Source: an uncultured Spirochaetota bacterium
GTDB lineage: Bacteria > Spirochaetota > Spirochaetia > SZUA-6 > Fen-1364
Direction: 5' to 3'
DNA: 64,000 bases
NCBI GenBank assembly: GCA_963734545.1
Contig: CAVTHO010000005.1
Location: 672,001 to 736,000, forward strand
The notes under the pieces were generated by a model that saw only the letters and a program-made list of their open reading frames with translations, was not told the DNA's origin and did not search any database. Below are positions 1-64,000 of this stretch, piece by piece. Made by a program: the position numbers and the translations under genes. How positions within the stretch are numbered: position 1 is the first letter of the stretch; each line of letters starts with the position of its first letter.

Positions 1-173
1 TCGAACATCTTCTTGCCGTGCTCGGTCTCTTCCGCCGCCTGTTTGTACATCCAGTGGGCAAAACCCTCGAGGTTCTCCGACTCGAACCACGCCGCCATCG
101 ACGTGTAGAGATACGCGGAATACCATTCGTTTTTTATCTGGTCCTGGATAAGCTTCTCGAGCTGTTTGTCCAT
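1..173 (-). CDS. ftnA: Non-haem ferritin (N-terminal part, truncated by window edge)
   Basis: Manual translation from ATG at 173: MDKQLEKLIQDQIKNEWYSAYLYTSMAAWFESENLEGFAHWMYKQAAEETEHGKKMF. Ferritin pattern E..SAYLY..MA.W...EE.EH; AGGAG RBS upstream. Confidence 0.9.
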   Translation of the reverse strand, partial: MDKQLEKLIQDQIKNEWYSAYLYTSMAAWFESENLEGFAHWMYKQAAEETEHGKKMF

Positions 174-194
174 GTGTGATCTCCTTTTGCTCTG

Positions 195-590
195 CTAGGC
201 GAGCGTCAGTGTCTGGGAGCTTTCCCATAAACCGTGAATATTGCAGTACGAAGATGCCATGATCGTGCCCGGCCTGTCCGTCCTGAACGAGCACACGACG
301 CTGGGGTGGGCATAGACTGTGCTCGTGTCCGGACCGTCGGGCGACTCTCCATGGGCGGTGAAGTCGCAGCGTGCCACCTGGAACGGGAACTTCGCTCCCT
401 CGGGCTGGAAATACACCTCGATCCACCGGATATGGTGCGGGGTGGTATTGGGGTGCGCAATCTCCTTGCCGACACTCACCGCGATCTGGACCAGCTCCCC
501 TTTTTTCGTCATTGCCGGCGCCTCGATCACCGGTACATGCTTTTCCTTTTTCCAATCCGCAGCCTGGTAAAGATCCTTCATTCCGGACAT
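195..590 (-). CDS. sor: Superoxide reductase, neelaredoxin-type (single-domain SOR)
   Basis: EKHVP, HPNTTPHHIRWI and CNIHGLW iron-ligand motifs. Confidence 0.9.
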   Translation of the reverse strand: MSGMKDLYQAADWKKEKHVPVIEAPAMTKKGELVQIAVSVGKEIAHPNTTPHHIRWIEVYFQPEGAKFPFQVARCDFTAHGESPDGPDTSTVYAHPSVVCSFRTDRPGTIMASSYCNIHGLWESSQTLTLA

Positions 591-614
591 GATTTTTGCC
601 TCCCGATTCTCAAT

Positions 615-845
615 CTACTCGATGACCCCGACGACCTCGCTCACCTCGGGCACCTTCTGCTTCAGATGCTTCTCGATGCCCAGCTTCAACGTCTGCATGC
701 CCATGGGGCAGCCCCTGCACGCGCCGGTGAGCCTGACCTTCACGACTCCGTCGTCAGACACGTCGACCAGCTCCACGTCACCCCCGTCTGCCTCGAGCGC
801 CGGCTTGATCTCATCCAGCGCGATCTGCACCTGTTCTTTCAACAT
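615..845 (-). CDS. Stand-alone Nfu/NifU C-terminal domain Fe-S carrier
   Basis: IKPALEADGGDVELV...LTGACRGCP (CxxC); AAGGAG RBS. Confidence 0.9.
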   Translation of the reverse strand: MLKEQVQIALDEIKPALEADGGDVELVDVSDDGVVKVRLTGACRGCPMGMQTLKLGIEKHLKQKVPEVSEVVGVIE

Positions 846-941
846 TTTTGAGCTCCTTTCCGGATCGGGCGCCGCGGCGTGGGGATTTTCGCGCCTGCAG
901 GCGCGATATCAAAGTAGCGAAAAAGGCGCGCGAAGTAAAGC

Positions 942-991
942 GGACCCGGGAAAACCCGGGTCCAAGCCCAGGACTACCCGGGTCCAAGCCC
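942..991. repeat. Intergenic hairpin plus 16-bp direct repeat
   Basis: GGACCCGGG-AAAA-CCCGGGTCC (942-963); ACCCGGGTCCAAGCCC at 954-969 and 976-991. Confidence 0.6.
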
Positions 992-1065
992 GGGCGGCGC
1001 GGGTCGACGCCCAGCCACCGCGCGGGGGACACATCGGCGGTCTCCGATGCTGAGCAGCTGCTCAC

Positions 1066-1093
1066 TTGATCTCCCGTCTCCGGACACTATAAT
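1066..1093 (+). promoter_or_regulatory. Sigma70-type promoter of murA, probably leaderless
   Basis: TTGATC-N16-TATAAT ending 6 nt before the ATG; no SD sequence. Confidence 0.6.
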
Positions 1094-1099
1094 CACCGC

Positions 1100-2386
1100 A
1101 TGTATGAGTACGCAATAGAGGGCGGCTTTCCCCTGAAAGGAAAGACAAGGGCGAGCGGGAACAAGAACGCCGCGCTCCCCTGTCTTGCCGCCACGCTCCT
1201 CACCGACCAGCCCGTCGTCCTCTCCAATCTTCCCGAGATCGAGGACGTGCACGTGATGATCGAGATTCTCAAGGTGCTGGGCTCTTCCGTGGAAAAAATC
1301 GGCCACAACGAGTACCGCCTGCAGACACTGGACATCAAGAGGGAGGAGATCCCGCCGCATCTGTCCCAGAAGATCCGGGCTTCGGTCCTCTTTGCCGGGC
1401 CGATGCTGGCCCGCAAAGGCCGCGTGCTTCTGCCGCCCCCCGGCGGCGACGTGATCGGACGCAGGCCCCTGGACACGCACTTTCTCGCGCTCACGGAGCT
1501 GGGGACCCGGGTGGAGTCGGGGACATTCTTCGCACTTACCGCAAACAAGCTGAAAGGCGCGGCGATTTTCCTGGATGAGACGTCCGTCACCGCGACGGAG
1601 AACACCCTCATGGCCGCTGTGCGGGCGGAGGGAACCACCGTCATCGAAAACGCGGCCTCGGAGCCGCATGTGCAGGACCTCTGCCGGATGCTGGTCTCGA
1701 TGGGTGCGCGGATCGAGGGCATCGGTTCGAACATCCTCACGATCCAGGGCGTGACGAAGCTGTCGGGCGCCGCCTTCAGGATCGGCAGCGACTTCATGGA
1801 GGTGGGCTCCCTGATCGGGCTGGCGGCGGCCACCCGGGGGGAAGTCGAGATCGAGGACGCGGCGCCGCAGAACCTGCGCATGATGAGGCTCGGGCTGGCC
1901 AAGCTGGGCATCTCGTGGGAGACGTCCGGAACCACGATCCGCGTTCCCGCGCCCCAGAGCCTGAAGGTGGTGCCGACCATGGGCGGCCAGATCCCCAAGA
2001 TCGACGACGCTCCCTGGCCCGGCTTTCCGGCGGACCTCATCAGCATCGCCCTCGTGGTGGCCACGCAGGCGGAGGGCACCGTGCTGATCCACGAGAAGAT
2101 GTTCGAGTCGCGCATGTTCTACGTGGACAAGCTCATCGGCATGGGTGCGAAGATCATCCTCTGTGACCCGCACCGCGCCGTGGTGAGCGGACCGTCCCGC
2201 CTGGGCGGCTCGGAGCTCGTTTCCCCCGACGTGCGCGCGGGAATGGCCATGCTCATCGCGGCCATGTGCGCGCAGGGGCGGAGCACGATCCAGAATGTCT
2301 ACCAGATCGAGAGGGGCTATGAGAACCTCGTCCCGCGCCTGCAGTCACTCGGCGCCCGGATCACGCGGACGGGGGATTGCCCGTGA
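1100..2386 (+). CDS. murA: UDP-N-acetylglucosamine 1-carboxyvinyltransferase (Asp-type active site)
   Basis: [52 protein letters not shown] motifs. Confidence 0.97.
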
Positions 2387-3171
2387 AGATCCCCTTCTGG
2401 CACGTGGACGCGTTCACCGACGCCTTGTTCGGCGGCAACCCCGCCGGCGTATGCATCCTCGACGAGTGGCCGCCCACGGGCGTTCTGCAGAAGATCGCCG
2501 CGGAGAACAACTTCGCCGAGACGGCTTTCGCCGCGTGCCGCGGCGAGGTCTGCGACCTGCGGTGGTTCACCCCGGCCGTTGAGATGGACCTTTGCGGCCA
2601 CGCGACCCTTGCCGCCGCGTATGTGCTCTTCTCCTTCCGCGGCTGGCCCGGCGCTTCGATCCGGTTCAACACGCAGAGCGGGCCGCTGGTGGTCGCGCGA
2701 AGCGGTGACCTGCTGGTCATGGACTTTCCTTCCCGCCCCGCGCTTCCCTGCGAGCCGCCCACCGTCCTGCTGCGCGGGCTGGGAAAAGAGCCGGTCGAGG
2801 TGCGCGGCGCACGGGACTACCTTGCCGTGTACGCCGCGGAGGAGGACGTGCGCGCTCTCGCGCCCGATATGACCCTTCTCGGGCGCATCGACCGCATGGG
2901 GGTCATTGCCACGGCGCCGGCGCGCGATCCCCGGGACGCGGATTTCGTCTCCCGGTTCTTCGCCCCGAAGGTCGGCATTCCCGAGGACCCTGTCACGGGT
3001 TCATCGCACAGCACCCTCATTCCGTACTGGGCGCGCAGGCTCGGGAAGCAGGTCCTGCGCGCGCGCCAGGTCTCCGCGCGCGGCGGCGAGCTCTTCTGTG
3101 AGGACGCGGGAGACCGGGTGAAGATCGGCGGCCGTGCCGTCCTCTACCTTGCGGGAGAGATTCATGTGTAA
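2383..3171 (+). CDS. PhzF family isomerase/epimerase
   Basis: VDAFT...[33 protein letters not shown]; GTG start overlaps murA stop (GTGA). Confidence 0.92.
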
Positions 3172-3252
3172 ACCCGCCTGAATTGCGGATGTCCCGATCT
3201 CGTGATACCATTGTAACGAAGTGTATGAACAACTAGTAAAGCGGAGGGTATC

Positions 3253-3843
3253 ATGAAAAAGAAGACATTGTTCGCGGTGATGGTTGTTCTGCTGCTCTGC
3301 GCCGGCGCCCTGAGCGTAGGCGCGCAGCTCAGGCTGGACATGAACCTGAATTTCCCGCTTTTCTATGGGGCATATGCAAGCGGGTATACGTCAAGCGGAT
3401 TCAACAGCTACTTCATTCCGTTTCCCGAGGTCCAGCTCGCATACCAGTTCGGCGAGGGCGCGCTTCACGGCGGAGTGGGGGTTCGGACTTTCACATTCAT
3501 CATCGAGAACATCCTGTATCCCGCGGCGTTCATCGAGTACTCGATCGATCCGGTTGTGCTGAGCCTCAATGTCGGCGGCCTCATGTTCCTGGAGTTCGGG
3601 CTCCTGAGCTCCGCATTGGCGTCGAACAACATCGCTACCCTGTCGGGATTCCACAGCGTGATTCTCCCCGATTTCAATATCGCCTACAAAGTCAATGACT
3701 GGTTCCGGTTCGGCGCCGGCGTGTTTGTCTTTGCCCCGTTCGACAATGCGCTCGGCGGGTATCTCAGCGGGTTCGCGTTTGCCGGCTATATCCAGGCCAA
3801 GTTCCTCATCGTTTTTAACTGGGCATTGCCGCACCGGACCTGA
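3253..3843 (+). CDS. Exported hypothetical protein, probable outer-membrane beta-barrel
   Basis: Signal peptide MKKKTLFAVMVVLLLCAGALSVGA; alternating aromatic/hydrophobic beta-strand pattern; GGAGG RBS. Confidence 0.6.
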   Translation: MKKKTLFAVMVVLLLCAGALSVGAQLRLDMNLNFPLFYGAYASGYTSSGFNSYFIPFPEVQLAYQFGEGALHGGVGVRTFTFIIENILYPAAFIEYSIDPVVLSLNVGGLMFLEFGLLSSALASNNIATLSGFHSVILPDFNIAYKVNDWFRFGAGVFVFAPFDNALGGYLSGFAFAGYIQAKFLIVFNWALPHRT

Positions 3844-3870
3844 AGCCGGCCCTCGGGCCGGCTTCAGGTC
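3837..3870. terminator. Perfect 16-bp inverted repeat between convergent genes
   Basis: GACCTGAAGCCGGCCC-TC-GGGCCGGCTTCAGGTC; no U-tract. Confidence 0.6.
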
Positions 3871-4637
3871 TCAGAATCCCCGCTCCCGCCTTATCTCTTC
3901 GTAGGCTTCCTGGATTGCCTTGAATTTCTCCTCCGCCACCTTCACAAACTCCGGGCCCAGGTTCGCCACCTTGTCCGGGTGATTCTGAAGGGAGAGCTGC
4001 CGGTACGCGCTCTTGATCTGCTCCACGTCCGCCTCGGGGCTCAGGCCGAGTATCTTCCAGGCCCTTCCGGATTCCCGCAGGAACTCGGCGCGCACCTGGT
4101 GGAAGATCTGTTCTCCCAGCCCCAGGAGCGAGGTGATCCGGCGGATGAGGGCCTCTTCGGTCCCCGAGATGCCCCGCGCGTCCGCGCGCGCGATCTGGAA
4201 CAACAGCCGAAGGAGCAGCACCCTGCCCTCGAAGCGTGGACACCGCCGCGTAGTAGGCGCAGAGACCCTGGATATCGATCCGCGCCCTGTTGCGGTACAT
4301 CTCGTCAATGAGCCGCTGGATGACCTCCTGGTCCACGGCGGGGAAGCTGAAGTTCCGCCGGAAGAATTCCTTCATCGCTTCGATGTGGGAGACCTTCACG
4401 TTTCCGTCCGCGTCTGCGACGGAGATGGAAAGCCCGATGAGACAGGTGAGGAAGTTGACCTGGGCGCTGGACACCGGATCACCGCGCGGGATCCGCGAAC
4501 GGGAGGCAGCTCCGAGGAATTGCCGGTCTTCCGCCGCCCGGTCGAAAAGGTGCCCGATGAGGCCCCCGAAGAGGGTGCCGAACGGCCCCGCAATGGAGCC
4601 AATCAGGGCCCCGATGAGCTTTCCCGGCTATCGCCAC
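3871..4637 (-). CDS. djlA: DjlA-type membrane co-chaperone (TM anchor + TerB-like + C-terminal J domain); two apparent frameshifts
   Basis: GTG 4637 MAIAGK / LIGALIGSIAGPFGTLFGGLIGHLFD, then ADG-containing TerB-like region, then ILGL...IKSAYRQL...HPDK J domain. Frame changes near 4620 and 4235. Confidence 0.85.
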
Positions 4638-4754
4638 GACCGCTAACCCGCGCCGCGCGAAGCGCGGCTGTCCGTAGGGCGGCAGGCGCGCTTGCGCGCC
4701 GGGAGTCCCACGCGCGAAGACGATAGTTCTTTGCCTGCCATGCCCGACACGCTC

Positions 4755-6470
4755 CTACCGCGTCGATTGCCCGGCGAGCATGATGAGCGCGATCGCGAGC
4801 AGAATGACCTGAAGCGCAGCGAGAACGGCCAGCGCGGCAGAGAAGCCGAATGCAAGGACGGTGAAACCGATGATGACCCGATGCGCGTGCACGTACAGGA
4901 GCGAAAGGACGGAAAGCACGAGGGGCACCAGAGGCATCAGGATGACGGCGAATATCGACAGCCTTCCGAAATAGCGCGCCCGGAACGCCCAGCCCAGGGA
5001 AAGGGCGAAGATGGACAGGATGAGGAAGACGCACGGCATCAGCATCTTCATTCCCATGTCCACGCTCAGCGCCTCCCGGGACAACCCGAAAGAGGCCAGA
5101 TCAGCGCGCATCCGCCACAGCTCCGCAAGACCCAGCACGGCGAGCGCGTCACGCCCAAGGGACAGGGAGCGAAGCTGCTCCACCGTGGGCCGCAGGGCGA
5201 GCACGTTCATCTCGGCAGGCGCGCGGGTTCCCTGCGCATAGCGGGGAAGGAACCGAAGCCGGCTGTCCGTCCTGTCCACGCAGTTCATCAGGATCGAGTC
5301 CCCCTCCCTTCTGCCGTACGGGGCGCCGAAGTGCCACATCACCGCGCCCGCTGCGTCATAACGAACAGCTTCGATGTCGAAGAAGTACGCGTCCCCCAGC
5401 GACTGCTCCACCATCTTGCCGATATAGACGGCCTCCGTGGCGTCCTTTTCCTTCACGTTGAGGAAGAGGATGTTCTGCGTTCCCGGCAGGGTTTCCATCT
5501 TGCGCGCGTCGTCGAGGAAGAAGGTGGTCTGCGCCACCTTCTCGCTGGCAATCGCGAGGTACGTGGCGATGTCCGAGTCCCGGGGATTCTCCTTGCTGAG
5601 CTGGAGAAAGCGGTAGTAGGCGGGAACGACGTTGCCGCCGAGCAGCATCGTGTATGCCGCTTTCTTCTGCCGGAAAAGCTCCGCGTTCTTCGCGTCCTTT
5701 TCAGCCTCGAGGACGAGGTCCAGTTTTTCCGAGGCCTGCGCGGCGAGGCGGATTGCGTCCGCGCGGCGGGGGTCCAGGGCCGAGGCTGCCTGCGCATAGT
5801 AGTGGGCGGAGAACCAGTCCCGGCGCTCGAAATAGAACCTGGCCTTTTCCACGAGCGCCTGGGCGCTCGTATCCGGCGACGTCGCGGCAAGGCCCGCCAC
5901 CTTCGGACCCGGGACCGAGGGGGACTGCCGCACCGCCCGGGCCACCAGCTCGAGCCGCTGATCTGCGGCCTCCTTGTTGGACGGATCGATTGCCAGGTAG
6001 CGGTCCACCGCGTCGAGGCCGGCCCGGAAGTCCCCCTTTTTCACCTCGGCGTCGGCCTGACCCATGTATTGCCGGGCGAGGCTGCTGCGGTACTGCATGT
6101 CGGAGAGTCCCCGTCGCGCGCCCGGATACAGCCCTTCGTAGAGCACGGTATATCCGGCGGTGAGCACCAGGAACGTCACCAGCGTGGAGGAAACCAGCTT
6201 GTTGAACGGCTCGGGGGCGGCGCCGGGCGCGCGACGGGCCTGCGTGACGCCGGCCAGGGAGGCGCCCACGGCAACAGCCGCCGCGTGCACGGGGATCAGG
6301 TAGTCCATGAAGAGCACGAATCCCCGCTTCAGCGCGAACTCCCAGCGCATCGAGGGCAGGAACTGGGTTGCGGAGAACGTGAGAAGCGCATACGAGAAGA
6401 AGGCGAGGAGGCTCAGGGCGTAGAAGGCAAACAGAAAGGAAGCGATGCGGCCGAGGAGCGACCTGTTCAT
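4755..6470 (-). CDS. Polytopic membrane protein with TPR-like periplasmic region; LptF/LptG-like topology
   Basis: 3 N-terminal TMs, about 350-aa soluble region with TPR-like helices (YLAIDPSN, ASALDP), at least 3 C-terminal TMs; overlaps upstream gene (ATGA). Confidence 0.6.
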   Translation of the reverse strand: MNRSLLGRIASFLFAFYALSLLAFFSYALLTFSATQFLPSMRWEFALKRGFVLFMDYLIPVHAAAVAVGASLAGVTQARRAPGAAPEPFNKLVSSTLVTFLVLTAGYTVLYEGLYPGARRGLSDMQYRSSLARQYMGQADAEVKKGDFRAGLDAVDRYLAIDPSNKEAADQRLELVARAVRQSPSVPGPKVAGLAATSPDTSAQALVEKARFYFERRDWFSAHYYAQAASALDPRRADAIRLAAQASEKLDLVLEAEKDAKNAELFRQKKAAYTMLLGGNVVPAYYRFLQLSKENPRDSDIATYLAIASEKVAQTTFFLDDARKMETLPGTQNILFLNVKEKDATEAVYIGKMVEQSLGDAYFFDIEAVRYDAAGAVMWHFGAPYGRREGDSILMNCVDRTDSRLRFLPRYAQGTRAPAEMNVLALRPTVEQLRSLSLGRDALAVLGLAELWRMRADLASFGLSREALSVDMGMKMLMPCVFLILSIFALSLGWAFRARYFGRLSIFAVILMPLVPLVLSVLSLLYVHAHRVIIGFTVLAFGFSAALAVLAALQVILLAIALIMLAGQSTR

Positions 6471-7492
6471 ACTGCTTCCCTCTTTGTCCAGCGGTCCGGG
6501 GGGATGAAGAGGATGTCCACGAGGACCAGGATGACGCCCAATGTGGCCAGCGCGGCTGAGGGGAACAACCGCACGAGGAACGCATCCGTGACCGCTGCCG
6601 CCACCTGCGGCGCGATGGTGGTGGCCAGCAGGTGATAGAGGGAGAAGTAGCCGCGCACGGCGATGACAAGAAGCATGATGTTCGCCAGCGGCCAGCGGGT
6701 GAGCCGGAGAAGCGCAAGGGACGCGGCGCAGAGGAAGAGAAGAGCCAGGCAGGCGGCGAAGAACTCGCCCAGCGCGCCGTCACGCAGCTTCTCGAAGTCC
6801 GCCGTGAGCGTGTGGATGTCCCGGAGGAACAGGTCCGTGAACCTGTCAGCGGCAAAGACGCCGGTCCACGAAAGGGCAGGGCTGCCGGAAAGCGTGATCT
6901 GCGGCCCGCGAGTGGCCACGGTCAGCACGCCTGCCCGGGTGGAAGCGCTGCCCGCGGGATAGACGGACAGCCGATTCTCCGCCCGTGCCGGATCGTACAC
7001 CAGTATCCCCTGGAGAGTGCCGTCGGTGAGCGCGCGCGCGGAAAGCACGGAGTCTCCCATCCTGATGAAGGTGGAAGGCTGGATGTACTGGCGCGGCACC
7101 TCCACCGGGCTCTGGGATTTCGCGCTCAGCGTGCGAATCCAGATCATGCCGTTCACGAGCGCGGCGTAGCTCACGACGAGCACGATCACCAGCCCGAGAA
7201 AACGGGAGAAAGGCTTTCTGGCCATGCGCAGACCCAGGAGCACGATGGAGAGAACGACGGAAGGTATGAGCGTTTCGGAGATGCTGCGGGGGAATCCCTG
7301 CACGACGTAGGCGAAGCTGAAGGCGCGGGTTGCCGAGTCATACATGCCCCAGGTGTACAGGACGTTCAAGGCGGAGAGGATGAGGGTGGCGCACAGGAGC
7401 ATGAACAGGAAAATGAACGGCGCTTTCAGGGGCTCTTTCACTGGCGCTGATCGTACCACGGGACGCAGGGCTTGAAAAGCATGGTCACTCAT
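6467..7492 (-). CDS. Polytopic membrane protein, LptF/LptG-like topology
   Basis: 3 TMs, beta-rich loop (FIRMGDSVLSARALTDGTLQGILVYD), 3 TMs. Confidence 0.6.
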   Translation of the reverse strand: MSDHAFQALRPVVRSAPVKEPLKAPFIFLFMLLCATLILSALNVLYTWGMYDSATRAFSFAYVVQGFPRSISETLIPSVVLSIVLLGLRMARKPFSRFLGLVIVLVVSYAALVNGMIWIRTLSAKSQSPVEVPRQYIQPSTFIRMGDSVLSARALTDGTLQGILVYDPARAENRLSVYPAGSASTRAGVLTVATRGPQITLSGSPALSWTGVFAADRFTDLFLRDIHTLTADFEKLRDGALGEFFAACLALLFLCAASLALLRLTRWPLANIMLLVIAVRGYFSLYHLLATTIAPQVAAAVTDAFLVRLFPSAALATLGVILVLVDILFIPPDRWTKREAV

Positions 7493-7498
7493 GGCCCA

Positions 7499-8131
7499 TC
7501 ACGGAACCATGTACCCCTGGCCGCGCACGCACACGATGAACCGGCCCGCCTCGCGCACCGCGCAGCGCATCTTCTTCCGAAGCGCGACGATGTGCACGTC
7601 CACGGCCCGGCTGGTGGTTGACGGGGGCGCGTCGGCAATGGAATATGCCAGGGCCTCGCGGGGCACCGGGCGCCCCCGGTTGCGCAAAAGCGCCCGGAGA
7701 ATGCGCGATTCATGGAGAGTGAGGGCCGCGAGCCCGCCGGGAGTGCGCAGGTCCTTGCCTTCAAAGGAAACCTCGCCCCAGGGAAAGCGGTAGCGTCTCT
7801 CCGCGCGTGCAAGCGCGGCGTGCGCGCGAAGACCCAGCTCCTCGGGTGACCACGGCTCCTTCAGGAAATCGTCACAGCCGGCAAGAAACGCGGTCCGCAT
7901 GAGCTCCGCGGGTCCCCACGCGATCACCGGAACGCCGCGGCCGGGCAGCCCCTGCGCTTCCGCGGCAGGCACGACGTAGAGCTCGGCCTCGTCCGCCGGT
8001 ATCGGCTCATCTGTGGTCAGGAAATGAAACGGGCCTCTCCGCAGAGAAGCCCGGATACGCTCGCACACGACGGGATCGCAGCCGACGATATTGATCGTCC
8101 GCTCTTTCTCACTTCTTGTCTTTGTCTTCAA
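7499..8131 (-). CDS. OmpR/PhoB-type winged-helix regulator with degenerate receiver domain (start uncertain)
   Basis: AGCDDFLKEPWSPEEL, LTLHESRILRALL, REAL, SRAVDVHIVALRKK, VRGQGY. Confidence 0.8.
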   Translation of the reverse strand: MKTKTRSEKERTINIVGCDPVVCERIRASLRRGPFHFLTTDEPIPADEAELYVVPAAEAQGLPGRGVPVIAWGPAELMRTAFLAGCDDFLKEPWSPEELGLRAHAALARAERRYRFPWGEVSFEGKDLRTPGGLAALTLHESRILRALLRNRGRPVPREALAYSIADAPPSTTSRAVDVHIVALRKKMRCAVREAGRFIVCVRGQGYMVP

Positions 8132-8804
8132 TCTGGCCCATCTTGGCCTTGAGATCCTCCAGGAGCTTGTCGGAGCTCTGATCGGACGACTCCAGCTCCT
8201 TGAACTTGTCTTCCAGCTTCTGATCAGCGGTCACTGCGCCTATCTCTTTCAAGGCCTCCGCTTCCGCTTCGACCTGGTCCACTTTCTGCGCCATGCGGTC
8301 GAACGTATCGAAGGAGGAATTGGCGGACAGCGACCCCATGGTCTGCTGGATCTGCTTCTGCGCCTCCGCCCTCTTGGCGCGGGCGACGAGAAGGTTCTTC
8401 TTCCGGCTGGCCTCCTCGATCTTGGCCTGGAGCTGCCGCAGGGCGTCCTTCAGCTGTTCGACGGCGGCGTGCTGACTGTCGAACTCCTTCTGGAAAGACG
8501 CCGCGTAGCCGTCATATTCCTGCTTGCGGACGAGCGCTTCCTTTGCAAGGTCATCCTTGCCCGCCTTCACGGCGAGCATGGCCTTCTTTTCCCAATCCTC
8601 TCCCTGCGTCTTGTTCTCCAGCGCCTGCCGCTCGAGCTTTTTCTCGTCCGCAATGGCCATGGCCACCTGTTTCTTGGCCTCGAGAAGCTGCTCGTTCATG
8701 TCCATGATGAGCTGGTTGAGCATCTTCTCGGGATCTTCGGCCTTGCTGATGAGGGCGTTGATGTTTGCTTTGAGGACCGTGCGTATTCGATCAAGGATCC
8801 CCAT
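8109..8804 (-). CDS. pspA: PspA/IM30 family phage-shock protein
   Basis: MGILDRIRTVLKANINALISKAEDPEKML, DDLAKEAL, FDRMAQKV; coiled coil. Confidence 0.95.
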   Translation of the reverse strand: MGILDRIRTVLKANINALISKAEDPEKMLNQLIMDMNEQLLEAKKQVAMAIADEKKLERQALENKTQGEDWEKKAMLAVKAGKDDLAKEALVRKQEYDGYAASFQKEFDSQHAAVEQLKDALRQLQAKIEEASRKKNLLVARAKRAEAQKQIQQTMGSLSANSSFDTFDRMAQKVDQVEAEAEALKEIGAVTADQKLEDKFKELESSDQSSDKLLEDLKAKMGQIEDKDKK

Positions 8805-8816
8805 GGGTTCCTCCTG

Positions 8817-9207
8817 CTATGCCTTGACTCGGTACTTCGAGAGGGGCCGATAGTGCTGGGCAAGGGCGAGCCCGATGGCGTCGATCGATGCCTCGAACTC
8901 TTCCAGGTCCATGGACTCTGCTTCCAGCGTGTCGATGATGACGATATTCTTTCCGTCCACGGCGTACGCCCCGTGCACCATGTCCGTGGCGTTGAGCCGC
9001 AGCAGCTCCTCGAAGAGTTTTTCCTTGCCCTTGGCGGGGATCTCCATGACGTGGATCCGCATGATGACCAGCGGCTCGGTAAGGACGATCAGGAGGTTTT
9101 CCAGGCCCTTCTGCGTGTCCCGGATCACCCATGTGTTGGGAGCCGGCGGCCTGGAAAGAGAGGGTGAGCTTGACGAGGTAGCTTTCGATCTTCTCCTGCA
9201 GGCTCAT
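8817..9207 (-). CDS. CesT/YbjN-like (type III chaperone fold) protein; apparent frameshift near 9140
   Basis: MSLQEKIESYLVKLTLSF... continues in another frame as WVIRD...LFEELLRLNATDMVHGAYA...LDLEEF-like segment. Confidence 0.75.
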
Positions 9208-9217
9208 CCGGCGTCCC

Positions 9218-9769
9218 TCATCCGAGGAATACCTGTCCCGCGTTGTCGATGGCGAGGATCGTCTTGCACTCCGAACAGCGGAACCGTCCCGGCTTGGAGG
9301 CTTTCAGCTTCTTGCTGCAGATGGGGCATTTGAATATGCGGGGGAAAGTGGCGCCCTTTCCTTCTTCCCCGCGCGCGGCGAAGAAGGAGACCGCCTCGTC
9401 GAGGTTCTCCTTGATGTTGAAGAACTGGGAGAACCCGAGGAGCTGGAAGACTTCGTAGACCTTGGGCTGGATCTCGAGAAGCACCAGGTCGCCTCCGCGG
9501 GGTTTGACGGCCTTGAGAAACGCGGTAAAGGAGCCGATGCCCGTACTGGAGACATAGTTCAGGCCGCTGCAGTGGAAGATCAACTTGATGAAGGAGGCCT
9601 CTATCGCCTTGGCCACGCGCTTCTGAAAGTAGTTGGAATTGTAGGTATCTATGTACCCGGTGAGATAGAGCACGAGGCACCCGTCCGTGTCCTCGATCTT
9701 CTGGAGGCGTATTTTGAGGCTGTCGTCCTTTTCGTCGTCGAACCCTGGTACAATCTCGTTGTTACTCAT
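9218..9769 (-). CDS. Anti-sigma factor antagonist (STAS) with C-terminal Zn ribbon
   Basis: GYIDTYNS, LNYVSSTGIG (phosphorylatable Ser), CPIC...CSEC. Confidence 0.9.
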   Translation of the reverse strand: MSNNEIVPGFDDEKDDSLKIRLQKIEDTDGCLVLYLTGYIDTYNSNYFQKRVAKAIEASFIKLIFHCSGLNYVSSTGIGSFTAFLKAVKPRGGDLVLLEIQPKVYEVFQLLGFSQFFNIKENLDEAVSFFAARGEEGKGATFPRIFKCPICSKKLKASKPGRFRCSECKTILAIDNAGQVFLG

Positions 9770-9809
9770 GGCGCCCCTTTGCCTGCAATAATTCCATTTG
9801 GCCCATTAT

Positions 9810-9905
9810 AGTATAGTCCTCACGGGCATACGCCGCAAGGGCTCCAACGGACGAAATCCCCTGGTGATAATGAGTTATTGTACGGGTTTTCGTTTTTTTT
9901 GTCAA
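9810..9905 (-). promoter_or_regulatory. Tandem sigma70-type promoters for the STAS-pspA operon
   Basis: TTGACA(9905-9900)-N17-TACAAT(9882-9877) and TTGCGG(9838-9833)-N17-TATACT(9815-9810). Confidence 0.6.
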
Positions 9906-9942
9906 ATATGACCGGCACCGGCGCGTCTCCCCGTATCGCCGC

Positions 9943-10599
9943 CTATCTGTTCGGGTCCCATTGCACGGACACGCTTCCCGTATTGTAGGAGGAGGTCCCC
10001 ACCCCGCTCGAAGGGCCCAGGGGGAGACGGAACTCCCCCCGATAGTGCGCGCCCAGGAGCCATTCCCCGAGCCGGCTGGTGAACCCTGCCGTCACGACAT
10101 ACGCCTGCAGGGAGTCCTGCGTATTGTCGGCCAGCTCCCAGCGGCCGGAGGTCCCCGCTTCCAGGGTCGTGCCCTTCACAACGGAAAACGCGGCTGATGT
10201 GCCGGCCTTCAGGGAGAGGGTATCCTTCGGCAGGCCCTGCGAATCGAGCTCGGGAAAGCTCTTGCCCTTCAGCCCCAGGAGATAGCCCAGCTTCCATTCC
10301 TCTCCAAGGCGAAAAGTCCCGTCCTGCTCGAGGGCGAGATACGAATAGTCTCCCGCCTGCTGGTAGTAGTCCTTCATTGAGCCGCGAAGCGTGAGGCCGA
10401 AAGACGCCGACTCGACATCCTCCTTCACGCGCAGGCTCACGGTATTGCGGAGGGAAGATGGCTGGAGGGTCTCGTCGTCAGGGTCCTCGATCGCGCCCTC
10501 CGCCGCCTCGTACCTCAGGGTGAAGACGGGAAGCTTCCAATCCAGGGCCCAGGCAGGCAGGCAGGAGAGCAGCAGCAGGAGGAACATACTTTTTTTCAT
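9943..10599 (-). CDS. Exported beta-strand-rich hypothetical protein (possible outer-membrane barrel)
   Basis: Signal peptide MKKSMFLLLLLSCLPAWA; amphipathic beta-strands ending VSVQW. Confidence 0.65.
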   Translation of the reverse strand: MKKSMFLLLLLSCLPAWALDWKLPVFTLRYEAAEGAIEDPDDETLQPSSLRNTVSLRVKEDVESASFGLTLRGSMKDYYQQAGDYSYLALEQDGTFRLGEEWKLGYLLGLKGKSFPELDSQGLPKDTLSLKAGTSAAFSVVKGTTLEAGTSGRWELADNTQDSLQAYVVTAGFTSRLGEWLLGAHYRGEFRLPLGPSSGVGTSSYNTGSVSVQWDPNR

Positions 10600-10658
10600 A
10601 CGTGCGACCTTGGACGCAGTTCATTATCGGATGTCTTCCGCGGCGGGACAAGCTGCGC

Positions 10659-11390
10659 TTATTTTCCGGCGGAACGACCGAGGTATGCTTCCTGGATGCG
10701 CGGATCGGATTTCAGCATCTCTGAAGATCCTTCGACCGCGATCCTGCCGATTTCCAGAACGTACCCCCTGCTGGCCAGCTCCAGCGCCTGCCGTGCATTC
10801 TGCTCCACCAGGAGAATCGCCACGCCCTGGCGGTTGATTTCCAGGATGATATCGAAGATAAGGTGCACGAGAATGGGAGCGAGACCCAGGGAGGGCTCGT
10901 CCAGGAGAAGGATCCGGGGAGTGCTCATGAGCGACCTCCCGATGGCGAGCATCTGCTGCTCTCCGCCGGACAAAGTGCCGGCAAGCTGCCGCCGGCGCTC
11001 CTTGAGAATCGGGAACAACGCGAACACCCGCTCGCGCGCTTTCACGACCTCCCGCCTCTCATTGCGCCGTACGAAAGCGCCGAGGGTCAGGTTCTCCTCG
11101 ACGGTGAGGGTTGCGAACACCCGTCGCCCTTCCGGGGCGTGGGAGATGCCCCTTCGCACGATGTCATAGGCGGGGACGCGGTGCAGCGGGGCGCCCTGAA
11201 AACGCACCTCTCCGCTCTGTGCCGGGAGAAGCCCGGAGATGGCGCGCAGGAGCGTGCTCTTGCCGGCGCCGTTGGCCCCCAGGACCGTGACGATCTCGCC
11301 TTCCTCCATCGAGAGGCTCACGTCCTTGAGAGCAACCCGCGCCCCGTAGCGGATGCGGAGGTCCCTCACCTGCAGCAGCGGCACGCTCAT
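10659..11390 (-). CDS. livF: Branched-chain amino acid ABC transporter ATPase
   Basis: GANGAGKS, PEGRRVF, LSGGEQQM, LLDEPSLGLAP. Confidence 0.95.
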   Translation of the reverse strand: MSVPLLQVRDLRIRYGARVALKDVSLSMEEGEIVTVLGANGAGKSTLLRAISGLLPAQSGEVRFQGAPLHRVPAYDIVRRGISHAPEGRRVFATLTVEENLTLGAFVRRNERREVVKARERVFALFPILKERRRQLAGTLSGGEQQMLAIGRSLMSTPRILLLDEPSLGLAPILVHLIFDIILEINRQGVAILLVEQNARQALELASRGYVLEIGRIAVEGSSEMLKSDPRIQEAYLGRSAGK

Positions 11391-12208
11391 GATCTCCCGC
11401 CCAGGTAGGCTTCAATGACTTTCGGGTCATGATAGATATGCGCGGGAGGGCCCTCTGAGATCTTCTCCCCCCCGTCCATGACGGTGACCCAGTCGGAAAT
11501 GCCCATGACGACATTCATGTCGTGCTCGATCAGGAGAACGGTGAGCTGCTCGCTGCGTATGATGGCGCGAATGAACTCCATGAGGTCTTCCGTCTCCCGT
11601 GGATTGAGACCGCTGGAGGGCTCGTCCAGAACCAGGAGACGCGGGGAGGTTGCAAGGGCGCGCGCGATTTCCAGCATCCGCTGCCGGCCATAGGGGATGT
11701 TGCGCGCAAGCTCGTTGCGGGATTCCCAGAGCCCCACCAGCCGCAGCCTTTCCTCCGCGTGCTCCTGGATTTCACGCTCCTCCTTGCGCTGCGCTCTTGT
11801 GCGGAACAGGGACGCGGCCACTCCCGAGAAGGTGCGGCAGTGCTGCCCGGCCATGACGTTTTCCAGGCAGGACATGTTCGAGAACAGGCGGAGGTTCTGG
11901 AACGTGCGGGCGATCCCCTTCTCCACGATCAGGTGGGGCGGCCGGCCGGTGATCTCCTTTCCTTCGAAATAGACGGTCCCGCGCTCCGGCCGATAGATGC
12001 CCGTCACCACGTTGAACACGGTGGTCTTGCCCGCGCCGTTGGGCCCGATCAGGCTCGCGATCTCTCCCCTGTGCACGCGCATGTCCAGGGACTCCACCGC
12101 GGCAAGCCCGCCGAAGCTCTTTGTCAGCCCCGCCGTCTCGAGCACGATCGCGCCGTCCCTCGAGAATGTGCCCTTCGCCGCTGGATCGCGGGCCTGCCGG
12201 CTACCCAT
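11387..12208 (-). CDS. livG: Branched-chain amino acid ABC transporter ATPase
   Basis: GPNGAGKTT, IARTFQN, LDEP, IEHDM, VIEAYLG. Confidence 0.95.
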   Translation of the reverse strand: MGSRQARDPAAKGTFSRDGAIVLETAGLTKSFGGLAAVESLDMRVHRGEIASLIGPNGAGKTTVFNVVTGIYRPERGTVYFEGKEITGRPPHLIVEKGIARTFQNLRLFSNMSCLENVMAGQHCRTFSGVAASLFRTRAQRKEEREIQEHAEERLRLVGLWESRNELARNIPYGRQRMLEIARALATSPRLLVLDEPSSGLNPRETEDLMEFIRAIIRSEQLTVLLIEHDMNVVMGISDWVTVMDGGEKISEGPPAHIYHDPKVIEAYLGGRS

Positions 12209-13181
12209 CCCGCCTCCACAGCTTCCGCAGCAGCTCGCGACCTTCCATTCCGCCGCGGCGGCGGGGCCAGAGGCCGCCGGGCCTCACCATCATCATGAGG
12301 ATCATGGCGACTCCGAAGACGACCATGCGATAGTTGGCGAACGAGCGAAAGATTTCCGGGAAGAGGCTGACCGCCGCCGCGCCGATGATCACGCCCGGCA
12401 CCGATCCCATGCCGCCGATCAGCACGATGCTGAACATCAGGCACGACTCCCAGAAGCTGAAGCTCTCCGGGGACACGATGAGGAGCTTGCTCGCGTAGAG
12501 GTTTCCCGCGATCCCGGCCAGGGCCGCGCCCAGCACAAAGGCGAGGAGCTTGTACGCGCGTACGTTGATTCCGGCGGCCTGCGCGGCCACCTCGTCCTCC
12601 CGGATGCAGTTCCACGCCCTGCCGATTCGCGAGCGCTGCAGCCGAAGCAGGCCGAAGACGCTCACGCCGACCACGATCCAGACCAGGAAATAGTAGCCGA
12701 GGGAGCTGTCGATGGTCAGAAATCCGAGTGAAGGGGATTGGATCCCGCTCACACCGTTGGGACCCCCGGTCAGCCCGAAGGGGTTGTTGATCAGGGCGAG
12801 ACGCACGATCTCCCCCATGCCGATGGTGACGATGCAGAGGTAGTCTCCCCGCAGGTGGATGATGGGGAATGTCACCAGGTAGGCGAAGAGGCCGGCGGCC
12901 ACGGCGCTGATGGGAAGCAGGACGAGTATCGGGATGCCGAAATGGGTGTTGAGGATGGCCGTGGTGTAGGCGCCGATGGCATAGAAGCCGGCATGCCCGA
13001 GGTCGTACAGGCCCGCCTCCCCCAGGACGATGTTCAGGCTCAGGCCGAGAAGAACATAGATGCCGAAGAAGAAACCCACGTCGATGAGATAGCCCGCCGT
13101 CATGAGCGGGTAGGCGGCGAAGGCGGCGATCACGAGCGGAATCGCCGCGCGGCGGAGGACGGGGGTGAGCGTGCCGGCCAT
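12201..13181 (-). CDS. livM: Branched-chain amino acid ABC transporter permease
   Basis: LRGDYL.IVT, TGGPNG, IREDEVAA...GIN, GGMGS. Confidence 0.95.
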   Translation of the reverse strand: MAGTLTPVLRRAAIPLVIAAFAAYPLMTAGYLIDVGFFFGIYVLLGLSLNIVLGEAGLYDLGHAGFYAIGAYTTAILNTHFGIPILVLLPISAVAAGLFAYLVTFPIIHLRGDYLCIVTIGMGEIVRLALINNPFGLTGGPNGVSGIQSPSLGFLTIDSSLGYYFLVWIVVGVSVFGLLRLQRSRIGRAWNCIREDEVAAQAAGINVRAYKLLAFVLGAALAGIAGNLYASKLLIVSPESFSFWESCLMFSIVLIGGMGSVPGVIIGAAAVSLFPEIFRSFANYRMVVFGVAMILMMMVRPGGLWPRRRGGMEGRELLRKLWRRDG

Positions 13182-13183
13182 TC

Positions 13184-14095
13184 TCAGACCTTTTCCGCTA
13201 TCTTCTCACCGAAAAGGCCGTTGGGGCGGAAGATCAGAACGAGGATCAGGATGAGAAAGACGAACACGTCCTTCCAGGCCGTGGAGATATAGGCGCTGCC
13301 GAACATTTCCAGCACCCCGAGGATCAGGCCGCCGAACATCGCCCCGGGAAGATTTCCGATCCCGCCCAGGATCGTGGCGGTGAAGGCCTTCAAACCGTAG
13401 TTCCAGCCCATGGTGAAGCTGATCTGACGGTAGTACACGCCGACCATCACGCCGGTCAGCGCGCCGAGGGCGGGACCCAGGATGAAGATGAACCGGATCA
13501 CCTTGTTGAAGTTGATGCCCATCAAGGCTGCCGTGTCGCGGTCCAGGGCCGTCGCGCGGATCGCGGCCCCCCACGTGGTTTTCTGGATCACGAAGTACAG
13601 CACGGTCATGAGAAGGAAGGAGACCGCGAGGATCAGGATCTGCAGCGCGGTCAGGCTGATGCCTCCGATCACGATGTGCATGTTGGGTATCAGCTTCGCA
13701 GGATACGCCTGGTAGCGCGGTCCCCATACGATCATGATGAGGTTCTGCAAGACAAGAGACGCACCGAGCGCGGAGACCACGGCGGGCAGCCGGCCCGCCG
13801 GATAGATGGGCCGGTAGGCCACCCGCTCGACCAGGACGCCCACCAGGGCGAGACAGAGGGCGGCGGCGATCATGGCGACCGCCAGCCCGCCCCACAAGCC
13901 CAGGTGGGTCGTCACGAAAGCCGCCCCGAGCACCAGCAGGGTGTAGCCGAGGTACGAGCCCAGGGTGAAGAAGTCCCCGTGGGCGAAGTTGATCAGCTTC
14001 AGCACGCCGTAGACCATGGAGTAGCCCAGCGCGATCAGCCCGTAGAACGAGCCGATGGTGAGACCGTTGATCAACTGCTCGAGAAACACCCGCAT
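13184..14095 (-). CDS. livH: Branched-chain amino acid ABC transporter permease
   Basis: QLINGL..GS.Y.LIALGYSMVYG...INFAHG, GLKAF...LGGIG. Confidence 0.95.
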   Translation of the reverse strand: MRVFLEQLINGLTIGSFYGLIALGYSMVYGVLKLINFAHGDFFTLGSYLGYTLLVLGAAFVTTHLGLWGGLAVAMIAAALCLALVGVLVERVAYRPIYPAGRLPAVVSALGASLVLQNLIMIVWGPRYQAYPAKLIPNMHIVIGGISLTALQILILAVSFLLMTVLYFVIQKTTWGAAIRATALDRDTAALMGINFNKVIRFIFILGPALGALTGVMVGVYYRQISFTMGWNYGLKAFTATILGGIGNLPGAMFGGLILGVLEMFGSAYISTAWKDVFVFLILILVLIFRPNGLFGEKIAEKV

Positions 14096-14104
14096 CGTGT
14101 CCGG

Positions 14105-15257
14105 CTACTTGGAGATGACGATATTCCCCTGGTCGTCCACCACGTAGAGGAAGAAAGGCACCCCTTCGCGATCACCCTTGTCGGTGAATCCGATCTTGCC
14201 GGTGATCCCCGGGACTCCGTTCACCTTGTTGCGCAGGTAGTCGGCAAGCACGGTCCCGTCCGAGGCGCCGGACGCGTTCAGGGCATACGCGATGATGTTG
14301 ACAGCGTCTGCCGCGTAGACAGGCCACGGGCTGGAGGGGATCTCTCCGAACTTGTCCTTGTAGGCCTTGAGGAACTCGGCCGCCTCGCTGGTGGGAAGGT
14401 CTGCCGGGCAGGGGCTCGTTCGTCATGTAGCAGCCCTTGGCCATGTCGAGACCCGCAATCTTGACGAACTCGTCGTTGATCGCAGCATTTCCGCCCACGA
14501 ACGGGCAGGTGATCCCGATCTCCCGCGCCTGCGTGACAAGGAGCGCCGCCTCGGCATAGTAGCCGGTGTAGTACCACACATCGGGCTTGGCTTCCCGCAT
14601 CTTGGTGAGGGGAACGTGGAAATCTTTCTCCCCGGGGGTGATGGCATCGTAGTACACGATCTGCACCTTGCCCGCGTCCACCATCGGCTTCAGCGCGTCG
14701 CGCGCGTTTTCCGCCAGACCTTTTCCGAACGCGGTGTTGTCGTGCATGATCGCGATCCGCTTGGCGCCGAACTTCTGCGGGACGAAGCCTGGGCAAAGAA
14801 CTTGCCCCTGGTTGTCGTCCCGACCGCACGTGCGGAAGAAGTACTTCAGGCCATGCTCGGTGAGCCGCACCGCCGTGGAGCCGTAGGCGATGTTCACCAT
14901 CTTGCCCTTCTCGTAGATGTTCGAAGCCGGCTCGCTGATGGAGGAGCCGTACGTGGAAACCGAGGCCACGACGCCCTTGCGGCCCACGATCTTCGTGGCG
15001 GCCAGGGCGCCCGTCCGGGGCTGGCCGGCGTCGTCTTCCACGACGATCTGGATCTGCCGCCCGCCCAGGATCCCGCCTTTCTGGTTGATCAGCGCGGCCG
15101 CGATCTCGCAGGACTGCTTGGCCATCTGCCCCTCATAGGCCCAGGGTCCCGTGATGGGGCCCTGCAGGCCGATCAGGATCGGGCCCTTGTCAGCGGCGAA
15201 CCCCGCCAGGGCGCTCATCAGGATGAGAAGAATCGACACGAGTGCCATTCGCTTCAT
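14105..15257 (-). CDS. livK: Branched-chain amino acid ABC substrate-binding protein; apparent frameshift near 14400
   Basis: Signal peptide, GPITGPWA, INQKGGILG, FFRTCGRDD. C-terminus continues in another frame (GITGKIGFTDKGDR...VISK*) to TAG at 14105. Confidence 0.9.
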
Positions 15258-15298
15258 TCGTTTCCTCCTCTTTGAGACTTTCGCTGAGATGATAGATC

Positions 15299-15328
15299 GT
15301 TATATTCGCGCGGCAAGCCCGGTGTCAA
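15299..15328 (-). promoter_or_regulatory. Sigma70-type promoter of the liv operon
   Basis: TTGACA-N18-TATAAC; GAGGAGG RBS before livK. Confidence 0.55.
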
Positions 15329-15338
15329 GAAAGAAAGC

Positions 15339-15438
15339 GCGCCGCCGTAGTCGGCGGATTCAGGGCGCCGCCGTAGTCGGCGGATTCAGGGCGCCGCCGT
15401 AGTCGGCGGATTCGGGCGCCGCCGTAGTCGGCGGATTC
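15339..15438. repeat. Four head-to-tail copies of a 26-bp palindromic unit
   Basis: GCGCCGCCGTAGTCGGCGGATTCAGG at 15339, 15365, 15391 (25 bp), 15416 (partial); each contains CCGCCG-TAGT-CGGCGG. Confidence 0.95.
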
Positions 15439-15465
15439 TAGTCGCGGAGCTACTCTGGGGAGCAT

Positions 15466-16263
15466 ATGAGCGAGCAGCGAATGCCGTGGAATACCACGGC
15501 CGCCATGGATGTGAGGATCGTGCTGGTGAGACCGCGGGATCCCCGGAATGTCGGGGCGGCGTGCCGGGCAATGAAGTGCATGGGATTCACCTCCCTGGCA
15601 ATCGTCATGGATGAGCCGATCGATCCGAGGCAGGCGCGGACCGTGTCGCATTACGCCTCGGACGTGCTGGAGGGCGCCCTGATCTGCACCGACCCCCGGG
15701 ACGTCATCCAGGACGCGGTGCTCGTGGCCGGGACGACGCGCCGGCGGGGAAGGAGCAGGAAGTATTTCACCCTCTTTCCTGAACAGCTGGGCCGGCGTGT
15801 CGCCTCTATAGGGAAGGGAACCGTGGCCGTGCTGTTCGGAAACGAGGAAACGGGACTGACCGATGACGAGCTCGCCCTGTGCCACGTGGCGGTCACCATT
15901 CCCGCCTCTCCGGACTTTCCCTCGCTCAATCTCTCCCATGCCGTGCAGGTGATCTGCTACGAGATCTTCCGCGCGCAGAGCGCCGACCACCTGACGCCGT
16001 TTTCCCCGATAAGCGCCCAGGCAGTGGACGATCTGGTGTCGGTGGTCACCGGGTCTCTCTCGAAGATCGGATTTTTCACGATTGTGGGACCGGAACAGAT
16101 GGGTATCTTCTTCAAGGACATCCTGGGACGGGCGAGTCTCTCCGTGAGCGAGGCACGACGGCTGGGAGTCGTCTTCCGCAAGATCGCCGGGCTCGCGACG
16201 AAGAAGCAGCACGCCCCGCGCGCGCCGGCGAGGGGAATTGACCCGGGAGCGGATCCTCCATAG
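15466..16263 (+). CDS. trmJ: TrmJ/LasT family SPOUT tRNA 2'-O-methyltransferase
   Basis: IVLVRP..PRNVGA..RAMK, LFGNEETGLT, SLNLSHAV. Confidence 0.9.
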   Translation: MSEQRMPWNTTAAMDVRIVLVRPRDPRNVGAACRAMKCMGFTSLAIVMDEPIDPRQARTVSHYASDVLEGALICTDPRDVIQDAVLVAGTTRRRGRSRKYFTLFPEQLGRRVASIGKGTVAVLFGNEETGLTDDELALCHVAVTIPASPDFPSLNLSHAVQVICYEIFRAQSADHLTPFSPISAQAVDDLVSVVTGSLSKIGFFTIVGPEQMGIFFKDILGRASLSVSEARRLGVVFRKIAGLATKKQHAPRAPARGIDPGADPP

Positions 16264-16285
16264 TATGGGCGCAAGGAGTCGTTCG

Positions 16286-16768
16286 ATGCGCAGATCTGTT
16301 CCGCTCCTGGCGTGCGTGATCCTCCTTCTGGGCGCCGTCGTTCTCCCCGCCCTTTCACGAGGGGACTTCGACAGGGTCGTGGACTTCTCCGTCACTTTGA
16401 AGACGCTCGCCGCGGCCGCGGACGGGAAGGCGCCCCTCCCCACCGGCAGGATGCTGCTGCTCTCCGGCACCGTCTCCGACGTCAACATTCTCAACAAGGA
16501 CGAACAGGGCTTCAAAGTCAGGATCGAGCTGATCACCGGCGAGTGGATCGGTCTCGAAGACGTGAAGGCGTATGCGTGCTATGTCGAGTTCAGCGGCCGC
16601 GAGTTCTTCAAGGTCTTCCCCGCGCGGGCGCCGCGCACGGCCACTCCGGATGTGATCACACTCAACTCGCGGGTCGTCGTCGTCTGCAGCGCGCTGGATA
16701 TCGTGAATACCCCCCAGGGGGAGAAGCACGTGCGCGCCGCGGGCGCCTACATCAGGGCCATCGAGTAG
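16286..16768 (+). CDS. Exported hypothetical protein (possible OB-fold)
   Basis: AAGGAG RBS, N-terminal hydrophobic segment, beta-rich body with coding-like codon usage. Confidence 0.7.
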   Translation: MRRSVPLLACVILLLGAVVLPALSRGDFDRVVDFSVTLKTLAAAADGKAPLPTGRMLLLSGTVSDVNILNKDEQGFKVRIELITGEWIGLEDVKAYACYVEFSGREFFKVFPARAPRTATPDVITLNSRVVVVCSALDIVNTPQGEKHVRAAGAYIRAIE

Positions 16769-16776
16769 ACCGCCCC

Positions 16777-16792
16777 GCGGCCCCGGGGCCGC
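16777..16792. terminator. GC palindrome between convergent genes
   Basis: GCGGCCCCGGGGCCGC perfect palindrome. Confidence 0.4.
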
Positions 16793-16801
16793 CCCTGCCG
16801 T

Positions 16802-17929
16802 TCAGTCGAACGTCACGTCGCGCGCGCCGATTGTTCCCGTGTCCGCTGACAGCGCCGCCCTTTCCATCACGTTGCGAAGCTCGCGTATATTGCCCGGCCA
16901 GTCATGCGCGCAGAGTTTCTCCCGCGCTTCCACGGCAATGGCACCCGGTCTCTTCAGCAGCGAAAGAAAGTGCGCCGCGAGGATCGGGATGTCCTCCCTT
17001 CGCTCCCGCAGCGGGGGGACCCTGATGGGCAGGACGCCGAGCCGGTAAAAAAGGTCGGCGCGGAACCCGCCCTCTCCCGCGTGCCCCTTGAGCTCCCTGT
17101 TCGTCGCCGACACGACACGCACGTCCAGGGGGATTGCGCGGCTGCCGCCTACCCGTGTCAGCTCCTTCTGTTCGATGATCCGGAGAAGCCGGGTCTGCGC
17201 GGCCGGGGACATCTCTCCGATCTCGTCGAGAAAAAGCGTGCCGCCGTTGGCCTGCTCGAAGCTGCCCGGGCGGCATACCGCATCGGTGAATGCGCCCTTC
17301 TCCGCGCCGAACAGCTCGGTCTCCAGGAGCGTTTCGGGAAGCGCGCCGCAGTTGAGGGCGACGCAGGGTCCGCCCCGTCTGCGAGAGGTCTCGTGGATGG
17401 ACCTGGCCACGAGCTCCTTGCCCGTGCCGCTTTCACCCAGGATGAGAACCGGAGAATCCGACGGCGCATAGCGAAGGATGAGCTGCTTCACCTCGCGTAT
17501 GCACGCGCTCTCCCCGATGAGCGACTCCAGAAGCGCCTGGCCGGCGGCGGACGCCGCTGCCCGGCGCGCATCCGCCCCGCTCACGACGGTGCGGAGCGTG
17601 CCCAGGAGCTCCTTCAGCTCGTAGGGCTTGACGATGTAGTCGCATGCGCCCGCCAGTATCGCCTCCTTCACCAGCCGGGGGTCTGTCAGCGCGGTCAGCA
17701 TCACGACGGGCGGCGGCAGGGGCCGGGCCACGATTGCCTTGAGCGCCGCGATGCCGTCCAGATCGGGGAGGTTGATATCAAGGAGAACGACATCCGCTGA
17801 TTCATGCGCGGCGGCCTCGATTCCCTGCCGGGCCGTGTATGCCGAGATCAGCACATAGGGCTCGGGGAGCACCATGTCGAGCGTCCGGTGCGCCTGGGGA
17901 TCATCGTCGATGAAGAGGACTTTTACCAT
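16802..17929 (-). CDS. Sigma-54-dependent response regulator (REC + AAA+), no C-terminal HTH
   Basis: IDDD/LLDINLP/KP receiver; GESGTGKE, ELFG, GAFTDA, FLDEI, WPGNIREL; ends ARDVTFD*. Confidence 0.92.
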   Translation of the reverse strand: MVKVLFIDDDPQAHRTLDMVLPEPYVLISAYTARQGIEAAAHESADVVLLDINLPDLDGIAALKAIVARPLPPPVVMLTALTDPRLVKEAILAGACDYIVKPYELKELLGTLRTVVSGADARRAAASAAGQALLESLIGESACIREVKQLILRYAPSDSPVLILGESGTGKELVARSIHETSRRRGGPCVALNCGALPETLLETELFGAEKGAFTDAVCRPGSFEQANGGTLFLDEIGEMSPAAQTRLLRIIEQKELTRVGGSRAIPLDVRVVSATNRELKGHAGEGGFRADLFYRLGVLPIRVPPLRERREDIPILAAHFLSLLKRPGAIAVEAREKLCAHDWPGNIRELRNVMERAALSADTGTIGARDVTFD

Positions 17930-18057
17930 TTCAGATCAACTTTCTCGCTGGCGGCAATGTACAGGAGCAGGAGGGAATCTGCAAGATCAGGTTCACACGC
18001 TCGTGATCGAGGTGTGCGCGGGCGTCATGGTGGTGTTGTATTGCGGGAAGGCTGCCC

Positions 18058-20325
18058 TTGAATATCAAACGATGGCTTGCGCTGACGCTCGTGAGTGTGT
18101 GCGGAGTGACGTGTGGACCGGCTGGCCCCACTGTCATCCGCGCTGAAAGAGTTTTCACCGGCCACGAGTTTATCGAAGATGTGACAATCCTCATCGAGGG
18201 CGGTCTGATCAGGGAGGTGGTGCCGACTGCAGAGTTCACACCGGTCGAGGGCAGCCAGGTCCTGGACGCGGCAGGAATGACGGTCGTTCCCGGCTTCATC
18301 GATTCACACGTGCACATCCTCGGCCAGCCCCTCGAGGTGCTCAGGAATATCGCGCAATACGGATGGGGCAGGGTGGCGGAGGAAGCGATCTCCCAGGTCC
18401 CGGGCAACCGCGAAGGGTATCTCCAAAGCGGGATCACTTCGGTGATCGACATGGGCTCCACGCTCGCCGGCATGCTGCGCCTGGAGGAAGGACTTGAAAC
18501 CGGGAGCCTGGTCGGCCCTGATCTCTATTTCAGCGGGCCTCTCTTCACAGCGCCGAACGGCCACCCGGCAGGCACGATCTACCGCGGCCAGCACGACCTG
18601 ATAGATAACGCAACCGTGCAGGTTGCGGCGTCCGACCCGGCAGCGAAGAAGGTTGTCGAGTTGGCGGACCGGGGCGTGGATTTCATCAAGCTCGTCTATG
18701 ACGACGGGACCTTCTACGCGGGCAGAGTCCCCCGTCTTGACCGCAGCATCGCGCGCGGGATCGCGGACCAGGCGCATTCACGCGGACTGCCGGTGATCGC
18801 TCACGTGGGCGGCCGCGAATCGGAGTTCGCCGACATGCTGGAGTGCGGAGTGAACGGCGTGGAGCACTGCTTCGCGTACAGCGGATCGGACACGGTGCTG
18901 CACGACATGGCGGCGCGCGGCGTTGTCTTCACGCCCACCCTGTCGATCTACGAAATCTACGCGAAGCAGACGATGCCCCGGATGCGGGAGAGCGTGGCAA
19001 AGGCCCGGGAGAACGGAGTACCGATAGCGGCGGGAACCGATTTCCCCTCTTCCCGCTTTACAACGGCCGGGCCGGGATTCTACCGGGAGCTTGCGCTCCT
19101 CGAGGAGGCCGGCTTGTCGCGGGTCGAGGTGCTCGAAGCGGCCACCGTGAACGGCGCGCGCAAGATCGGAAAGACGGCCGAGACGGGCAGCATCGCAGCG
19201 GGCCGGTTGGCCAACCTTGTTTTCTTCCGCGGGGACCTTCGGGAGGGCGCGATCAGCAGGGAACGCGTTCAGGCAGTGATGCTCCGAGGGAAAATGATGA
19301 TCGAGGAGGGGACCCTGACGGTGGAAAGCCGCAAAGGCCTGACCCGGCAGCCCCTCATGGTGTTCCCGTTCGGGTTCTACGAAACGGTCTCCGGTTTTTC
19401 CATGGGCGGCAGTCTCCTCGACTTCGACGTGCTGGGCTCGGGTGTCGCCCTCGGCCTCACCGCCACGTACAGCTTTTCCAACGCATTCGCAGCGGAGATC
19501 ACCGCATCCACGCCGAGCCCGATACCGCAGACGTCCCTCGACTTCCGGCTGGGCTATGACGGCTACCCGAAACGCTTTTTCGGCATGGACAATTCCACGA
19601 CGCGCGGGGCCGCGGTCACCTATGCATGGTCGGATTTCCAGGCGGCTGTCGCGTCAGCCACGACCCTTCTGCCTGCACTCAAGCTGAATACGGCATTCTC
19701 CCTGGATGCCGCAACGATCGGCGATTACAAGGGACAGGTCCTGCCGAGCATGACGGGAAGCTCCGCAGGAATCATGACGCTCGCGCGGGTGGAGATCGCT
19801 CACGACGCAAGGGATCTCGCGGCCGCGCCATGGTACGGGGACTACGAGGCCGTTGCCGGGGGTCTTTCGGCGCCCTTTCTCGGAAGCGCCTATACTTTCT
19901 CTACCGTTGATCTCGACCTCCGGTTTTTTTTCAGCATCTTCCCCCATCACGTCATCGCTGCCCGGCTGCTCTTCAAGCAATGCTTGGGAGATGCTCCCTT
20001 TTACGCCCGGCCCGACTTCGGCGGCTTTTCACTCGGTCGGGGTTTCCAACCGGACCGTTTCATCGGCAAGCTCGGCGCCTACGGTCAGCTGGAGTATCGC
20101 TTCCCCATATGGTCCCTCATCGGCGGGGACCTCTTCCTGGACGCGGGTCAGGTCCGGGATGATTATCAACGCTTCACACTTGCGGGCTTCCACCTGTGCG
20201 GCGGCGCCGGGCTTCGGTTCACATTCTCCGAGCGCTCGATCCTGTGCGTGGACGCGGGGTTCAACGGCGAGCCGCTCTCGTCGGAGGGGTTCACCATCAT
20301 CGTGCGCACGAGTCACGCGTTTTAG
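18058..20325 (+). CDS. Amidohydrolase fused to C-terminal Omp85/BamA-TamA-type beta-barrel
   Basis: PGFIDSHVH, FIKL, IAH, EH, GTD amidohydrolase ligands. C-terminal GRGF..DRF.G, QLEYRFPI, FLDAGQV, GAGLRF, terminal Phe. Confidence 0.85.
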   Translation: MNIKRWLALTLVSVCGVTCGPAGPTVIRAERVFTGHEFIEDVTILIEGGLIREVVPTAEFTPVEGSQVLDAAGMTVVPGFIDSHVHILGQPLEVLRNIAQYGWGRVAEEAISQVPGNREGYLQSGITSVIDMGSTLAGMLRLEEGLETGSLVGPDLYFSGPLFTAPNGHPAGTIYRGQHDLIDNATVQVAASDPAAKKVVELADRGVDFIKLVYDDGTFYAGRVPRLDRSIARGIADQAHSRGLPVIAHVGGRESEFADMLECGVNGVEHCFAYSGSDTVLHDMAARGVVFTPTLSIYEIYAKQTMPRMRESVAKARENGVPIAAGTDFPSSRFTTAGPGFYRELALLEEAGLSRVEVLEAATVNGARKIGKTAETGSIAAGRLANLVFFRGDLREGAISRERVQAVMLRGKMMIEEGTLTVESRKGLTRQPLMVFPFGFYETVSGFSMGGSLLDFDVLGSGVALGLTATYSFSNAFAAEITASTPSPIPQTSLDFRLGYDGYPKRFFGMDNSTTRGAAVTYAWSDFQAAVASATTLLPALKLNTAFSLDAATIGDYKGQVLPSMTGSSAGIMTLARVEIAHDARDLAAAPWYGDYEAVAGGLSAPFLGSAYTFSTVDLDLRFFFSIFPHHVIAARLLFKQCLGDAPFYARPDFGGFSLGRGFQPDRFIGKLGAYGQLEYRFPIWSLIGGDLFLDAGQVRDDYQRFTLAGFHLCGGAGLRFTFSERSILCVDAGFNGEPLSSEGFTIIVRTSHAF

Positions 20326-20367
20326 GATCGCCATGTATTCCGCGGCGGCGGAGTTTCCCGATCTCCC

Positions 20368-21114
20368 TCAGTGTCGATCGCGTGGTCCCCACCGCCATCG
20401 CCAGAGAGGCCGGGTGAAGTTCGGTCTGCCGGGACCATCCGCCCGCGCGGGGGCAGCCGCGACTGCGGTTCCCCCCTCGATCCAGACGTTGATGCTGCGC
20501 GCCACCTCGTCGTCAAGGGCGATGCTCGCCCCCTCGCATTCAATCACGTACGACGGGTACTCCTGGTGGAGCTTGACGACCCCGCCCGGGCGTATCTGCA
20601 GCGAGGTGAGCCGATGAAGCTGCTGGTCGCTTTTTGTGTACACGTATGCGACCCGGGCCGACTGCCCGATCTTCAGCTCTGTCAGGGGCACGATCAGCTT
20701 CTGCACGTAGCGCGCCGAAACCCGGCAGCATTCCCCCTCGGGGATGGGGAACCCATGCGGGCACTCACGGGGATGCCCGAGGAGCGTGCAGATCCCTTCC
20801 ACGATTTCCGTGTTGAGAATGTGCTCGAACTCGCACGCGCCCGGCTCGAACTCCCTGCCCAGCACGTCATGGATGAGCCGCTCGCCTATTCTGTGGGCGC
20901 GGATGAGCCGCTCGGCGTGCGCGGAGCCTGCCTCGGTGAGTGAGATCTCGTCACCTGCCCGGACCACGAGACTGTCCCGCGCGAGCCCGGCAAGGTCCGC
21001 ATCCCGATACCGGTCCGCAAGCTCTCCGCGCAGGGCCGGCACGGTGGAGCAGCCCCGCTCCCGAAGCTGCCAGAGGCGCTCGAGCATCTCGTCCCGATCG
21101 TTCGCGCCGTTCAC
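20368..21114 (-). CDS. DtxR/MntR-like metal-dependent regulator with C-terminal FeoA (SH3) domain
   Basis: GTG start overlapping feoB stop; LTEAG...A..LIRAHRIGERLIHDVL, ACEFEH, LGHPRECPHGFPIP, PLTELKIGQ...LQIRPG. Confidence 0.85.
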   Translation of the reverse strand: MNGANDRDEMLERLWQLRERGCSTVPALRGELADRYRDADLAGLARDSLVVRAGDEISLTEAGSAHAERLIRAHRIGERLIHDVLGREFEPGACEFEHILNTEIVEGICTLLGHPRECPHGFPIPEGECCRVSARYVQKLIVPLTELKIGQSARVAYVYTKSDQQLHRLTSLQIRPGGVVKLHQEYPSYVIECEGASIALDDEVARSINVWIEGGTAVAAAPARADGPGRPNFTRPLWRWRWGPRDRH

Positions 21115-23133
21115 AGGCCGAGCGCTCCCGCCGCAAGAACCAGGAACCCGTGCACCGCGCCGGTGAGGACAAAGGACATCAGGTAGATGCCGATCACGAT
21201 GAGGACGGCGACCCGCGCGCCCAGCTCCTTGAACACGGCCGCGATGTTGGCGAAGCACTGCGCAAACGTGACGAGGAGCACCACCGCCACGACGCTCTGC
21301 ACGCCGTTGAGGATCCCATCCCGTGACATCCGGAGGATCAGGCCGGCCGCGGCCTCGCTGCGCGCCAGGGTGAGAAGCAGGGCATCCACCATGTCCAGGG
21401 GAAGCCCCAGCCAGCCGGTCATGAGCGGCTTCAGGGCCTGCTTCAGGAGCGCCAGGATCCCGAGCTTGTCGATGACGAACATGGCAAGCGCCGCGACCAG
21501 AAAGATGGGGATCGCTTCCCGCAGGAACCAGAGCAGCCGGTATCCTGTTTTTCTGGCGACCGCGGATATGCGCGGCATCCGGATGGGGGGAAGCTCCTGG
21601 ATGAACTGGCTCCCCTTTTCTGCCGGGCAGGATCCTGTTGAGCACGAGGCCGACACCGACCTCCGCCAGCACGAGGAACGCGAAGGCAACGGCGAAATAC
21701 GAAAGCCCGTGCTGGCCGAGGATGGCAATGGCCAGACCCATCTGGGCGGAGCAGGGGATCGCGAAGGCGATGAGGGCGATGACGATGATCTTTTCCTTGC
21801 GGGACTGCAGGTTGCGCGCCGTCATCGTGGCCATGGTCTTGCAGCCGAACCCGAGCACGAGAGGGACGACCGCGTTGCCGGTGATCCCGATCTTTTCTGA
21901 CAACCGCCGGGTGAGGATGGCCAGATTGGGCAGGTACCCGATGTCCTCCAGGAGCCCGAACACGAAAAAGAAGACGGAAAGAATCGGGAGCACCGTGGTG
22001 AGTGAGTTGAAGAGACCGAGTGTGAGAAGCCCGTGGGGCCCGATGAGCAGGTCCTTCCACACGCCGGCGGGAAGAAGAGTACCCACCTCTCTCACCACGG
22101 GGTCAGAAAGCGCCGTTGTAAGGAACAGCGAGAGCGCGCCCGCGACCCCGACGACCATGAGGTAAACGACAACGAGGAAGAACCCGAGGATGGGCAATCC
22201 ATACAGTGGGTGGCGGCACATGCGCGCGAAGGTCTCGGAAAAGCGCGGCTGCGGCGCCCTGGTGGAGGTCGAAACGGCCGCCGCCACCTCGTCCACCCAG
22301 CGGTTCCTGCGCGCGCTCAAGCTTATTCCCGCCTTGCCGGCAAAGCCCGACCTGATCCCCTCCAGCTCTGCTTCCCGGCCTTCGCGCACCGGGTTCCCGA
22401 ACGAGCTCGAGAGGAAGTCACGGAATGAGGGATCGTTTTCCAGGAGAAGGACCGCGGTCTCATGGGGGTGGGGACAGCGCGGCGAGAGCAGGCCGGCAAC
22501 CCTGGCGATTGCCGCATCGAGGGAGCTGCCATAGCGCAGCGGAAGCGGCGCGGAGACGGGCGCCAGGAGGATCCGGGCGAGCTCGGGGATACCTCTGCCG
22601 GGCGCGGGAGACTGCACCACGGGCACCCCCAGCAGGCGGGACAGCTTCTCCGCATCGAGAGACAGGCCCCTCTGCGCGCTCTCCCCCACGGCGGTAAGGA
22701 CCAGGACGAGGGGAATGCCGAGACCCATCAGGTCCGCGGTCAGGAGCAGCGATTCCTTGAACCGATTGGCATCCACGCATTGGACGAGGACGTCCGGGGC
22801 CTCCTCGAAAATCAGGGAGCGCACCACCAGCTCCTCTTCCGATTGTATGTAAAGACCGTGCAGTCCCGGTGTGTCCGCCACCTCCCAGCATTCGTCCTGC
22901 TCGAAACAGACCTGTTTCGCCACTTCCACGGTGGTCGACGGATAATTGGAAACCAGCTTGTACGCGCCGGTGAGGCTGTTGAAAAGCTGGCTCTTGCCGC
23001 TGTTCGGCAGCCCGACAATGTCGATGCGCTTGGGCCGGAGGCTTGCCGCTTCCTGTGAGCCTGTTCCCGCGCCTGCAGTTTTACGAATGAGATTCATTCT
23101 CAAATCATGAGCACGCCTATCCCTGCTTGCCAT
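21111..23133 (-). CDS. feoB: Ferrous iron transporter B; apparent frameshift near 21620
   Basis: GLPNSGKS, NYP.TTVE, DTPG, LEDIGYLP, LGFGC, IPCSAQ; FIQELPP C-terminus lies in the 21111..21728 frame. Start may be 23097. Confidence 0.92.
23088..23102. promoter_or_regulatory. Fur-box-like 7-1-7 inverted repeat at the feoB 5' end
   Basis: TGAGATT-C-ATTCTCA, an AT-rich spot in GC-rich DNA. Confidence 0.55.
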
Positions 23134-23136
23134 TCG

Positions 23137-23565
23137 CTACTTCATCCTGCACGAAGCGCAGATGCCCCGTATCCCCAGTCGATGCTCGATGGGCTGGAAA
23201 CCGTGCTTTCCGCACACCTTGTTTTGAAGCGTCTCCAGCTCGTCGTCCTTGAACTCGATGATCGTGCCGCAGACTATGCACTCGAGGTGGTCGTGGTGCT
23301 CGTGCCCCCACACGTGCTCATAGCGGGCGCGCCCCCGCGAGCGCAGCGTCTCCTTGATGATTCCGCTCTTTACGAACAAGGGGAGTGTCCGGTAGATCGT
23401 GGCCGTGGAGAGCTTCTCCCCTTTTTTCTTCAACGAATCGAGCAGCTCGTCGGCGTCGAAGTGGCCCTCGGCCGCGATGATCCCCATGAGGATCGCGTTC
23501 CTCGCGGAGGTGAAGGTGAGACCATTCTCCTTCAGATAGCTGCGAAAGTGCTCCGCCTGGTCCAT
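23137..23565 (-). CDS. fur: Fur family transcriptional regulator
   Basis: T..R..IL, HFDADEL, STATIYRTL, HHDHLECIVCG, CASC. Confidence 0.93.
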   Translation of the reverse strand: MDQAEHFRSYLKENGLTFTSARNAILMGIIAAEGHFDADELLDSLKKKGEKLSTATIYRTLPLFVKSGIIKETLRSRGRARYEHVWGHEHHDHLECIVCGTIIEFKDDELETLQNKVCGKHGFQPIEHRLGIRGICASCRMK

Positions 23566-23568
23566 TGT

Positions 23569-23616
23569 GTGACTGATTTTCACTCTCATTCTATGCCCGG
23601 CACCGCCTACTGTCAA
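23569..23616 (-). promoter_or_regulatory. Sigma70 promoter with adjacent Fur-box-like site upstream of fur
   Basis: TTGACA(23616-23611)-N17-TAGAAT(23593-23588), then GAGAGTGAAAATCAGTCAC (13/19 to GATAATGATAATCATTATC). Confidence 0.7.
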
Positions 23617-23656
23617 GCCGCGCCCTGTTGTGATATGCATCCCTCAGGGAGCCTTG

Positions 23657-23977
23657 ATGCGCCTTTTCGAAGCCATCCTCATCGTGCTTGCCGGACAACT
23701 CGCGCTGGCCGTTGCGGTCATGGGCGGACGCCGCCCGAAGTGGGCAAATCTCCTTCCGCTCATTCTCCTGGCGCCGCTTGCCGCGCACCTGGCGCTCGAG
23801 AGAGCGCGATGGCAGATGGCCCCCGCGTACCTGGTTGCCTTGGGCTTTTGCCTTGCGGGGATCATTCGCTACGCGAGCGGAGACGCCCCCCGTCCTCGAA
23901 CAGCATCGACGGTGATGGGGATCGCCGGCTTCCTGCTGCTGATGCTGAGTGCGGCCGTTGTCGCGTTTTCTCGATGA
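23657..23977 (+). pseudogene. Membrane-anchor fragment of a PAF-AH-like alpha/beta hydrolase; catalytic domain absent
   Basis: MRLFE...HLALERARWQMAPAY resembles the N-terminal TM region of membrane-anchored ester hydrolases; stops after about 106 aa. Confidence 0.5.
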
Positions 23978-23992
23978 ATCGCCCGAGGAGGC

Positions 23993-25117
23993 CTACTCGA
24001 GCGCCCGCCGGGATTCCTTGAGCTGTTCGATGATGGGGAGGTTCTGCGGGCATTTTTTCTCGCACTCGCCGCATTCGATGCAGGCGTCCGCCTTCTTTCC
24101 CGTGACCCACTGGTTGGTGCCGATCTCCCGATACATCTTCCTTGCCGTGTCTTCCAGTCCCCACACGCGGGAGTGATTCATCGCTTCGAATATGCGGGGA
24201 ATGTTCACTTCCTGCGGGCAGGGCATGCAGTACTTGCAGCCGGTGCAGTACAGGTCCATGAACTTCTGGTTCTGTTCCGCGGTCACCCGAATCCTCTCCT
24301 CCTCGCCCGCGTCGAGCCAGGATCCGCGCGAGGCGGTGGCCACGTTCTGTTCCACCTGCTCCATCGTGGACATCCCGCTCAGGGCAACGGTGACCGAGGG
24401 GTTGGAAAGCACGAAGCGCAGGGCGAGCTCCGGAGTGCTGATCTTGTCGCCTCCCGGAAGCATGCGCGTAATCACGTCACTCGGACTGTCGAGTCTGCCC
24501 CCGCCGACGGGGCCCATGATGACCACACCGAGCCCGCGGGAAGCCGCGTAGGCGATGCCCTCTTCGCACCTTCGGTCAAGGAGGTTGTACTGGCAGAGCA
24601 TGCTCTCGAAATACCCCGTGTCCACGAGCTTGCGAATTTCGGCGGCATCCGAGTGGAAGGAAAAGGAGAGATGCCGGGCAAGGCCTTCTTCCTTCAAGGC
24701 GAGGAACGCTTTCAGGGGCCCTCCCTTGATATCGATCCTGGTCTGGAAAAACTCCCACGAAATGCCCCAGAGATGGTAGAAGTCCACGTACTCCACGCCG
24801 AGCAGGGCAAGGCTCGTTTCGAATTTCTGCCGAAGATCCGCCGCGGTCGGCTTCTCCTGGGCGTACTTCGTGGAAACGAAGACTTTTCCCCTGTCCATTG
24901 CCTTGAGGGCTTCCCCGAGCGTCCTCTCCGAGTCCTGGGCACAGTACCACTTGCCGGTGTCGAAGTAGGTGACACCGAGCTGATATCCGCGCAGCAGCAT
25001 GGGAATGGCCTTGTCGCGATCCACGGTCCGTTCGTCCTTCATGGGAAGGCGCATGCAGCCGAATCCAAGGGTGGAGAGCTGCACTCCCGTTGTGCCCATT
25101 GCGCGGTATGTCATCAT
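23993..25117 (-). CDS. Aldo/keto reductase with C-terminal 4Fe-4S dicluster
   Basis: LGFGCMRLP, YFDT, CTGCKYCMPCP, CIECGECEKKCPQ. Confidence 0.93.
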   Translation of the reverse strand: MMTYRAMGTTGVQLSTLGFGCMRLPMKDERTVDRDKAIPMLLRGYQLGVTYFDTGKWYCAQDSERTLGEALKAMDRGKVFVSTKYAQEKPTAADLRQKFETSLALLGVEYVDFYHLWGISWEFFQTRIDIKGGPLKAFLALKEEGLARHLSFSFHSDAAEIRKLVDTGYFESMLCQYNLLDRRCEEGIAYAASRGLGVVIMGPVGGGRLDSPSDVITRMLPGGDKISTPELALRFVLSNPSVTVALSGMSTMEQVEQNVATASRGSWLDAGEEERIRVTAEQNQKFMDLYCTGCKYCMPCPQEVNIPRIFEAMNHSRVWGLEDTARKMYREIGTNQWVTGKKADACIECGECEKKCPQNLPIIEQLKESRRALE

Positions 25118-25199
25118 GTGGTGTATTCTCCGGCTCGATACAGGTATGCGGAGAACTATATATCAAATTGACCAAGGGCACAACTGAGCGGCGCGCCGC

Positions 25200-26040
25200 T
25201 CAGATGGCTTTGACCGCCCGCTCGTCGGGGAGGGGGCGCTCCCCCTCCGCCTGCCCGCGCGGAGGGTGTTTCACCAGACGGGGCATGATGCCGCGGTACA
25301 TCGTCTTGCATCCCCTCTCCCGGTCGATCGTTGCCTGCATGCTCGCGCGCACCTGCCCGGCGAGGCTCTTCGCGGCTCTCTTCAATGACACGCCGTCTTC
25401 ACCCTGGCCGGCGGCAGGGAGGAGCGTCAGGGGAACCGGCACCGGCGCGCCGATCACGATGGTGACCCGGGGCGGAAGAAGGATGTCGCGCCCGGCGACG
25501 CGGAAAGGAGCGCCTGCCGCGCCAGCGGGTTTCGTGCAGCACGGTGGTGATCGGCACAAGCGGGACGTTGAGCCTGCACGCGAGCAGGAACGCCCCCGGG
25601 TGAAACGCCTGGATCTCCTGGTTCTCGCGATAGCATTCCCCTTCGGGGAAGAAGTGTATGAATCCGAGCTCGCGCAAGGCCGTGCGGGCTGCCGTGTCCA
25701 GGAGGCGCAGGGCGCCGGGACGCTCGGGAATGGGCACTCCGCCGAGCAGCCGTACGAAGGTGCCCAGGAACGGGATGAGCGCGGTTTCCTCCAGCATCGT
25801 GAAGTAGGTTCTGTGGGGGCGGATGGCGTGGGCGAGGATGCCGGGATCCAGGAGGAGCGTGTGGTTGCTCACGAGGACCGCGCCGCCGGTCCGGGGCAGG
25901 TTTTCTCTTCCCTTGATCCTCACCCGGTATGCAAGCCAATCGACGATCCTGACCATCGCGACCACCAGGTGATAGAGGATGATGAACGGCGGAAACGGCG
26001 GGGTGAATCCGATGATGTTCGCGCCTTTGCGGTACGCCAA
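25200..26040 (-). CDS. PlsC-family (lysophospholipid-type) acyltransferase; C-terminus frameshifted near 25500
   Basis: NHTLLLD, FFPEG, VPLVPI; PRVTIVIGAP C-terminal motif lies in the 25200..25559 frame. Confidence 0.8.
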
Positions 26041-26050
26041 TCCCTGCTCC

Positions 26051-27204
26051 CTATTGGAGGGTCCGGCCCTTCCAGATGATGCCCTGGCCCGAGCTCGCCC
26101 GGCCGAAGCTCCACCACGCCATGTAGAGGAGGTGAGCGAAGAGCACGGGGTAGAGAAACGGTGTCCACCACCGCAGGCCGCGATCGTAGAGAACGAGCGC
26201 CCAGGCGGCGAGGAAGAGCAGCACGCAGAGGAAGGTCAGCTGCGCGGCGGGGCTTCCCGTGAGGATCTGAATGGGGAGCAGCGCGAGGGGAAGCACGACG
26301 AATGTCACGAGGAGCGTCACCGCGGCGGCGAAGAACATGGTCCGGTTCCGCGCCAGGTCGTAGATGTTCTTGGAGATGCCATTGAAGGAGGCGCGATAGC
26401 CGTCGTACATCCGGCAGCGGACGTGCCGGCGGATGTCCAGGAACACCTCCCGGTAGCCGGCCCTTTTCAGCTCACGGGCAACGGCCAGGTCATCGCTTAT
26501 CTTTTCCGCCACGCGCGCGTACCCGCCAATTGCCTCGAAGGCGCTCCTCCTGAAGAGGATCAACTGACCGATGGCAAAGGAGAGACCGGGGGCCGGCAGG
26601 GCGGCGATGAGCCAGAGCGGGAGGACCATGGCGGACATGATGTAGGTGGCCGGGACGATGAACTGCTCGCCGATGGTGTTCAGCTCCTGGAAAACGTAGC
26701 CGGAGAGGCAGTCCGCCCTGTGCCATTCCATGTTCGTGACCGCCCAGGCGATGCTCTCCCGCCCGTGCACCGTGTCCGCATCGGTGAAGAGCAGATAGTC
26801 ACCGCGCGCGTGCCGGGAGAGCTGCTGCATGGCGTGCGGTTTCCCGCTCCAGCCCCTGCCCGGCAGGGGCTCGCCTCTTATCGCGCGTATCCTGCCCGGG
26901 GTTTCGGCGCGCGTAGTCGGCAAAGGACTTCCCACGTTCGATCGGTGGACTGGTCGTTCAGCACGACTATCTCGTAGTTGGAATACGTCTGCTCCAGGAG
27001 AGAATCCAGGCACGGCCCGATATTCTTTTCCTCATCTCGCGCGGGGATGAGCACGGAAACCATCCTCCCGCGGGTGATGCGCGGCCTGTGGGAGCTGAGA
27101 CGCAGCCAGACGATGTTGGAAATGGAAAGCAGCAGGAAATACGCGGCGCCGAGGAAAAACAAGAGTCGTACCGTATGATCCAGCAGTACGATGAGGGCGA
27201 TCAT
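26051..27204 (-). CDS. GT2 glycosyltransferase (CrtQ/CruC-like); apparent frameshift near 26915
   Basis: VSVLIPARDEE, NDQSTD, GWSGKPHA, FTDADT, IGGY...ISDD, CRMY, WKGR. Confidence 0.85.
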
Positions 27205-27277
27205 GGGCAACTCTCCTCTACATCGACGGCCAATGCATAGACAGCCTATGCTAATATAGTCTGCCGCTGTCGGGGGG

Positions 27278-27305
27278 TCAAGATCGCGCTCATGGGGGAC
27301 GATAC
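27278..27305 (+). promoter_or_regulatory. Putative sigma28 (FliA) promoter
   Basis: TCAA-N16-GACGATAC, 6 nt before the ATG at 27312. Confidence 0.5.
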
Positions 27306-27311
27306 AAGAGT

Positions 27312-27491
27312 ATGATACCAGGAATCTCTCGAGGCGCCGCGGACTTTTCACGCTCCCTGGAAGCTCTGGCCGCTTTGCTCAAGAGCTCCAACGAGCAGAC
27401 AATGCAGATGGCTGAAAAACTGCTCAAGGTCGACGTTGCGCAGAGCATTCAGGACTCAGCGGTCGGCGCGCGTATCGACGTTTCTGCCTGA
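27312..27491 (+). CDS. Small YjfB-like putative motility protein (59 aa, absent from ORF track)
   Basis: MIPGISRGAADFSRSLEALAALLKSSNEQTMQMAEKLLKVDVAQSIQDSAVGARIDVSA*; helical body with G..ID..A C-terminus. Confidence 0.6.
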   Translation: MIPGISRGAADFSRSLEALAALLKSSNEQTMQMAEKLLKVDVAQSIQDSAVGARIDVSA

Positions 27492-27525
27492 AAGGTATTC
27501 ACCCCCCTTCACGAAGGATCGGCCC

Positions 27526-27975
27526 ATGAGAGAGACACACAATTTCATTCATGCCGTGGGCAGGGACTTTTTCTTCAAGCTGATCCTGATCCTTCTTCTC
27601 TATTCCCTCGTGCCGCTCGCGGAAATCTTCCTCTTCATCTATCTGGGTGAGCTCATGGGCAACTATCTCGTGCTCATCATTGCAGCAGTGGCAGGCATGG
27701 CGGGAGCGCTGATCGCGTTCGGCCAGGCGCAGGGCGTGACGGAACGGCTCAGGGCGCAGCTCCGCGCCGGCAGATACCCGGGCCGGGAATTCGCGGACCT
27801 GGCGGGCATCATCGTGGCCGGGGTCCTCCTCGTCACGCCGGGTTTCATCACGGACCTTTGCGGCTACCTCCTGATGATCCCCGCCCTGCGTAACGGCCTT
27901 CGCGATATTCTGAAGGTCAAGCTCGAGAAGAGCTTCAGGGAAATCTACGCGTATCTGAGGTTGTCGTCATTGTAA
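27526..27975 (+). CDS. fxsA: FxsA family membrane protein
   Basis: VPLAEIFLFI, GVLLVTPGFITD..G.LL.IP. Confidence 0.88.
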   Translation: MRETHNFIHAVGRDFFFKLILILLLYSLVPLAEIFLFIYLGELMGNYLVLIIAAVAGMAGALIAFGQAQGVTERLRAQLRAGRYPGREFADLAGIIVAGVLLVTPGFITDLCGYLLMIPALRNGLRDILKVKLEKSFREIYAYLRLSSL

Positions 27976-27994
27976 ACGAGGCGGTTCCCGGCCG

Positions 27995-28726
27995 CTACAG
28001 CCTGAAGATTTTGTATCCCAGCAGCAGGACGAGATAGTACAGGTACGGGAACACGGCCGCGACGCGCCACGGCTTGCGCCCGATGCCGGACAACACGCCG
28101 AGCCCCGCTGCGTGCAGGCGCTTCGACGTCTGCTTCTCCCGGCCGGCGAACACCTCGAAACAGTTGCCCGACCAGAGCGAGATCCCGGGGTTCAGCTCCT
28201 TCTTGTGCCGGAGGATCCATTTGTCCTTGCCGGGCACGCCCGTGCCGACCATGAGCATGGAGGGTGAGGATTTCTTGATCGCGGTGACGATGTCTCCTTC
28301 CACCAGCTTCGGGAAGAATCCGTAGAACCTGCCGACCACGCGGATCCCGTGGAATGAGCCGAGCAGGTTCTGCTCCGCCACCTCCAGCACCTCTTTGCGC
28401 GAGCCGAGCATGTACACGGAGCCCTTGGCCTTCTCGATGACGCTGAGAATCCGGATGATGTGCTCGAACGAGTTGAAGAGGCTCACCGGCCCGGTCCTGA
28501 GGAATCGGGCCCCCTGCACGATGGGAAGCGACACGGGAAGCACGAGCGCCGCGTCACGCAGGCAGCGCATGAGCTCGGCGTCATGACGCGCCCGCAGCAG
28601 TCCCCGCAGGGAGAGGAAGACGACCTGGTTGTGCTGCCCGTTGTCCAGCAGCTCCTCGATCACCTTGCCCGAGATCTCCGGGTCGATGCTGTCCACGGGC
28701 ACATCGAGAACTTTTACCCTCTTCAC
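27995..28726 (-). CDS. WecB/TagA/CpsF family glycosyltransferase
   Basis: VLDVPVD, VYMLGS, VVG..GFF, LMVGTGVPGKDKW, AG...R; GTG start overlaps rsmE stop. Confidence 0.85.
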   Translation of the reverse strand: MKRVKVLDVPVDSIDPEISGKVIEELLDNGQHNQVVFLSLRGLLRARHDAELMRCLRDAALVLPVSLPIVQGARFLRTGPVSLFNSFEHIIRILSVIEKAKGSVYMLGSRKEVLEVAEQNLLGSFHGIRVVGRFYGFFPKLVEGDIVTAIKKSSPSMLMVGTGVPGKDKWILRHKKELNPGISLWSGNCFEVFAGREKQTSKRLHAAGLGVLSGIGRKPWRVAAVFPYLYYLVLLLGYKIFRL

Positions 28727-29481
28727 TCTTGTTGCGCCGGTATCCACGCGTCCCTCTCCTGAAGTATCGTTTTGACAGCACCGAGAGCGTACAGGGCAGC
28801 GGTCTCCACCCGCAGCACGCTGCCGCCGAGATACGCGGGGTGGAAGCCGGCGCCCTGAAGGAGTGCCGCCTCGTCCGCAGAAAGACCGCCCTCGGGGCCG
28901 ATCAGAATTGCGACCGACCGGGGCGATCTGGCAAGGAGCTGGTGCAGCGTCGCGCCGCCAAGAGGCCGCTCGTGGAAGAACAATGCCGTGCCCCACTCTT
29001 CCGCGCTCTTCGCGATCGACACGAGGCTTCGCGGCTCCTCGATCAGGGGCAGCCACGACGCACCGCTCTGCTGGAGCGCCTCGCGGGCGATCTTGCGCAG
29101 CCGCGGCACCCGGGCGTCCCTCTCGTCCGGCCGCACCTGCGAGTGCTCGCTCAGGACAAGCACGATCCGCGCGACTCCGGCCTCCGTGGCCTGGCGGACA
29201 ATGAGATCTATTTTCCGTCCCTTTGGCAAGCACTGCATCAGCGTGATCCGGATGCCCGGAGGGGACGGGAGGGCGGCAGCCGCCGGAGCGAGCTCCGCGT
29301 CACACGCCGTTCGTCCCACCCGCACGATCCGCATCACGAAAGCGGCGCCGTGTGCGTCCACCGCTGTCAGCTCGTCCCCCGCCCGCTTTCGCAGCACGCG
29401 CGCAAGGTAGCGGAAATCTTGGCCGGTAAGGGAGATGAGACTTTCACCCCTGTACCAGCCTGGGAGAAGAAACTGTTTCAA
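28723..29481 (-). CDS. rsmE: 16S rRNA m3U1498 methyltransferase
   Basis: RVLR, QATEAGV, EALQQSG, IGPEGGLS, LRVETAA. Confidence 0.93.
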   Translation of the reverse strand: MKQFLLPGWYRGESLISLTGQDFRYLARVLRKRAGDELTAVDAHGAAFVMRIVRVGRTACDAELAPAAAALPSPPGIRITLMQCLPKGRKIDLIVRQATEAGVARIVLVLSEHSQVRPDERDARVPRLRKIAREALQQSGASWLPLIEEPRSLVSIAKSAEEWGTALFFHERPLGGATLHQLLARSPRSVAILIGPEGGLSADEAALLQGAGFHPAYLGGSVLRVETAALYALGAVKTILQERDAWIPAQQE

Positions 29482-29484
29482 TCC

Positions 29485-30891
29485 CTAAATCTTCACCCCG
29501 ATCTGGTGATTCTCCAGCGCTTTTACCGCGGCCTGCAGCACGATATCGAAGTCCAGGTCGTACATCGGAGGGTTGTTGTTGGTCAGGTTCACCTGGTTGC
29601 GGATGAGGCGCCGCAGATAGCGGTCGTTCAGCGTGATGCCCTTGGCGTGCAGGCTGCCGATGAACTGTGTCACCTGATCGTCGGTGGGCTTCGGGTTCGC
29701 CTTCGCGAAGTCCTTGAGGCTGGTGCCGTTCAAGAGGTCATTCAATGCCTTCTGCTCGGCTTCCGTGAGCTCGGGCTCCTGGAACTTGCGGTCGGGCTCG
29801 ATGCCCACCTTGTCGATGGTCACACCCGAGGGGAGATAGTAGCGTGACGTGGTGAGGCGGAATCCCCCGTCACCCAGCGCTTCCACCGTCTGCACGGAAC
29901 CCTTCCCATAGGTCTTCTCTCCAAAGAGGGTCGCCCGGTGATAGTCGCGCAGCGCGCCGGAGACGATCTCGGATGCGGAGGCCGACCACTTGTCCACGAG
30001 CACGACGACGGGGATCTTCGTGTCCACCATCATCCGGTTCTTGCGCGCGTTGTACATCAGGTTTTCGCTGGCCACCCGCTCGCTCTTTCTCTGTACGATG
30101 AGCCCCTGGTCGATGAACAGGTTCGCCACGTCCACCGCCGCCGTCAGAAGCCCGCCCGGATCTCCACGGAGGTCGAGTATCATTCCCGTGTAGCCGGCTT
30201 CGACAAAGGACCTGATGGCGGCGCGGCACCGCTCGGCCGTCTGGGGGGTGAACTCGGCGATGCGCAGGTAGCCGATGTTCCCGGGCATCATGGTGGACTT
30301 CACCGTCGGCACCTCGATGATGTCGCGGGTGATCGTGGCGTCGAACTCGATTGCATCGCCCCGCTTGAGGGTGACCGTGACGTTGGTCTTGGGAGCCCCG
30401 CGCAGCTTGTCGACGATGGCCTCGAGAGCCATCGTCCCCACCGGATCCCCGTTCACCTTGATGATGATATCTCCCGCGGAGACGCCGGCCCTGTAGGCGG
30501 GTGTCCCTTCGATGGCGGATTCGACCTGCGCGCCCACCTTCTCCACCTTCGAGATGACGAGACCCACGCCCCCGAATACGCCGGTCGTGGTGTCCGAGAT
30601 CTTGCGCCATTCCATTGCATTGTGATACGCGGAGTTGGGATCCCCGAGCGCCTCGAACATGCCCTTCATCGCCCCTTCGTACAGGGCCTTGGCTTGCGCC
30701 TTGTCCGCATCCACATACGTGTCGCGGACATAGCGCATCATGTCGCCTATCGTGCTGATGTACGCCTGCGTCTCGTCCTCGGTGCTTCCCGCGAGGAGCC
30801 GTGGTGAAACCGCGAAAAAGGCCAGCCCGGCGAGGAGGACCGCGGTCACGACGGTCCAGACGAGGCGTTCACGTGATCCGAAGAATTTCAT
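29485..30891 (-). CDS. ctpA: S41 C-terminal processing protease with PDZ domain
   Basis: GGVGL PDZ, LDLRGDPGG, SASASEI, TYGKGSVQ. Confidence 0.93.
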   Translation of the reverse strand: MKFFGSRERLVWTVVTAVLLAGLAFFAVSPRLLAGSTEDETQAYISTIGDMMRYVRDTYVDADKAQAKALYEGAMKGMFEALGDPNSAYHNAMEWRKISDTTTGVFGGVGLVISKVEKVGAQVESAIEGTPAYRAGVSAGDIIIKVNGDPVGTMALEAIVDKLRGAPKTNVTVTLKRGDAIEFDATITRDIIEVPTVKSTMMPGNIGYLRIAEFTPQTAERCRAAIRSFVEAGYTGMILDLRGDPGGLLTAAVDVANLFIDQGLIVQRKSERVASENLMYNARKNRMMVDTKIPVVVLVDKWSASASEIVSGALRDYHRATLFGEKTYGKGSVQTVEALGDGGFRLTTSRYYLPSGVTIDKVGIEPDRKFQEPELTEAEQKALNDLLNGTSLKDFAKANPKPTDDQVTQFIGSLHAKGITLNDRYLRRLIRNQVNLTNNNPPMYDLDFDIVLQAAVKALENHQIGVKI

Positions 30892-31026
30892 TCACTTCTC
30901 CCCAGGGGCATCATTCTATGCGCCTGCCCCTGATTGTCAATGTACTCAAATCTCTCGTACGCGCGCAGGCTCTCCGCGTGCCTCCCTTGACCTCGATTTC
31001 CCCGCATGGCTACACTTCCGCTGAAC

Positions 31027-31515
31027 ATGAAGGCTCGAAGGGTACTGCTCTTCGTCGGCTCCCTGTGGGAGATCGTGCGATTCTTCCTCCTGATCTCCCT
31101 TCTTGCGTTCCTGCTTCACGCCGTCAGCGGTACGGGGCGATGGGTGCTCCCCTGGCTCCTCCTGTGCGGCTCGGGCAATCTGCTCGTGGGCGTCGGCGGG
31201 ATCATGCTCTCTCTCTTTCCGGAAAAGAACGGCGGCGTGGTCGGGCTGCTTCGCCTCGGCAAGATCCTTTCCCTCTTTTCCTACGCGCTCATCCTGGTTT
31301 CGGGAGCCATGCGCATGGCCATAGGCCTGCAGGTCCTCGCCATTGGGGAATTCGCCGTGACGCTCGCCGCCGTGCTCTTCATCGTATTCGTACTGGATCT
31401 GCTCTTCCTGGCGGTTCTCCTCGCCTGGCGGGCAGGGGAAGCGCGGCGGGAGCTTCCCGCCGGCAGCGCCGATCTTGCCGAGTACACGGAGACGGAGGCG
31501 CAAGATTTTCATTAG
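31027..31515 (+). CDS. 4-TM hypothetical membrane protein
   Basis: Four hydrophobic segments; TTGACC-N17-TACACT promoter ends 10 nt upstream. Confidence 0.7.
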   Translation: MKARRVLLFVGSLWEIVRFFLLISLLAFLLHAVSGTGRWVLPWLLLCGSGNLLVGVGGIMLSLFPEKNGGVVGLLRLGKILSLFSYALILVSGAMRMAIGLQVLAIGEFAVTLAAVLFIVFVLDLLFLAVLLAWRAGEARRELPAGSADLAEYTETEAQDFH

Positions 31516-31533
31516 CCGCAGGACGCACACGCA

Positions 31534-32700
31534 ATGGTGATCCTCCCGATCGCGAGTGGAAAGGGCGGGGTCGGGAAGTCACTCCTGGCCACCAACCTCG
31601 CCGTCGCGCTCGCGGAAGCGGGGCGGAAGGTCGTGCTTGCCGATCTCGACCTGGGCGCCTCCAACGCCCATACGATGCTCGGCATCCGCTCGGTGAGCCG
31701 GGGCATCGGCACGTTCCTCTCGCTTCCCCGCATGAAATTCGAAGAGATCGTTCTGCCCACCGAATACGATGGGTTGTCATTCATCGCCGGTGACGCGGAC
31801 ATACCGGGCATCGCGAATCTCAAGTCGGCGCAGAAGAGGCGTCTCATCCGCTGCCTGGAGGCGCTCCCGGCTGATTACCTTGTCCTCGACCTCGGGCCGG
31901 GCGCCGGCGCAAACGCGCTCGATTTCTTCCTTCTCAGTGCCTTCGGCATCGTTGTGACCACCCCTGCCTTGACCGCCATTCTCAACGCGTACCTTTTTCT
32001 GAAGAACGTGGTGTTCAGACTCATGTATGCGACCGTGGACAAGGGGTCCTCCGGGGCGTTCGGCGTGCTGGAGGAAATGCGCAGGGACCCGGGCGGTCTG
32101 CAGAAGGCGTACGTTCCACGCATAATGGAGAAGATCGGGGCGGTGGATCCGGTCAGCCATGCGAAGCTTTCCGGAGTTCTCGACCGGCTCAAGCCCCGGC
32201 TCGTGCTCAACATGCTGGAGGACCCGGCGGACGCGGACAAAATGGACAAGCTGCGCCGTTCGGCTCGTGAATACCTCGGCATCGAGCTCGTGCACCTGGG
32301 GGTCATTTACAGGGATGAGCTGCAGGGTGTCGCGCTGGGATCCCGCATTCCGATTGTCCGCTACAAGCCCGGCTCGGTCCTTTCCCGGGCCGTGTATCGC
32401 ATTTCGGACAAGATCGTGTCGGCGCTTCCTGTCGAAGCCGCGAATGAAGGATGGCCCGCGCCCTCGGAGGCCGCGGAATCCGACGACGCGGGATTCCAGG
32501 CAGCCGAGTCCGAGGCGGAATCGGATTTCCAGGCCATGCGGCGCGATCTGGAGGACCTGCTCCACTCCGGCGCCCTCACGACGGGGGACCTGGTCGAGGC
32601 GGTGCGTACCCAGCAGCTCGAGCTCGCGACCCTCCGCAGGGAGAACGCCATCCTGCGCGCACGGCTTCTGCGCGCGGTTCGGGAAGGCGCCCGGGCCTGA
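31534..32700 (+). CDS. MinD/FlhG-like P-loop ATPase with C-terminal coiled coil
   Basis: ASGKGGVGKS deviant Walker A, DLDLGASN, LVLDLGPG, LVLNM. Confidence 0.88.
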   Translation: MVILPIASGKGGVGKSLLATNLAVALAEAGRKVVLADLDLGASNAHTMLGIRSVSRGIGTFLSLPRMKFEEIVLPTEYDGLSFIAGDADIPGIANLKSAQKRRLIRCLEALPADYLVLDLGPGAGANALDFFLLSAFGIVVTTPALTAILNAYLFLKNVVFRLMYATVDKGSSGAFGVLEEMRRDPGGLQKAYVPRIMEKIGAVDPVSHAKLSGVLDRLKPRLVLNMLEDPADADKMDKLRRSAREYLGIELVHLGVIYRDELQGVALGSRIPIVRYKPGSVLSRAVYRISDKIVSALPVEAANEGWPAPSEAAESDDAGFQAAESEAESDFQAMRRDLEDLLHSGALTTGDLVEAVRTQQLELATLRRENAILRARLLRAVREGARA

Positions 32701-32701
32701 C

Positions 32702-34189
32702 ATGCGGCAGTATCGCGCCTCAGTTCCCGCAGTCCTCATCGCTCTCCTGCTGTCTTCAGGTCCTCTGCATGCCGCCGACGTGCCCTCCCTCACCTTTTCT
32801 CCCGAGGTGTGGAAATTCGGGATGATCGCGCAAGGGGCGCGAATCGAGTCCACGGTCGTGGTGGCCAACCATTCCCGCGCGCCCGCAACAGTGACCTTTG
32901 TGTCCACCTGCTCCTGTCTCACCGTCGAGCCGAACAGCCGGCTCATCGCCGCCGGCGGCGAAGCGAGCTTCCGCCTCGGCTACGATTCCACGGACGACAC
33001 GGGAAACACGGCCAAGGCATTCATCGTCCAGACAGATGTGCCCGGCATGGAGCGGCTTCCTTACATTCTCCGCGGCACGGTGCGGGCAGAGCGCCCCGCA
33101 CCTGCTCCCGACGGATCCAGGACCCGGCAAGGCTCAGGGGCCATTGCCAATCCCCCGCCGGGGAGCACGACGCTGCAGTACTACTACACGCCGGGATGCC
33201 GCAGCTGCGAAGAGTTCCTCTCCACGGAGGTGCCCCGGCTGGAGAAGGAGCTGGGCCTCCACATCGATATCCAGAGGAAGGACATTCTGGACTCCGCGGC
33301 GTACGAGGAGCTTTCCTCATTCGCTGCTTCCCAGGGGCAGAGCGTACGGGCAATTCCCGCTCTTCGCGTCGGCATGACGCTCCTGCAGGGAGACCAGGAG
33401 ATCCGCGCAAAGCTGGCAGAGGTCCTGACATCCACCCTGCCGGCGCCGGCCCCCGCCCCTGCAGCTTCTACGCCGCTCGCCGACCGACTGGCGGTCTTTC
33501 CCGTCATGGCGGCCGGGCTCCTCGACGGAATCAACCCCTGCGCGTTCACGACCCTTATTTTCCTCCTGGCGTCGCTTGCGCTTGCCGGGAGGGGAAGGCG
33601 GGAAGTGCTGGTCATCGGCATGATGTTTTCTCTGGCGGTTTTCCTCACGTATCTGGGCATCGGTCTTGGCTTGTTCGCAGCCCTGCGCGCCGCGAGCGCC
33701 GTGGCTATTGTTTCGGTTCTCCTTCGATGGGTGCTGGTGATCGCGCTGTTCGTCTTTCCCGGGCTCAGCATCTACGACTATACCCTGATCCGCCGCGGCC
33801 GCCCTGCCGAGATGCTGCTGCAGCTTCCCACCGCGCTGAAAAGACAGATCCATTCCTCCATCCGCACGAGGGTGCGCACAGCCGCGCTGGTGGGGAGCTC
33901 CCTCGTGCTCGGCTTTCTTGTTTCCATTTTCGAGTTTGCGTGCACCGGCCAGGTGTACCTTCCCACGCTGGCATACCTGGCACGCGTGCACCGGCAGCTC
34001 GACGCCGTCGGCCTGCTGGTGCTGTACAATCTCTGCTTCATCGCGCCGCTCCTGCTCGTCTTTGGAGGCACCTACTGCGGCGTGAGCTCCGCCCGCATCA
34101 CCGCTTTTTTCCAGGCGCACATGGGGAAAGTGAAGCTCGGCCTGGCGGCAGTGTTCGCGGGACTGGCGGTCTTCACTCTTGTCGGATGA
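32702..34189 (+). CDS. Ig-like (DUF1573-type) + thioredoxin-like CxxC + CcdA-like transmembrane fusion
   Basis: Signal peptide; STCSCLT; YYTPGCRSC; GLLDGINPCAF; FEFACTGQVYLP. Confidence 0.8.
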   Translation: MRQYRASVPAVLIALLLSSGPLHAADVPSLTFSPEVWKFGMIAQGARIESTVVVANHSRAPATVTFVSTCSCLTVEPNSRLIAAGGEASFRLGYDSTDDTGNTAKAFIVQTDVPGMERLPYILRGTVRAERPAPAPDGSRTRQGSGAIANPPPGSTTLQYYYTPGCRSCEEFLSTEVPRLEKELGLHIDIQRKDILDSAAYEELSSFAASQGQSVRAIPALRVGMTLLQGDQEIRAKLAEVLTSTLPAPAPAPAASTPLADRLAVFPVMAAGLLDGINPCAFTTLIFLLASLALAGRGRREVLVIGMMFSLAVFLTYLGIGLGLFAALRAASAVAIVSVLLRWVLVIALFVFPGLSIYDYTLIRRGRPAEMLLQLPTALKRQIHSSIRTRVRTAALVGSSLVLGFLVSIFEFACTGQVYLPTLAYLARVHRQLDAVGLLVLYNLCFIAPLLLVFGGTYCGVSSARITAFFQAHMGKVKLGLAAVFAGLAVFTLVG

Positions 34190-34273
34190 GAACCCTTTGA
34201 ATATGCTGAAAGAGGGGGTAGACGCCGGGTCCCGGACGGGGGCCGATTCCCCCGGTCAGGCGAGAGCTCTCTC

Positions 34274-37200
34274 ATGACGATAAGAGGCGATCTGAGTCTG
34301 GAGATCGACGAGCAGGGCATCGAGGTCCGCATCACGATCGTTCCAGATGAGAATGGCGCGGAGATCTCACCGGAAAGCCTTCAGGCATTGCTTGCGGAGA
34401 AGAAGGTGCGCTCCGGCATCGACTCCGAGGCAATCGACAAAGCGTTTCGTACACTTCTGCGGAAGAAAAACGACCCGGTAAGCTTCATTGCCGCCGCGGG
34501 CACACCGCCCCAGCTCCCGACACCCGAAAGTGTCCAGTTCGAGATTTCGTCCATCCCGCCGCGGCTTGCGCTGATCGCGCGGAGCGTTCTGGCGGCCGCG
34601 CCGCAGCCGCGCGGCTTTCGCGTCCATGAAGCGAAGATCAGGACGGAGAAGAAAGTACTCAAGAAGGGGGCCCTGCCGTTCCTTCGGGGCAGGGAGCAGG
34701 TCGAGGTCGTTGTAGAGAAGAAAACCGTCCGCGAAGAGGTCGAGATCGACCCCACCGTGACGGAAACAGGTTTCGTCGGTCAGGGTGATCTCGTTGCGCG
34801 GGTGCAGCCGAGCAAGCCCGGCAGAGAGGGCAGGAGCGTGTTCGGGAGGCTCGTTCCTGCCCCCCGTCCTGATATGCAGGGCTGGCTGTTCTGTGACGGG
34901 CTTATGCGCACGGGCTCCGAGGCGCGGGCGACCGTCACCGGCTTTCTGCGCAAAGGCGCGAACTGGTGCGATGTGGTGGCATTTCGAGATCATGCCATCG
35001 AGCTTGTCGCTTCGCCTGATCACCTGACGTGCCTGCTTTCGCTCGTTCCGGGAGATCCGTCCGTTCCCGCGCCCGACGTCACGGAGATTCTCGATCGCGC
35101 GCAGAAGCTTGGCTTTTCTCCGGAAACCCTGATTCCGAAGCTCCAGATCGAAGGCATCATACGGGATGCGCTTGCGCGCAAGAGCCCGCTCGTACGAAAG
35201 CCGATCACACCGACGGCAGACGGGCTGGCGACCGTCACCGTGTCTCCGGACAAGCTCAAGGCCGTACTTCACCTGCGCAAGGGCATGGGAGGCGGCAGGC
35301 CGCTCAGCCCGGCAGACGCGAGCGCCGCTATCCGGAAGAGTGTCGTGAAGGGATTCAACCTGGAGACGGTGCAAAAGGATCTCCGCGCCTTTTTCGACGG
35401 GGCGACGATCGAGCTCGCCGACTACCCTCTCGTGCAGGGCCGGCCTCCGAAACCGGGTGCGGAACCCAGGCTCGAATGGCGTGCGCTGTTCCTTTCCACG
35501 GGGGAGGCCAACAAGATCAGGGCCCAGGCCCTCGTGAATGCTGCACACCTCACGGGTCTCGAATCCCTTTCCGCGTTTCCCCTGGAGAGGGTGGAGGCCG
35601 TGGCGCGGGTGAAGCCCGAGACGGAAGTGCTGAAGATCGCGCCGTCCGTCGGGGGCGAGCCCGGCGTCGATGTGTTCGGCGCCACGATATCTCCGCCCAA
35701 GGGCACCATGCCGGACGTCCGCCTTTACGAGGGGCTCGCTCTGCGCAGGGACATGGTGGTGGCCACCGAGTCCGGCATTCTCGAAAAAGGGAGTGACGGT
35801 ATGGCGATTCTTCTCCGGGTGCGCCCCCACGGCGACGCGGAGTTGAATGTCTCCATCTCCGCAGACCGCATGAAAGCCACGTTGTCCTATTTCCCTCCGC
35901 AGGGCGATGGAGTGCGGATTTCCACGCAAGAGGTGAGAGCAAGGATCGGCCAGGCGGGTGTCCGCAAGGGGATCAACGAGGAACGACTGCTTTCTGTGCT
36001 GGAAAGCATTGCCCGGTCCGAGACCCTCAAGGAGGTCCTGATTGCGGAGGGAAAGAAGCCGATGCAGGATGCGCAGAAGCGCATCGTTTTTCACGTCCAT
36101 ATTGCGACTGGGCAGGCCGTCGCTCTGCGGGCGGACGGCAGGGCGGATTTCCGGGCCCAGGATCGGATCACCCGGGTCAGCAAGGGAGAGCTTCTTGCGA
36201 CTGTGAGGCTTCGCGATGCCGCCTCCGAGGATGGATGGGATGTGACGGGCGCGCCGATCGCCCCGCCCCCGGAGGAGACCCTCAAGGCGGGACGCAGGGT
36301 GCGGGCAGAGGTGCAGACGGATGGCAGCGTCCGGTTCGTCGCAGAGAGTGACGGCGAGCTGATCCGGGACGGCAGTCTCATATCCGTGATGGATGCACAC
36401 ACCATTCGTGGCGACGTCGACATGTCCACGGGCAACGTGAACTTTCCCGGAATCGTCCACGTCACCGGCTCGATCACCTCCGGTTTCACGGTTATTGCGG
36501 GAGGCGTCCTGGAGGTCGGCGAGGGGGTGGGAGGAGCCCTGCTCTCCTCAGCAAGCACGATCACCGTGGCTGAAGGCATCAAGGGCGAGGGGAAAGCAAT
36601 CCTGCGTGCCGGGAAGGACATCGAGAGCGGCTTTGCCGAGCAGGCGGTGCTGCTCGCCGTTGGTGACGTCCACCTCCGGGGCGCGTGCGTGCGCTGCCAG
36701 GTCAAGTGCAATGGAAGGCTTCTCCTGGACTCGGAAAAGGGCAGTCTCGTGGGGGGAGAAGTCCGGGCGAGCCGCGGGGTCGTGGCACAGAATATCGGCT
36801 CCCCCGGCGGCACCCGCACCGTCATCTCTTTCGGACAGGACTTCCTCGTGCGGGACCAGATCGAACGCGAGGAGCAGCAGGTCGCCCTCCTGGCGAAAAA
36901 AATCACCGACCTGGACGCGGCCATGCTTATATTGCAGAAGCGGGCGCGCCAGACCGCCGGGGCAATCGCCGGTACTCAGACGCGGAGCGGCGCGCATCCG
37001 AATGCCGCACGCCCGCAGCAGCAGGATGCCGAAGCGCTGGCACGGGCGCGGTCCCAGAAGCTGACGTGCATGAAGGTGATGGAGCAGCGCAAGCTCCGCC
37101 TGATCGGGCTTCGCGACAAGTTCGACGAGCACGTGCCCTCGGAGGTCGTGGTGCGCGGCACCCTCTATCCCGGCGCGATGCTGGAGTGCCACGGCCGGCG

Positions 37201-37279
37201 GTACGAGGCGAAAACAGAAAAGAAGATGATCACCCTGCGATTCGATCCGGCGCAGGGACGGATCGTGGAAAAGATATGA
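34274..37279 (+). CDS. Long FapA/DUF342 family protein
   Basis: Repeated (V/I)S.D.(L/M)KA modules, G..V.G motifs, GDVDMSTGNVNFPG, beta-helix and coiled-coil tail, GTLYPG. Confidence 0.85.
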   Translation: MTIRGDLSLEIDEQGIEVRITIVPDENGAEISPESLQALLAEKKVRSGIDSEAIDKAFRTLLRKKNDPVSFIAAAGTPPQLPTPESVQFEISSIPPRLALIARSVLAAAPQPRGFRVHEAKIRTEKKVLKKGALPFLRGREQVEVVVEKKTVREEVEIDPTVTETGFVGQGDLVARVQPSKPGREGRSVFGRLVPAPRPDMQGWLFCDGLMRTGSEARATVTGFLRKGANWCDVVAFRDHAIELVASPDHLTCLLSLVPGDPSVPAPDVTEILDRAQKLGFSPETLIPKLQIEGIIRDALARKSPLVRKPITPTADGLATVTVSPDKLKAVLHLRKGMGGGRPLSPADASAAIRKSVVKGFNLETVQKDLRAFFDGATIELADYPLVQGRPPKPGAEPRLEWRALFLSTGEANKIRAQALVNAAHLTGLESLSAFPLERVEAVARVKPETEVLKIAPSVGGEPGVDVFGATISPPKGTMPDVRLYEGLALRRDMVVATESGILEKGSDGMAILLRVRPHGDAELNVSISADRMKATLSYFPPQGDGVRISTQEVRARIGQAGVRKGINEERLLSVLESIARSETLKEVLIAEGKKPMQDAQKRIVFHVHIATGQAVALRADGRADFRAQDRITRVSKGELLATVRLRDAASEDGWDVTGAPIAPPPEETLKAGRRVRAEVQTDGSVRFVAESDGELIRDGSLISVMDAHTIRGDVDMSTGNVNFPGIVHVTGSITSGFTVIAGGVLEVGEGVGGALLSSASTITVAEGIKGEGKAILRAGKDIESGFAEQAVLLAVGDVHLRGACVRCQVKCNGRLLLDSEKGSLVGGEVRASRGVVAQNIGSPGGTRTVISFGQDFLVRDQIEREEQQVALLAKKITDLDAAMLILQKRARQTAGAIAGTQTRSGAHPNAARPQQQDAEALARARSQKLTCMKVMEQRKLRLIGLRDKFDEHVPSEVVVRGTLYPGAMLECHGRRYEAKTEKKMITLRFDPAQGRIVEKI

Positions 37280-37293
37280 GCCAAGGAGGGGCA

Positions 37294-38316
37294 ATGCTTT
37301 CCTATATCAATTTTCCCTCGTGGATTCGACCTGAAATCATCCCTTTCCTTCCCATCCGCTGGTACGGTCTCATGTACCTCTGCGCGTTCGTGGTGGCCTA
37401 CCTGCTGTTCACCTGGCAGCTGAAGGATCGGAAAATCGCGGTCAGCAGGGACTCTGTCCTGGACATGTTCTTCTGGGCCATCGTCGGCCTGCTGGTGGGC
37501 GCGCGCGCGTTTGCCGTGACCATCTATGATTCGACCGGTTACTACCTGCAGCATCCCCTGCAGATCATCCTGCCGTTCTCCGTCGAGGACGGGAAGATCA
37601 GGCTCACCGGCATCGCCGGCATGTCCTATCACGGCGGCGTGGTGGGCGTGACAATCGCGGTCATCACGTATCTGAAGGTGAAGAAGCTGGACGTGCTGGA
37701 GTGGGCGGACATGCTGGTGGCGGGCATCCCGCTGGGATACACCTTCGGCCGTCTGGGCAATTTCATCAACGGGGAGCTCTACGGCAGGATCACGACGGCT
37801 CCCTGGGGCATGGTTTTCCCTCACGCGGAGAGCTTTCCTGTCAGCCAGCCATGGGTGAAAGACTTTGCCTCGAGTGTCGGTCTGCCCGTGCCTTCGACGG
37901 GCTTGATGAATCTGCCCCGGCATCCCTCGCAGCTGTATGAAGCGCTGTTCGAGGGCCTCGTGCTGTGGCTCGTGCTCTGGTTCATCGTGCGCAGACGCAG
38001 CCCCTACAAGGGGTTCACCACCGCCTGCTACATCATGGGCTACGGCATCATCAGGTTTTTCATCGAGTACGCGAGACAGCCGGACAAAGGCATCGGTCCC
38101 GGCGGTTTCGGCTACCCCATCGTCCTCGTGCCGCTGGACAACTACTACGCCCAGTTCAGTCCCTTCAACTTCACGACGGGGCAGATCCTGAATGTGCTGA
38201 TGATCGTGGGGGCCCTCATCGCCATGGTGGTGTTCCGGGCCCGCGCGCAGCGGCAGGCGCAGATCCCGGACGCGCCTCATCCCACGGGGCGAAAGCTCCG
38301 CAAGAAACTGAAGTAG
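37294..38316 (+). CDS. lgt: Prolipoprotein diacylglyceryl transferase
   Basis: IRWYGLMY, GMSYHGG, GRLGNFINGELYGR, RHPSQLYE, RFFIEY.R. Confidence 0.96.
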   Translation: MLSYINFPSWIRPEIIPFLPIRWYGLMYLCAFVVAYLLFTWQLKDRKIAVSRDSVLDMFFWAIVGLLVGARAFAVTIYDSTGYYLQHPLQIILPFSVEDGKIRLTGIAGMSYHGGVVGVTIAVITYLKVKKLDVLEWADMLVAGIPLGYTFGRLGNFINGELYGRITTAPWGMVFPHAESFPVSQPWVKDFASSVGLPVPSTGLMNLPRHPSQLYEALFEGLVLWLVLWFIVRRRSPYKGFTTACYIMGYGIIRFFIEYARQPDKGIGPGGFGYPIVLVPLDNYYAQFSPFNFTTGQILNVLMIVGALIAMVVFRARAQRQAQIPDAPHPTGRKLRKKLK

Positions 38317-38398
38317 GAAGCCCGCAGGCGCGCTCGCGCGCGTGCGCGCGGATGGAAACCCGCAGGCGCGCAAGTTCGCGCGCGAGCTCGCGGATGGA
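38317..38398. repeat. Two imperfect copies of a ~40-bp GC-rich palindromic unit
   Basis: GAA.CCCGCAGGCGCGC....TCGCGCGCG.GC.CGCGGATGGA twice, between lgt and nifS. Confidence 0.7.
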
Positions 38399-38429
38399 TT
38401 GCTCAGCCCTGCACCGTTCGCTATATTGA

Positions 38430-39605
<1,176 letters not shown>

Positions 39606-39619
39606 AAGAGGAACAGAGA

Positions 39620-40582
39620 ATGGCGAAGTCTGACCTTATCGGCGGCACATTGTGGGAAAGCTATTCGGGCAAGGTAAATGACCGTATGCTGCATCCCCGC
39701 CATCTCGGAGAGATCACGGCCGCGGAGGCGGAGAAGCTCAACGCGCGGCTCGTGGTCGCGGATTGGGGCGCCGAGGTCTGCGGAGACGCCATTCGCGCCT
39801 TCTGGGCGGTTCGCGTCTCGGACGGGAGAATCCTGGACGCGAAATTCAAGACATTCGGGTGCGGCACGGCCATCGCGTCCAGCGACATGATGTGCGAGAT
39901 GATCATCGGCAGGACCGTGGACGAGGCAATGAAGATCACCAACATCGACGTCGAGCGGGCCTTGCGCGACGTCGAGGACACCGCCTCGATCCCGCCCCAG
40001 AAAATGCACTGCAGCGTCATGGCGTACGACGTCATCCGGAAGGCGGTTTCCGAATACAAGGGAGTGGACATGGACTCCCTGGAAGAAGAGCAGATCGTCT
40101 GCCAGTGCGCCCGGGTGAGCCTGCGCACCGTGAAGGAGGTGATCCGCGTCAACGACCTGCGGTCCGTGGAAGACATCACCCGCTATACCAAGGCGGGCGC
40201 CTTCTGCAAGTCGTGCATCCGGCCCGGCGGCCACGAGGCGCGCAAGTTCTACCTCGTGGACATACTTGCGGAAACCCGCGCGGAGATGGAAAGGACGGCT
40301 GCTGTGCGCGCACAGCCGAAGAGCTTTGCCGACCTGGGGCTGCTTCAAAAGCACAGGGCGGTCGAGAAGGTACTTGACGAGAAGGTCCGGCCCAATCTCC
40401 TCAAGGATGGCGGAAACCTCGAGGTCATCGACATGAAGGATGCCGACGGGTTCACCGAGGTGTACGTCAAGTATCTTGGCGCCTGCCAGGGATGTCCGAG
40501 CGCGTCCGTGGGGACGCTGGACTATATAGAGGGTTTTCTCAAGGCAGACCTCGATCCCAGAATTCGTGTGTTTCCCGTCTGA
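39620..40582 (+). CDS. nifU: Three-domain NifU Fe-S scaffold
   Basis: CGDA, FGCGTAIASS, KMHCS; CQC...CKSC [2Fe-2S] domain; DGG...GACQGCP Nfu domain. Confidence 0.95.
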   Translation: MAKSDLIGGTLWESYSGKVNDRMLHPRHLGEITAAEAEKLNARLVVADWGAEVCGDAIRAFWAVRVSDGRILDAKFKTFGCGTAIASSDMMCEMIIGRTVDEAMKITNIDVERALRDVEDTASIPPQKMHCSVMAYDVIRKAVSEYKGVDMDSLEEEQIVCQCARVSLRTVKEVIRVNDLRSVEDITRYTKAGAFCKSCIRPGGHEARKFYLVDILAETRAEMERTAAVRAQPKSFADLGLLQKHRAVEKVLDEKVRPNLLKDGGNLEVIDMKDADGFTEVYVKYLGACQGCPSASVGTLDYIEGFLKADLDPRIRVFPV

Positions 40583-40664
40583 CTCTTTGTACTTGACATT
40601 TTGGATATTTCATGAATACTCTGCTTGTGATATAAATCCTCCCAAAGTGACCTAGGAGGGGTGG

Positions 40665-41567
40665 GTGCTGCCTATCCTGCTTGCACTCTTGATTGCCTCT
40701 TTCTCTCTCGGGATCGCTGTCCTCATCCTCAGCATTCTTTCCTTCCTGAGGTCGGGCCGTCTCCCATTCCGGCAATTTGCCTTCTTTTTCTGCGCGGTGC
40801 TCCTCTTCAACCTCCGCGACATACTCGGGCTTTACGAAAGGGCGTTTGCCGGAGTTTTTGGGAGCGCGCTGCCGTTCATCGGGATGATCTTCTCCGCGGC
40901 GGGCAACGGCCTCATGGCGTACATGATCCCCGTCATCGCGTTCAGCATCACCAACCGCGAAATCTCGCAATCACGTTTCGGGGTCCATGTGTTCGCGACG
41001 CTGGCGCTTTCCGTACTGGGTGCCTTTGACAGCCTGTTTCCCGACTCCTTCATTCACCCATTGAATTCCGCAGCGATCGCCTGCATCCAGGTGTACGGAA
41101 TGGCGATACTTTTCCGGGATTTCAGCCGAATCGAAAATCCGGTTGTTCGATCATTCGTGCGTACCGGCCTCATATTCAATTGCGTGATGATTGTGCTTGC
41201 GCTGGCTCAATACTTTGTACGCTCGCTCCGGGTCGACCCTCCCATCCTGCGCGACTATGGATTGATCGAGGCTGCCTGGTACCTCGGCGCTGAAACGCTG
41301 CTGCTTCTATTTGGTCTGAGATATCTGTTCAAGACGGAAGTCAAGCTGGCCTGCGATCTACCGGAAAATTTCGTTCAAAAGTACGGCATATCGCCCCGGG
41401 AATGCGAGATCGTCTCAATGATGGTCCAGGGCTTTGGCAACAGGAAGATCGGTGAGACGCTATTCATTTCAGCGCTGACCGTGAAAAATCATGTCCATCA
41501 CATTTATCAAAAAACCGGTGCCACGAACAAAATCCGGCTCGTCAACTTGATAAACTCGTCAAAATGA
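40665..41567 (+). CDS. Membrane-bound (about 7 TM) LuxR-family regulator
   Basis: Hydrophobic N-terminal 220 aa; YGISPRECEI...GFGNRKIGETLFISALTVKNHVHHIYQK HTH; AGGAGG RBS. Confidence 0.9.
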   Translation: MLPILLALLIASFSLGIAVLILSILSFLRSGRLPFRQFAFFFCAVLLFNLRDILGLYERAFAGVFGSALPFIGMIFSAAGNGLMAYMIPVIAFSITNREISQSRFGVHVFATLALSVLGAFDSLFPDSFIHPLNSAAIACIQVYGMAILFRDFSRIENPVVRSFVRTGLIFNCVMIVLALAQYFVRSLRVDPPILRDYGLIEAAWYLGAETLLLLFGLRYLFKTEVKLACDLPENFVQKYGISPRECEIVSMMVQGFGNRKIGETLFISALTVKNHVHHIYQKTGATNKIRLVNLINSSK

Positions 41568-41613
41568 GACTTTTGGACTATTGCGCTTCGCGTGGGTCCA
41601 TGCATAATAAAGG

Positions 41614-41727
41614 CATAAAGTAAGAGCGCCAGCAGGAAGGTATTTTAAAAAGTCAAATTAAAAGTGGATCAAAAGGCAAAAAGTATTTCGATTGTAAAAG
41701 CGGGGTACTTTCCTGCTGGCGGTTTTT
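41614..41727 (+). ncRNA. Candidate structured small RNA
   Basis: Promoter-like TTGCGC-N16-CATAAT (41581-41608); 20-bp stem 41627-41646/41702-41721 with five G-U pairs that form only on + strand; U-tract 41723-41727; no ORF. Confidence 0.4.
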
Positions 41728-41755
41728 GGAAAAGTTTTCTCTGGTTTTCGATTCC

Positions 41756-42768
41756 CTACTGTCCCTGCAGCAATTCCAGCATTGCCGCAATGTTCTCCGG
41801 CCGGGCGTCTCTCGGTATGTCGTGCGCGGGCGCGGCAATATAGCCGCCGCCTTTGCCAATACGCTGGATGAGGCGGGTGACCTCATCCTTCACCTGCGTC
41901 ACTGAACCATAGGGAAGAGTCTTCTGCGTGCTGATCCCCCCGAAGAAAGTCATCCGCGCGCCGTGCCGCTGCTTGATCCCCTCGACATCCAGCACCTCGG
42001 GCTGAAAAGGGTTGAACGCGTCGACGCCGCACTCGATGAGGTCAGGGAAGAGCTCGTCGACCTTCCCGCAGCTGTGGATGAATACCTTTTTGCCCCGGGA
42101 CTTCACCAGTCCGTACAGTTTCCTGATCCGCGGCTTGATGAACTCGCGCCACAGCGCCGGACCCATGATCACACCCCGTTGGTGCCCCCAGTCGTCGCCG
42201 AACCGCATGCCGTCAATGTCGAAGCTGAGCGCCGTGCGGGTCACGGCGAGCGCGTGCTCCAGGATGGCGTCCAGCAGGTCGTTGATGAACGCCTTGTCAT
42301 CCATCATGGCAACCAGGACGTTCTCCATCCCGGCAAGGGTCCACGCGCGCTCGAACAGCGAGAATCCCAGGGAGGCAAGCACAAATTTTTCCCCCGCTGC
42401 CGGATCGCCGAGGGCAGTCCGGCAAAGCGCGCAGGGTCCTCCGGATCCGGAAACACGTACTGCCGGAACGTCTCCGGGGTGATGCGGATGTTGCAGACGC
42501 TGCCGATGTCCGTATCGATCGACTTGTCCCACTGTACGCCGAACTCGTCCACCTCCACTCCGGGCCGGCCGGGCACGCCGCGCTGCGGAGGCGCGGTGTC
42601 GACGAGGACCAGGCAGTTCTGCAGCCGGGACTCGAAATCGGGATCTCCATAGTACTCGATCATCTTCCGCCGGGCCGGTGCCGTGAAGGTAACGTGGTAG
42701 GGGGTGACGTCGGGCTGCCGGTGCTCCAGGGACGCAATGACGCGCTCACGCGGGGTCATGGATGTCAT
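41756..42768 (-). CDS. Uroporphyrinogen decarboxylase/MtaA-family TIM-barrel protein; apparent frameshift near 42400
   Basis: MTPRERV...H..PD, DEFGVQW, LFERAW, GDDWG.Q, FIHSCG, GGISTQ, GGYI.APAH. Confidence 0.85.
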
Positions 42769-42904
42769 GTGACTCATGAGAGTAGCGGAAAGTCTCCCCG
42801 GTGGACAGGCCGGGTTTCTCACCGACGGCACGCCCGCCCTGCTTGACCGGATCGTGCGGAATGCCGACCTTACTAATCGCGCACGCTCACGAGAAGGAGG
42901 GGGT

Positions 42905-43549
42905 ATGGGTAAGATTGCCGGCGTCGTGGGGCTGCTCCTGCTCATTGCCTGCGGTGTCGCATTCTCTGCCGACAATGCGTCCATCATCTATATCGAGGGA
43001 GATGTCACGCTGAACGGCGCGCCCGCCTCCGTGGGTGATGCCGTTGCGGCGGGGGCAACGCTCCGGACCTCCCCTGGCTCGCTCTGCCAGGTCGTCTTCA
43101 ATACGCGGAACATCGTCCACATGACCGGCGACACTGTTCTCCGGTTCGATCCGAATCAGCTTTCCCGCGGAGCAACCCTCGAGAAGGGGGCAATCGCCAT
43201 GGTGCTCCGCAATCTCTCTGCGGTAAGGGGCAGCGAGGTTCGATTCAGCATCAAGACCTCGACCACGGTCGCGGGGGTGAGAGGGACGTGCTTTTTCGTG
43301 AAAGTCGAGGACCCCGACAACACTTTCATCTGCTGCTGCAATGGCGCCATCCGCCTGGAGGGTGACGGGGGAGCGTTCTCGCAGAACCTTACATCGCCCC
43401 ATCACCAGGAGGTGCGCGTGACGCGCGCCCCGACCGGTCTTTCCGTCGGCGCCGCCCCGATGCTCTACCATTCCGACGGAGATGTCGAGGCGATCGCCGC
43501 ACGAATCGGCGAGAAGATCGACTGGACAAAGGTGGACCGCCAGCCCTGA
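42905..43549 (+). CDS. Exported FecR-domain (LipL45-like) protein
   Basis: Signal peptide, YIEGDV, KTSTTVAGVRGT.F.V; AAGGAGG RBS. Confidence 0.8.
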   Translation: MGKIAGVVGLLLLIACGVAFSADNASIIYIEGDVTLNGAPASVGDAVAAGATLRTSPGSLCQVVFNTRNIVHMTGDTVLRFDPNQLSRGATLEKGAIAMVLRNLSAVRGSEVRFSIKTSTTVAGVRGTCFFVKVEDPDNTFICCCNGAIRLEGDGGAFSQNLTSPHHQEVRVTRAPTGLSVGAAPMLYHSDGDVEAIAARIGEKIDWTKVDRQP

Positions 43550-43560
43550 TCCCTCCCCCG

Positions 43561-44658
43561 TCACGAGGGGGTATAGGAAACGATCTCCCCTGCGGCCTGG
43601 TTTGTCGCGAAGATACGGTCGATGCCCTCATGACGCGCGATCAGCATGTTCGCTGCGCCGGCGCCGGGGTCGATCACATGCCGTCGGGGACTGGCAACGC
43701 CTTTGGAGCGGCCCGACAGGGGTGCATCGAATTCGAACAGGAGGAGATCACGGCTCCCCGCCCGGTTGCTGACCAGGATTGTGCGCACCCCGTTGAGCAT
43801 TCCGGCCAGCAGGCAATGTCCGAATTCGAGCTCCGTTTCCCATGCCAGCTGCCATCGGCTGCGGACCCGCTTGTAGAGACGGGCGGAACTGCCGTGGAAG
43901 GGCTCGATAGTGATCAGCTCCTCGGTGCCGTCGCCGTCGATATCCGCAACGGCAATCTCGCTGACTTCCCGGCCCAGGACCTGCTGGAAATGCCAATCGT
44001 CTCCGCCGGAGTCGAGATCCGCCGCGAAGAGGCCCTCCGTGCCGGAAACCAGCACCGAGGGTCTGCCCATGAAGCGCGCGACAAGGAGGCCGTGATTACG
44101 ATGAAGGCCTTCGAGAACGGGAGCGAGCTCCCAGCTCTCCCCGCCGGTCCGGGGCACGCGGGAGGCGTAGAGGCTCCCCGGCCTGGACCAGTCGGCAGGG
44201 TCGCTCTTGTCGGCGGCGAGAGTTGCCGCGATCAGGAACCGGGACCCGCCGCGTTCGACGAAGTCGATTCGATGCGCGAAGGGAAGCTCGATTATTTTTT
44301 CCGCCGCGTTCTCCGGCCCGGGGCCGATCCGGTAGATGCCTCCTGTCTGGAACTTGTAGCCGAGAAAGCACCCCATGATGGCGAACAGGGTATCGGGCCG
44401 TTCATTGTCCGCGACGAGCGCCATGCATCCGCCCGGACCGGGCACCATCTCCACCGCCTCCTGAAACGGCGGGCACGCGAGCAGGATCGGGCCGTGATCC
44501 TCCGTGGCAGCCACCACGCACCGTTTCCCGTTGCGGACCACGATTCCGAGCGGGTACGGCATATGCAGCTTCGCAAGCGAGTGCTTCCTGAACTCCACCA
44601 GGGACGACCTCCCTCTCGGCCCGGGCAGGACCGTGCCGGGCTTGGACACATCCTCCAC
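43561..44658 (-). CDS. Cytoplasmic beta-propeller-like hypothetical protein with FG-GAP/VCBS-like motif
   Basis: DIDGDGTEEL..IEPFHG; conserved-looking His motifs PFAHR, HRNHG, FGH; no signal peptide. Confidence 0.7.
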   Translation of the reverse strand: MEDVSKPGTVLPGPRGRSSLVEFRKHSLAKLHMPYPLGIVVRNGKRCVVAATEDHGPILLACPPFQEAVEMVPGPGGCMALVADNERPDTLFAIMGCFLGYKFQTGGIYRIGPGPENAAEKIIELPFAHRIDFVERGGSRFLIAATLAADKSDPADWSRPGSLYASRVPRTGGESWELAPVLEGLHRNHGLLVARFMGRPSVLVSGTEGLFAADLDSGGDDWHFQQVLGREVSEIAVADIDGDGTEELITIEPFHGSSARLYKRVRSRWQLAWETELEFGHCLLAGMLNGVRTILVSNRAGSRDLLLFEFDAPLSGRSKGVASPRRHVIDPGAGAANMLIARHEGIDRIFATNQAAGEIVSYTPS

Positions 44659-44696
44659 GCGATTGTATGTTATGGCAAGCGTCTTTGGAGGTCACA

Positions 44697-45569
44697 ATGG
44701 CAGCAGGTACCGGATTCGTGGGGCTCGGCATCATGGGACGTCCGATGGCGACGAACCTCGCGAAGAGCTTCCCGGTCATCGGCTACGACGTGGACGAATC
44801 CCGATTCCGGGGCATGGCAGGAGTCACGCGGGCAGCCACCCTCGCCGAGCTTGCCCGGCAATGCAGGGCGGTCTGTCTGTCCCTCCCGAGCGCGGCAGTG
44901 GTCGAGGAAGTGACGATCGGCAGCCGCGGGCTGGCCGAAAACCTGTCAGCGGGATCGCTCGTGATCGACCTCAGCACGAGCCTGCCCTCGGTTTCCCGGC
45001 GCATCGCGGCGCGTCTCGCCGAAAAAGGCATCGAGTTCGCGGACGCCCCGGTCAGCGGGGGGGAAGCCGGCGCAAGAACCGGGGCCCTGGCCATCATGGT
45101 AGGCGCATCGGCCGGGACCTTTGCGCGCTGCGTGCCGCTTCTCTCGTCAATCGGGAAATCCGTCGTGCGCGTCGGCGAGGTCGGCGCAGGCGGAGTGGCC
45201 AAGCTGGTGAACAACATGATCGTCGCGTCGACATTCGCCGTGATCGCCGAGGGGTTCGCCCTGGCGGCGCGGAACGGCGTCGATCCGCAGGTTCTGTACG
45301 ACTCGATCCGCGAGGGATGGGCAGGATCGAAGGTGCTCGACGTCAGCGCGGCCGCGATAGTCGCGCGCGACTACACGCCGGGCGGCACGATCGACATGAT
45401 GGAAAAAGACCTCGGCTATGCGAGAGTTCTCGCCACCGAGGGCCGTGTCCCCATTCCCATGACGGCGGCGGCGCATGAGATCTTTGTCGCCGGCCAGGCG
45501 GCCGGGAAGGGCCGCTCCGCGCAGCCGGCCATAATCGAGCTCTGGCGGGACAGAGGAGGCGATGCATGA
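44697..45569 (+). CDS. Beta-hydroxyacid dehydrogenase (GarR/MmsB family)
   Basis: GFVGLGIMGRPMA, DAPVSGG, KLVNN, KDL. Confidence 0.92.
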   Translation: MAAGTGFVGLGIMGRPMATNLAKSFPVIGYDVDESRFRGMAGVTRAATLAELARQCRAVCLSLPSAAVVEEVTIGSRGLAENLSAGSLVIDLSTSLPSVSRRIAARLAEKGIEFADAPVSGGEAGARTGALAIMVGASAGTFARCVPLLSSIGKSVVRVGEVGAGGVAKLVNNMIVASTFAVIAEGFALAARNGVDPQVLYDSIREGWAGSKVLDVSAAAIVARDYTPGGTIDMMEKDLGYARVLATEGRVPIPMTAAAHEIFVAGQAAGKGRSAQPAIIELWRDRGGDA

Positions 45570-46018
45570 CCATTGCCCTGGGCGCGGATGATGCCGCCTA
45601 TGGACTGAAAGAGATCATCAAGAGCTACCTCGAAACGCTCCATGTCGACGTGACGGACTACGGGGTATTCGACACCCGTCCCTCGCTGTATCCGGATATC
45701 GCCGTGAAGGTGGCGGTTGCGATCTCCGAGGGAAAGCATGAGCGCGGCATCCTCATGTGCGGGACGGGCCTGGGCATGGCCATTACGGCGAACAAGGTTC
45801 CCGGCATCAGGGCGGCAACGTGCCACGATACCTATTCCGCCGAGCGCGCCCGCAAGAGCAACAACGCCCAGATCCTGACCATGGGCGCGCGCGTGATCGG
45901 GCCCGAGCTGGCAAAGAAGGTTGTCGATGCCTGGCTCGAGTCGGAGTTCGAGGGCGGCGGCTCGGCCCCGAAAGTGCAGCTGATCAACGAGTACGAGAAG
46001 AAACTGCATCAAAAATAG
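45566..46018 (+). CDS. rpiB: RpiB/LacA-B family sugar-phosphate isomerase
   Basis: YPD, GILMCGTGLGMAITANKVPGIRA, NNAQ.L.MGARVIG, FEGG. Confidence 0.9.
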   Translation: MTIALGADDAAYGLKEIIKSYLETLHVDVTDYGVFDTRPSLYPDIAVKVAVAISEGKHERGILMCGTGLGMAITANKVPGIRAATCHDTYSAERARKSNNAQILTMGARVIGPELAKKVVDAWLESEFEGGGSAPKVQLINEYEKKLHQK

Positions 46019-46054
46019 GCTGACACGGTTCCAACGGCCGACGGGGAGGTTTGC

Positions 46055-46534
46055 ATGGCTGCGGTCGATGTGCATGAGATTGTCGGACTGATCCTCGACG
46101 TGCTCGGGGAGGCGTTCGAGGGTCCGAAGGAGCGATGGAGCTATTTCACGGACAACCGCAGCGATGCGGGCCTGTTCGGCACCCTGGGGCGGCTTGCCGC
46201 GGCGGATGCGTCCCGCATCCGGGGGAAGACCAGCATCGCCGCCCACGTGCACCACGTCATTTTCGGACTGAACGCCTCGTCCCGGTGGATCGCGGGGGAT
46301 CGAACGACACGCAACTGGAAAGAGAGCTGGAGCACCGGCAGCGTGGATGACGAGGAATGGGCGCGCATGCGCGAGAAGCTCAGGGCAAGCTACCAGGACA
46401 TGCGGAGGGACATCGAGCTGTACGCGAGCTCCAGCAAGGAGTCGATGGGCGGAGTGATCGGCGCCCTGGCCCACGTGGCCTACCACCTGGGGGCAATCAG
46501 GCAGAAGGTCTCTTTCGACGCGGCGGCGGGATGA
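46055..46534 (+). CDS. DinB/YfiT family protein
   Basis: SIAAHVHH and AHVAYHLGAIRQ His motifs. Confidence 0.8.
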   Translation: MAAVDVHEIVGLILDVLGEAFEGPKERWSYFTDNRSDAGLFGTLGRLAAADASRIRGKTSIAAHVHHVIFGLNASSRWIAGDRTTRNWKESWSTGSVDDEEWARMREKLRASYQDMRRDIELYASSSKESMGGVIGALAHVAYHLGAIRQKVSFDAAAG

Positions 46535-46574
46535 GCCTCGACACGAATCGCAAAGGCGTGCATCATCTCGCGTT

Positions 46575-47228
46575 ATGACGGAAGTCCGCATTGCCGCGCT
46601 GGTCGGCGATTTCTATCATGAAGCGGGTCCCCTGCGCACCGCCCTTGAAGCGGCAGCGAAGGGACAGGGCTGCACCATCGATTTTTTCGCCGATCCGGCT
46701 GCCGGACCGTGGGACAGGCTCTCGCAGTACTCACTGCTCGTCATGGCGCGGGAAGGCCGGATCGCTCCCCGCGAGTCCAATGCGGTGTGGAATACGGAGC
46801 GCCACGAGCGTGCCATTGCCGGGTTCGTTGCGGCAGGCGGAGGCCTCGTGGGGCTGCACGCGGGTCTGGCCTATCCCCACAAGGGGATCTATGGCCAGAC
46901 GCTGCACGGGAGCTTCGCCTACCATCCCGAAGAGCACCCCGTGTTCCGGGTCCGCCCGCTCGACGCGGGACACGTCCTGCTGGACGGCTTCCAGGAGTTC
47001 GCCGTACGGGACGAGATGTACTTCATCCGCGTGGATTCCACCCAGACAACGCGGCTGCTCGAGGTCGCTGCTCCGGACTACGGGAGCTCCACTGCTGCCT
47101 GGGCGCATGCATACGGAAAGGGCAGGGTCTTCTGCTTCACGCCGGGGCACTACAGCGAAGTGCTGGCGGATCCCGCGTACCTCCGTTTTCTTGCCCGGGG
47201 AATCCAGTGGGCCCTGGGGCGCCTCTAG
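46575..47228 (+). CDS. ThuA-like (class I glutamine amidotransferase-like fold) protein
   Basis: GD.YH, GGGLVGLHAG, DEMY, YGKGRVF..TPGH. Confidence 0.85.
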   Translation: MTEVRIAALVGDFYHEAGPLRTALEAAAKGQGCTIDFFADPAAGPWDRLSQYSLLVMAREGRIAPRESNAVWNTERHERAIAGFVAAGGGLVGLHAGLAYPHKGIYGQTLHGSFAYHPEEHPVFRVRPLDAGHVLLDGFQEFAVRDEMYFIRVDSTQTTRLLEVAAPDYGSSTAAWAHAYGKGRVFCFTPGHYSEVLADPAYLRFLARGIQWALGRL

Positions 47229-47240
47229 AGCTCCCTCGTC

Positions 47241-48626
47241 ATGTCCGCGGCACACTGGGCGCAGGGCTCGGTCTTCTACCACATCTATCCTCTTGGCCAG
47301 TGCGCGGCACCTGAGCGCAACGATTTCATCTCATCCCCGCAGCCGAGAATCGAGACGCTCCATGCCTGGCTCGTGCATGCGCGGCAGCTGGGCGCAAACG
47401 CGCTGTACCTGGGGCCGCTGTTCGAGTCATCCACGCACGGCTATGACACGGCGGACTATTTCCGCGTCGATCGGCGGCTGGGACGCAACGAGGACCTCAG
47501 CCGCTTCTGCCGCGCGGCGCATGAGGCGGGCATGCGCGTCATCTTCGACGCCGTGTTCAATCATGTCGGGCGGGCGTTCTGGGCCTTCGCGGACCTTCTG
47601 CAGAAGGGGAAGAACTCCGCGTACACGGCGTGGTTTCAGGGCGTGGATTTCGGCCGGCGCAGCCCGCACGGCGATCCATTCGCCTACGAGGGGTGGAACG
47701 GGCATTACGGCCTCGTGAAGCTCGATGTGCGCAATCCTGAAGTGAAGGAGCATCTCTTTGCCGCGGTGGCGCGGTGGGTGGAGGAGTTTCAGATCGACGG
47801 GCTGCGGCTGGATGCCGCCGACTGCATCGACATGGGATTTCTCCAGGAGCTCGCCTCGTTCACCCATCGCGCGTGGCCCGGGTTCTGGCTCCTTGGTGAA
47901 ATCATTCACGGCGACTACCGGCGGTGGGCAAATCCCGCGACCCTCGACTCCGTCACCAACTACGAATGCTACAAGGGTCTGTATTCCAGCCACGTGGACG
48001 ACAACTTCTTCGAGATCGCTTATTCGCTGAACCGGCAGTTCGGACCGACCGGGCTCTATCGCGGTCTTCCCCTCTACAGCTTTGCCGACAACCATGACGT
48101 GAACAGGGTGGCCAGCTCGCTGAAGGATCCTGCCGACCTGGGCACGCTGTATTGTCTTCTCTTCACCATGCCCGGCGTGCCCTCGATCTACTATGGAAGC
48201 GAGTGGGGAATTGCCGGCGTGAAGGACGGCTCGGATCGGCCGCTCCGGCCCGCCCTGGAGCTCCCTGTCGTCGCCCGGGAGAGCCCGCACCGGTGGCTGG
48301 CGGAGGTCGTGAAGCGGCTCGCCGGAGTCCGTCACGAGAGTCCCGCGCTGCAGGAGGGCGACTATTCGCAGCTTCACGTTGCGGCACGCCAGATCGCGTT
48401 CCTCCGCTGCAGTCCCCGGGAGTCGGTCCTTGTCGCGGTGAATGCGGGCCCGCAGCCCGTGTCCCTGGATTGCGAGGTGCCCCGGCTCGCCGACGGTCCG
48501 GTCTTCGACCTTCTGGAGCCGGGGAGGTCGTTCATGGTTTCCCGCGGAAAGATCCGGATAGAAAGCGTTCCTGCCCGGTGGGCGAGGATCCTCAGCACCA
48601 CGGGCCGTGCGCAGGAGAACAAATGA
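47241..48626 (+). CDS. GH13 alpha-amylase family (cyclomaltodextrinase/neopullulanase-like)
   Basis: HGYDT.DY, DAVFNH, DGLRLDAA, GEIIH, DNHD, GVPSIYYG. Confidence 0.93.
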   Translation: MSAAHWAQGSVFYHIYPLGQCAAPERNDFISSPQPRIETLHAWLVHARQLGANALYLGPLFESSTHGYDTADYFRVDRRLGRNEDLSRFCRAAHEAGMRVIFDAVFNHVGRAFWAFADLLQKGKNSAYTAWFQGVDFGRRSPHGDPFAYEGWNGHYGLVKLDVRNPEVKEHLFAAVARWVEEFQIDGLRLDAADCIDMGFLQELASFTHRAWPGFWLLGEIIHGDYRRWANPATLDSVTNYECYKGLYSSHVDDNFFEIAYSLNRQFGPTGLYRGLPLYSFADNHDVNRVASSLKDPADLGTLYCLLFTMPGVPSIYYGSEWGIAGVKDGSDRPLRPALELPVVARESPHRWLAEVVKRLAGVRHESPALQEGDYSQLHVAARQIAFLRCSPRESVLVAVNAGPQPVSLDCEVPRLADGPVFDLLEPGRSFMVSRGKIRIESVPARWARILSTTGRAQENK

Positions 48627-49408
48627 CAGGCGAAATATCACCCCGATACCTGAAGACCATGCTCTCCGCCGCGCGCCGGGCCGGCGCGATCGTGAGACGC
48701 CACTACCTTTCAGAGACCCTGGATGTGCGCAAGAAGTCCGGCCAGGGAGACCTGGTGTCCGCCGCGGACCTTGAAGCAGAAGCGGAAATACTCTCGATCC
48801 TTCGCCGCGCGTTTCCGGACGCGTCCCTGGTGGCCGAGGAAAGCGGCGGCTCCCATGAGTCGGGAGCGGCTTTCTACGTGGACCCCGTGGATGGGACGCT
48901 GAACTTCGTTCACGGGGTCCCCTTCTTCGCCATATCGATCGGCTGCTGGATCGACGGCGCAGGGGCCGCGGGGGTCGTGCTCAACCCGCGGAGCGGTGAC
49001 GTGTACACCGCCGTGCGCGGGGCAGGCGCGTACAAGAATGGAAAACCGATCAGGGTGTCCGGGGCCCCCTTCCTGAAGGATGCTCTCATCGCCACGGGCT
49101 GGCCCTACGACCGGGTCAACCGGGCCCGGCTCTTCGCCGAAATGGACAGGCTCTACGTGGAGTCCCAGGAGCTTCGCGCCCTCGGCTGCGCGAGTCTCGG
49201 GTTCTGCCTTGTTGCTGAAGGGGCCTGCGACGGGTACTGGGAGCGGGAGCTCAAGCCGTGGGACATGGCGGCCGGGGCCCTCATCGTCGTCGAGGCGGGC
49301 GGGACCGTCTCCTCGCCTGCAGGCGGCGCGTTCGATCTCGGTTCGGGCGGGGTGGCTGCGTCGAACGGCCGCATCCACGCGGAGCTCGTTGCCGCGCTGC
49401 GCGCATAA
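48623..49408 (+). CDS. suhB: Inositol monophosphatase family protein
   Basis: DLVSAAD, EE, VDPVDGTLNF, WD.AAG. Confidence 0.88.
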   Translation: MTGEISPRYLKTMLSAARRAGAIVRRHYLSETLDVRKKSGQGDLVSAADLEAEAEILSILRRAFPDASLVAEESGGSHESGAAFYVDPVDGTLNFVHGVPFFAISIGCWIDGAGAAGVVLNPRSGDVYTAVRGAGAYKNGKPIRVSGAPFLKDALIATGWPYDRVNRARLFAEMDRLYVESQELRALGCASLGFCLVAEGACDGYWERELKPWDMAAGALIVVEAGGTVSSPAGGAFDLGSGGVAASNGRIHAELVAALRA

Positions 49409-49444
49409 CGGACACCGGCCCCCGCGCCTCGCCGGGCCGGGGCC

Positions 49445-50953
49445 CTATCCGCGGGCCAGCGTGCCGGACCTCCGCATCAGCTCCGCGTTGCGCGCGTAGA
49501 GCTCCCGGTACAGGCCGTAGGTCGCGTCGTACAGCGGACGGTGCGCCGGGTCCGGTTGCACCGTTTCCCCCTCACGCAGCCACCGCCGTGCCTCCGAGGT
49601 TCCGCTGAACATTCCCACACCGATGCCGGCCAGGAATGCGTCACCGTAGCTCGCCCCGATCTGGCGGGCAGGGACGACCTGCTCGATCCCGGCAATGTCG
49701 CTCACGATCCGCAGCCACGCGGGATTCCTGGTGCCGCCTCCCACGGCGAGGATCCGGGAGGCCCGGCACCCCTCGGCCTCCAGGGCCTCGATGTTGTGGC
49801 GGATGCTGAAGCCGACCGATTCGAGGACCGCCCGGTAGATGTCCGCCCGGGTGTGACCCAGGGTGAGGCCGAAGATCATGCCCCGCGCGTCCGGGTCGTT
49901 CAGCGGCGTACGCTCTCCCGAGAAGTAGGGAAGGACGACCACTCCGCGCGAACCGGGCGGCGACGAGGCAGTGAGCCGGGAAAGGGCCGCATACGCGTTC
50001 CCGCCGCCGCTGCGCTCGGCGGCAAGCTCCCCGCCGGCGAAATTGTCCCGGAACCACCGGGTCAGGCTTCCCGCGGTCGCCGTTCCCCCGGCAACGACGA
50101 ATGTGTCCTTCTCGAGGAACCGCGATGCCCAGAATCCCCTGGGCGCCATGAGGCCTTCCGTCCGGAGAATGAAAAATGTGCTGCTGCCGTACATGAGCAT
50201 CATGTCGCCCGGCTTTGCCAGCCCCGCGCCCACCGCTTCCGCCGCGGCATCAGCCGTCCCCGTGATGACGGGCGTCCCCGCGGCAAGCCCGGTCTCCCGC
50301 GCTGCCTCGCGCGTCACGCGCCCCATCACGCTGCTCGTCCAGGTGGGATCCGGCATCATGTCCACCGGCGCAACGAGCGGCGCGATGCTCTTCGACCATG
50401 CTCCTTTTATGGTATCGAAGAAGGGAGCGAAAATCGCCGCGTCATAGATGTCGATGGTACGGGCCCCGGTGAGTCGAAGGTTCAGGTACCCGCTTCCGTT
50501 CAGGATCCAGCGCGTGCGCGCCCACACCTCGGGTTCGTGGCGCCGGATCCACATCACCTTGGGCGATGCGGACTGGGAGGAGAGCTGTGTCCCGGTGGCG
50601 CGCTCCAGCTCGGCTATCTCTTCCGTTGCCCGGGTGTCGATCCCGTACAGGATGGCCGGCCGCAGCGCACGGCCCTCTCCATCAACGACGACAATGGCGG
50701 GAGAGATCGTGCTCACGCCGATGCCCTCGATCGCGCCGGGCTCGATGCCGGTTTTTTTCAGGAGGTCTCCGCAGATGAGCAGGAAATCACGCCACCAGAC
50801 CTTTTCAGGGTCGTGCTCGGCGCGGCCGGGAGACGGGATGTCGAGGGAATGCTCGACCATGCATTCCGCGGCAACCTCCCCGTCTTCCCTCACCAGCACT
50901 CCCTTGGAAGAGAACGTGCCGATGTCGACGCCCAGGAGGAAGCGGCCGCTCAT
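49445..50953 (-). CDS. FGGY family carbohydrate kinase
   Basis: LGVDIGTFSSK, LPYFSGERTP, AVGGG; ATGA overlap with upstream gene. Confidence 0.93.
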   Translation of the reverse strand: MSGRFLLGVDIGTFSSKGVLVREDGEVAAECMVEHSLDIPSPGRAEHDPEKVWWRDFLLICGDLLKKTGIEPGAIEGIGVSTISPAIVVVDGEGRALRPAILYGIDTRATEEIAELERATGTQLSSQSASPKVMWIRRHEPEVWARTRWILNGSGYLNLRLTGARTIDIYDAAIFAPFFDTIKGAWSKSIAPLVAPVDMMPDPTWTSSVMGRVTREAARETGLAAGTPVITGTADAAAEAVGAGLAKPGDMMLMYGSSTFFILRTEGLMAPRGFWASRFLEKDTFVVAGGTATAGSLTRWFRDNFAGGELAAERSGGGNAYAALSRLTASSPPGSRGVVVLPYFSGERTPLNDPDARGMIFGLTLGHTRADIYRAVLESVGFSIRHNIEALEAEGCRASRILAVGGGTRNPAWLRIVSDIAGIEQVVPARQIGASYGDAFLAGIGVGMFSGTSEARRWLREGETVQPDPAHRPLYDATYGLYRELYARNAELMRRSGTLARG

Positions 50954-52020
50954 GCCAGCAGGAACTCTCCGTTGCGCAGCACGGGGCGGTCGTCCACGAA
51001 TACCGTCCCGTCCCTGCGGATATCCTTCACGATGTCCCAGTGAATCGCGGAGGTATTCTTCCCGCCGCATTCGGGATAGGACCTGCCCATTGCCATGTGC
51101 ATGGTGCCGCCGATCTTCTCGTCGATGAGGATGTCCTTGCAGAACCGGTCCACCGCCATGTTTGTTCCCATTGCGAACTCTCCGACCACGCTGGCGCCTG
51201 GATCAGTGGCCAGGACGCGCTTCAGGAAGTCCTGGTTCGTGGAGGAAGTGGCATCCACGAGCCGCCCCTTCTCGAAGCGAAGGCGTATGTCGTGCACCAG
51301 TCGTCCGCTGAGAACGCCGGGGAACTCGAAGTAGATCTCCCCGTCCATGCTGTCTTCCACCGGCGCGGTCATGATCTCCCCGTCCGGCATGTTGATCCTT
51401 CCGTCCGCGGCCTGCCAGGTCCTCCCGGCCGTGGAGAAACGCAGGTCGGTTTCCTTCCCGGTGACCCGGACCCGGCTTCCCTTGTCGAGCTGCCGCGCCC
51501 AGCGGCGCCATTTCTCCGCCTCGGCCTTCCAGTCCAGGAGGGAGGCGTTGAAGAACATCTCGGTGATGGTTTCCTCGTCGCACTCCGCCTGCTGGGCGAA
51601 GGACGCGTTGGGAACCCGCACGAGGCACCACCTGGTCTTCTCCCAGCGCATGCTGGAGATTTTCCCCATGGCCTTCTGGTTGAGGGAAAGCCTGTCCGCG
51701 GAAATATCGTCGTGCTCGTGGAGGTTGGAGGCGCCCCGCAGGCCGATGTACACGTCGGCCCACTCCATGCCGTGCGCCTCCATCTCGGGAACCCAGGCGA
51801 GCTGCTCGGTGCTGCCGTGCTTCAAGAGCTGGTGCCGGAGGCCTTCGCTCAGGAAAAGCACCTGGGGGTATGCGCCTGCCTTGATCGCCGCCTCGTAGAC
51901 TCCGCGGACAAGGGGATACGACTCCACCTCCCCCATGGCGATCATGACCTTCTCTCCCGGCTTCACTTCCACGGACCAGTTCACCAGGAGCTCGCCCAGC
52001 CGGCGCCAGCGCGCGTCCAT
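50950..52020 (-). CDS. M29 (AmpS/AmpT-type) aminopeptidase
   Basis: NMPDGE..TAP, GEFAMG, DEKIGGTMH.A.G..Y, SAIHWD metal ligands. Confidence 0.9.
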   Translation of the reverse strand: MDARWRRLGELLVNWSVEVKPGEKVMIAMGEVESYPLVRGVYEAAIKAGAYPQVLFLSEGLRHQLLKHGSTEQLAWVPEMEAHGMEWADVYIGLRGASNLHEHDDISADRLSLNQKAMGKISSMRWEKTRWCLVRVPNASFAQQAECDEETITEMFFNASLLDWKAEAEKWRRWARQLDKGSRVRVTGKETDLRFSTAGRTWQAADGRINMPDGEIMTAPVEDSMDGEIYFEFPGVLSGRLVHDIRLRFEKGRLVDATSSTNQDFLKRVLATDPGASVVGEFAMGTNMAVDRFCKDILIDEKIGGTMHMAMGRSYPECGGKNTSAIHWDIVKDIRRDGTVFVDDRPVLRNGEFLLA

Positions 52021-52024
52021 GTTT

Positions 52025-52837
52025 TCAGCGCCCCCCCCGGATTTCCTTCACCTTCTTCATGAACTCCTTCACGCGCGACGCGTCCACGTCGTTCCAGATG
52101 TAGCCGTCCCGCTTGAACGTGGTGCCCACGACGGCGCCGTCCGCCATTGCGAGCTGCTGCGCGATATTCTCCAGGCGCACTCCCGTGTTTGCGAACACAG
52201 GGGTTTCAGGGACGGTCTCCTTCACCTGCTTCAGGGTGTCTGTGGAGGTGGCGACGCCGGCCACCAGGCCGGAGACACACAGCGCGTCCGGCCGATGATT
52301 GAACACGGTGGAGCGGGCGATGTCGGCGGGGGTGCGGTTGCCCAGGTAGGAGGCGGCCTCGGGAACGATGTTGAACAGCAGCTTCACCTTTTCACCGTGG
52401 ATGTGGTGCTGGTGACGGATGATCTCGCCGGTATTGGTGTTCCACAGGCCGAAATCGCTCGCATACACTCCGCTGAAAATCTCGCGCACGAAAAGCCCTC
52501 CGACGGCCACGGCGAGGTCGATGGATGCCGTGGGGTCCCAGAGCACGTTCACCCCGTAGGGGACCTTTATCTCGCGGCGGAGCTCGCCGATGATCCGTGC
52601 CATCGTCACGTACGTGATGGGCTCCACTTTCGTCAGGTAGGGCAGGCTCTGCTCGTTCGAGAACATGACCGCGTCGACCCCGCCGTCCTGCAGCGCGTTG
52701 AGGTTCTTGCGCGCGCACTCGACGATCCAGTCCACGCCCTTTTCGTGCTTGTACCCCGGGTCCCCGGGCAGGGGTTCCAGGTGGCACATTGCGATGATCG
52801 GCTTCTGCACGCCGAACATGTCCTTCAACCAGCTCAT
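52025..52837 (-). CDS. BtpA/SgcQ family TIM-barrel protein
   Basis: IIAMCHL..LPGDP, LQDGGVDAVMFSNE, GVNVLWD, ANTGV, VVGT.FK. Confidence 0.9.
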   Translation of the reverse strand: MSWLKDMFGVQKPIIAMCHLEPLPGDPGYKHEKGVDWIVECARKNLNALQDGGVDAVMFSNEQSLPYLTKVEPITYVTMARIIGELRREIKVPYGVNVLWDPTASIDLAVAVGGLFVREIFSGVYASDFGLWNTNTGEIIRHQHHIHGEKVKLLFNIVPEAASYLGNRTPADIARSTVFNHRPDALCVSGLVAGVATSTDTLKQVKETVPETPVFANTGVRLENIAQQLAMADGAVVGTTFKRDGYIWNDVDASRVKEFMKKVKEIRGGR

Positions 52838-52932
52838 GGTGATTCCTCCGGTATGCCCCACAGTAGTCTCCCCGCGTCGAAGTAGTCAAGAATAGTCGGG
52901 AGAACTATAGTTGCCGGAAGAGGAGACCGCGC

Positions 52933-54015
52933 ATGAAATACCGAAGACTGGGAAACACGGGAGTCATCGTGAGCGAGGTGGCGCTGGGCTCGATGCAGTT
53001 CGGCGGCCGCATGAACATGGGAAACCTCGGCCAGGAGGCCACGACGAAGATGGTCAAGCTGGCCCTCGACCGCGGGATCAATTTCATCGACACGGCGGAC
53101 GTGTACAGCCTCGGTGAGAGCGAAACCCTCCTGGGCAATGCCCTGAAGGGCGTGCGGGAGGAGATCGTCCTGGCCACGAAGGTACGCCTCCCCATGAGCG
53201 AGAACTTCAACAGGAGCGGCGCCACGCGCGTGAACATCATGCGGGGGATCGAGTCGAGCCTGAAGCGCCTGCAGACCGACCACGTCGACCTCTACCAGGT
53301 GCACGGGTGGGACAGCAACACGCCGCTGGAGGAGACCCTGCGGAGCCTGGACGACGTGGTGCGCCAGGGGAAGTCGCGCTACATAGGGTTGAGCAACCAC
53401 CTCTCGTGGCAGGCGGCGGTTGCGGTCGATATGCAGGAACGCATGGGGCTGGAGAAGTATGCCACCGCGCAGATGTACTACAGCCTCGTGGGCCGGGGTC
53501 TCGAGCACGAGTTCCAGTCCTATGCGCAGTACGCGGGCCTCGGGATCCTCGTCTGGAGCCCGCTTGCCGGCGGGTTCCTCGCGGGCAAGTACGGGCGCAC
53601 GAATCCTCCGCCTTCCGGGACCCGATTCGCGGAGGCAGGCCAGTTCGTGCCCTTTGACAAGGAAATCGGCTACCGGGTCGTGGATGCCCTGAAGAAAGTG
53701 GCCGACCGGAACGGGGTGAGCCCTGCCCGGGCCGCCCTTGCCTGGGTGCTGGCGCGTCCCGCGGTCTCCAGCGTGATCATTGCCGCGAGGAAGCCGGAGA
53801 ACCTCGAGGACAACATCAAGGCAGTGGACCTTCGCCTCTCTGATGAAGACACGAAGCTCCTGGACTCCGTCTCCGATCCCGGAACGCCCTACCCGAAATG
53901 GATGATGCTCCAGCTCGACGCGGCGGAGGATCCGCGGCCGAAGGTGCTGCATCCCGAGCGCTACGCGGATGGAGGCCCCTGGAAGGACCTGCGCGGCACG
54001 AAGTGGTCAGGGTAG
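52933..54015 (+). CDS. Aldo/keto reductase
   Basis: GINFIDTADVYS.G.SE, LATK, SLKRLQTD..DLYQ.H, WSPLAGG. Confidence 0.93.
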   Translation: MKYRRLGNTGVIVSEVALGSMQFGGRMNMGNLGQEATTKMVKLALDRGINFIDTADVYSLGESETLLGNALKGVREEIVLATKVRLPMSENFNRSGATRVNIMRGIESSLKRLQTDHVDLYQVHGWDSNTPLEETLRSLDDVVRQGKSRYIGLSNHLSWQAAVAVDMQERMGLEKYATAQMYYSLVGRGLEHEFQSYAQYAGLGILVWSPLAGGFLAGKYGRTNPPPSGTRFAEAGQFVPFDKEIGYRVVDALKKVADRNGVSPARAALAWVLARPAVSSVIIAARKPENLEDNIKAVDLRLSDEDTKLLDSVSDPGTPYPKWMMLQLDAAEDPRPKVLHPERYADGGPWKDLRGTKWSG

Positions 54016-54062
54016 CCCGGGCCGGGAAGCAAACGGCGCGGGGAGAGACAGCGGCCCAGGCG

Positions 54063-55046
54063 TCAGCGGGCCGCTGCCAGTTTCTCTTCGGGAAGAACCG
54101 CCCGCTGGAGCAGGCGCGAGTTGACGAGGTAGGTCCAGGGCGACCAGCTCGTGGTGACCCGGACCCTGCCGGCCTCCGGGCCCTGGCTCACGGTGAGCGA
54201 ATACTTCTTCCCCTCGAATGTGGCCACGGAAATGTCGAGCCGCCCGGCTTCTCCCGAAAGGGGCGGGCCTCCTGGATTCTCCGCGAAATCCATCCCCTCC
54301 AGCATGGCCAGGGCGTTCGACATGGCGCCGGCAGTGATCCGGTCCGCGGGCTTCTCCGGGCTTCCCACGACCCATTGGTCCTGCTTTTCCGCCGAGGGTC
54401 TCTTCAGCGTATAGCCGCCGCGCAGCACTCCGGCCTCGTGCAGCGCGAGATTTCCGCTCACCGTGACTGCCGCCACTGTCGTGCCCTGCACGTCTTCGGG
54501 CAGAACGTGGAGCTCGAACCAGTAGGAGCGCTCCTGGGCCAGGAAGAACGCGAGGGACCCCCGCGCAAGGAACACCGGCGCCTGTCCGCGCACCTGCACA
54601 TAGTCGGCATCCCCGCTGGGGCCGCGCTTGCCCACGAGCAGCGCGGCGTCCGGCGCACCCGCCTGGTGGAGAACCAGCAGCCGCACCGCGTCAGGAGAAA
54701 AGCCCAGCTCGGAGAGATGCCGCGCATCGCTGCTCACGAGGTTCGTCCGCCGGAGACCCGCAACGGCGCGGAGGAAAGTCGCAATCCTGTCCGCCGACGC
54801 AGGATACGCGCGTGCGCCGGACCGGGCCTCCCAGCCGTTTGCCCCTTTCCGGAGGCTGATCCTGGTTTCCCCGTTCATGATGATCTCGATGCCGTCCACC
54901 TTCGGCGCGCTGACACCCGGCAGGACAGGGCGGCCCGATGTCCTTGCCTGAACCTGGTCCGGCGAGAAGAGGATCCCGAGCACGAGCAGGGCAAGGAGGC
55001 CGGCCAGGACGCCGCAGAGCGCAACCAGGCGCGCGTGAAAGCTCAT
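54063..55046 (-). CDS. DUF4340-type membrane-anchored periplasmic protein
   Basis: N-terminal TM; two repeats with W...YPA/KPAD and L.VGK...YV motifs; last gene of GldAFG-like unit. Confidence 0.75.
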   Translation of the reverse strand: MSFHARLVALCGVLAGLLALLVLGILFSPDQVQARTSGRPVLPGVSAPKVDGIEIIMNGETRISLRKGANGWEARSGARAYPASADRIATFLRAVAGLRRTNLVSSDARHLSELGFSPDAVRLLVLHQAGAPDAALLVGKRGPSGDADYVQVRGQAPVFLARGSLAFFLAQERSYWFELHVLPEDVQGTTVAAVTVSGNLALHEAGVLRGGYTLKRPSAEKQDQWVVGSPEKPADRITAGAMSNALAMLEGMDFAENPGGPPLSGEAGRLDISVATFEGKKYSLTVSQGPEAGRVRVTTSWSPWTYLVNSRLLQRAVLPEEKLAAAR

Positions 55047-56572
55047 GGCGCGTTCTTCTCCTTCCGCCGCATCCTCCACAAGAGGCCGAAGAGCACGACG
55101 GCAAGGGGAACGACAACGACGTTCAGCAGCTCCGCTCCGAGCATGAGCCGTGAGCGCCTCACCGGTTCCTGGATACGGTCGAGCTTCCCCTCCGTCGTCG
55201 CCCGCGTCTTGATGGACAGCAGGTCGGAGTTACCGGAGAGCCACAGGACCGCGTTCTCGACGAAAAGCACATTCGACAGGCTGTCCGAAAACTGCATGAG
55301 GTCGGTGAGAAAATCGTCGTCGCCGACGACGATCATTCGTGTCGGGACACTCTGCCGCGCGGCGGCAAAATGGGAAGGGAAGGTTCCGCTCAACGCAAAG
55401 GCGAGCGGGAACTGCCCGTGCGTGACGCCGCCCTGGGGAACCTTGTAGGGATTCACGATGAAGGGCTCCCTCTGGACCCATGCCGAGGGGGTCGTCCTGA
55501 CGAGCGGCTCCGCGCGCACGCCGGACCGCGGCAGGGGAGACAGCGCCACCGGCCACAGCAGGTCGAGGCCCGTAAAGCGCGCCGTGATCGGGTTCTCGGC
55601 GGAAACGTAGGGGCCCTGGATCGAAACCCATGGGGGATACTTTCCGATCGTCTCCCAGCCTATCTGCCCGTTGGGTTTCTGCTGGGGAAGCCGGTAGTCC
55701 CGGGCAGCGGTATCCATGATCATGTCACGGCCCACCTGCAGCCCGTAGGACTCGATCATGTCGAGGAGGGAAGAGGTCCCCACCGAGCGCGCGGTGAACG
55801 AGGTGGCAGTCTGCACGCGCAGCCCTTTCACGGCGAAAAGGACTTTTCCGCCGTTCATGATGTAGGTCTCGAGGGGGCGAAGCTCCTGCGCGCCCCACTG
55901 CGTCCCTCCTGCCACGAGCAGCACGTCCACCTCGGGAGGGATCGGGTCGCCGGGGAGGTACTCATGCAGCGAATAGTCGCGCGAGAGCCCGGTCTGCAGG
56001 GTGTCGAAGTCATTGTGAAGCGACTTATCCGGCTCCCCGACGATCACCCCCACGACGAGCCGGCGTCCGGCGAGCACTTTCCGTACGGCGAAGCTCAGGG
56101 AATACTCCAGCCCGTCCGGCGAGAAGACGGCGGGGAGCGACGTGTAGCGGTCCAGGTAGTCGATGGCGATGCCCGAGTAGACGTCCGCCGTGCGCTGCTC
56201 GTTCTGCTGGATGACCTGGATCTGCTGGGGGAGGATCCCGAAGCGCCGCGCGCTTTCCCCGTGCCCCGTTTTGCCCGGGTCCAGGACGGTCACGCTGACC
56301 TTGCCCCGCGACTCGGCGGCGTACTCCTGCAGCAGATCAATGACCCGGCCCGGGGACGGAGACAGCGAACGGAGCGTGTCACTGAGGAAATAGGTCAGGT
56401 GAACCTGCTCGGGGATCCCGCGAAGGATCTCCCGGGAGACCGGGGAAATCGAGTATGCCTTGCTGCGCGTGAGGTCCAGGCGCACGAACCAGCGCGCTCC
56501 ATCCGCCAGCACGAGCACAAGGCACAGGGCCACGAGCAGCATCACCGCTATTTCGCGTGTTCTCCGACGCAT
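55043..56572 (-). CDS. GldG-like ABC auxiliary protein (GIFT domain)
   Basis: RLDLT..KAYSIS..S, LLQEY, LEY, YIMNGGK, VVGD.DF, N.V.WL, C-terminal TM. Confidence 0.85.
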   Translation of the reverse strand: MRRRTREIAVMLLVALCLVLVLADGARWFVRLDLTRSKAYSISPVSREILRGIPEQVHLTYFLSDTLRSLSPSPGRVIDLLQEYAAESRGKVSVTVLDPGKTGHGESARRFGILPQQIQVIQQNEQRTADVYSGIAIDYLDRYTSLPAVFSPDGLEYSLSFAVRKVLAGRRLVVGVIVGEPDKSLHNDFDTLQTGLSRDYSLHEYLPGDPIPPEVDVLLVAGGTQWGAQELRPLETYIMNGGKVLFAVKGLRVQTATSFTARSVGTSSLLDMIESYGLQVGRDMIMDTAARDYRLPQQKPNGQIGWETIGKYPPWVSIQGPYVSAENPITARFTGLDLLWPVALSPLPRSGVRAEPLVRTTPSAWVQREPFIVNPYKVPQGGVTHGQFPLAFALSGTFPSHFAAARQSVPTRMIVVGDDDFLTDLMQFSDSLSNVLFVENAVLWLSGNSDLLSIKTRATTEGKLDRIQEPVRRSRLMLGAELLNVVVVPLAVVLFGLLWRMRRKEKNAP

Positions 56573-56580
56573 GCCGGCTC

Positions 56581-57303
56581 CTACCGGAAACGCCGCATGA
56601 GAAGCACCTTGGTGGTGAAATAGAGGAACCCCGCCGCGAGCACCACGAAATACAGGACGTCCCGCGTGTCCAGAACCCCCTTGCTGAAGCTGTCGAAGTG
56701 AAAATCGAAGGAGACCCATGAAAAGACCGACGCGAGCCAGCCGGGAAGCACCGCCACGGCGGGGATCTGCCCGATCATCGTGATGACGAGCATGAAGGCC
56801 ACGCCGAAAAGGAACGCCGAGATCTGGTTCGCCGAGAGGGCGGAGACGAACTGCCCGGCGGCGATGCCGGCACAACCCAGGAGCAGGACGCCCAGGTATT
56901 CCATCGCGACCTGAGCCGGCTCGAAGGCGCCGAACGGCAGCAGGGACAGGGGCAGGGGAAGGGTGAGGACGACGAGCACGAGAAGGAGGATGACCGCGGC
57001 GGCGAATTTGCCCGCAACGAGCTCCCGCTCGCGCACCGGAAGCGTGAGGAGGATCTCCGCCGTTCCCTGCCGGCGCTCTTCGGCCCAGCTCCGCATGGTG
57101 AGGGCCGGCAGGAGCATGATGAACACGATGGGCCAGAGGGAGAAGTAGCCGCGAAGCGATGCGGTGTCCTGCGCGAAAAACTGCTGGGCGTAGAAGAACC
57201 ACGCTGACGTCACCACGAGGAAGAAGACCACCACGATGAAAGCGACAGGCGTGGTGAAATAGGCACGCAGCTCGCGCCGCGCGATCGCGGCGACCCTATA
57301 CAT
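56581..57303 (-). CDS. GldF-like ABC-2 permease
   Basis: RRELRAYF.TP, PALTMR.WAEERRQGT.E.L.TLP, GKF, NQI, G.LDTRD..YF. Confidence 0.88.
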   Translation of the reverse strand: MYRVAAIARRELRAYFTTPVAFIVVVFFLVVTSAWFFYAQQFFAQDTASLRGYFSLWPIVFIMLLPALTMRSWAEERRQGTAEILLTLPVRERELVAGKFAAAVILLLVLVVLTLPLPLSLLPFGAFEPAQVAMEYLGVLLLGCAGIAAGQFVSALSANQISAFLFGVAFMLVITMIGQIPAVAVLPGWLASVFSWVSFDFHFDSFSKGVLDTRDVLYFVVLAAGFLYFTTKVLLMRRFR

Positions 57304-58243
57304 CGCGGCCTCCACCGGTGAGCCGGGCAAAAAGGTCCTCGAGCCGGGCCTTTTCGGTCCTCATGCCGAGGATCTTGCACCCGTGTGCCACGGCCCAGTC
57401 ATACACCGCCTCGGAGGGATCCGCACCGGGGGCCACGTCCAGGTCCACCTCCACCCTGTCCTCGGGCATTGTCCGCACGGCCGTGACGGCACGGACTCCC
57501 TCCAGGGTCTCAAGCGTCCTGGCCGTGGACTCCGCGAGCCGTCCCTTGAATGAGACGCTGAGCACCTTGCCTTCCTGCATGCCGCGCGCGATCTCCTCCG
57601 GGGTTCCCTGCGCGATGAGCCTTCCCGCGTTCATGATGAGCACGCGACGGCACAGGGCCTCCACTTCCTGCAGGATGTGCGTGGAGAGGATGACGGTCTT
57701 TTCCCTTCCCAGGTTCCTGATCAGCGCCCTGATCTCCACGATCTGGTTGGGGTCCAGGCCGGACGTCGGTTCGTCCAGGACCAGGACGGCCGGGTCGTGG
57801 AGAATGGCCTGCGCGAGACCCACTCTCTGCCGATACCCCTTCGAGAGCCGCCGTATCAGGCGCGGAAAAACCTCCGACAGGCCGCAGGCCTCGACGACGA
57901 GCTCCCGCCGCTGGGCCCGCCAGGCGCCCGAGAGACCCCGCGCATCCGCGATGAACGAGAGGTACTCGCTCACCTTCATGTCCTCATACAGGGGGGCATT
58001 CTCCGGCAGGTATCCCACGGCCTGTCGGACGAGATGGGGCTGGGTGAGCACGTCGTGCCCATCCACGCGCGCCGCCCCCTCGGTGGGGAAGTGGTAGCAG
58101 GTAAGGATGCGCATGATGGAGGTCTTGCCCGCCCCGTTGGGGCCGAGCAGGCCGATGACCTGGCCCTTCTCGACACGGAACGAGACTCCCTTCACCGCCT
58201 CGAAGGGGCCGTACCGCTTTACCAGGTTGTCCGCTTCGATCAT
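57296..58243 (-). CDS. GldA-like ABC transporter ATPase
   Basis: GPNGAGKTS, GYLPENAPLY, LSKGYRQRVG, LDEPTSGLDPNQI, STHIL. Confidence 0.92.
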   Translation of the reverse strand: MIEADNLVKRYGPFEAVKGVSFRVEKGQVIGLLGPNGAGKTSIMRILTCYHFPTEGAARVDGHDVLTQPHLVRQAVGYLPENAPLYEDMKVSEYLSFIADARGLSGAWRAQRRELVVEACGLSEVFPRLIRRLSKGYRQRVGLAQAILHDPAVLVLDEPTSGLDPNQIVEIRALIRNLGREKTVILSTHILQEVEALCRRVLIMNAGRLIAQGTPEEIARGMQEGKVLSVSFKGRLAESTARTLETLEGVRAVTAVRTMPEDRVEVDLDVAPGADPSEAVYDWAVAHGCKILGMRTEKARLEDLFARLTGGGRDV

Positions 58244-58881
58244 GCCGGGCCGGAGATGTGGTCGGCGAATCCCTGGAGGATGTAGATGCAGGCCACTGCG
58301 CCGGGATCTTCACGGCCCTTCGACTGCTCCTGGTAGTACGCAAGCCTGCCGTGCTGGGCGATCATCTCCTTTGCCTGCTCGCGGCCCTGCGCGGCGGCGG
58401 CCTTGAGCTTGCGGAATGCCTCGGGCAGATCGGCACCGGAAGAGACCGCCGCAGTAAGCGCCTGGGAGGCGGGAAGGAGCACGTCCACGATGGTCTTTTC
58501 ACCCGGTTTCGACTTCCCGCGCTGCATGATCCCGGAAGTGAAGGCTTCGAAGAAAGCCGCCATCTCGGCGCCGCCCAAACCGGTTTTGCCCATCACGGCC
58601 TTGCCCCCGGACATGAAGCCGGTGGCCACCAGGGTGCCCATCGTGGAGGGTGCGGCCCGGGCGATTGCCATCCCGATCTTCATCAGGAGCTTGCCCAGGT
58701 CCGTCTCGTCCGTCTTGCCGGCCTCATCCCGCGCCGCGGAGAACCCCTTCTCCATTGTGAGGCCCAGGTCACCGTCCCCCATCGCGCTATCCAGCCGGAT
58801 GAGCTCCTCTTTCTTCTCCTCCATCAGGGCGGCAATGGCCGACACGATGGTCTTGATATCCTGGGTTCCGAGAGAGCTCAT
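58240..58881 (-). CDS. dhaL: Dihydroxyacetone-kinase-like nucleotide-binding subunit
   Basis: LD...GDGDLG, G.L, RGK.KPGEKT..D, GR..Y, DPGA. Confidence 0.9.
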   Translation of the reverse strand: MSSLGTQDIKTIVSAIAALMEEKKEELIRLDSAMGDGDLGLTMEKGFSAARDEAGKTDETDLGKLLMKIGMAIARAAPSTMGTLVATGFMSGGKAVMGKTGLGGAEMAAFFEAFTSGIMQRGKSKPGEKTIVDVLLPASQALTAAVSSGADLPEAFRKLKAAAAQGREQAKEMIAQHGRLAYYQEQSKGREDPGAVACIYILQGFADHISGPA

Positions 58882-59891
58882 GTCGACAGCTGTACCTGCT
58901 CGAAGAACGGCGTGCGCGCCGGCCGGGCCAGGAGCTTCTTCAGCTCGTCATCCAGCTTCAGCAGCGAGATGGACGCCCCGGCCATCTCCAGGGACGTGGC
59001 GAACTCACCGACGTAGACGTGGAACACCGAGATCTTCTTCTCCTTCAGGATGAGACCGACCTTGCGATAGATGAGGTAGAGCTCTTCCTTCGGCGTGGCG
59101 CCCAACCCATTGATGAGGACCGCCACCTCGGAGCCCGCTGCAAAGGGAAGGTCGCTGAGCACGGGCCCCATCATCTCTTCCACAATGGCGTCTACCTTCT
59201 TCAGCGCCCCCCGGCGGATGCCCGGCTCCCCGTGGATGCCCATCCCGATCTCCATCTCGTTCTCCCCCAGGGAGAACTGCGGCGTGCCGACCTCCGGCAC
59301 GATGTTCGGGGAAAGCGCGACCCCCATGGTCCGTACGTTGGCCCCTGCCTTCTCCGCGACGCGCTTCACTTCGGCAAGCGGCGCGAGGGTGTCCGCCATG
59401 GCCCCGGCGCACTTGTACAGGAAGAAGATCCCCGCCACGCCCCTGCGCTTGCCCTCCTGGCCCTTCGGAGCAGAGGCCACGTCCTCGGCACCCACGACCT
59501 GCTCGACCGTGATATCCTCCATGCCCGCCATGTCCCGGGCCATGTCGAAGTTCATGATGTCCCCGCCGTAGTTGCCGTAGATGTACAGCACGCCGGCCCC
59601 GCCGTTGATGGCCCGGGTGACGTTGTGCATCTGTTCGGCGCTGGGAGACTGGAACACCCCGCCCACCGAACAGCCGTCCAGCATGCCCTGGCCCACGTAG
59701 CCCAGGAACAGGGGCAGGTGGCCCGAGCCGCCCCCGGTGGCGATCCCCACCTTGCCCTTCTTCGGCGCGCCGGCGCGCACGATGCAGCGGCGGTCCCCTG
59801 CCGTGAAGGCGAGCTGGTCGGGGTGCGCAAGCAGAATGCCTTCCAGCATCTCGTCGACAAAGTGCTTCGGCTCATTGAGGAACTTCTTCAT
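58878..59891 (-). CDS. dhaK: Dihydroxyacetone-kinase-like substrate-binding subunit
   Basis: MKKFLN, GGGSGHLP, NYGGD.MNF, RRGVAG, GMGIHGEPG, NGLGATP, TSLEMAG. Confidence 0.92.
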   Translation of the reverse strand: MKKFLNEPKHFVDEMLEGILLAHPDQLAFTAGDRRCIVRAGAPKKGKVGIATGGGSGHLPLFLGYVGQGMLDGCSVGGVFQSPSAEQMHNVTRAINGGAGVLYIYGNYGGDIMNFDMARDMAGMEDITVEQVVGAEDVASAPKGQEGKRRGVAGIFFLYKCAGAMADTLAPLAEVKRVAEKAGANVRTMGVALSPNIVPEVGTPQFSLGENEMEIGMGIHGEPGIRRGALKKVDAIVEEMMGPVLSDLPFAAGSEVAVLINGLGATPKEELYLIYRKVGLILKEKKISVFHVYVGEFATSLEMAGASISLLKLDDELKKLLARPARTPFFEQVQLST

Positions 59892-59924
59892 GGAGGCCTC
59901 CTTTGTTCAGCCTGCGACGCGGGA

Positions 59925-59952
59925 ATTGTACCGCCGCGGATTGAAATGTCAA
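59925..59952 (-). promoter_or_regulatory. Sigma70-type promoter of dhaK
   Basis: TTGACA-N16-TACAAT; GGAGG RBS downstream. Confidence 0.6.
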
Positions 59953-61058
59953 CGAGGAATGTCGCCAGGAGCTGCCGTGCGAATGTCGCCAGGAGCGACC
60001 GTGCGAATGCCGCCGGGAACGCCCGTGCCGCGATGTTCGGCGGCCCGTTCAAGGTTCCGCCGGACGCTCTGCCGGTCCACCAGCTCTCCTGCGATCATCA
60101 CCTTGGAGCCGGGCTTCTGGGGGTTTTCTATCCTCTCCTTCAACAGGAGTACGGCAGTCGACCCGATCTCCTTGTTCGACACGCGGATCGTGGTGAGCGG
60201 AGGATCGTGGTGAGCGGATGCGGGAAGGTTGTCGAAGCCGATCAGCGAGATGTCCCCGGGCACCCGGCAGCCCGCCTCGCGGAGCGCGCGGGCAACTCCC
60301 AGGCAGACTATGTCGTTGCAGCAGAACAGCCCTTCGGGAAGTCGTCTCCCCGAGGAGAGCAGGGATGAAAAATCCCGGTATGCGCCTTCGTATGTCGAGT
60401 CGACGGGGAAAATGAGCTCTTCGTCGACGCTCCGTCCCAGCGCAGCCAGGGACTTCCTGAATCCCTCCTCCCGGATGCGAAAGTTGACCACGTTGACGGG
60501 AGAGGACACCATCCCGACGGTCCTGTGCCCCGTCTGCACGAGCCGGGAAACGGCGAGGTAGACGGAGTCGAGATTGTTCATGTCCACGAAATCGTAGGGC
60601 AGGAAATCGTGGAACGTGTCGAGAAACACGACCGGCCTCTGCGTGGAAGCTATTGTGTGAATGTCATCCGCTGAAAGCTCCGTGCCCAGGACCAGGAAAC
60701 CCGCGACATCCTGCTGGTCCATCTGGTAGGTGATGTCATTGATGGTCGTGCCTGCCGAGGCGGAAGAGAACTCGACCCGGAGCTGCACGTCCTTGGCCTT
60801 GTGCGTGATCCCGTCGATGTAGTCGGCAATGAATACGTTGTGGTTTTCGTTCAGCGTGTGCCCGTGCCTGATCAGCTTGAGGAGCTGCACCGTGCCGCGC
60901 ATCAGCGCGCGCGACGGTCGCTTCTTGTATCCCACTTCCCGCACTATCCCCAGGATTCTTTCCCGCGTTCTCTTGCTCACGCCTTGGCGATTGTTGAGCG
61001 CGAGAGACACGGTGGCGGCGGACACCCCGGCCTGCTTCGCAATACTTACTATGTTCAT
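59949..61058 (-). CDS. LacI family transcriptional regulator
   Basis: IAKQAGVSAATVSLALN...VS..TRERI, VPGDISLIGFDN, PPLTTI; ATG 61058 lies 6 nt after TATAAC. Confidence 0.93.
   Translation of the reverse strand: MNIVSIAKQAGVSAATVSLALNNRQGVSKRTRERILGIVREVGYKKRPSRALMRGTVQLLKLIRHGHTLNENHNVFIADYIDGITHKAKDVQLRVEFSSASAGTTINDITYQMDQQDVAGFLVLGTELSADDIHTIASTQRPVVFLDTFHDFLPYDFVDMNNLDSVYLAVSRLVQTGHRTVGMVSSPVNVVNFRIREEGFRKSLAALGRSVDEELIFPVDSTYEGAYRDFSSLLSSGRRLPEGLFCCNDIVCLGVARALREAGCRVPGDISLIGFDNLPASAHHDPPLTTIRVSNKEIGSTAVLLLKERIENPQKPGSKVMIAGELVDRQSVRRNLERAAEHRGTGVPGGIRTVAPGDIRTAAPGDIPR
59957..60028. repeat. Three tandem 24-bp repeats in the lacI 3' end
   Basis: GAATGTCGCCAGGAGCTGCCGTGC / GAATGTCGCCAGGAGCGACCGTGC / GAATGCCGCCGGGAACGCCCGTGC. 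Confidence 0.85.
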
Positions 61059-61077
61059 GCCTCGGTTATACCACACC

Positions 61078-61091
61078 TTTTTAATTAAAAA
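61078..61091. promoter_or_regulatory. Palindromic candidate operator in the lacI promoter
   Basis: TTTTTAATTAAAAA perfect palindrome between predicted -35 and -10; related TTA(A/T)TAA cores recur to about 61260. Confidence 0.45.
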
Positions 61092-61260
61092 CAAACCATA
61101 TTTTAGTTCTTCTGGACAATCACGCCTATTCTCCTATCATCTTGCATAATAAATAATTACTCGATCAACCCGGCGCCAGTTTCGAATTTGCCTGGTTTTT
61201 TTTGCCAAAATGTCCGTTATTAACAAACCGCTGCACGCCGCTCTTTAGCTAATATTAATC

Positions 61261-61289
61261 TTGACAACAACAGGAAACGGCCTGATAAT
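61261..61289 (+). promoter_or_regulatory. Sigma70-type promoter of the sugar ABC operon
   Basis: TTGACA-N17-GATAAT; TAAGGAGG RBS before 61369. Confidence 0.65.
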
Positions 61290-61368
61290 TCTGCCCGAAT
61301 GATGGGCAACGACTCGCCCGGCAGGGAGGCTCGTTTCCCTCGAAATCCCTGAGTAAGGAGGCTTTTGT

Positions 61369-62412
61369 ATGAGGAGATTCCTTGTCATTCTCGCATCGCT
61401 CCTCTTCATTTCAACCCTGGCATTTGCCTCGGGTGGAGGTGAAAAGGGCGCGGCGGCCGGCGGCAAGCAAAAGAGCATTGTGATGGTGGTGAAGCTTGAA
61501 GGCGTCGCCTGGTTCGACAATATGCGGACCGGCATCACGGCCTTCGGCAAGGACTATCCCGACATCACCGCCTCCCAGACCGGCGGCGCCACGGCGGACC
61601 CCGCTGTCCAGGCCAAGATCATCGAAGACCTGACGGCCAAGGGCGTCAACGCCATCCTCGCGGTTCCCAATGATCCGGCATCGCTCGTCTCGGTTTTCAA
61701 GAGGGCGAACGACGCAGGCATCTTCACTCTCACCCATGAAGCGTCCGTTCAGCAGCAGGTCAGCTACGATGTCGAAGCCTTCGACAACACGGCCTACGGC
61801 AAGCACATGATGGACGTCATGGCGAAGTGGATGGGAAACAAGGGCATGTGGCAGCCGTTCGTCGGGCACCTCACCTCCACGACGCACAACCAGTGGGTGG
61901 ACGGAGAAGTGGCGCAGGCCAATGCGATGTATCCCGGCCTGAAGACGGCAACTGACCGCATCGAGGAGCAGGAGAACCAGCAGATCTCGCACGACAAGAC
62001 CCTCGAGCTGCTGAAGACCTACCCTGACCTGAGGACGGTCATGGGGAGCGCCATGAGCACCGTGCCCGGCGCCGCCCAGGCAATCACGGAGAAAGGCCTC
62101 ATCGGCAAGGTGGCCGCGTTCGGCACCTGTCTCCCCTCGGTCGCCGGTGACTACATCAAGAGCGGCGCGGTCATCTCCATCCATTTCTGGGTCCCCGCGG
62201 ACGCCGGCTACGTGACGGCGCGCGCGGCCTATGAGCTGCTGAAGGGAAACAAGGTTACCGAAGGCATGAACATGGGCAAGCCCGGCTATGAGAAGGTCAC
62301 GCTCAAGAACAACGACTCCGGCGTGCCGGTCATCTACGGCGCGGCGTGGGTGGACGTGAACAAGGACAACCTGAAGGACTGGGTCAATCCCGACGGGAAG
62401 TACAAGCTGTAA
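61369..62412 (+). CDS. Sugar ABC substrate-binding protein (LsrB/rhamnose-like CUT2 family)
   Basis: Signal ...AFASGGGE; VVK..G.AWF..M..G, IEDL.AKGV.AI..VPND, THE, WVPADAG. Confidence 0.9.
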   Translation: MRRFLVILASLLFISTLAFASGGGEKGAAAGGKQKSIVMVVKLEGVAWFDNMRTGITAFGKDYPDITASQTGGATADPAVQAKIIEDLTAKGVNAILAVPNDPASLVSVFKRANDAGIFTLTHEASVQQQVSYDVEAFDNTAYGKHMMDVMAKWMGNKGMWQPFVGHLTSTTHNQWVDGEVAQANAMYPGLKTATDRIEEQENQQISHDKTLELLKTYPDLRTVMGSAMSTVPGAAQAITEKGLIGKVAAFGTCLPSVAGDYIKSGAVISIHFWVPADAGYVTARAAYELLKGNKVTEGMNMGKPGYEKVTLKNNDSGVPVIYGAAWVDVNKDNLKDWVNPDGKYKL

Positions 62413-62433
62413 CCCGACCTTTCGTTAGAATCG

Positions 62434-62487
62434 CGGGTTGATCGGTGCCGCATTCTCGTGCGACTATCCGGTCAACCCGTTTTTTTT
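62434..62487 (+). terminator. Intrinsic terminator/stabilising hairpin between the SBP and ATPase genes
   Basis: CGGGTTGATCGG...CCGGTCAACCCG followed by T8. Confidence 0.75.
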
Positions 62488-62498
62488 CTGGGGGAAGC

Positions 62499-64000
62499 AT
62501 GGCAGACGTGTTTCTCGAGGTGCGCCGCATTTCCAAGGCGTACGTCGGCGTGCAGGCACTCAACGAGGTGAGCCTTTCCATCGGGACCGGCGAGGTGCAC
62601 TGCCTCGTGGGAGAGAACGGCTCGGGCAAGTCGACGCTCATCAAGTGCATCGGCGGCGTGGTGACGCCGGATTCCGGGCAGATCGTCATCAACGGCCGGG
62701 CGCACGAGCACCTCGAGGCCATCGATGCGATCCGCGAGGGGATCCAGATCATCTACCAGGACCTCTCCCTGTATCCCAACGTGACGGTGGCGGAGAATAT
62801 TTCCCTGAACCAGTTCGTCGAGCGCCGCGCGAGCTTCGTGAACTGGGCGGAGGTGCGCGCCATCGCGGCCCGGGGGCTCGCGGAGATCGAGGAAGAGATC
62901 GACCTGGACGCCCTCGTGCAGAACCTGCCGGTGGCGAAGCGCCAGGTCGTGGCCATCACCCGCAGCCTCACCCAGGGCGCAAAGCTGATCATCATGGACG
63001 AGCCGACCTCGGCCATCACCCGCCAGGACGTGGACCATCTCTTCTCCGTCATCGCGCGGCTGAAGCAGAAGGGGATCTCCACGCTGTTCATCAGCCACAA
63101 GCTGAGCGAGGTCTTCGAGATCGCGGACCTCGTCACCATCCTCCGGGACGGGAAAAAGGTAGGAGACTACCCTGCCGGAGAGCTGGACGACCAGAAGCTC
63201 ACCTTCCTCATGACGGGGCGGAACATCCAGTACACCCCCTACCGTTTTTCGAAGGAGAGGCAGGAACAGGCCCCCCTGCTCGAGGTGCGATCCTTGAGCC
63301 GGCGGGGGCACTTCCAGGATGTGAGCTTCTCCCTGCGGGCCGGGGAGATACTCGGCCTCACGGGTCTCATCGGATCGGGCCGCACCGAGCTTGCCCTTGC
63401 CCTGTTCGGGCTGAACCGCCCGGACTCGGGAGAAGTCCTTCTGCACGGGAAGCCGGTGCACATCGGATCCCCCGAGGACGCGGTGAGGCTGGGCATCGGT
63501 TATCTGCCCGAGGACCGGCTCACGCAGGGGCTGTTCATCAGCCAGTCCATCGGAGACAACATCGTCATCACCGTGCTGAAGAAGCTGCTCGCGTTCCTCG
63601 GGCTGCTCGACCCCGCCCGGGTAAGGAAAACACAGGAGGGGTGGATCTCGGAACTGAAGATCAAGGCCCCGTCGGTGCGGGTACGCGCGTGGAGCCTCTC
63701 GGGGGGCAACCAGCAGAGGGTGGTCCTGGCGAAGTGGCTGGCCACCGAGCCGAAGGTGTTCATCCTGGACGGGCCGACCATCGGAATAGACATCGCCTCG
63801 AAGAGCAACATCCACGAGATCATCCGCTCCCTCGCGGAGAAGGGGATCGCCATCATCGTGATCTCCGACGAGATCCCGGAGATCCTGCACAGCTGCAACC
63901 GTGTCCTCGTGATGCGCGAGGGGCGGCTGGAAAAGGAGGTCCCTGACGTCGCCGCCGTCGGGGAGGCGGAGCTGCTCTCTGTCGTCAGCGGAAAGCTCTC
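62499..64000 (+). CDS. Sugar ABC transporter ATPase, tandem NBD (runs off window end; absent from ORF track)
   Basis: Manual translation MADVFLEVRRISKAYVGVQALNEVSL...GENGSGKSTLIK...IMDEPT...ISHKL...LPEDR...LSGGNQQ. Confidence 0.93.
   Translation, partial: MADVFLEVRRISKAYVGVQALNEVSLSIGTGEVHCLVGENGSGKSTLIKCIGGVVTPDSGQIVINGRAHEHLEAIDAIREGIQIIYQDLSLYPNVTVAENISLNQFVERRASFVNWAEVRAIAARGLAEIEEEIDLDALVQNLPVAKRQVVAITRSLTQGAKLIIMDEPTSAITRQDVDHLFSVIARLKQKGISTLFISHKLSEVFEIADLVTILRDGKKVGDYPAGELDDQKLTFLMTGRNIQYTPYRFSKERQEQAPLLEVRSLSRRGHFQDVSFSLRAGEILGLTGLIGSGRTELALALFGLNRPDSGEVLLHGKPVHIGSPEDAVRLGIGYLPEDRLTQGLFISQSIGDNIVITVLKKLLAFLGLLDPARVRKTQEGWISELKIKAPSVRVRAWSLSGGNQQRVVLAKWLATEPKVFILDGPTIGIDIASKSNIHEIIRSLAEKGIAIIVISDEIPEILHSCNRVLVMREGRLEKEVPDVAAVGEAELLSVVSGKL

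Follow-up and report, generated by a model that had tools for sequence, protein, structure and literature searches.

Omp85 proteins are textbook machines of protein insertion and secretion. In the 64,000-nucleotide stretch of DNA analysed here (the window, from an uncultured Spirochaetota bacterium), one gene joins an Omp85 barrel to a metal-dependent amidohydrolase, which raises the question of whether the two form one protein and, if so, on which side of the outer membrane the enzyme would work and what the barrel would do for it.

One polypeptide of four parts

The gene is uninterrupted from start to stop (Table 1), as the sequence-only reading of the locus had stated, and its 755-residue product comprises a Sec-type signal peptide, an amidohydrolase domain and an Omp85 barrel of 16 strands, with a linker of 16 residues between the last two. 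The TTG start is supported by the N-terminus of a homologue with 78% identity, P0003 (MIVQRWLALT), which parallels that of the window protein, (M)NIKRWLALT. The database copy of the window protein, P0002, has 744 residues and appears to start further in, so that it would lack the signal peptide. The earlier description of a signal-like segment with a cysteine held for the signal peptide but not for a lipoprotein signal: the signal peptides of the aligned homologues are ordinary, with no conserved cysteine or lipobox among them, and the lipoprotein reading was rejected on this ground.

Table 1 Features of the amidohydrolase-Omp85 gene, with positions in the window and residues of the protein.
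Feature	Residues	Position	Strand	Basis or remark
Whole gene	1-755	18058..20325	+	single continuous ORF, 755 codons + stop, TTG start
Sec-type signal peptide (predicted)	1 to ~24	18058..18129	+	AF2 helix 2-15, then low-confidence stretch; homologues alike
Metal-dependent amidohydrolase, cog1228 / MEROPS M38 type	25-416	18130..19305	+	PF01979, PDB profile matches, Foldseek
HxH metal ligands H84, H86 (HVH)	84-86	18307..18315	+	aligned to 9kov, 3mtw ligand motifs
Family-specific conserved loop GPLFTAPNGHPAGTIYRGQHDL	160-181	18535..18600	+	invariant G160 T164 P166 G168 P170 Y175 G177 H179 L181
Metal ligand K211	211	18688-18690	+	aligned to 9kov, 3mtw
Metal ligand H249	249	18802-18804	+	aligned to 9kov, 3mtw
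Metal ligand H270	270	18865-18867	+	aligned to 9kov, 3mtw
Metal ligand D328	328	19039-19041	+	aligned to 9kov, 3mtw
Linker EGTLTVESRKGLTRQP	417-432	19306..19353	+	short helix 422-428; no POTRA domain
16-stranded Omp85 barrel, POTRA-less noNterm type	433-755	19354..20322	+	strand counts, PF01103, Foldseek
Periplasmic turn T2, motif PSPIP	486-490	19513..19527	+	specific to fused family
W592 in periplasmic turn T4	592	19831..19833	+	specific to fused family
Extracellular loop 6	645-671	19990..20070	+	between strands 11 and 12
RGF motif in loop 6 (GRGF 660-663)	661-663	20038-20046	+	letters verified
Strand 13 motif FLDAG	693-697	20134..20148	+	partner of loop-6 Arg in Omp85 lid lock

The full-length AF2 model (pLDDT 89.8, pTM 0.84) placed a TIM-barrel enzyme at residues 25-428 and 16 strands at residues 433-750, the two folds that had been anticipated. 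No Pfam POTRA model matched the window protein at E<=1, in line with the earlier remark that no such domain was evident, and for want of POTRA domains in the family hardly anything lies between the enzyme and strand 1.

The amidohydrolase-Omp85 fusion is a genuine single polypeptide, as had been argued from its single signal peptide, because 41 aligned full-length homologues from independent assemblies (36-78% identity) have a collinear enzyme-barrel junction and the GC content is uniform across the gene (0.61-0.67). These observations, together with the lack of a signal peptide in the barrel half, effectively refute the explanation that a sequencing error merged two adjacent genes, although some database relatives are clearly damaged or run-on (P0041 with P0126, P0051, P0026 and P0031, and the split reading frames of loci L009 and L011). 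Two of these had been candidates for wider architectures. P0031 (amine oxidase, amidohydrolase and Omp85) was rejected as a three-domain protein, since an internal methionine followed by a signal peptide identifies it as a run-on of two genes; P0026, which combines an amidohydrolase with ICMT, resembles the window protein only to residue 522 and then diverges.

A search for the domain architecture, proposed by the sequence-only reading, found both Pfam domains together in 46 among the 120 database clusters listed, at 35-78% identity. The full-length fusion, taken as a match reaching at least residue 738, was present in 10 of the 74 genome loci examined, in MAGs of Spirochaetota and Bacteroidota. 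A search of the ESM Atlas gave no usable match. Sequences of the family are already public under generic names, and all carriers are uncultured.

The amidohydrolase domain

The enzyme combines a TIM barrel with a composite beta-sandwich. Pfam Amidohydro_1 (PF01979) matched residues 75-413 (E 2.6e-27; 96.4 bits, cut-off 25), a profile search of the PDB returned 9l6p (8.9e-41), 2qs8 (4.2e-40) and 3mtw (Cc2672; 1.7e-37), and Foldseek aligned the model with solved relatives at TM scores of 0.78-0.86, normalised to the target, and 22-26% identity. By both sequence and structure the closest relatives are characterised carboxypeptidase-aminoacylase members of cog1228 / M38, a group that includes Cc2672, Sgx9260b/c, 2qs8, the ochratoxin-degrading ADH3/AnOTA/LlADH and the long-chain aminoacylases. 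The window enzyme shares with them its fold, the HxH-Lys-His-His-Asp ligand set and a conserved Gly-His loop after strand 3, and differs from them in its low identity and in an invariant loop of its own (consensus GPLFTAPxGHPAGTxYxGxH). Residues 171-174 of this loop have a pLDDT below 50, and because of this partly low confidence in the model the loop may be an active-site lid.

All six metal ligands named beforehand are in place. An HxH motif, a carboxylatable lysine, two histidines and an aspartate on a (beta/alpha)8 barrel place the domain in subtype I, the binuclear subtype, of the amidohydrolase superfamily; the ligand scheme is that of PMC11342369 (in part). Among the 41 homologues, H84 and D328 are invariant, H86 is retained in 39, H270 in 38 and K211 and H249 in 35 each, the last two always together. 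This pattern suggests that most of the family, the window protein included, is under selection for catalysis, and the enzyme, with its ligand set complete, would be catalytically competent. Five homologues forming one clade (P0034, P0044, P0048, P0049 and P0050) have lost the second-metal ligands and kept the fusion as well as the family-specific invariants R118, H169, Y175 and H179; from their sequences, the usual catalysis is doubtful in this clade.

In characterised cog1228 / M38 enzymes the bond that is cleaved is the final amide ahead of a free carboxylate, in substrates that include Xaa-Arg/Lys, Xaa-hydrophobic and Xaa-Pro dipeptides, N-acyl amino acids (long-chain ones among them) and ochratoxin A (PMC11342369 and PMC11511702, both in part). 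The window protein scored 127.5 bits against the Xaa-Pro dipeptidase equivalog NF051886, whose cut-off is 500, and since the NCBIfam equivalog cut-offs are far from being reached, no specific substrate can be transferred to it. The best reading of the enzyme class would be a carboxypeptidase or an N-acyl-amino-acid hydrolase; it might act on the C-terminus of a peptide or lipoprotein, or on an N-acyl-amino-acid lipid of the inner leaflet. Its relatives of solved structure form soluble homo-octamers, with eight chains per PDB entry and, in AnOTA, D4 symmetry (PMC11342369, in part), whereas the window enzyme is tethered to a membrane barrel. Octamers of this kind could hardly assemble from tethered subunits, and the window enzyme may therefore differ from its relatives in behaviour.

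The barrel and its relatives

That the C-terminal half is an Omp85 barrel was borne out by Pfam PF01103 (residues 458-704; E 1.1e-8; 35.4 bits, cut-off 24), by the 16 strands counted in both the full-length and the barrel-only model, and by Foldseek, which matched the barrel model to TamA (4c00; E 7.6e-14, query-normalised TM 0.67), to BamA barrels (TM 0.61-0.70) and to BamA of F. nucleatum (9ccg; TM 0.74). The relation to BamA is reached only by profile and fold searches: phmmer with the barrel alone against the PDB gave no match at E<=10. The NCBIfam model NF047779, 'Omp85 family outer membrane protein', matched residues 565-755 in part, with 88.5 bits against a cut-off of 200. The hallmarks that had been read from the sequence (RGF, EYRFP, F.D.G.V, G.GLR and a terminal Phe) are all present at verified positions, EYRFP at residues 679-683, GAGLR at 716-720 and the terminal phenylalanine at 755.

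Two of these motifs form the Omp85 lid lock, defined as (V/L/M)RG(F/Y/W) in loop 6 and FxDxG in strand 13 (PMC11358297, in part). In the fused homologues R661, G662 and F/Y663 are conserved in 41/41, D695 and G697 in 40/41 and F693 in 38/41, with tryptophan in the other three. The last 30 residues of the barrel are modelled with lower confidence (pLDDT 70-79), as would be expected for a dynamic seam between strands 1 and 16.

Outside the fused family, the nearest barrels are the noNterm Omp85 proteins (Heinz & Lithgow 2014; Leptospira LIC12252/12254/12258), found as proteins of ~350-420 aa at E-values of 1e-25 to 1e-16; the seven barrels of this size that we scanned (P0155, P0157, P0160, P0176, P0207, P0264 and P0122) contain PF01103 only. 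The window barrel shares with the noNterm group its 16 strands, the loop-6 RG(F/Y), a DxRD...P.G turn and long extracellular loops 3 and 4, and both families occur in spirochaete and Bacteroidota lineages (for noNterm, PMC11358297, in part). The window protein nevertheless carries a 400-residue enzyme where noNterm proteins, by definition without an N-terminal domain, have nothing. It also keeps D695, where most sampled noNterm barrels have G, S or A. Two further features set the fused family apart: P486 and P488 in turn T2 and W592 in turn T4 occur in 41/41 fused proteins, whereas the PSPIP motif is absent from 28/28 sampled noNterm barrels and W592 is found in 0/28. Turn T4 had been considered as an enzyme-docking motif and was rejected; since most of it (D583, R585, D586, P591 and G594) is generic to noNterm barrels, it provides no evidence for an enzyme interface.

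Two stand-alone barrels lie closer. P0122 and P0123 are 61% and 57% identical to the window barrel, each has its own signal peptide, both lack the PSPIP motif and they carry R or Q in place of W592; P0122 is present on seven contigs, the longest of 260 kb. Their existence indicates that the barrel has some role of its own beyond anchoring. In the barrel tree, the outgroup is split from the fused clade with an SH-aLRT of 100, and P0122 and P0123 nest with the window protein (SH-aLRT 98). Descent of these two from fused ancestors, which the nesting suggests, was not upheld: a single clade of all 41 fused barrels was not rejected by the AU test (p 0.063, log-likelihood difference 22.2), and the group had been defined with the tree already in view.

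Enzyme-Omp85 fusions are already known. One that the window protein recalls in layout, PlpD / FplA (formerly 'type Vd'), is likewise one polypeptide, in which a single N-terminal signal peptide precedes a hydrolase and an Omp85-type barrel of 16 strands makes up the C-terminal part. The hydrolase of PlpD / FplA is a Ser-Asp patatin lipase, whereas that of the window protein is a binuclear metallo-amidohydrolase with a TIM-barrel fold (Amidohydro_1 in place of the patatin-like passenger that defines type Vd). The window protein, unlike PlpD / FplA, has no POTRA domain between enzyme and barrel; residues 417-432 are all that separates the enzyme from strand 1, a departure from the canonical BamA/TamA/TpsB/PlpD architecture, and its barrel groups with noNterm proteins, not with PlpD. 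The Omp85 'Metallo' subfamily pairs a PF00149 metallophosphoesterase with PF01103, lacks POTRA and has a barrel reported to be related to the noNterm barrels (PMC4104836). Judged by this description, it resembles the window protein in carrying a metal-dependent hydrolase on a POTRA-less Omp85 barrel; its enzyme is a calcineurin-like phosphoesterase, that of the window protein an amidohydrolase. For the amidohydrolase version we found no published description in the literature searched, including the main text and supplements of PMC4104836, which agrees with the earlier statement that no characterised example was known.

Proposed orientation and function

The gene neighbourhood suggests no dedicated partner. 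Pfam scans of 18 window neighbours and 42 neighbours of nine loci, and an all-against-all BLASTP of the ORFs from the window and 12 loci, revealed no conserved partner gene across clades, and no neighbour is common to the window, locus L001 and other clades. In the window its neighbours on both sides lie on the opposite strand. The Bacteroidales loci have DUF998, FMN_red and NmrA genes in common, which reflects the synteny of close relatives. A sigma-54 response regulator is divergently transcribed from the fusion gene, and we therefore looked for a sigma-54 promoter: TGG-N8-TTGC has three matches in the window, none of them near the gene, against 8.25 expected by chance. A scan of positions 17700-20600 gave no sigma-70 sites and one terminator-like site, on the minus strand within the gene, fewer than chance would give.

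We favour, with a probability of about 0.58, a self-contained outer-membrane protein whose amidohydrolase faces the periplasm, anchored by the barrel and docked at its periplasmic rim, with the barrel serving as a platform and not as a secretion pore. Going by what is known of the family, the single signal peptide would send the unfolded chain through Sec; the C-terminal barrel, ending in an aromatic Phe, would insert into the outer membrane, and the N-terminal amidohydrolase would fold in the periplasm and take up its two metal ions there. It would then stay docked beside the strand-1/strand-16 seam, because no more than 16 residues connect it to strand 1, and the barrel would hold it in place on the inner side of the outer membrane.

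In the standard Omp85 topology both termini of the barrel, and hence the N-terminus of strand 1, are periplasmic. The loops on the loop-6 side of the window barrel add up to 94 residues and those opposite to 36, which fits this topology, and the family-specific invariants P486, P488 and W592 sit in the turns that are then periplasmic. In PlpD the enzyme domain has been located experimentally in the periplasm (PMC11116518, in part), and by analogy the amidohydrolase probably lies under its barrel in the same way. Folding the enzyme (residues 25-430) and the barrel (431-755) as two chains lends weak support to docking: the score was 0.56 (median of three runs; best of three controls 0.00), the runs agreed in at least 95% of contacts and the partner pLDDT was at least 85. 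In the benchmark, 116 of 157 solved complexes and 2 of 215 mismatched pairs passed, but passes at 0.60 or below comprise only 18 of the 157 solved complexes plus both passing mismatches, and these benchmark counts hold only roughly for our case, since our own alignment was used.

The sequence-only reading had put first a candidate type V-like system, in which the barrel displays the hydrolase on the surface. Transport of the amidohydrolase across the outer membrane by its own barrel, for display or release, is suggested by the order of passenger and barrel, which resembles that of type Va/Vd proteins, and PlpD was first described in these terms, as retold in section 10 of PMC4104836; by length alone, a fully extended 16-residue linker could span a membrane. 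We nevertheless think it quite unlikely. By Omp85 topology the N-terminus of strand 1 is periplasmic, no helix spans the lumen (the sole linker helix has seven residues), POTRA domains are absent, and the passenger is a metal-dependent TIM barrel of ~400 residues rather than a beta-helix folding outside the cell. Both R661 and D695 of the lid lock are retained, as they are in the barrels of BamA and TamA, which are closed, and AF2 sets both domains in one confident assembly. The precedent has itself shifted with the periplasmic placement of the PlpD enzyme, and translocation after folding has been argued to be unfavourable both energetically and structurally (PMC11116518, in part). The other option raised beforehand, a periplasmic enzyme tethered to the barrel, agrees with the present evidence.

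An enzyme in the periplasm could also be fed by its barrel, as the sequence-only reading had suggested, if the barrel took up a peptide or amide from outside and passed it directly to the active site. The very short linker would hold the enzyme at the barrel mouth, carboxypeptidases and dipeptidases are among its relatives, the window encodes a Liv-type amino-acid ABC transporter on the other strand, 0.8-7.4 kb upstream, and PmbA/TldD peptidase genes adjoin the fusion gene in two of ten loci. Those two loci (L005 and L008) are close relatives at 66% identity, however, and count as roughly one observation; the transporter neighbourhood is conserved at none of the other loci, a dome of loops closes BamA/TamA-type barrels (PMC4104836, section 10), and the residues that lock loop 6 in the lumen are conserved, so that such coupling appears unlikely. 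The amidohydrolase fold might instead have replaced POTRA as a binding module, the protein acting mainly in Omp85-type assembly or membrane remodelling with catalysis secondary or lost. The clade that lost the second-metal ligands and kept the fusion with its invariants would fit this, as would the persistence of close stand-alone barrels on several contigs and the possibly dynamic seam; the conserved ligands elsewhere in the family point to selection for catalysis, no substrate or partner gene is conserved nearby, and we regard this explanation as very unlikely.

Within the favoured reading of a barrel-anchored periplasmic enzyme, a more specific activity can be put forward tentatively, as an improbable proposal. 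At the strand-1/strand-16 seam, where the Omp85 barrel would thin and disorder the bilayer, the enzyme might pull an amide-linked outer-membrane component from the inner leaflet and cleave it, with the conserved, flexible loop 160-181 as the gate; it might act on N-acyl-amino-acid lipids (ornithine, lysine or glycine lipids) or on the C-termini of lipoproteins or peptides. This would make the family a second instance, evolved independently of PlpD, of an Omp85 barrel given over to envelope chemistry.

Work on PlpD in 2024 proposed that the Omp85 scaffold has also come to serve for placing enzymes of the periplasm at the outer membrane (PMC11116518, in part). The amidohydrolase-Omp85 family would be an independent test of this idea, as it differs from PlpD in enzyme superfamily and its close stand-alone barrels offer a natural comparison, and it adds a membrane-anchored branch to the M38/cog1228 amidohydrolases. 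If true, cleavage at the seam would mean that Spirochaetota and Bacteroidota have a new activity for the turnover of outer-membrane lipids or lipoproteins, and that a barrel type which assembles proteins has become a platform on which envelope components are processed.

A conserved amidohydrolase-Omp85 fusion

The gene at 18058-20325 (+) is one open reading frame of 755 codons with a TTG start, backed by the 78%-identical database protein P0003, whose N-terminus (MIVQRWLALT) parallels that of the window protein. In Pfam, residues 75-413 match Amidohydro_1 (E 2.6e-27); Omp85 (PF01103) covers residues 458-704 (E 1.1e-8), its 35.4 bits exceeding the cut-off of 24. No POTRA model matched at E≤1. 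NCBIfam matches were sub-threshold only, namely NF051886, a Caulobacter-type Xaa-Pro dipeptidase (127.5 bits against 500), and NF047779, an Omp85-family model (88.5 bits against 200, residues 565-755). The GC content is even along the gene. The single continuous frame and the lack of a POTRA domain described in the sequence-only reading are thus borne out, and every motif that it listed was located in the protein.

A word-indexed protein search with the window protein returned 127 proteins at E≤0.001, 120 of which were listed. Among these 120, PF01979/PF07969 and PF01103 occur together in 46 clusters, including P0002, the database copy of the window protein. Most of the two-domain clusters span 730-800 aa, their identities range from 35 to 78%, and 40 of the 46 align with the window protein collinearly through the junction. 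In the alignment of fused proteins, invariant residues are found in the enzyme half and the barrel half alike. The species-representative genome collection contained 298 stretches encoding a relative, of which 74 loci were kept. A match reaching residue 738 or beyond was found in ten of these: L001 in a Spirochaetota MAG (62% identity), L002, L003, L009, L011 and L013 in Bacteroidetes/Bacteroidales MAGs, L014 in Cyclobacteriaceae, and L004, L005 and L008 in uncultured bacteria. Contig ends truncate two further loci, both from Spirochaetia (L006, L007), and in the other 62 similarity is confined to the amidohydrolase (28-36% identity). The two domains therefore belong to one protein, as had been proposed, and the fusion is real and conserved.

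Damaged and run-on copies leave this conclusion unaffected: P0041 plus P0126, and P0051, are frameshifted, while P0026 and P0031 are run-on ORFs with adjacent genes. A search of proteins of 415-1322 aa, in which the best 8000 candidates were scored, yielded no close stand-alone amidohydrolase; past the damaged copies, identity falls to at most 29%. In two Bacteroidales MAGs (L009, L011), the fused gene is present as two ORFs split inside the amidohydrolase part, reflecting either a sequencing-error frameshift or a pseudogene.

Coordinates of features in the window, its fused protein and related loci
Feature	Location	Strand	Remarks
Liv-type branched-chain amino-acid ABC transporter	10659-16536	minus	further upstream of the fused gene
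ORF without Pfam match	15325-16536	minus	403 aa
Sigma-54 response regulator	16802-17929	minus	divergent; 375 aa; REC, AAA+ and lid domains (Pfam)
FeoB-DtxR-FeoA fusion	20368-23133	minus	convergent; 921 aa
FapA-domain protein	34274-37279	plus	1001 aa
Signal-peptide helix	residues 2-15		AlphaFold2 model
Amidohydrolase, composite β-sandwich and TIM barrel	residues 25-416		AlphaFold2 model
Short helix	residues 422-428		AlphaFold2 model
16 barrel strands	residues 433-750		AlphaFold2 model
HVH	residues 84-86		verified
K211, H249, H270, D328	as numbered		verified
RGF	residues 661-663		verified
EYRFP, FLDAG, GAGLR, terminal Phe	barrel half		verified
Split fused gene, L009	6001-7996		two ORFs
Split fused gene, L011	5929-8173		two ORFs
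ICMT/PEMT, Rce1-like and leucine carboxyl methyltransferase neighbours	L013 3617-5189; L011 8213-9088; L009 8324-9181		Bacteroidales loci

The gene is alone on its strand. Pfam found no DNA-binding HTH in the divergent response regulator, and the 128-bp intergenic region between the two genes contains no TGG-N8-TTGC site. The convergent gene encodes an unusual transporter-regulator fusion, comprising an FeoB N-terminal GTPase, Gate, the metal-binding domain of a DtxR-type iron-dependent repressor and FeoA at the C-terminus. The Liv-type genes encode a binding protein, two permeases and two ATPases, downstream of the 403-aa ORF. Elsewhere in the window, the FapA-domain protein combines three FapA_N stretches with a FapA β-solenoid domain, and is preceded by a protein of 676 aa that carries a DUF1573/HYDIN-like Ig domain.

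No conserved neighbour is common to the window, L001 and other clades. PmbA/TldD adjoins the fused gene in L005 and L008, and in some Bacteroidales loci the adjoining genes encode ICMT/PEMT-family and Rce1-like (CAAX protease) membrane proteins (L013, L011) or a member of the leucine carboxyl methyltransferase family. The run-on P0026, from another clade, ends in ICMT-like sequence. The ICMT/Rce1-like and PmbA/TldD recurrences are too few independent observations to count as evidence.

Predicted structure and metal ligands

An AlphaFold2 model of the window protein, made with a 41-sequence alignment, reached a pLDDT of 89.8 and a pTM of 0.84. Foldseek matched it to the cog1228 amidohydrolases 9kov, Cc2672 (3mtw), 2qs8 and 3feq and to ochratoxin-degrading ADH enzymes, with target-normalised TM scores of 0.78-0.86. 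A model of the barrel alone (pLDDT 92.6, pTM 0.87) also had 16 strands, and matched TamA 4c00 (E 7.6e-14, TM 0.67), many BamA barrels (TM 0.61-0.70) and Fusobacterium nucleatum BamA 9ccg (TM 0.74). The TIM barrel and 16-strand barrel anticipated from the sequence are thus present in the predicted models. Loop 6 (residues 645-671), between strands 11 and 12, bears GRGF, and FLDAG lies on strand 13; the RGF-type motif of loop 6 and the strand-13 motif are Omp85 lid-lock elements (definition in PMC11358297).

A PDB profile search placed the enzyme in the cog1228/MEROPS M38 group, with matches to LlADH 9l6p (8.9e-41), 2p9b (1.3e-40), 2qs8 (4.2e-40) and Cc2672 3mtw (1.7e-37). In pairwise alignments, H84/H86, K211, H249, H270 and D328 line up with the motifs that ligate the binuclear centre (scheme in PMC11342369), in agreement with the complete metal-dependent active site claimed earlier. 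Across the 41 aligned full-length fused homologues (alignment A1), H84 and D328 are retained in 41/41, H86 in 39/41, H270 in 38/41, and K211 and H249 in 35/41 each. A clade of five (P0034, P0044, P0048, P0049, P0050) has its second-metal ligands replaced: K211 by E/S/A and H249 by R/Q/C, together with H270 by R/S/Q in three members and H86 by R in two. H84 and D328 persist in these proteins, as do the conserved loop, the barrel and the family-specific invariants R118, H169, Y175 and H179. They may have a different metal centre or be pseudoenzymes.

The conserved loop, GPLFTAPxGHPAGTxYxGxH (160-181), could be an active-site lid; it is nearly invariant, yet part of it is modelled with low confidence. 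In characterised relatives, the bond that is cut is the amide preceding a C-terminal residue whose carboxylate is free, and the known substrates comprise dipeptides (Xaa-Arg/Lys, Xaa-hydrophobic, Xaa-Pro), N-acyl amino acids and ochratoxin A (PMC11342369). Whereas the solved cog1228/M38 relatives are homo-octamers, the window enzyme is tied to a membrane barrel by 16 residues, and a subunit tethered in this way could hardly build such an octamer.

Kin of the barrel and known enzyme fusions

When barrel residues 432-755 served as the query in an exhaustive phmmer search of 1.84 billion representatives, 2795 proteins matched at E≤0.001; of these, 613 reached E≤1e-10 and 18 reached E≤1e-30. Beyond the fused family, the next matches are proteins of ~350-420 aa, with PF01103 as the sole domain in the seven that were scanned. 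They correspond to the noNterm subfamily, barrels without POTRA or other N-terminal domain, defined by Heinz & Lithgow (PMC4104836) and studied in Leptospira (PMC11358297). Two stand-alone barrels, P0122 (358 aa, 61% identical) and P0123 (353 aa, 57%), are much closer to the window barrel, above the Bacteroidales fused barrels at 35-38%; both carry a signal peptide of their own and occur on several contigs. Maximum-likelihood analysis of 55 barrels sets the fused barrels and the two stand-alone ones apart from the 12 noNterm outgroups included (SH-aLRT 100), and P0122 and P0123 nest with the window protein and P0003 (SH-aLRT 98). A topology that unites all 41 fused barrels in one clade is not rejected by the AU test (p 0.063). 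These barrel sequences therefore favour, but do not show, an origin of P0122 and P0123 by loss of the enzyme domain.

Among enzyme-Omp85 fusions, those with patatin (PlpD) and the PF00149 'Metallo' subfamily are already known (PMC4104836), and differ from the present one in their enzyme partner. Amidohydrolase is not among the ten Omp85 subfamilies of Heinz & Lithgow; the word is absent from the main text of PMC4104836, and both it and PF01979 are absent from four of its supplementary files. Our search of full-text literature found no paper on such a fusion, and a passage of PMC3222651 names Omp85 and amidohydrolase as unrelated table entries. This accords with the earlier statement that no characterised version was known. 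In databases, members of the family go under generic names ('amidohydrolase family protein', 'imidazolonepropionase-like amidohydrolase'). The present fusion is uncharacterised and new in its enzyme partner, an amidohydrolase, which no POTRA separates from a barrel of noNterm type. Outside the window, P0272 (857 aa, 11 contigs) has an Lnt-like N-terminal membrane region, CN_hydrolase and a noNterm-type Omp85 barrel directly preceded by a signal-peptide-like segment. Either adjacent lnt and omp85 genes have been read as one run-on ORF, or P0272 is a second fusion of a C-N hydrolase with Omp85.

Probable orientation of the enzyme at the outer membrane

It is established for all solved Omp85 proteins that barrel strand 1 starts, and the chain ends, on the periplasmic side, with loop 6 outside the cell. 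The loop lengths, totalling 94 residues on the loop-6 side versus 36 on the opposite side, are consistent with this standard topology. The last β-sandwich strand of the enzyme ends at residue 416 and barrel strand 1 begins at 433, so that in the model the folded enzyme would have to lie at the periplasmic rim, beside the strand-1/strand-16 seam. P486, P488 and W592, all in periplasmic turns, are invariant in the fused proteins (41/41) and missing from 28/28 noNterm barrels, and in both P0122 and P0123 the PSP at 486-488 and W592 are replaced. This pattern is compatible with the enzyme docking at these turns. Elsewhere in turn T4, D583, R585, D586, P591 and G594 are shared with noNterm barrels in general and carry no weight for docking.

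When folded as separate chains, the two halves gave a docking score of 0.56 (median of three runs), against 0.00 for the best of three controls; contacts agreed by at least 95% between runs and the partner pLDDT was at least 85. The pass mark is reached by 116/157 solved complexes and 2/215 mismatches, and at scores of 0.60 or below by 18/157 solved complexes plus both passing mismatches, counts that are only rough since our own alignment was used. The result lends weak support to docking of the two predicted halves.

The sequence-only reading had proposed a type V-like system in which the barrel could display the hydrolase on the cell surface. Against surface display, the lid-lock residues are retained (R661 in 41/41 homologues, D695 in 40/41), as in BamA/TamA, where they go with a barrel closed to the outside (PMC4104836). 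PlpD, the former precedent for type Vd secretion, has a patatin domain that is experimentally periplasmic; it dimerises and affects membrane lipid levels (PMC11116518). Topology, the short linker, the turn residues, docking, the lid lock and PlpD together lead us to favour, over a surface-displayed passenger, a hydrolase that would be anchored in the outer membrane and face the periplasm.
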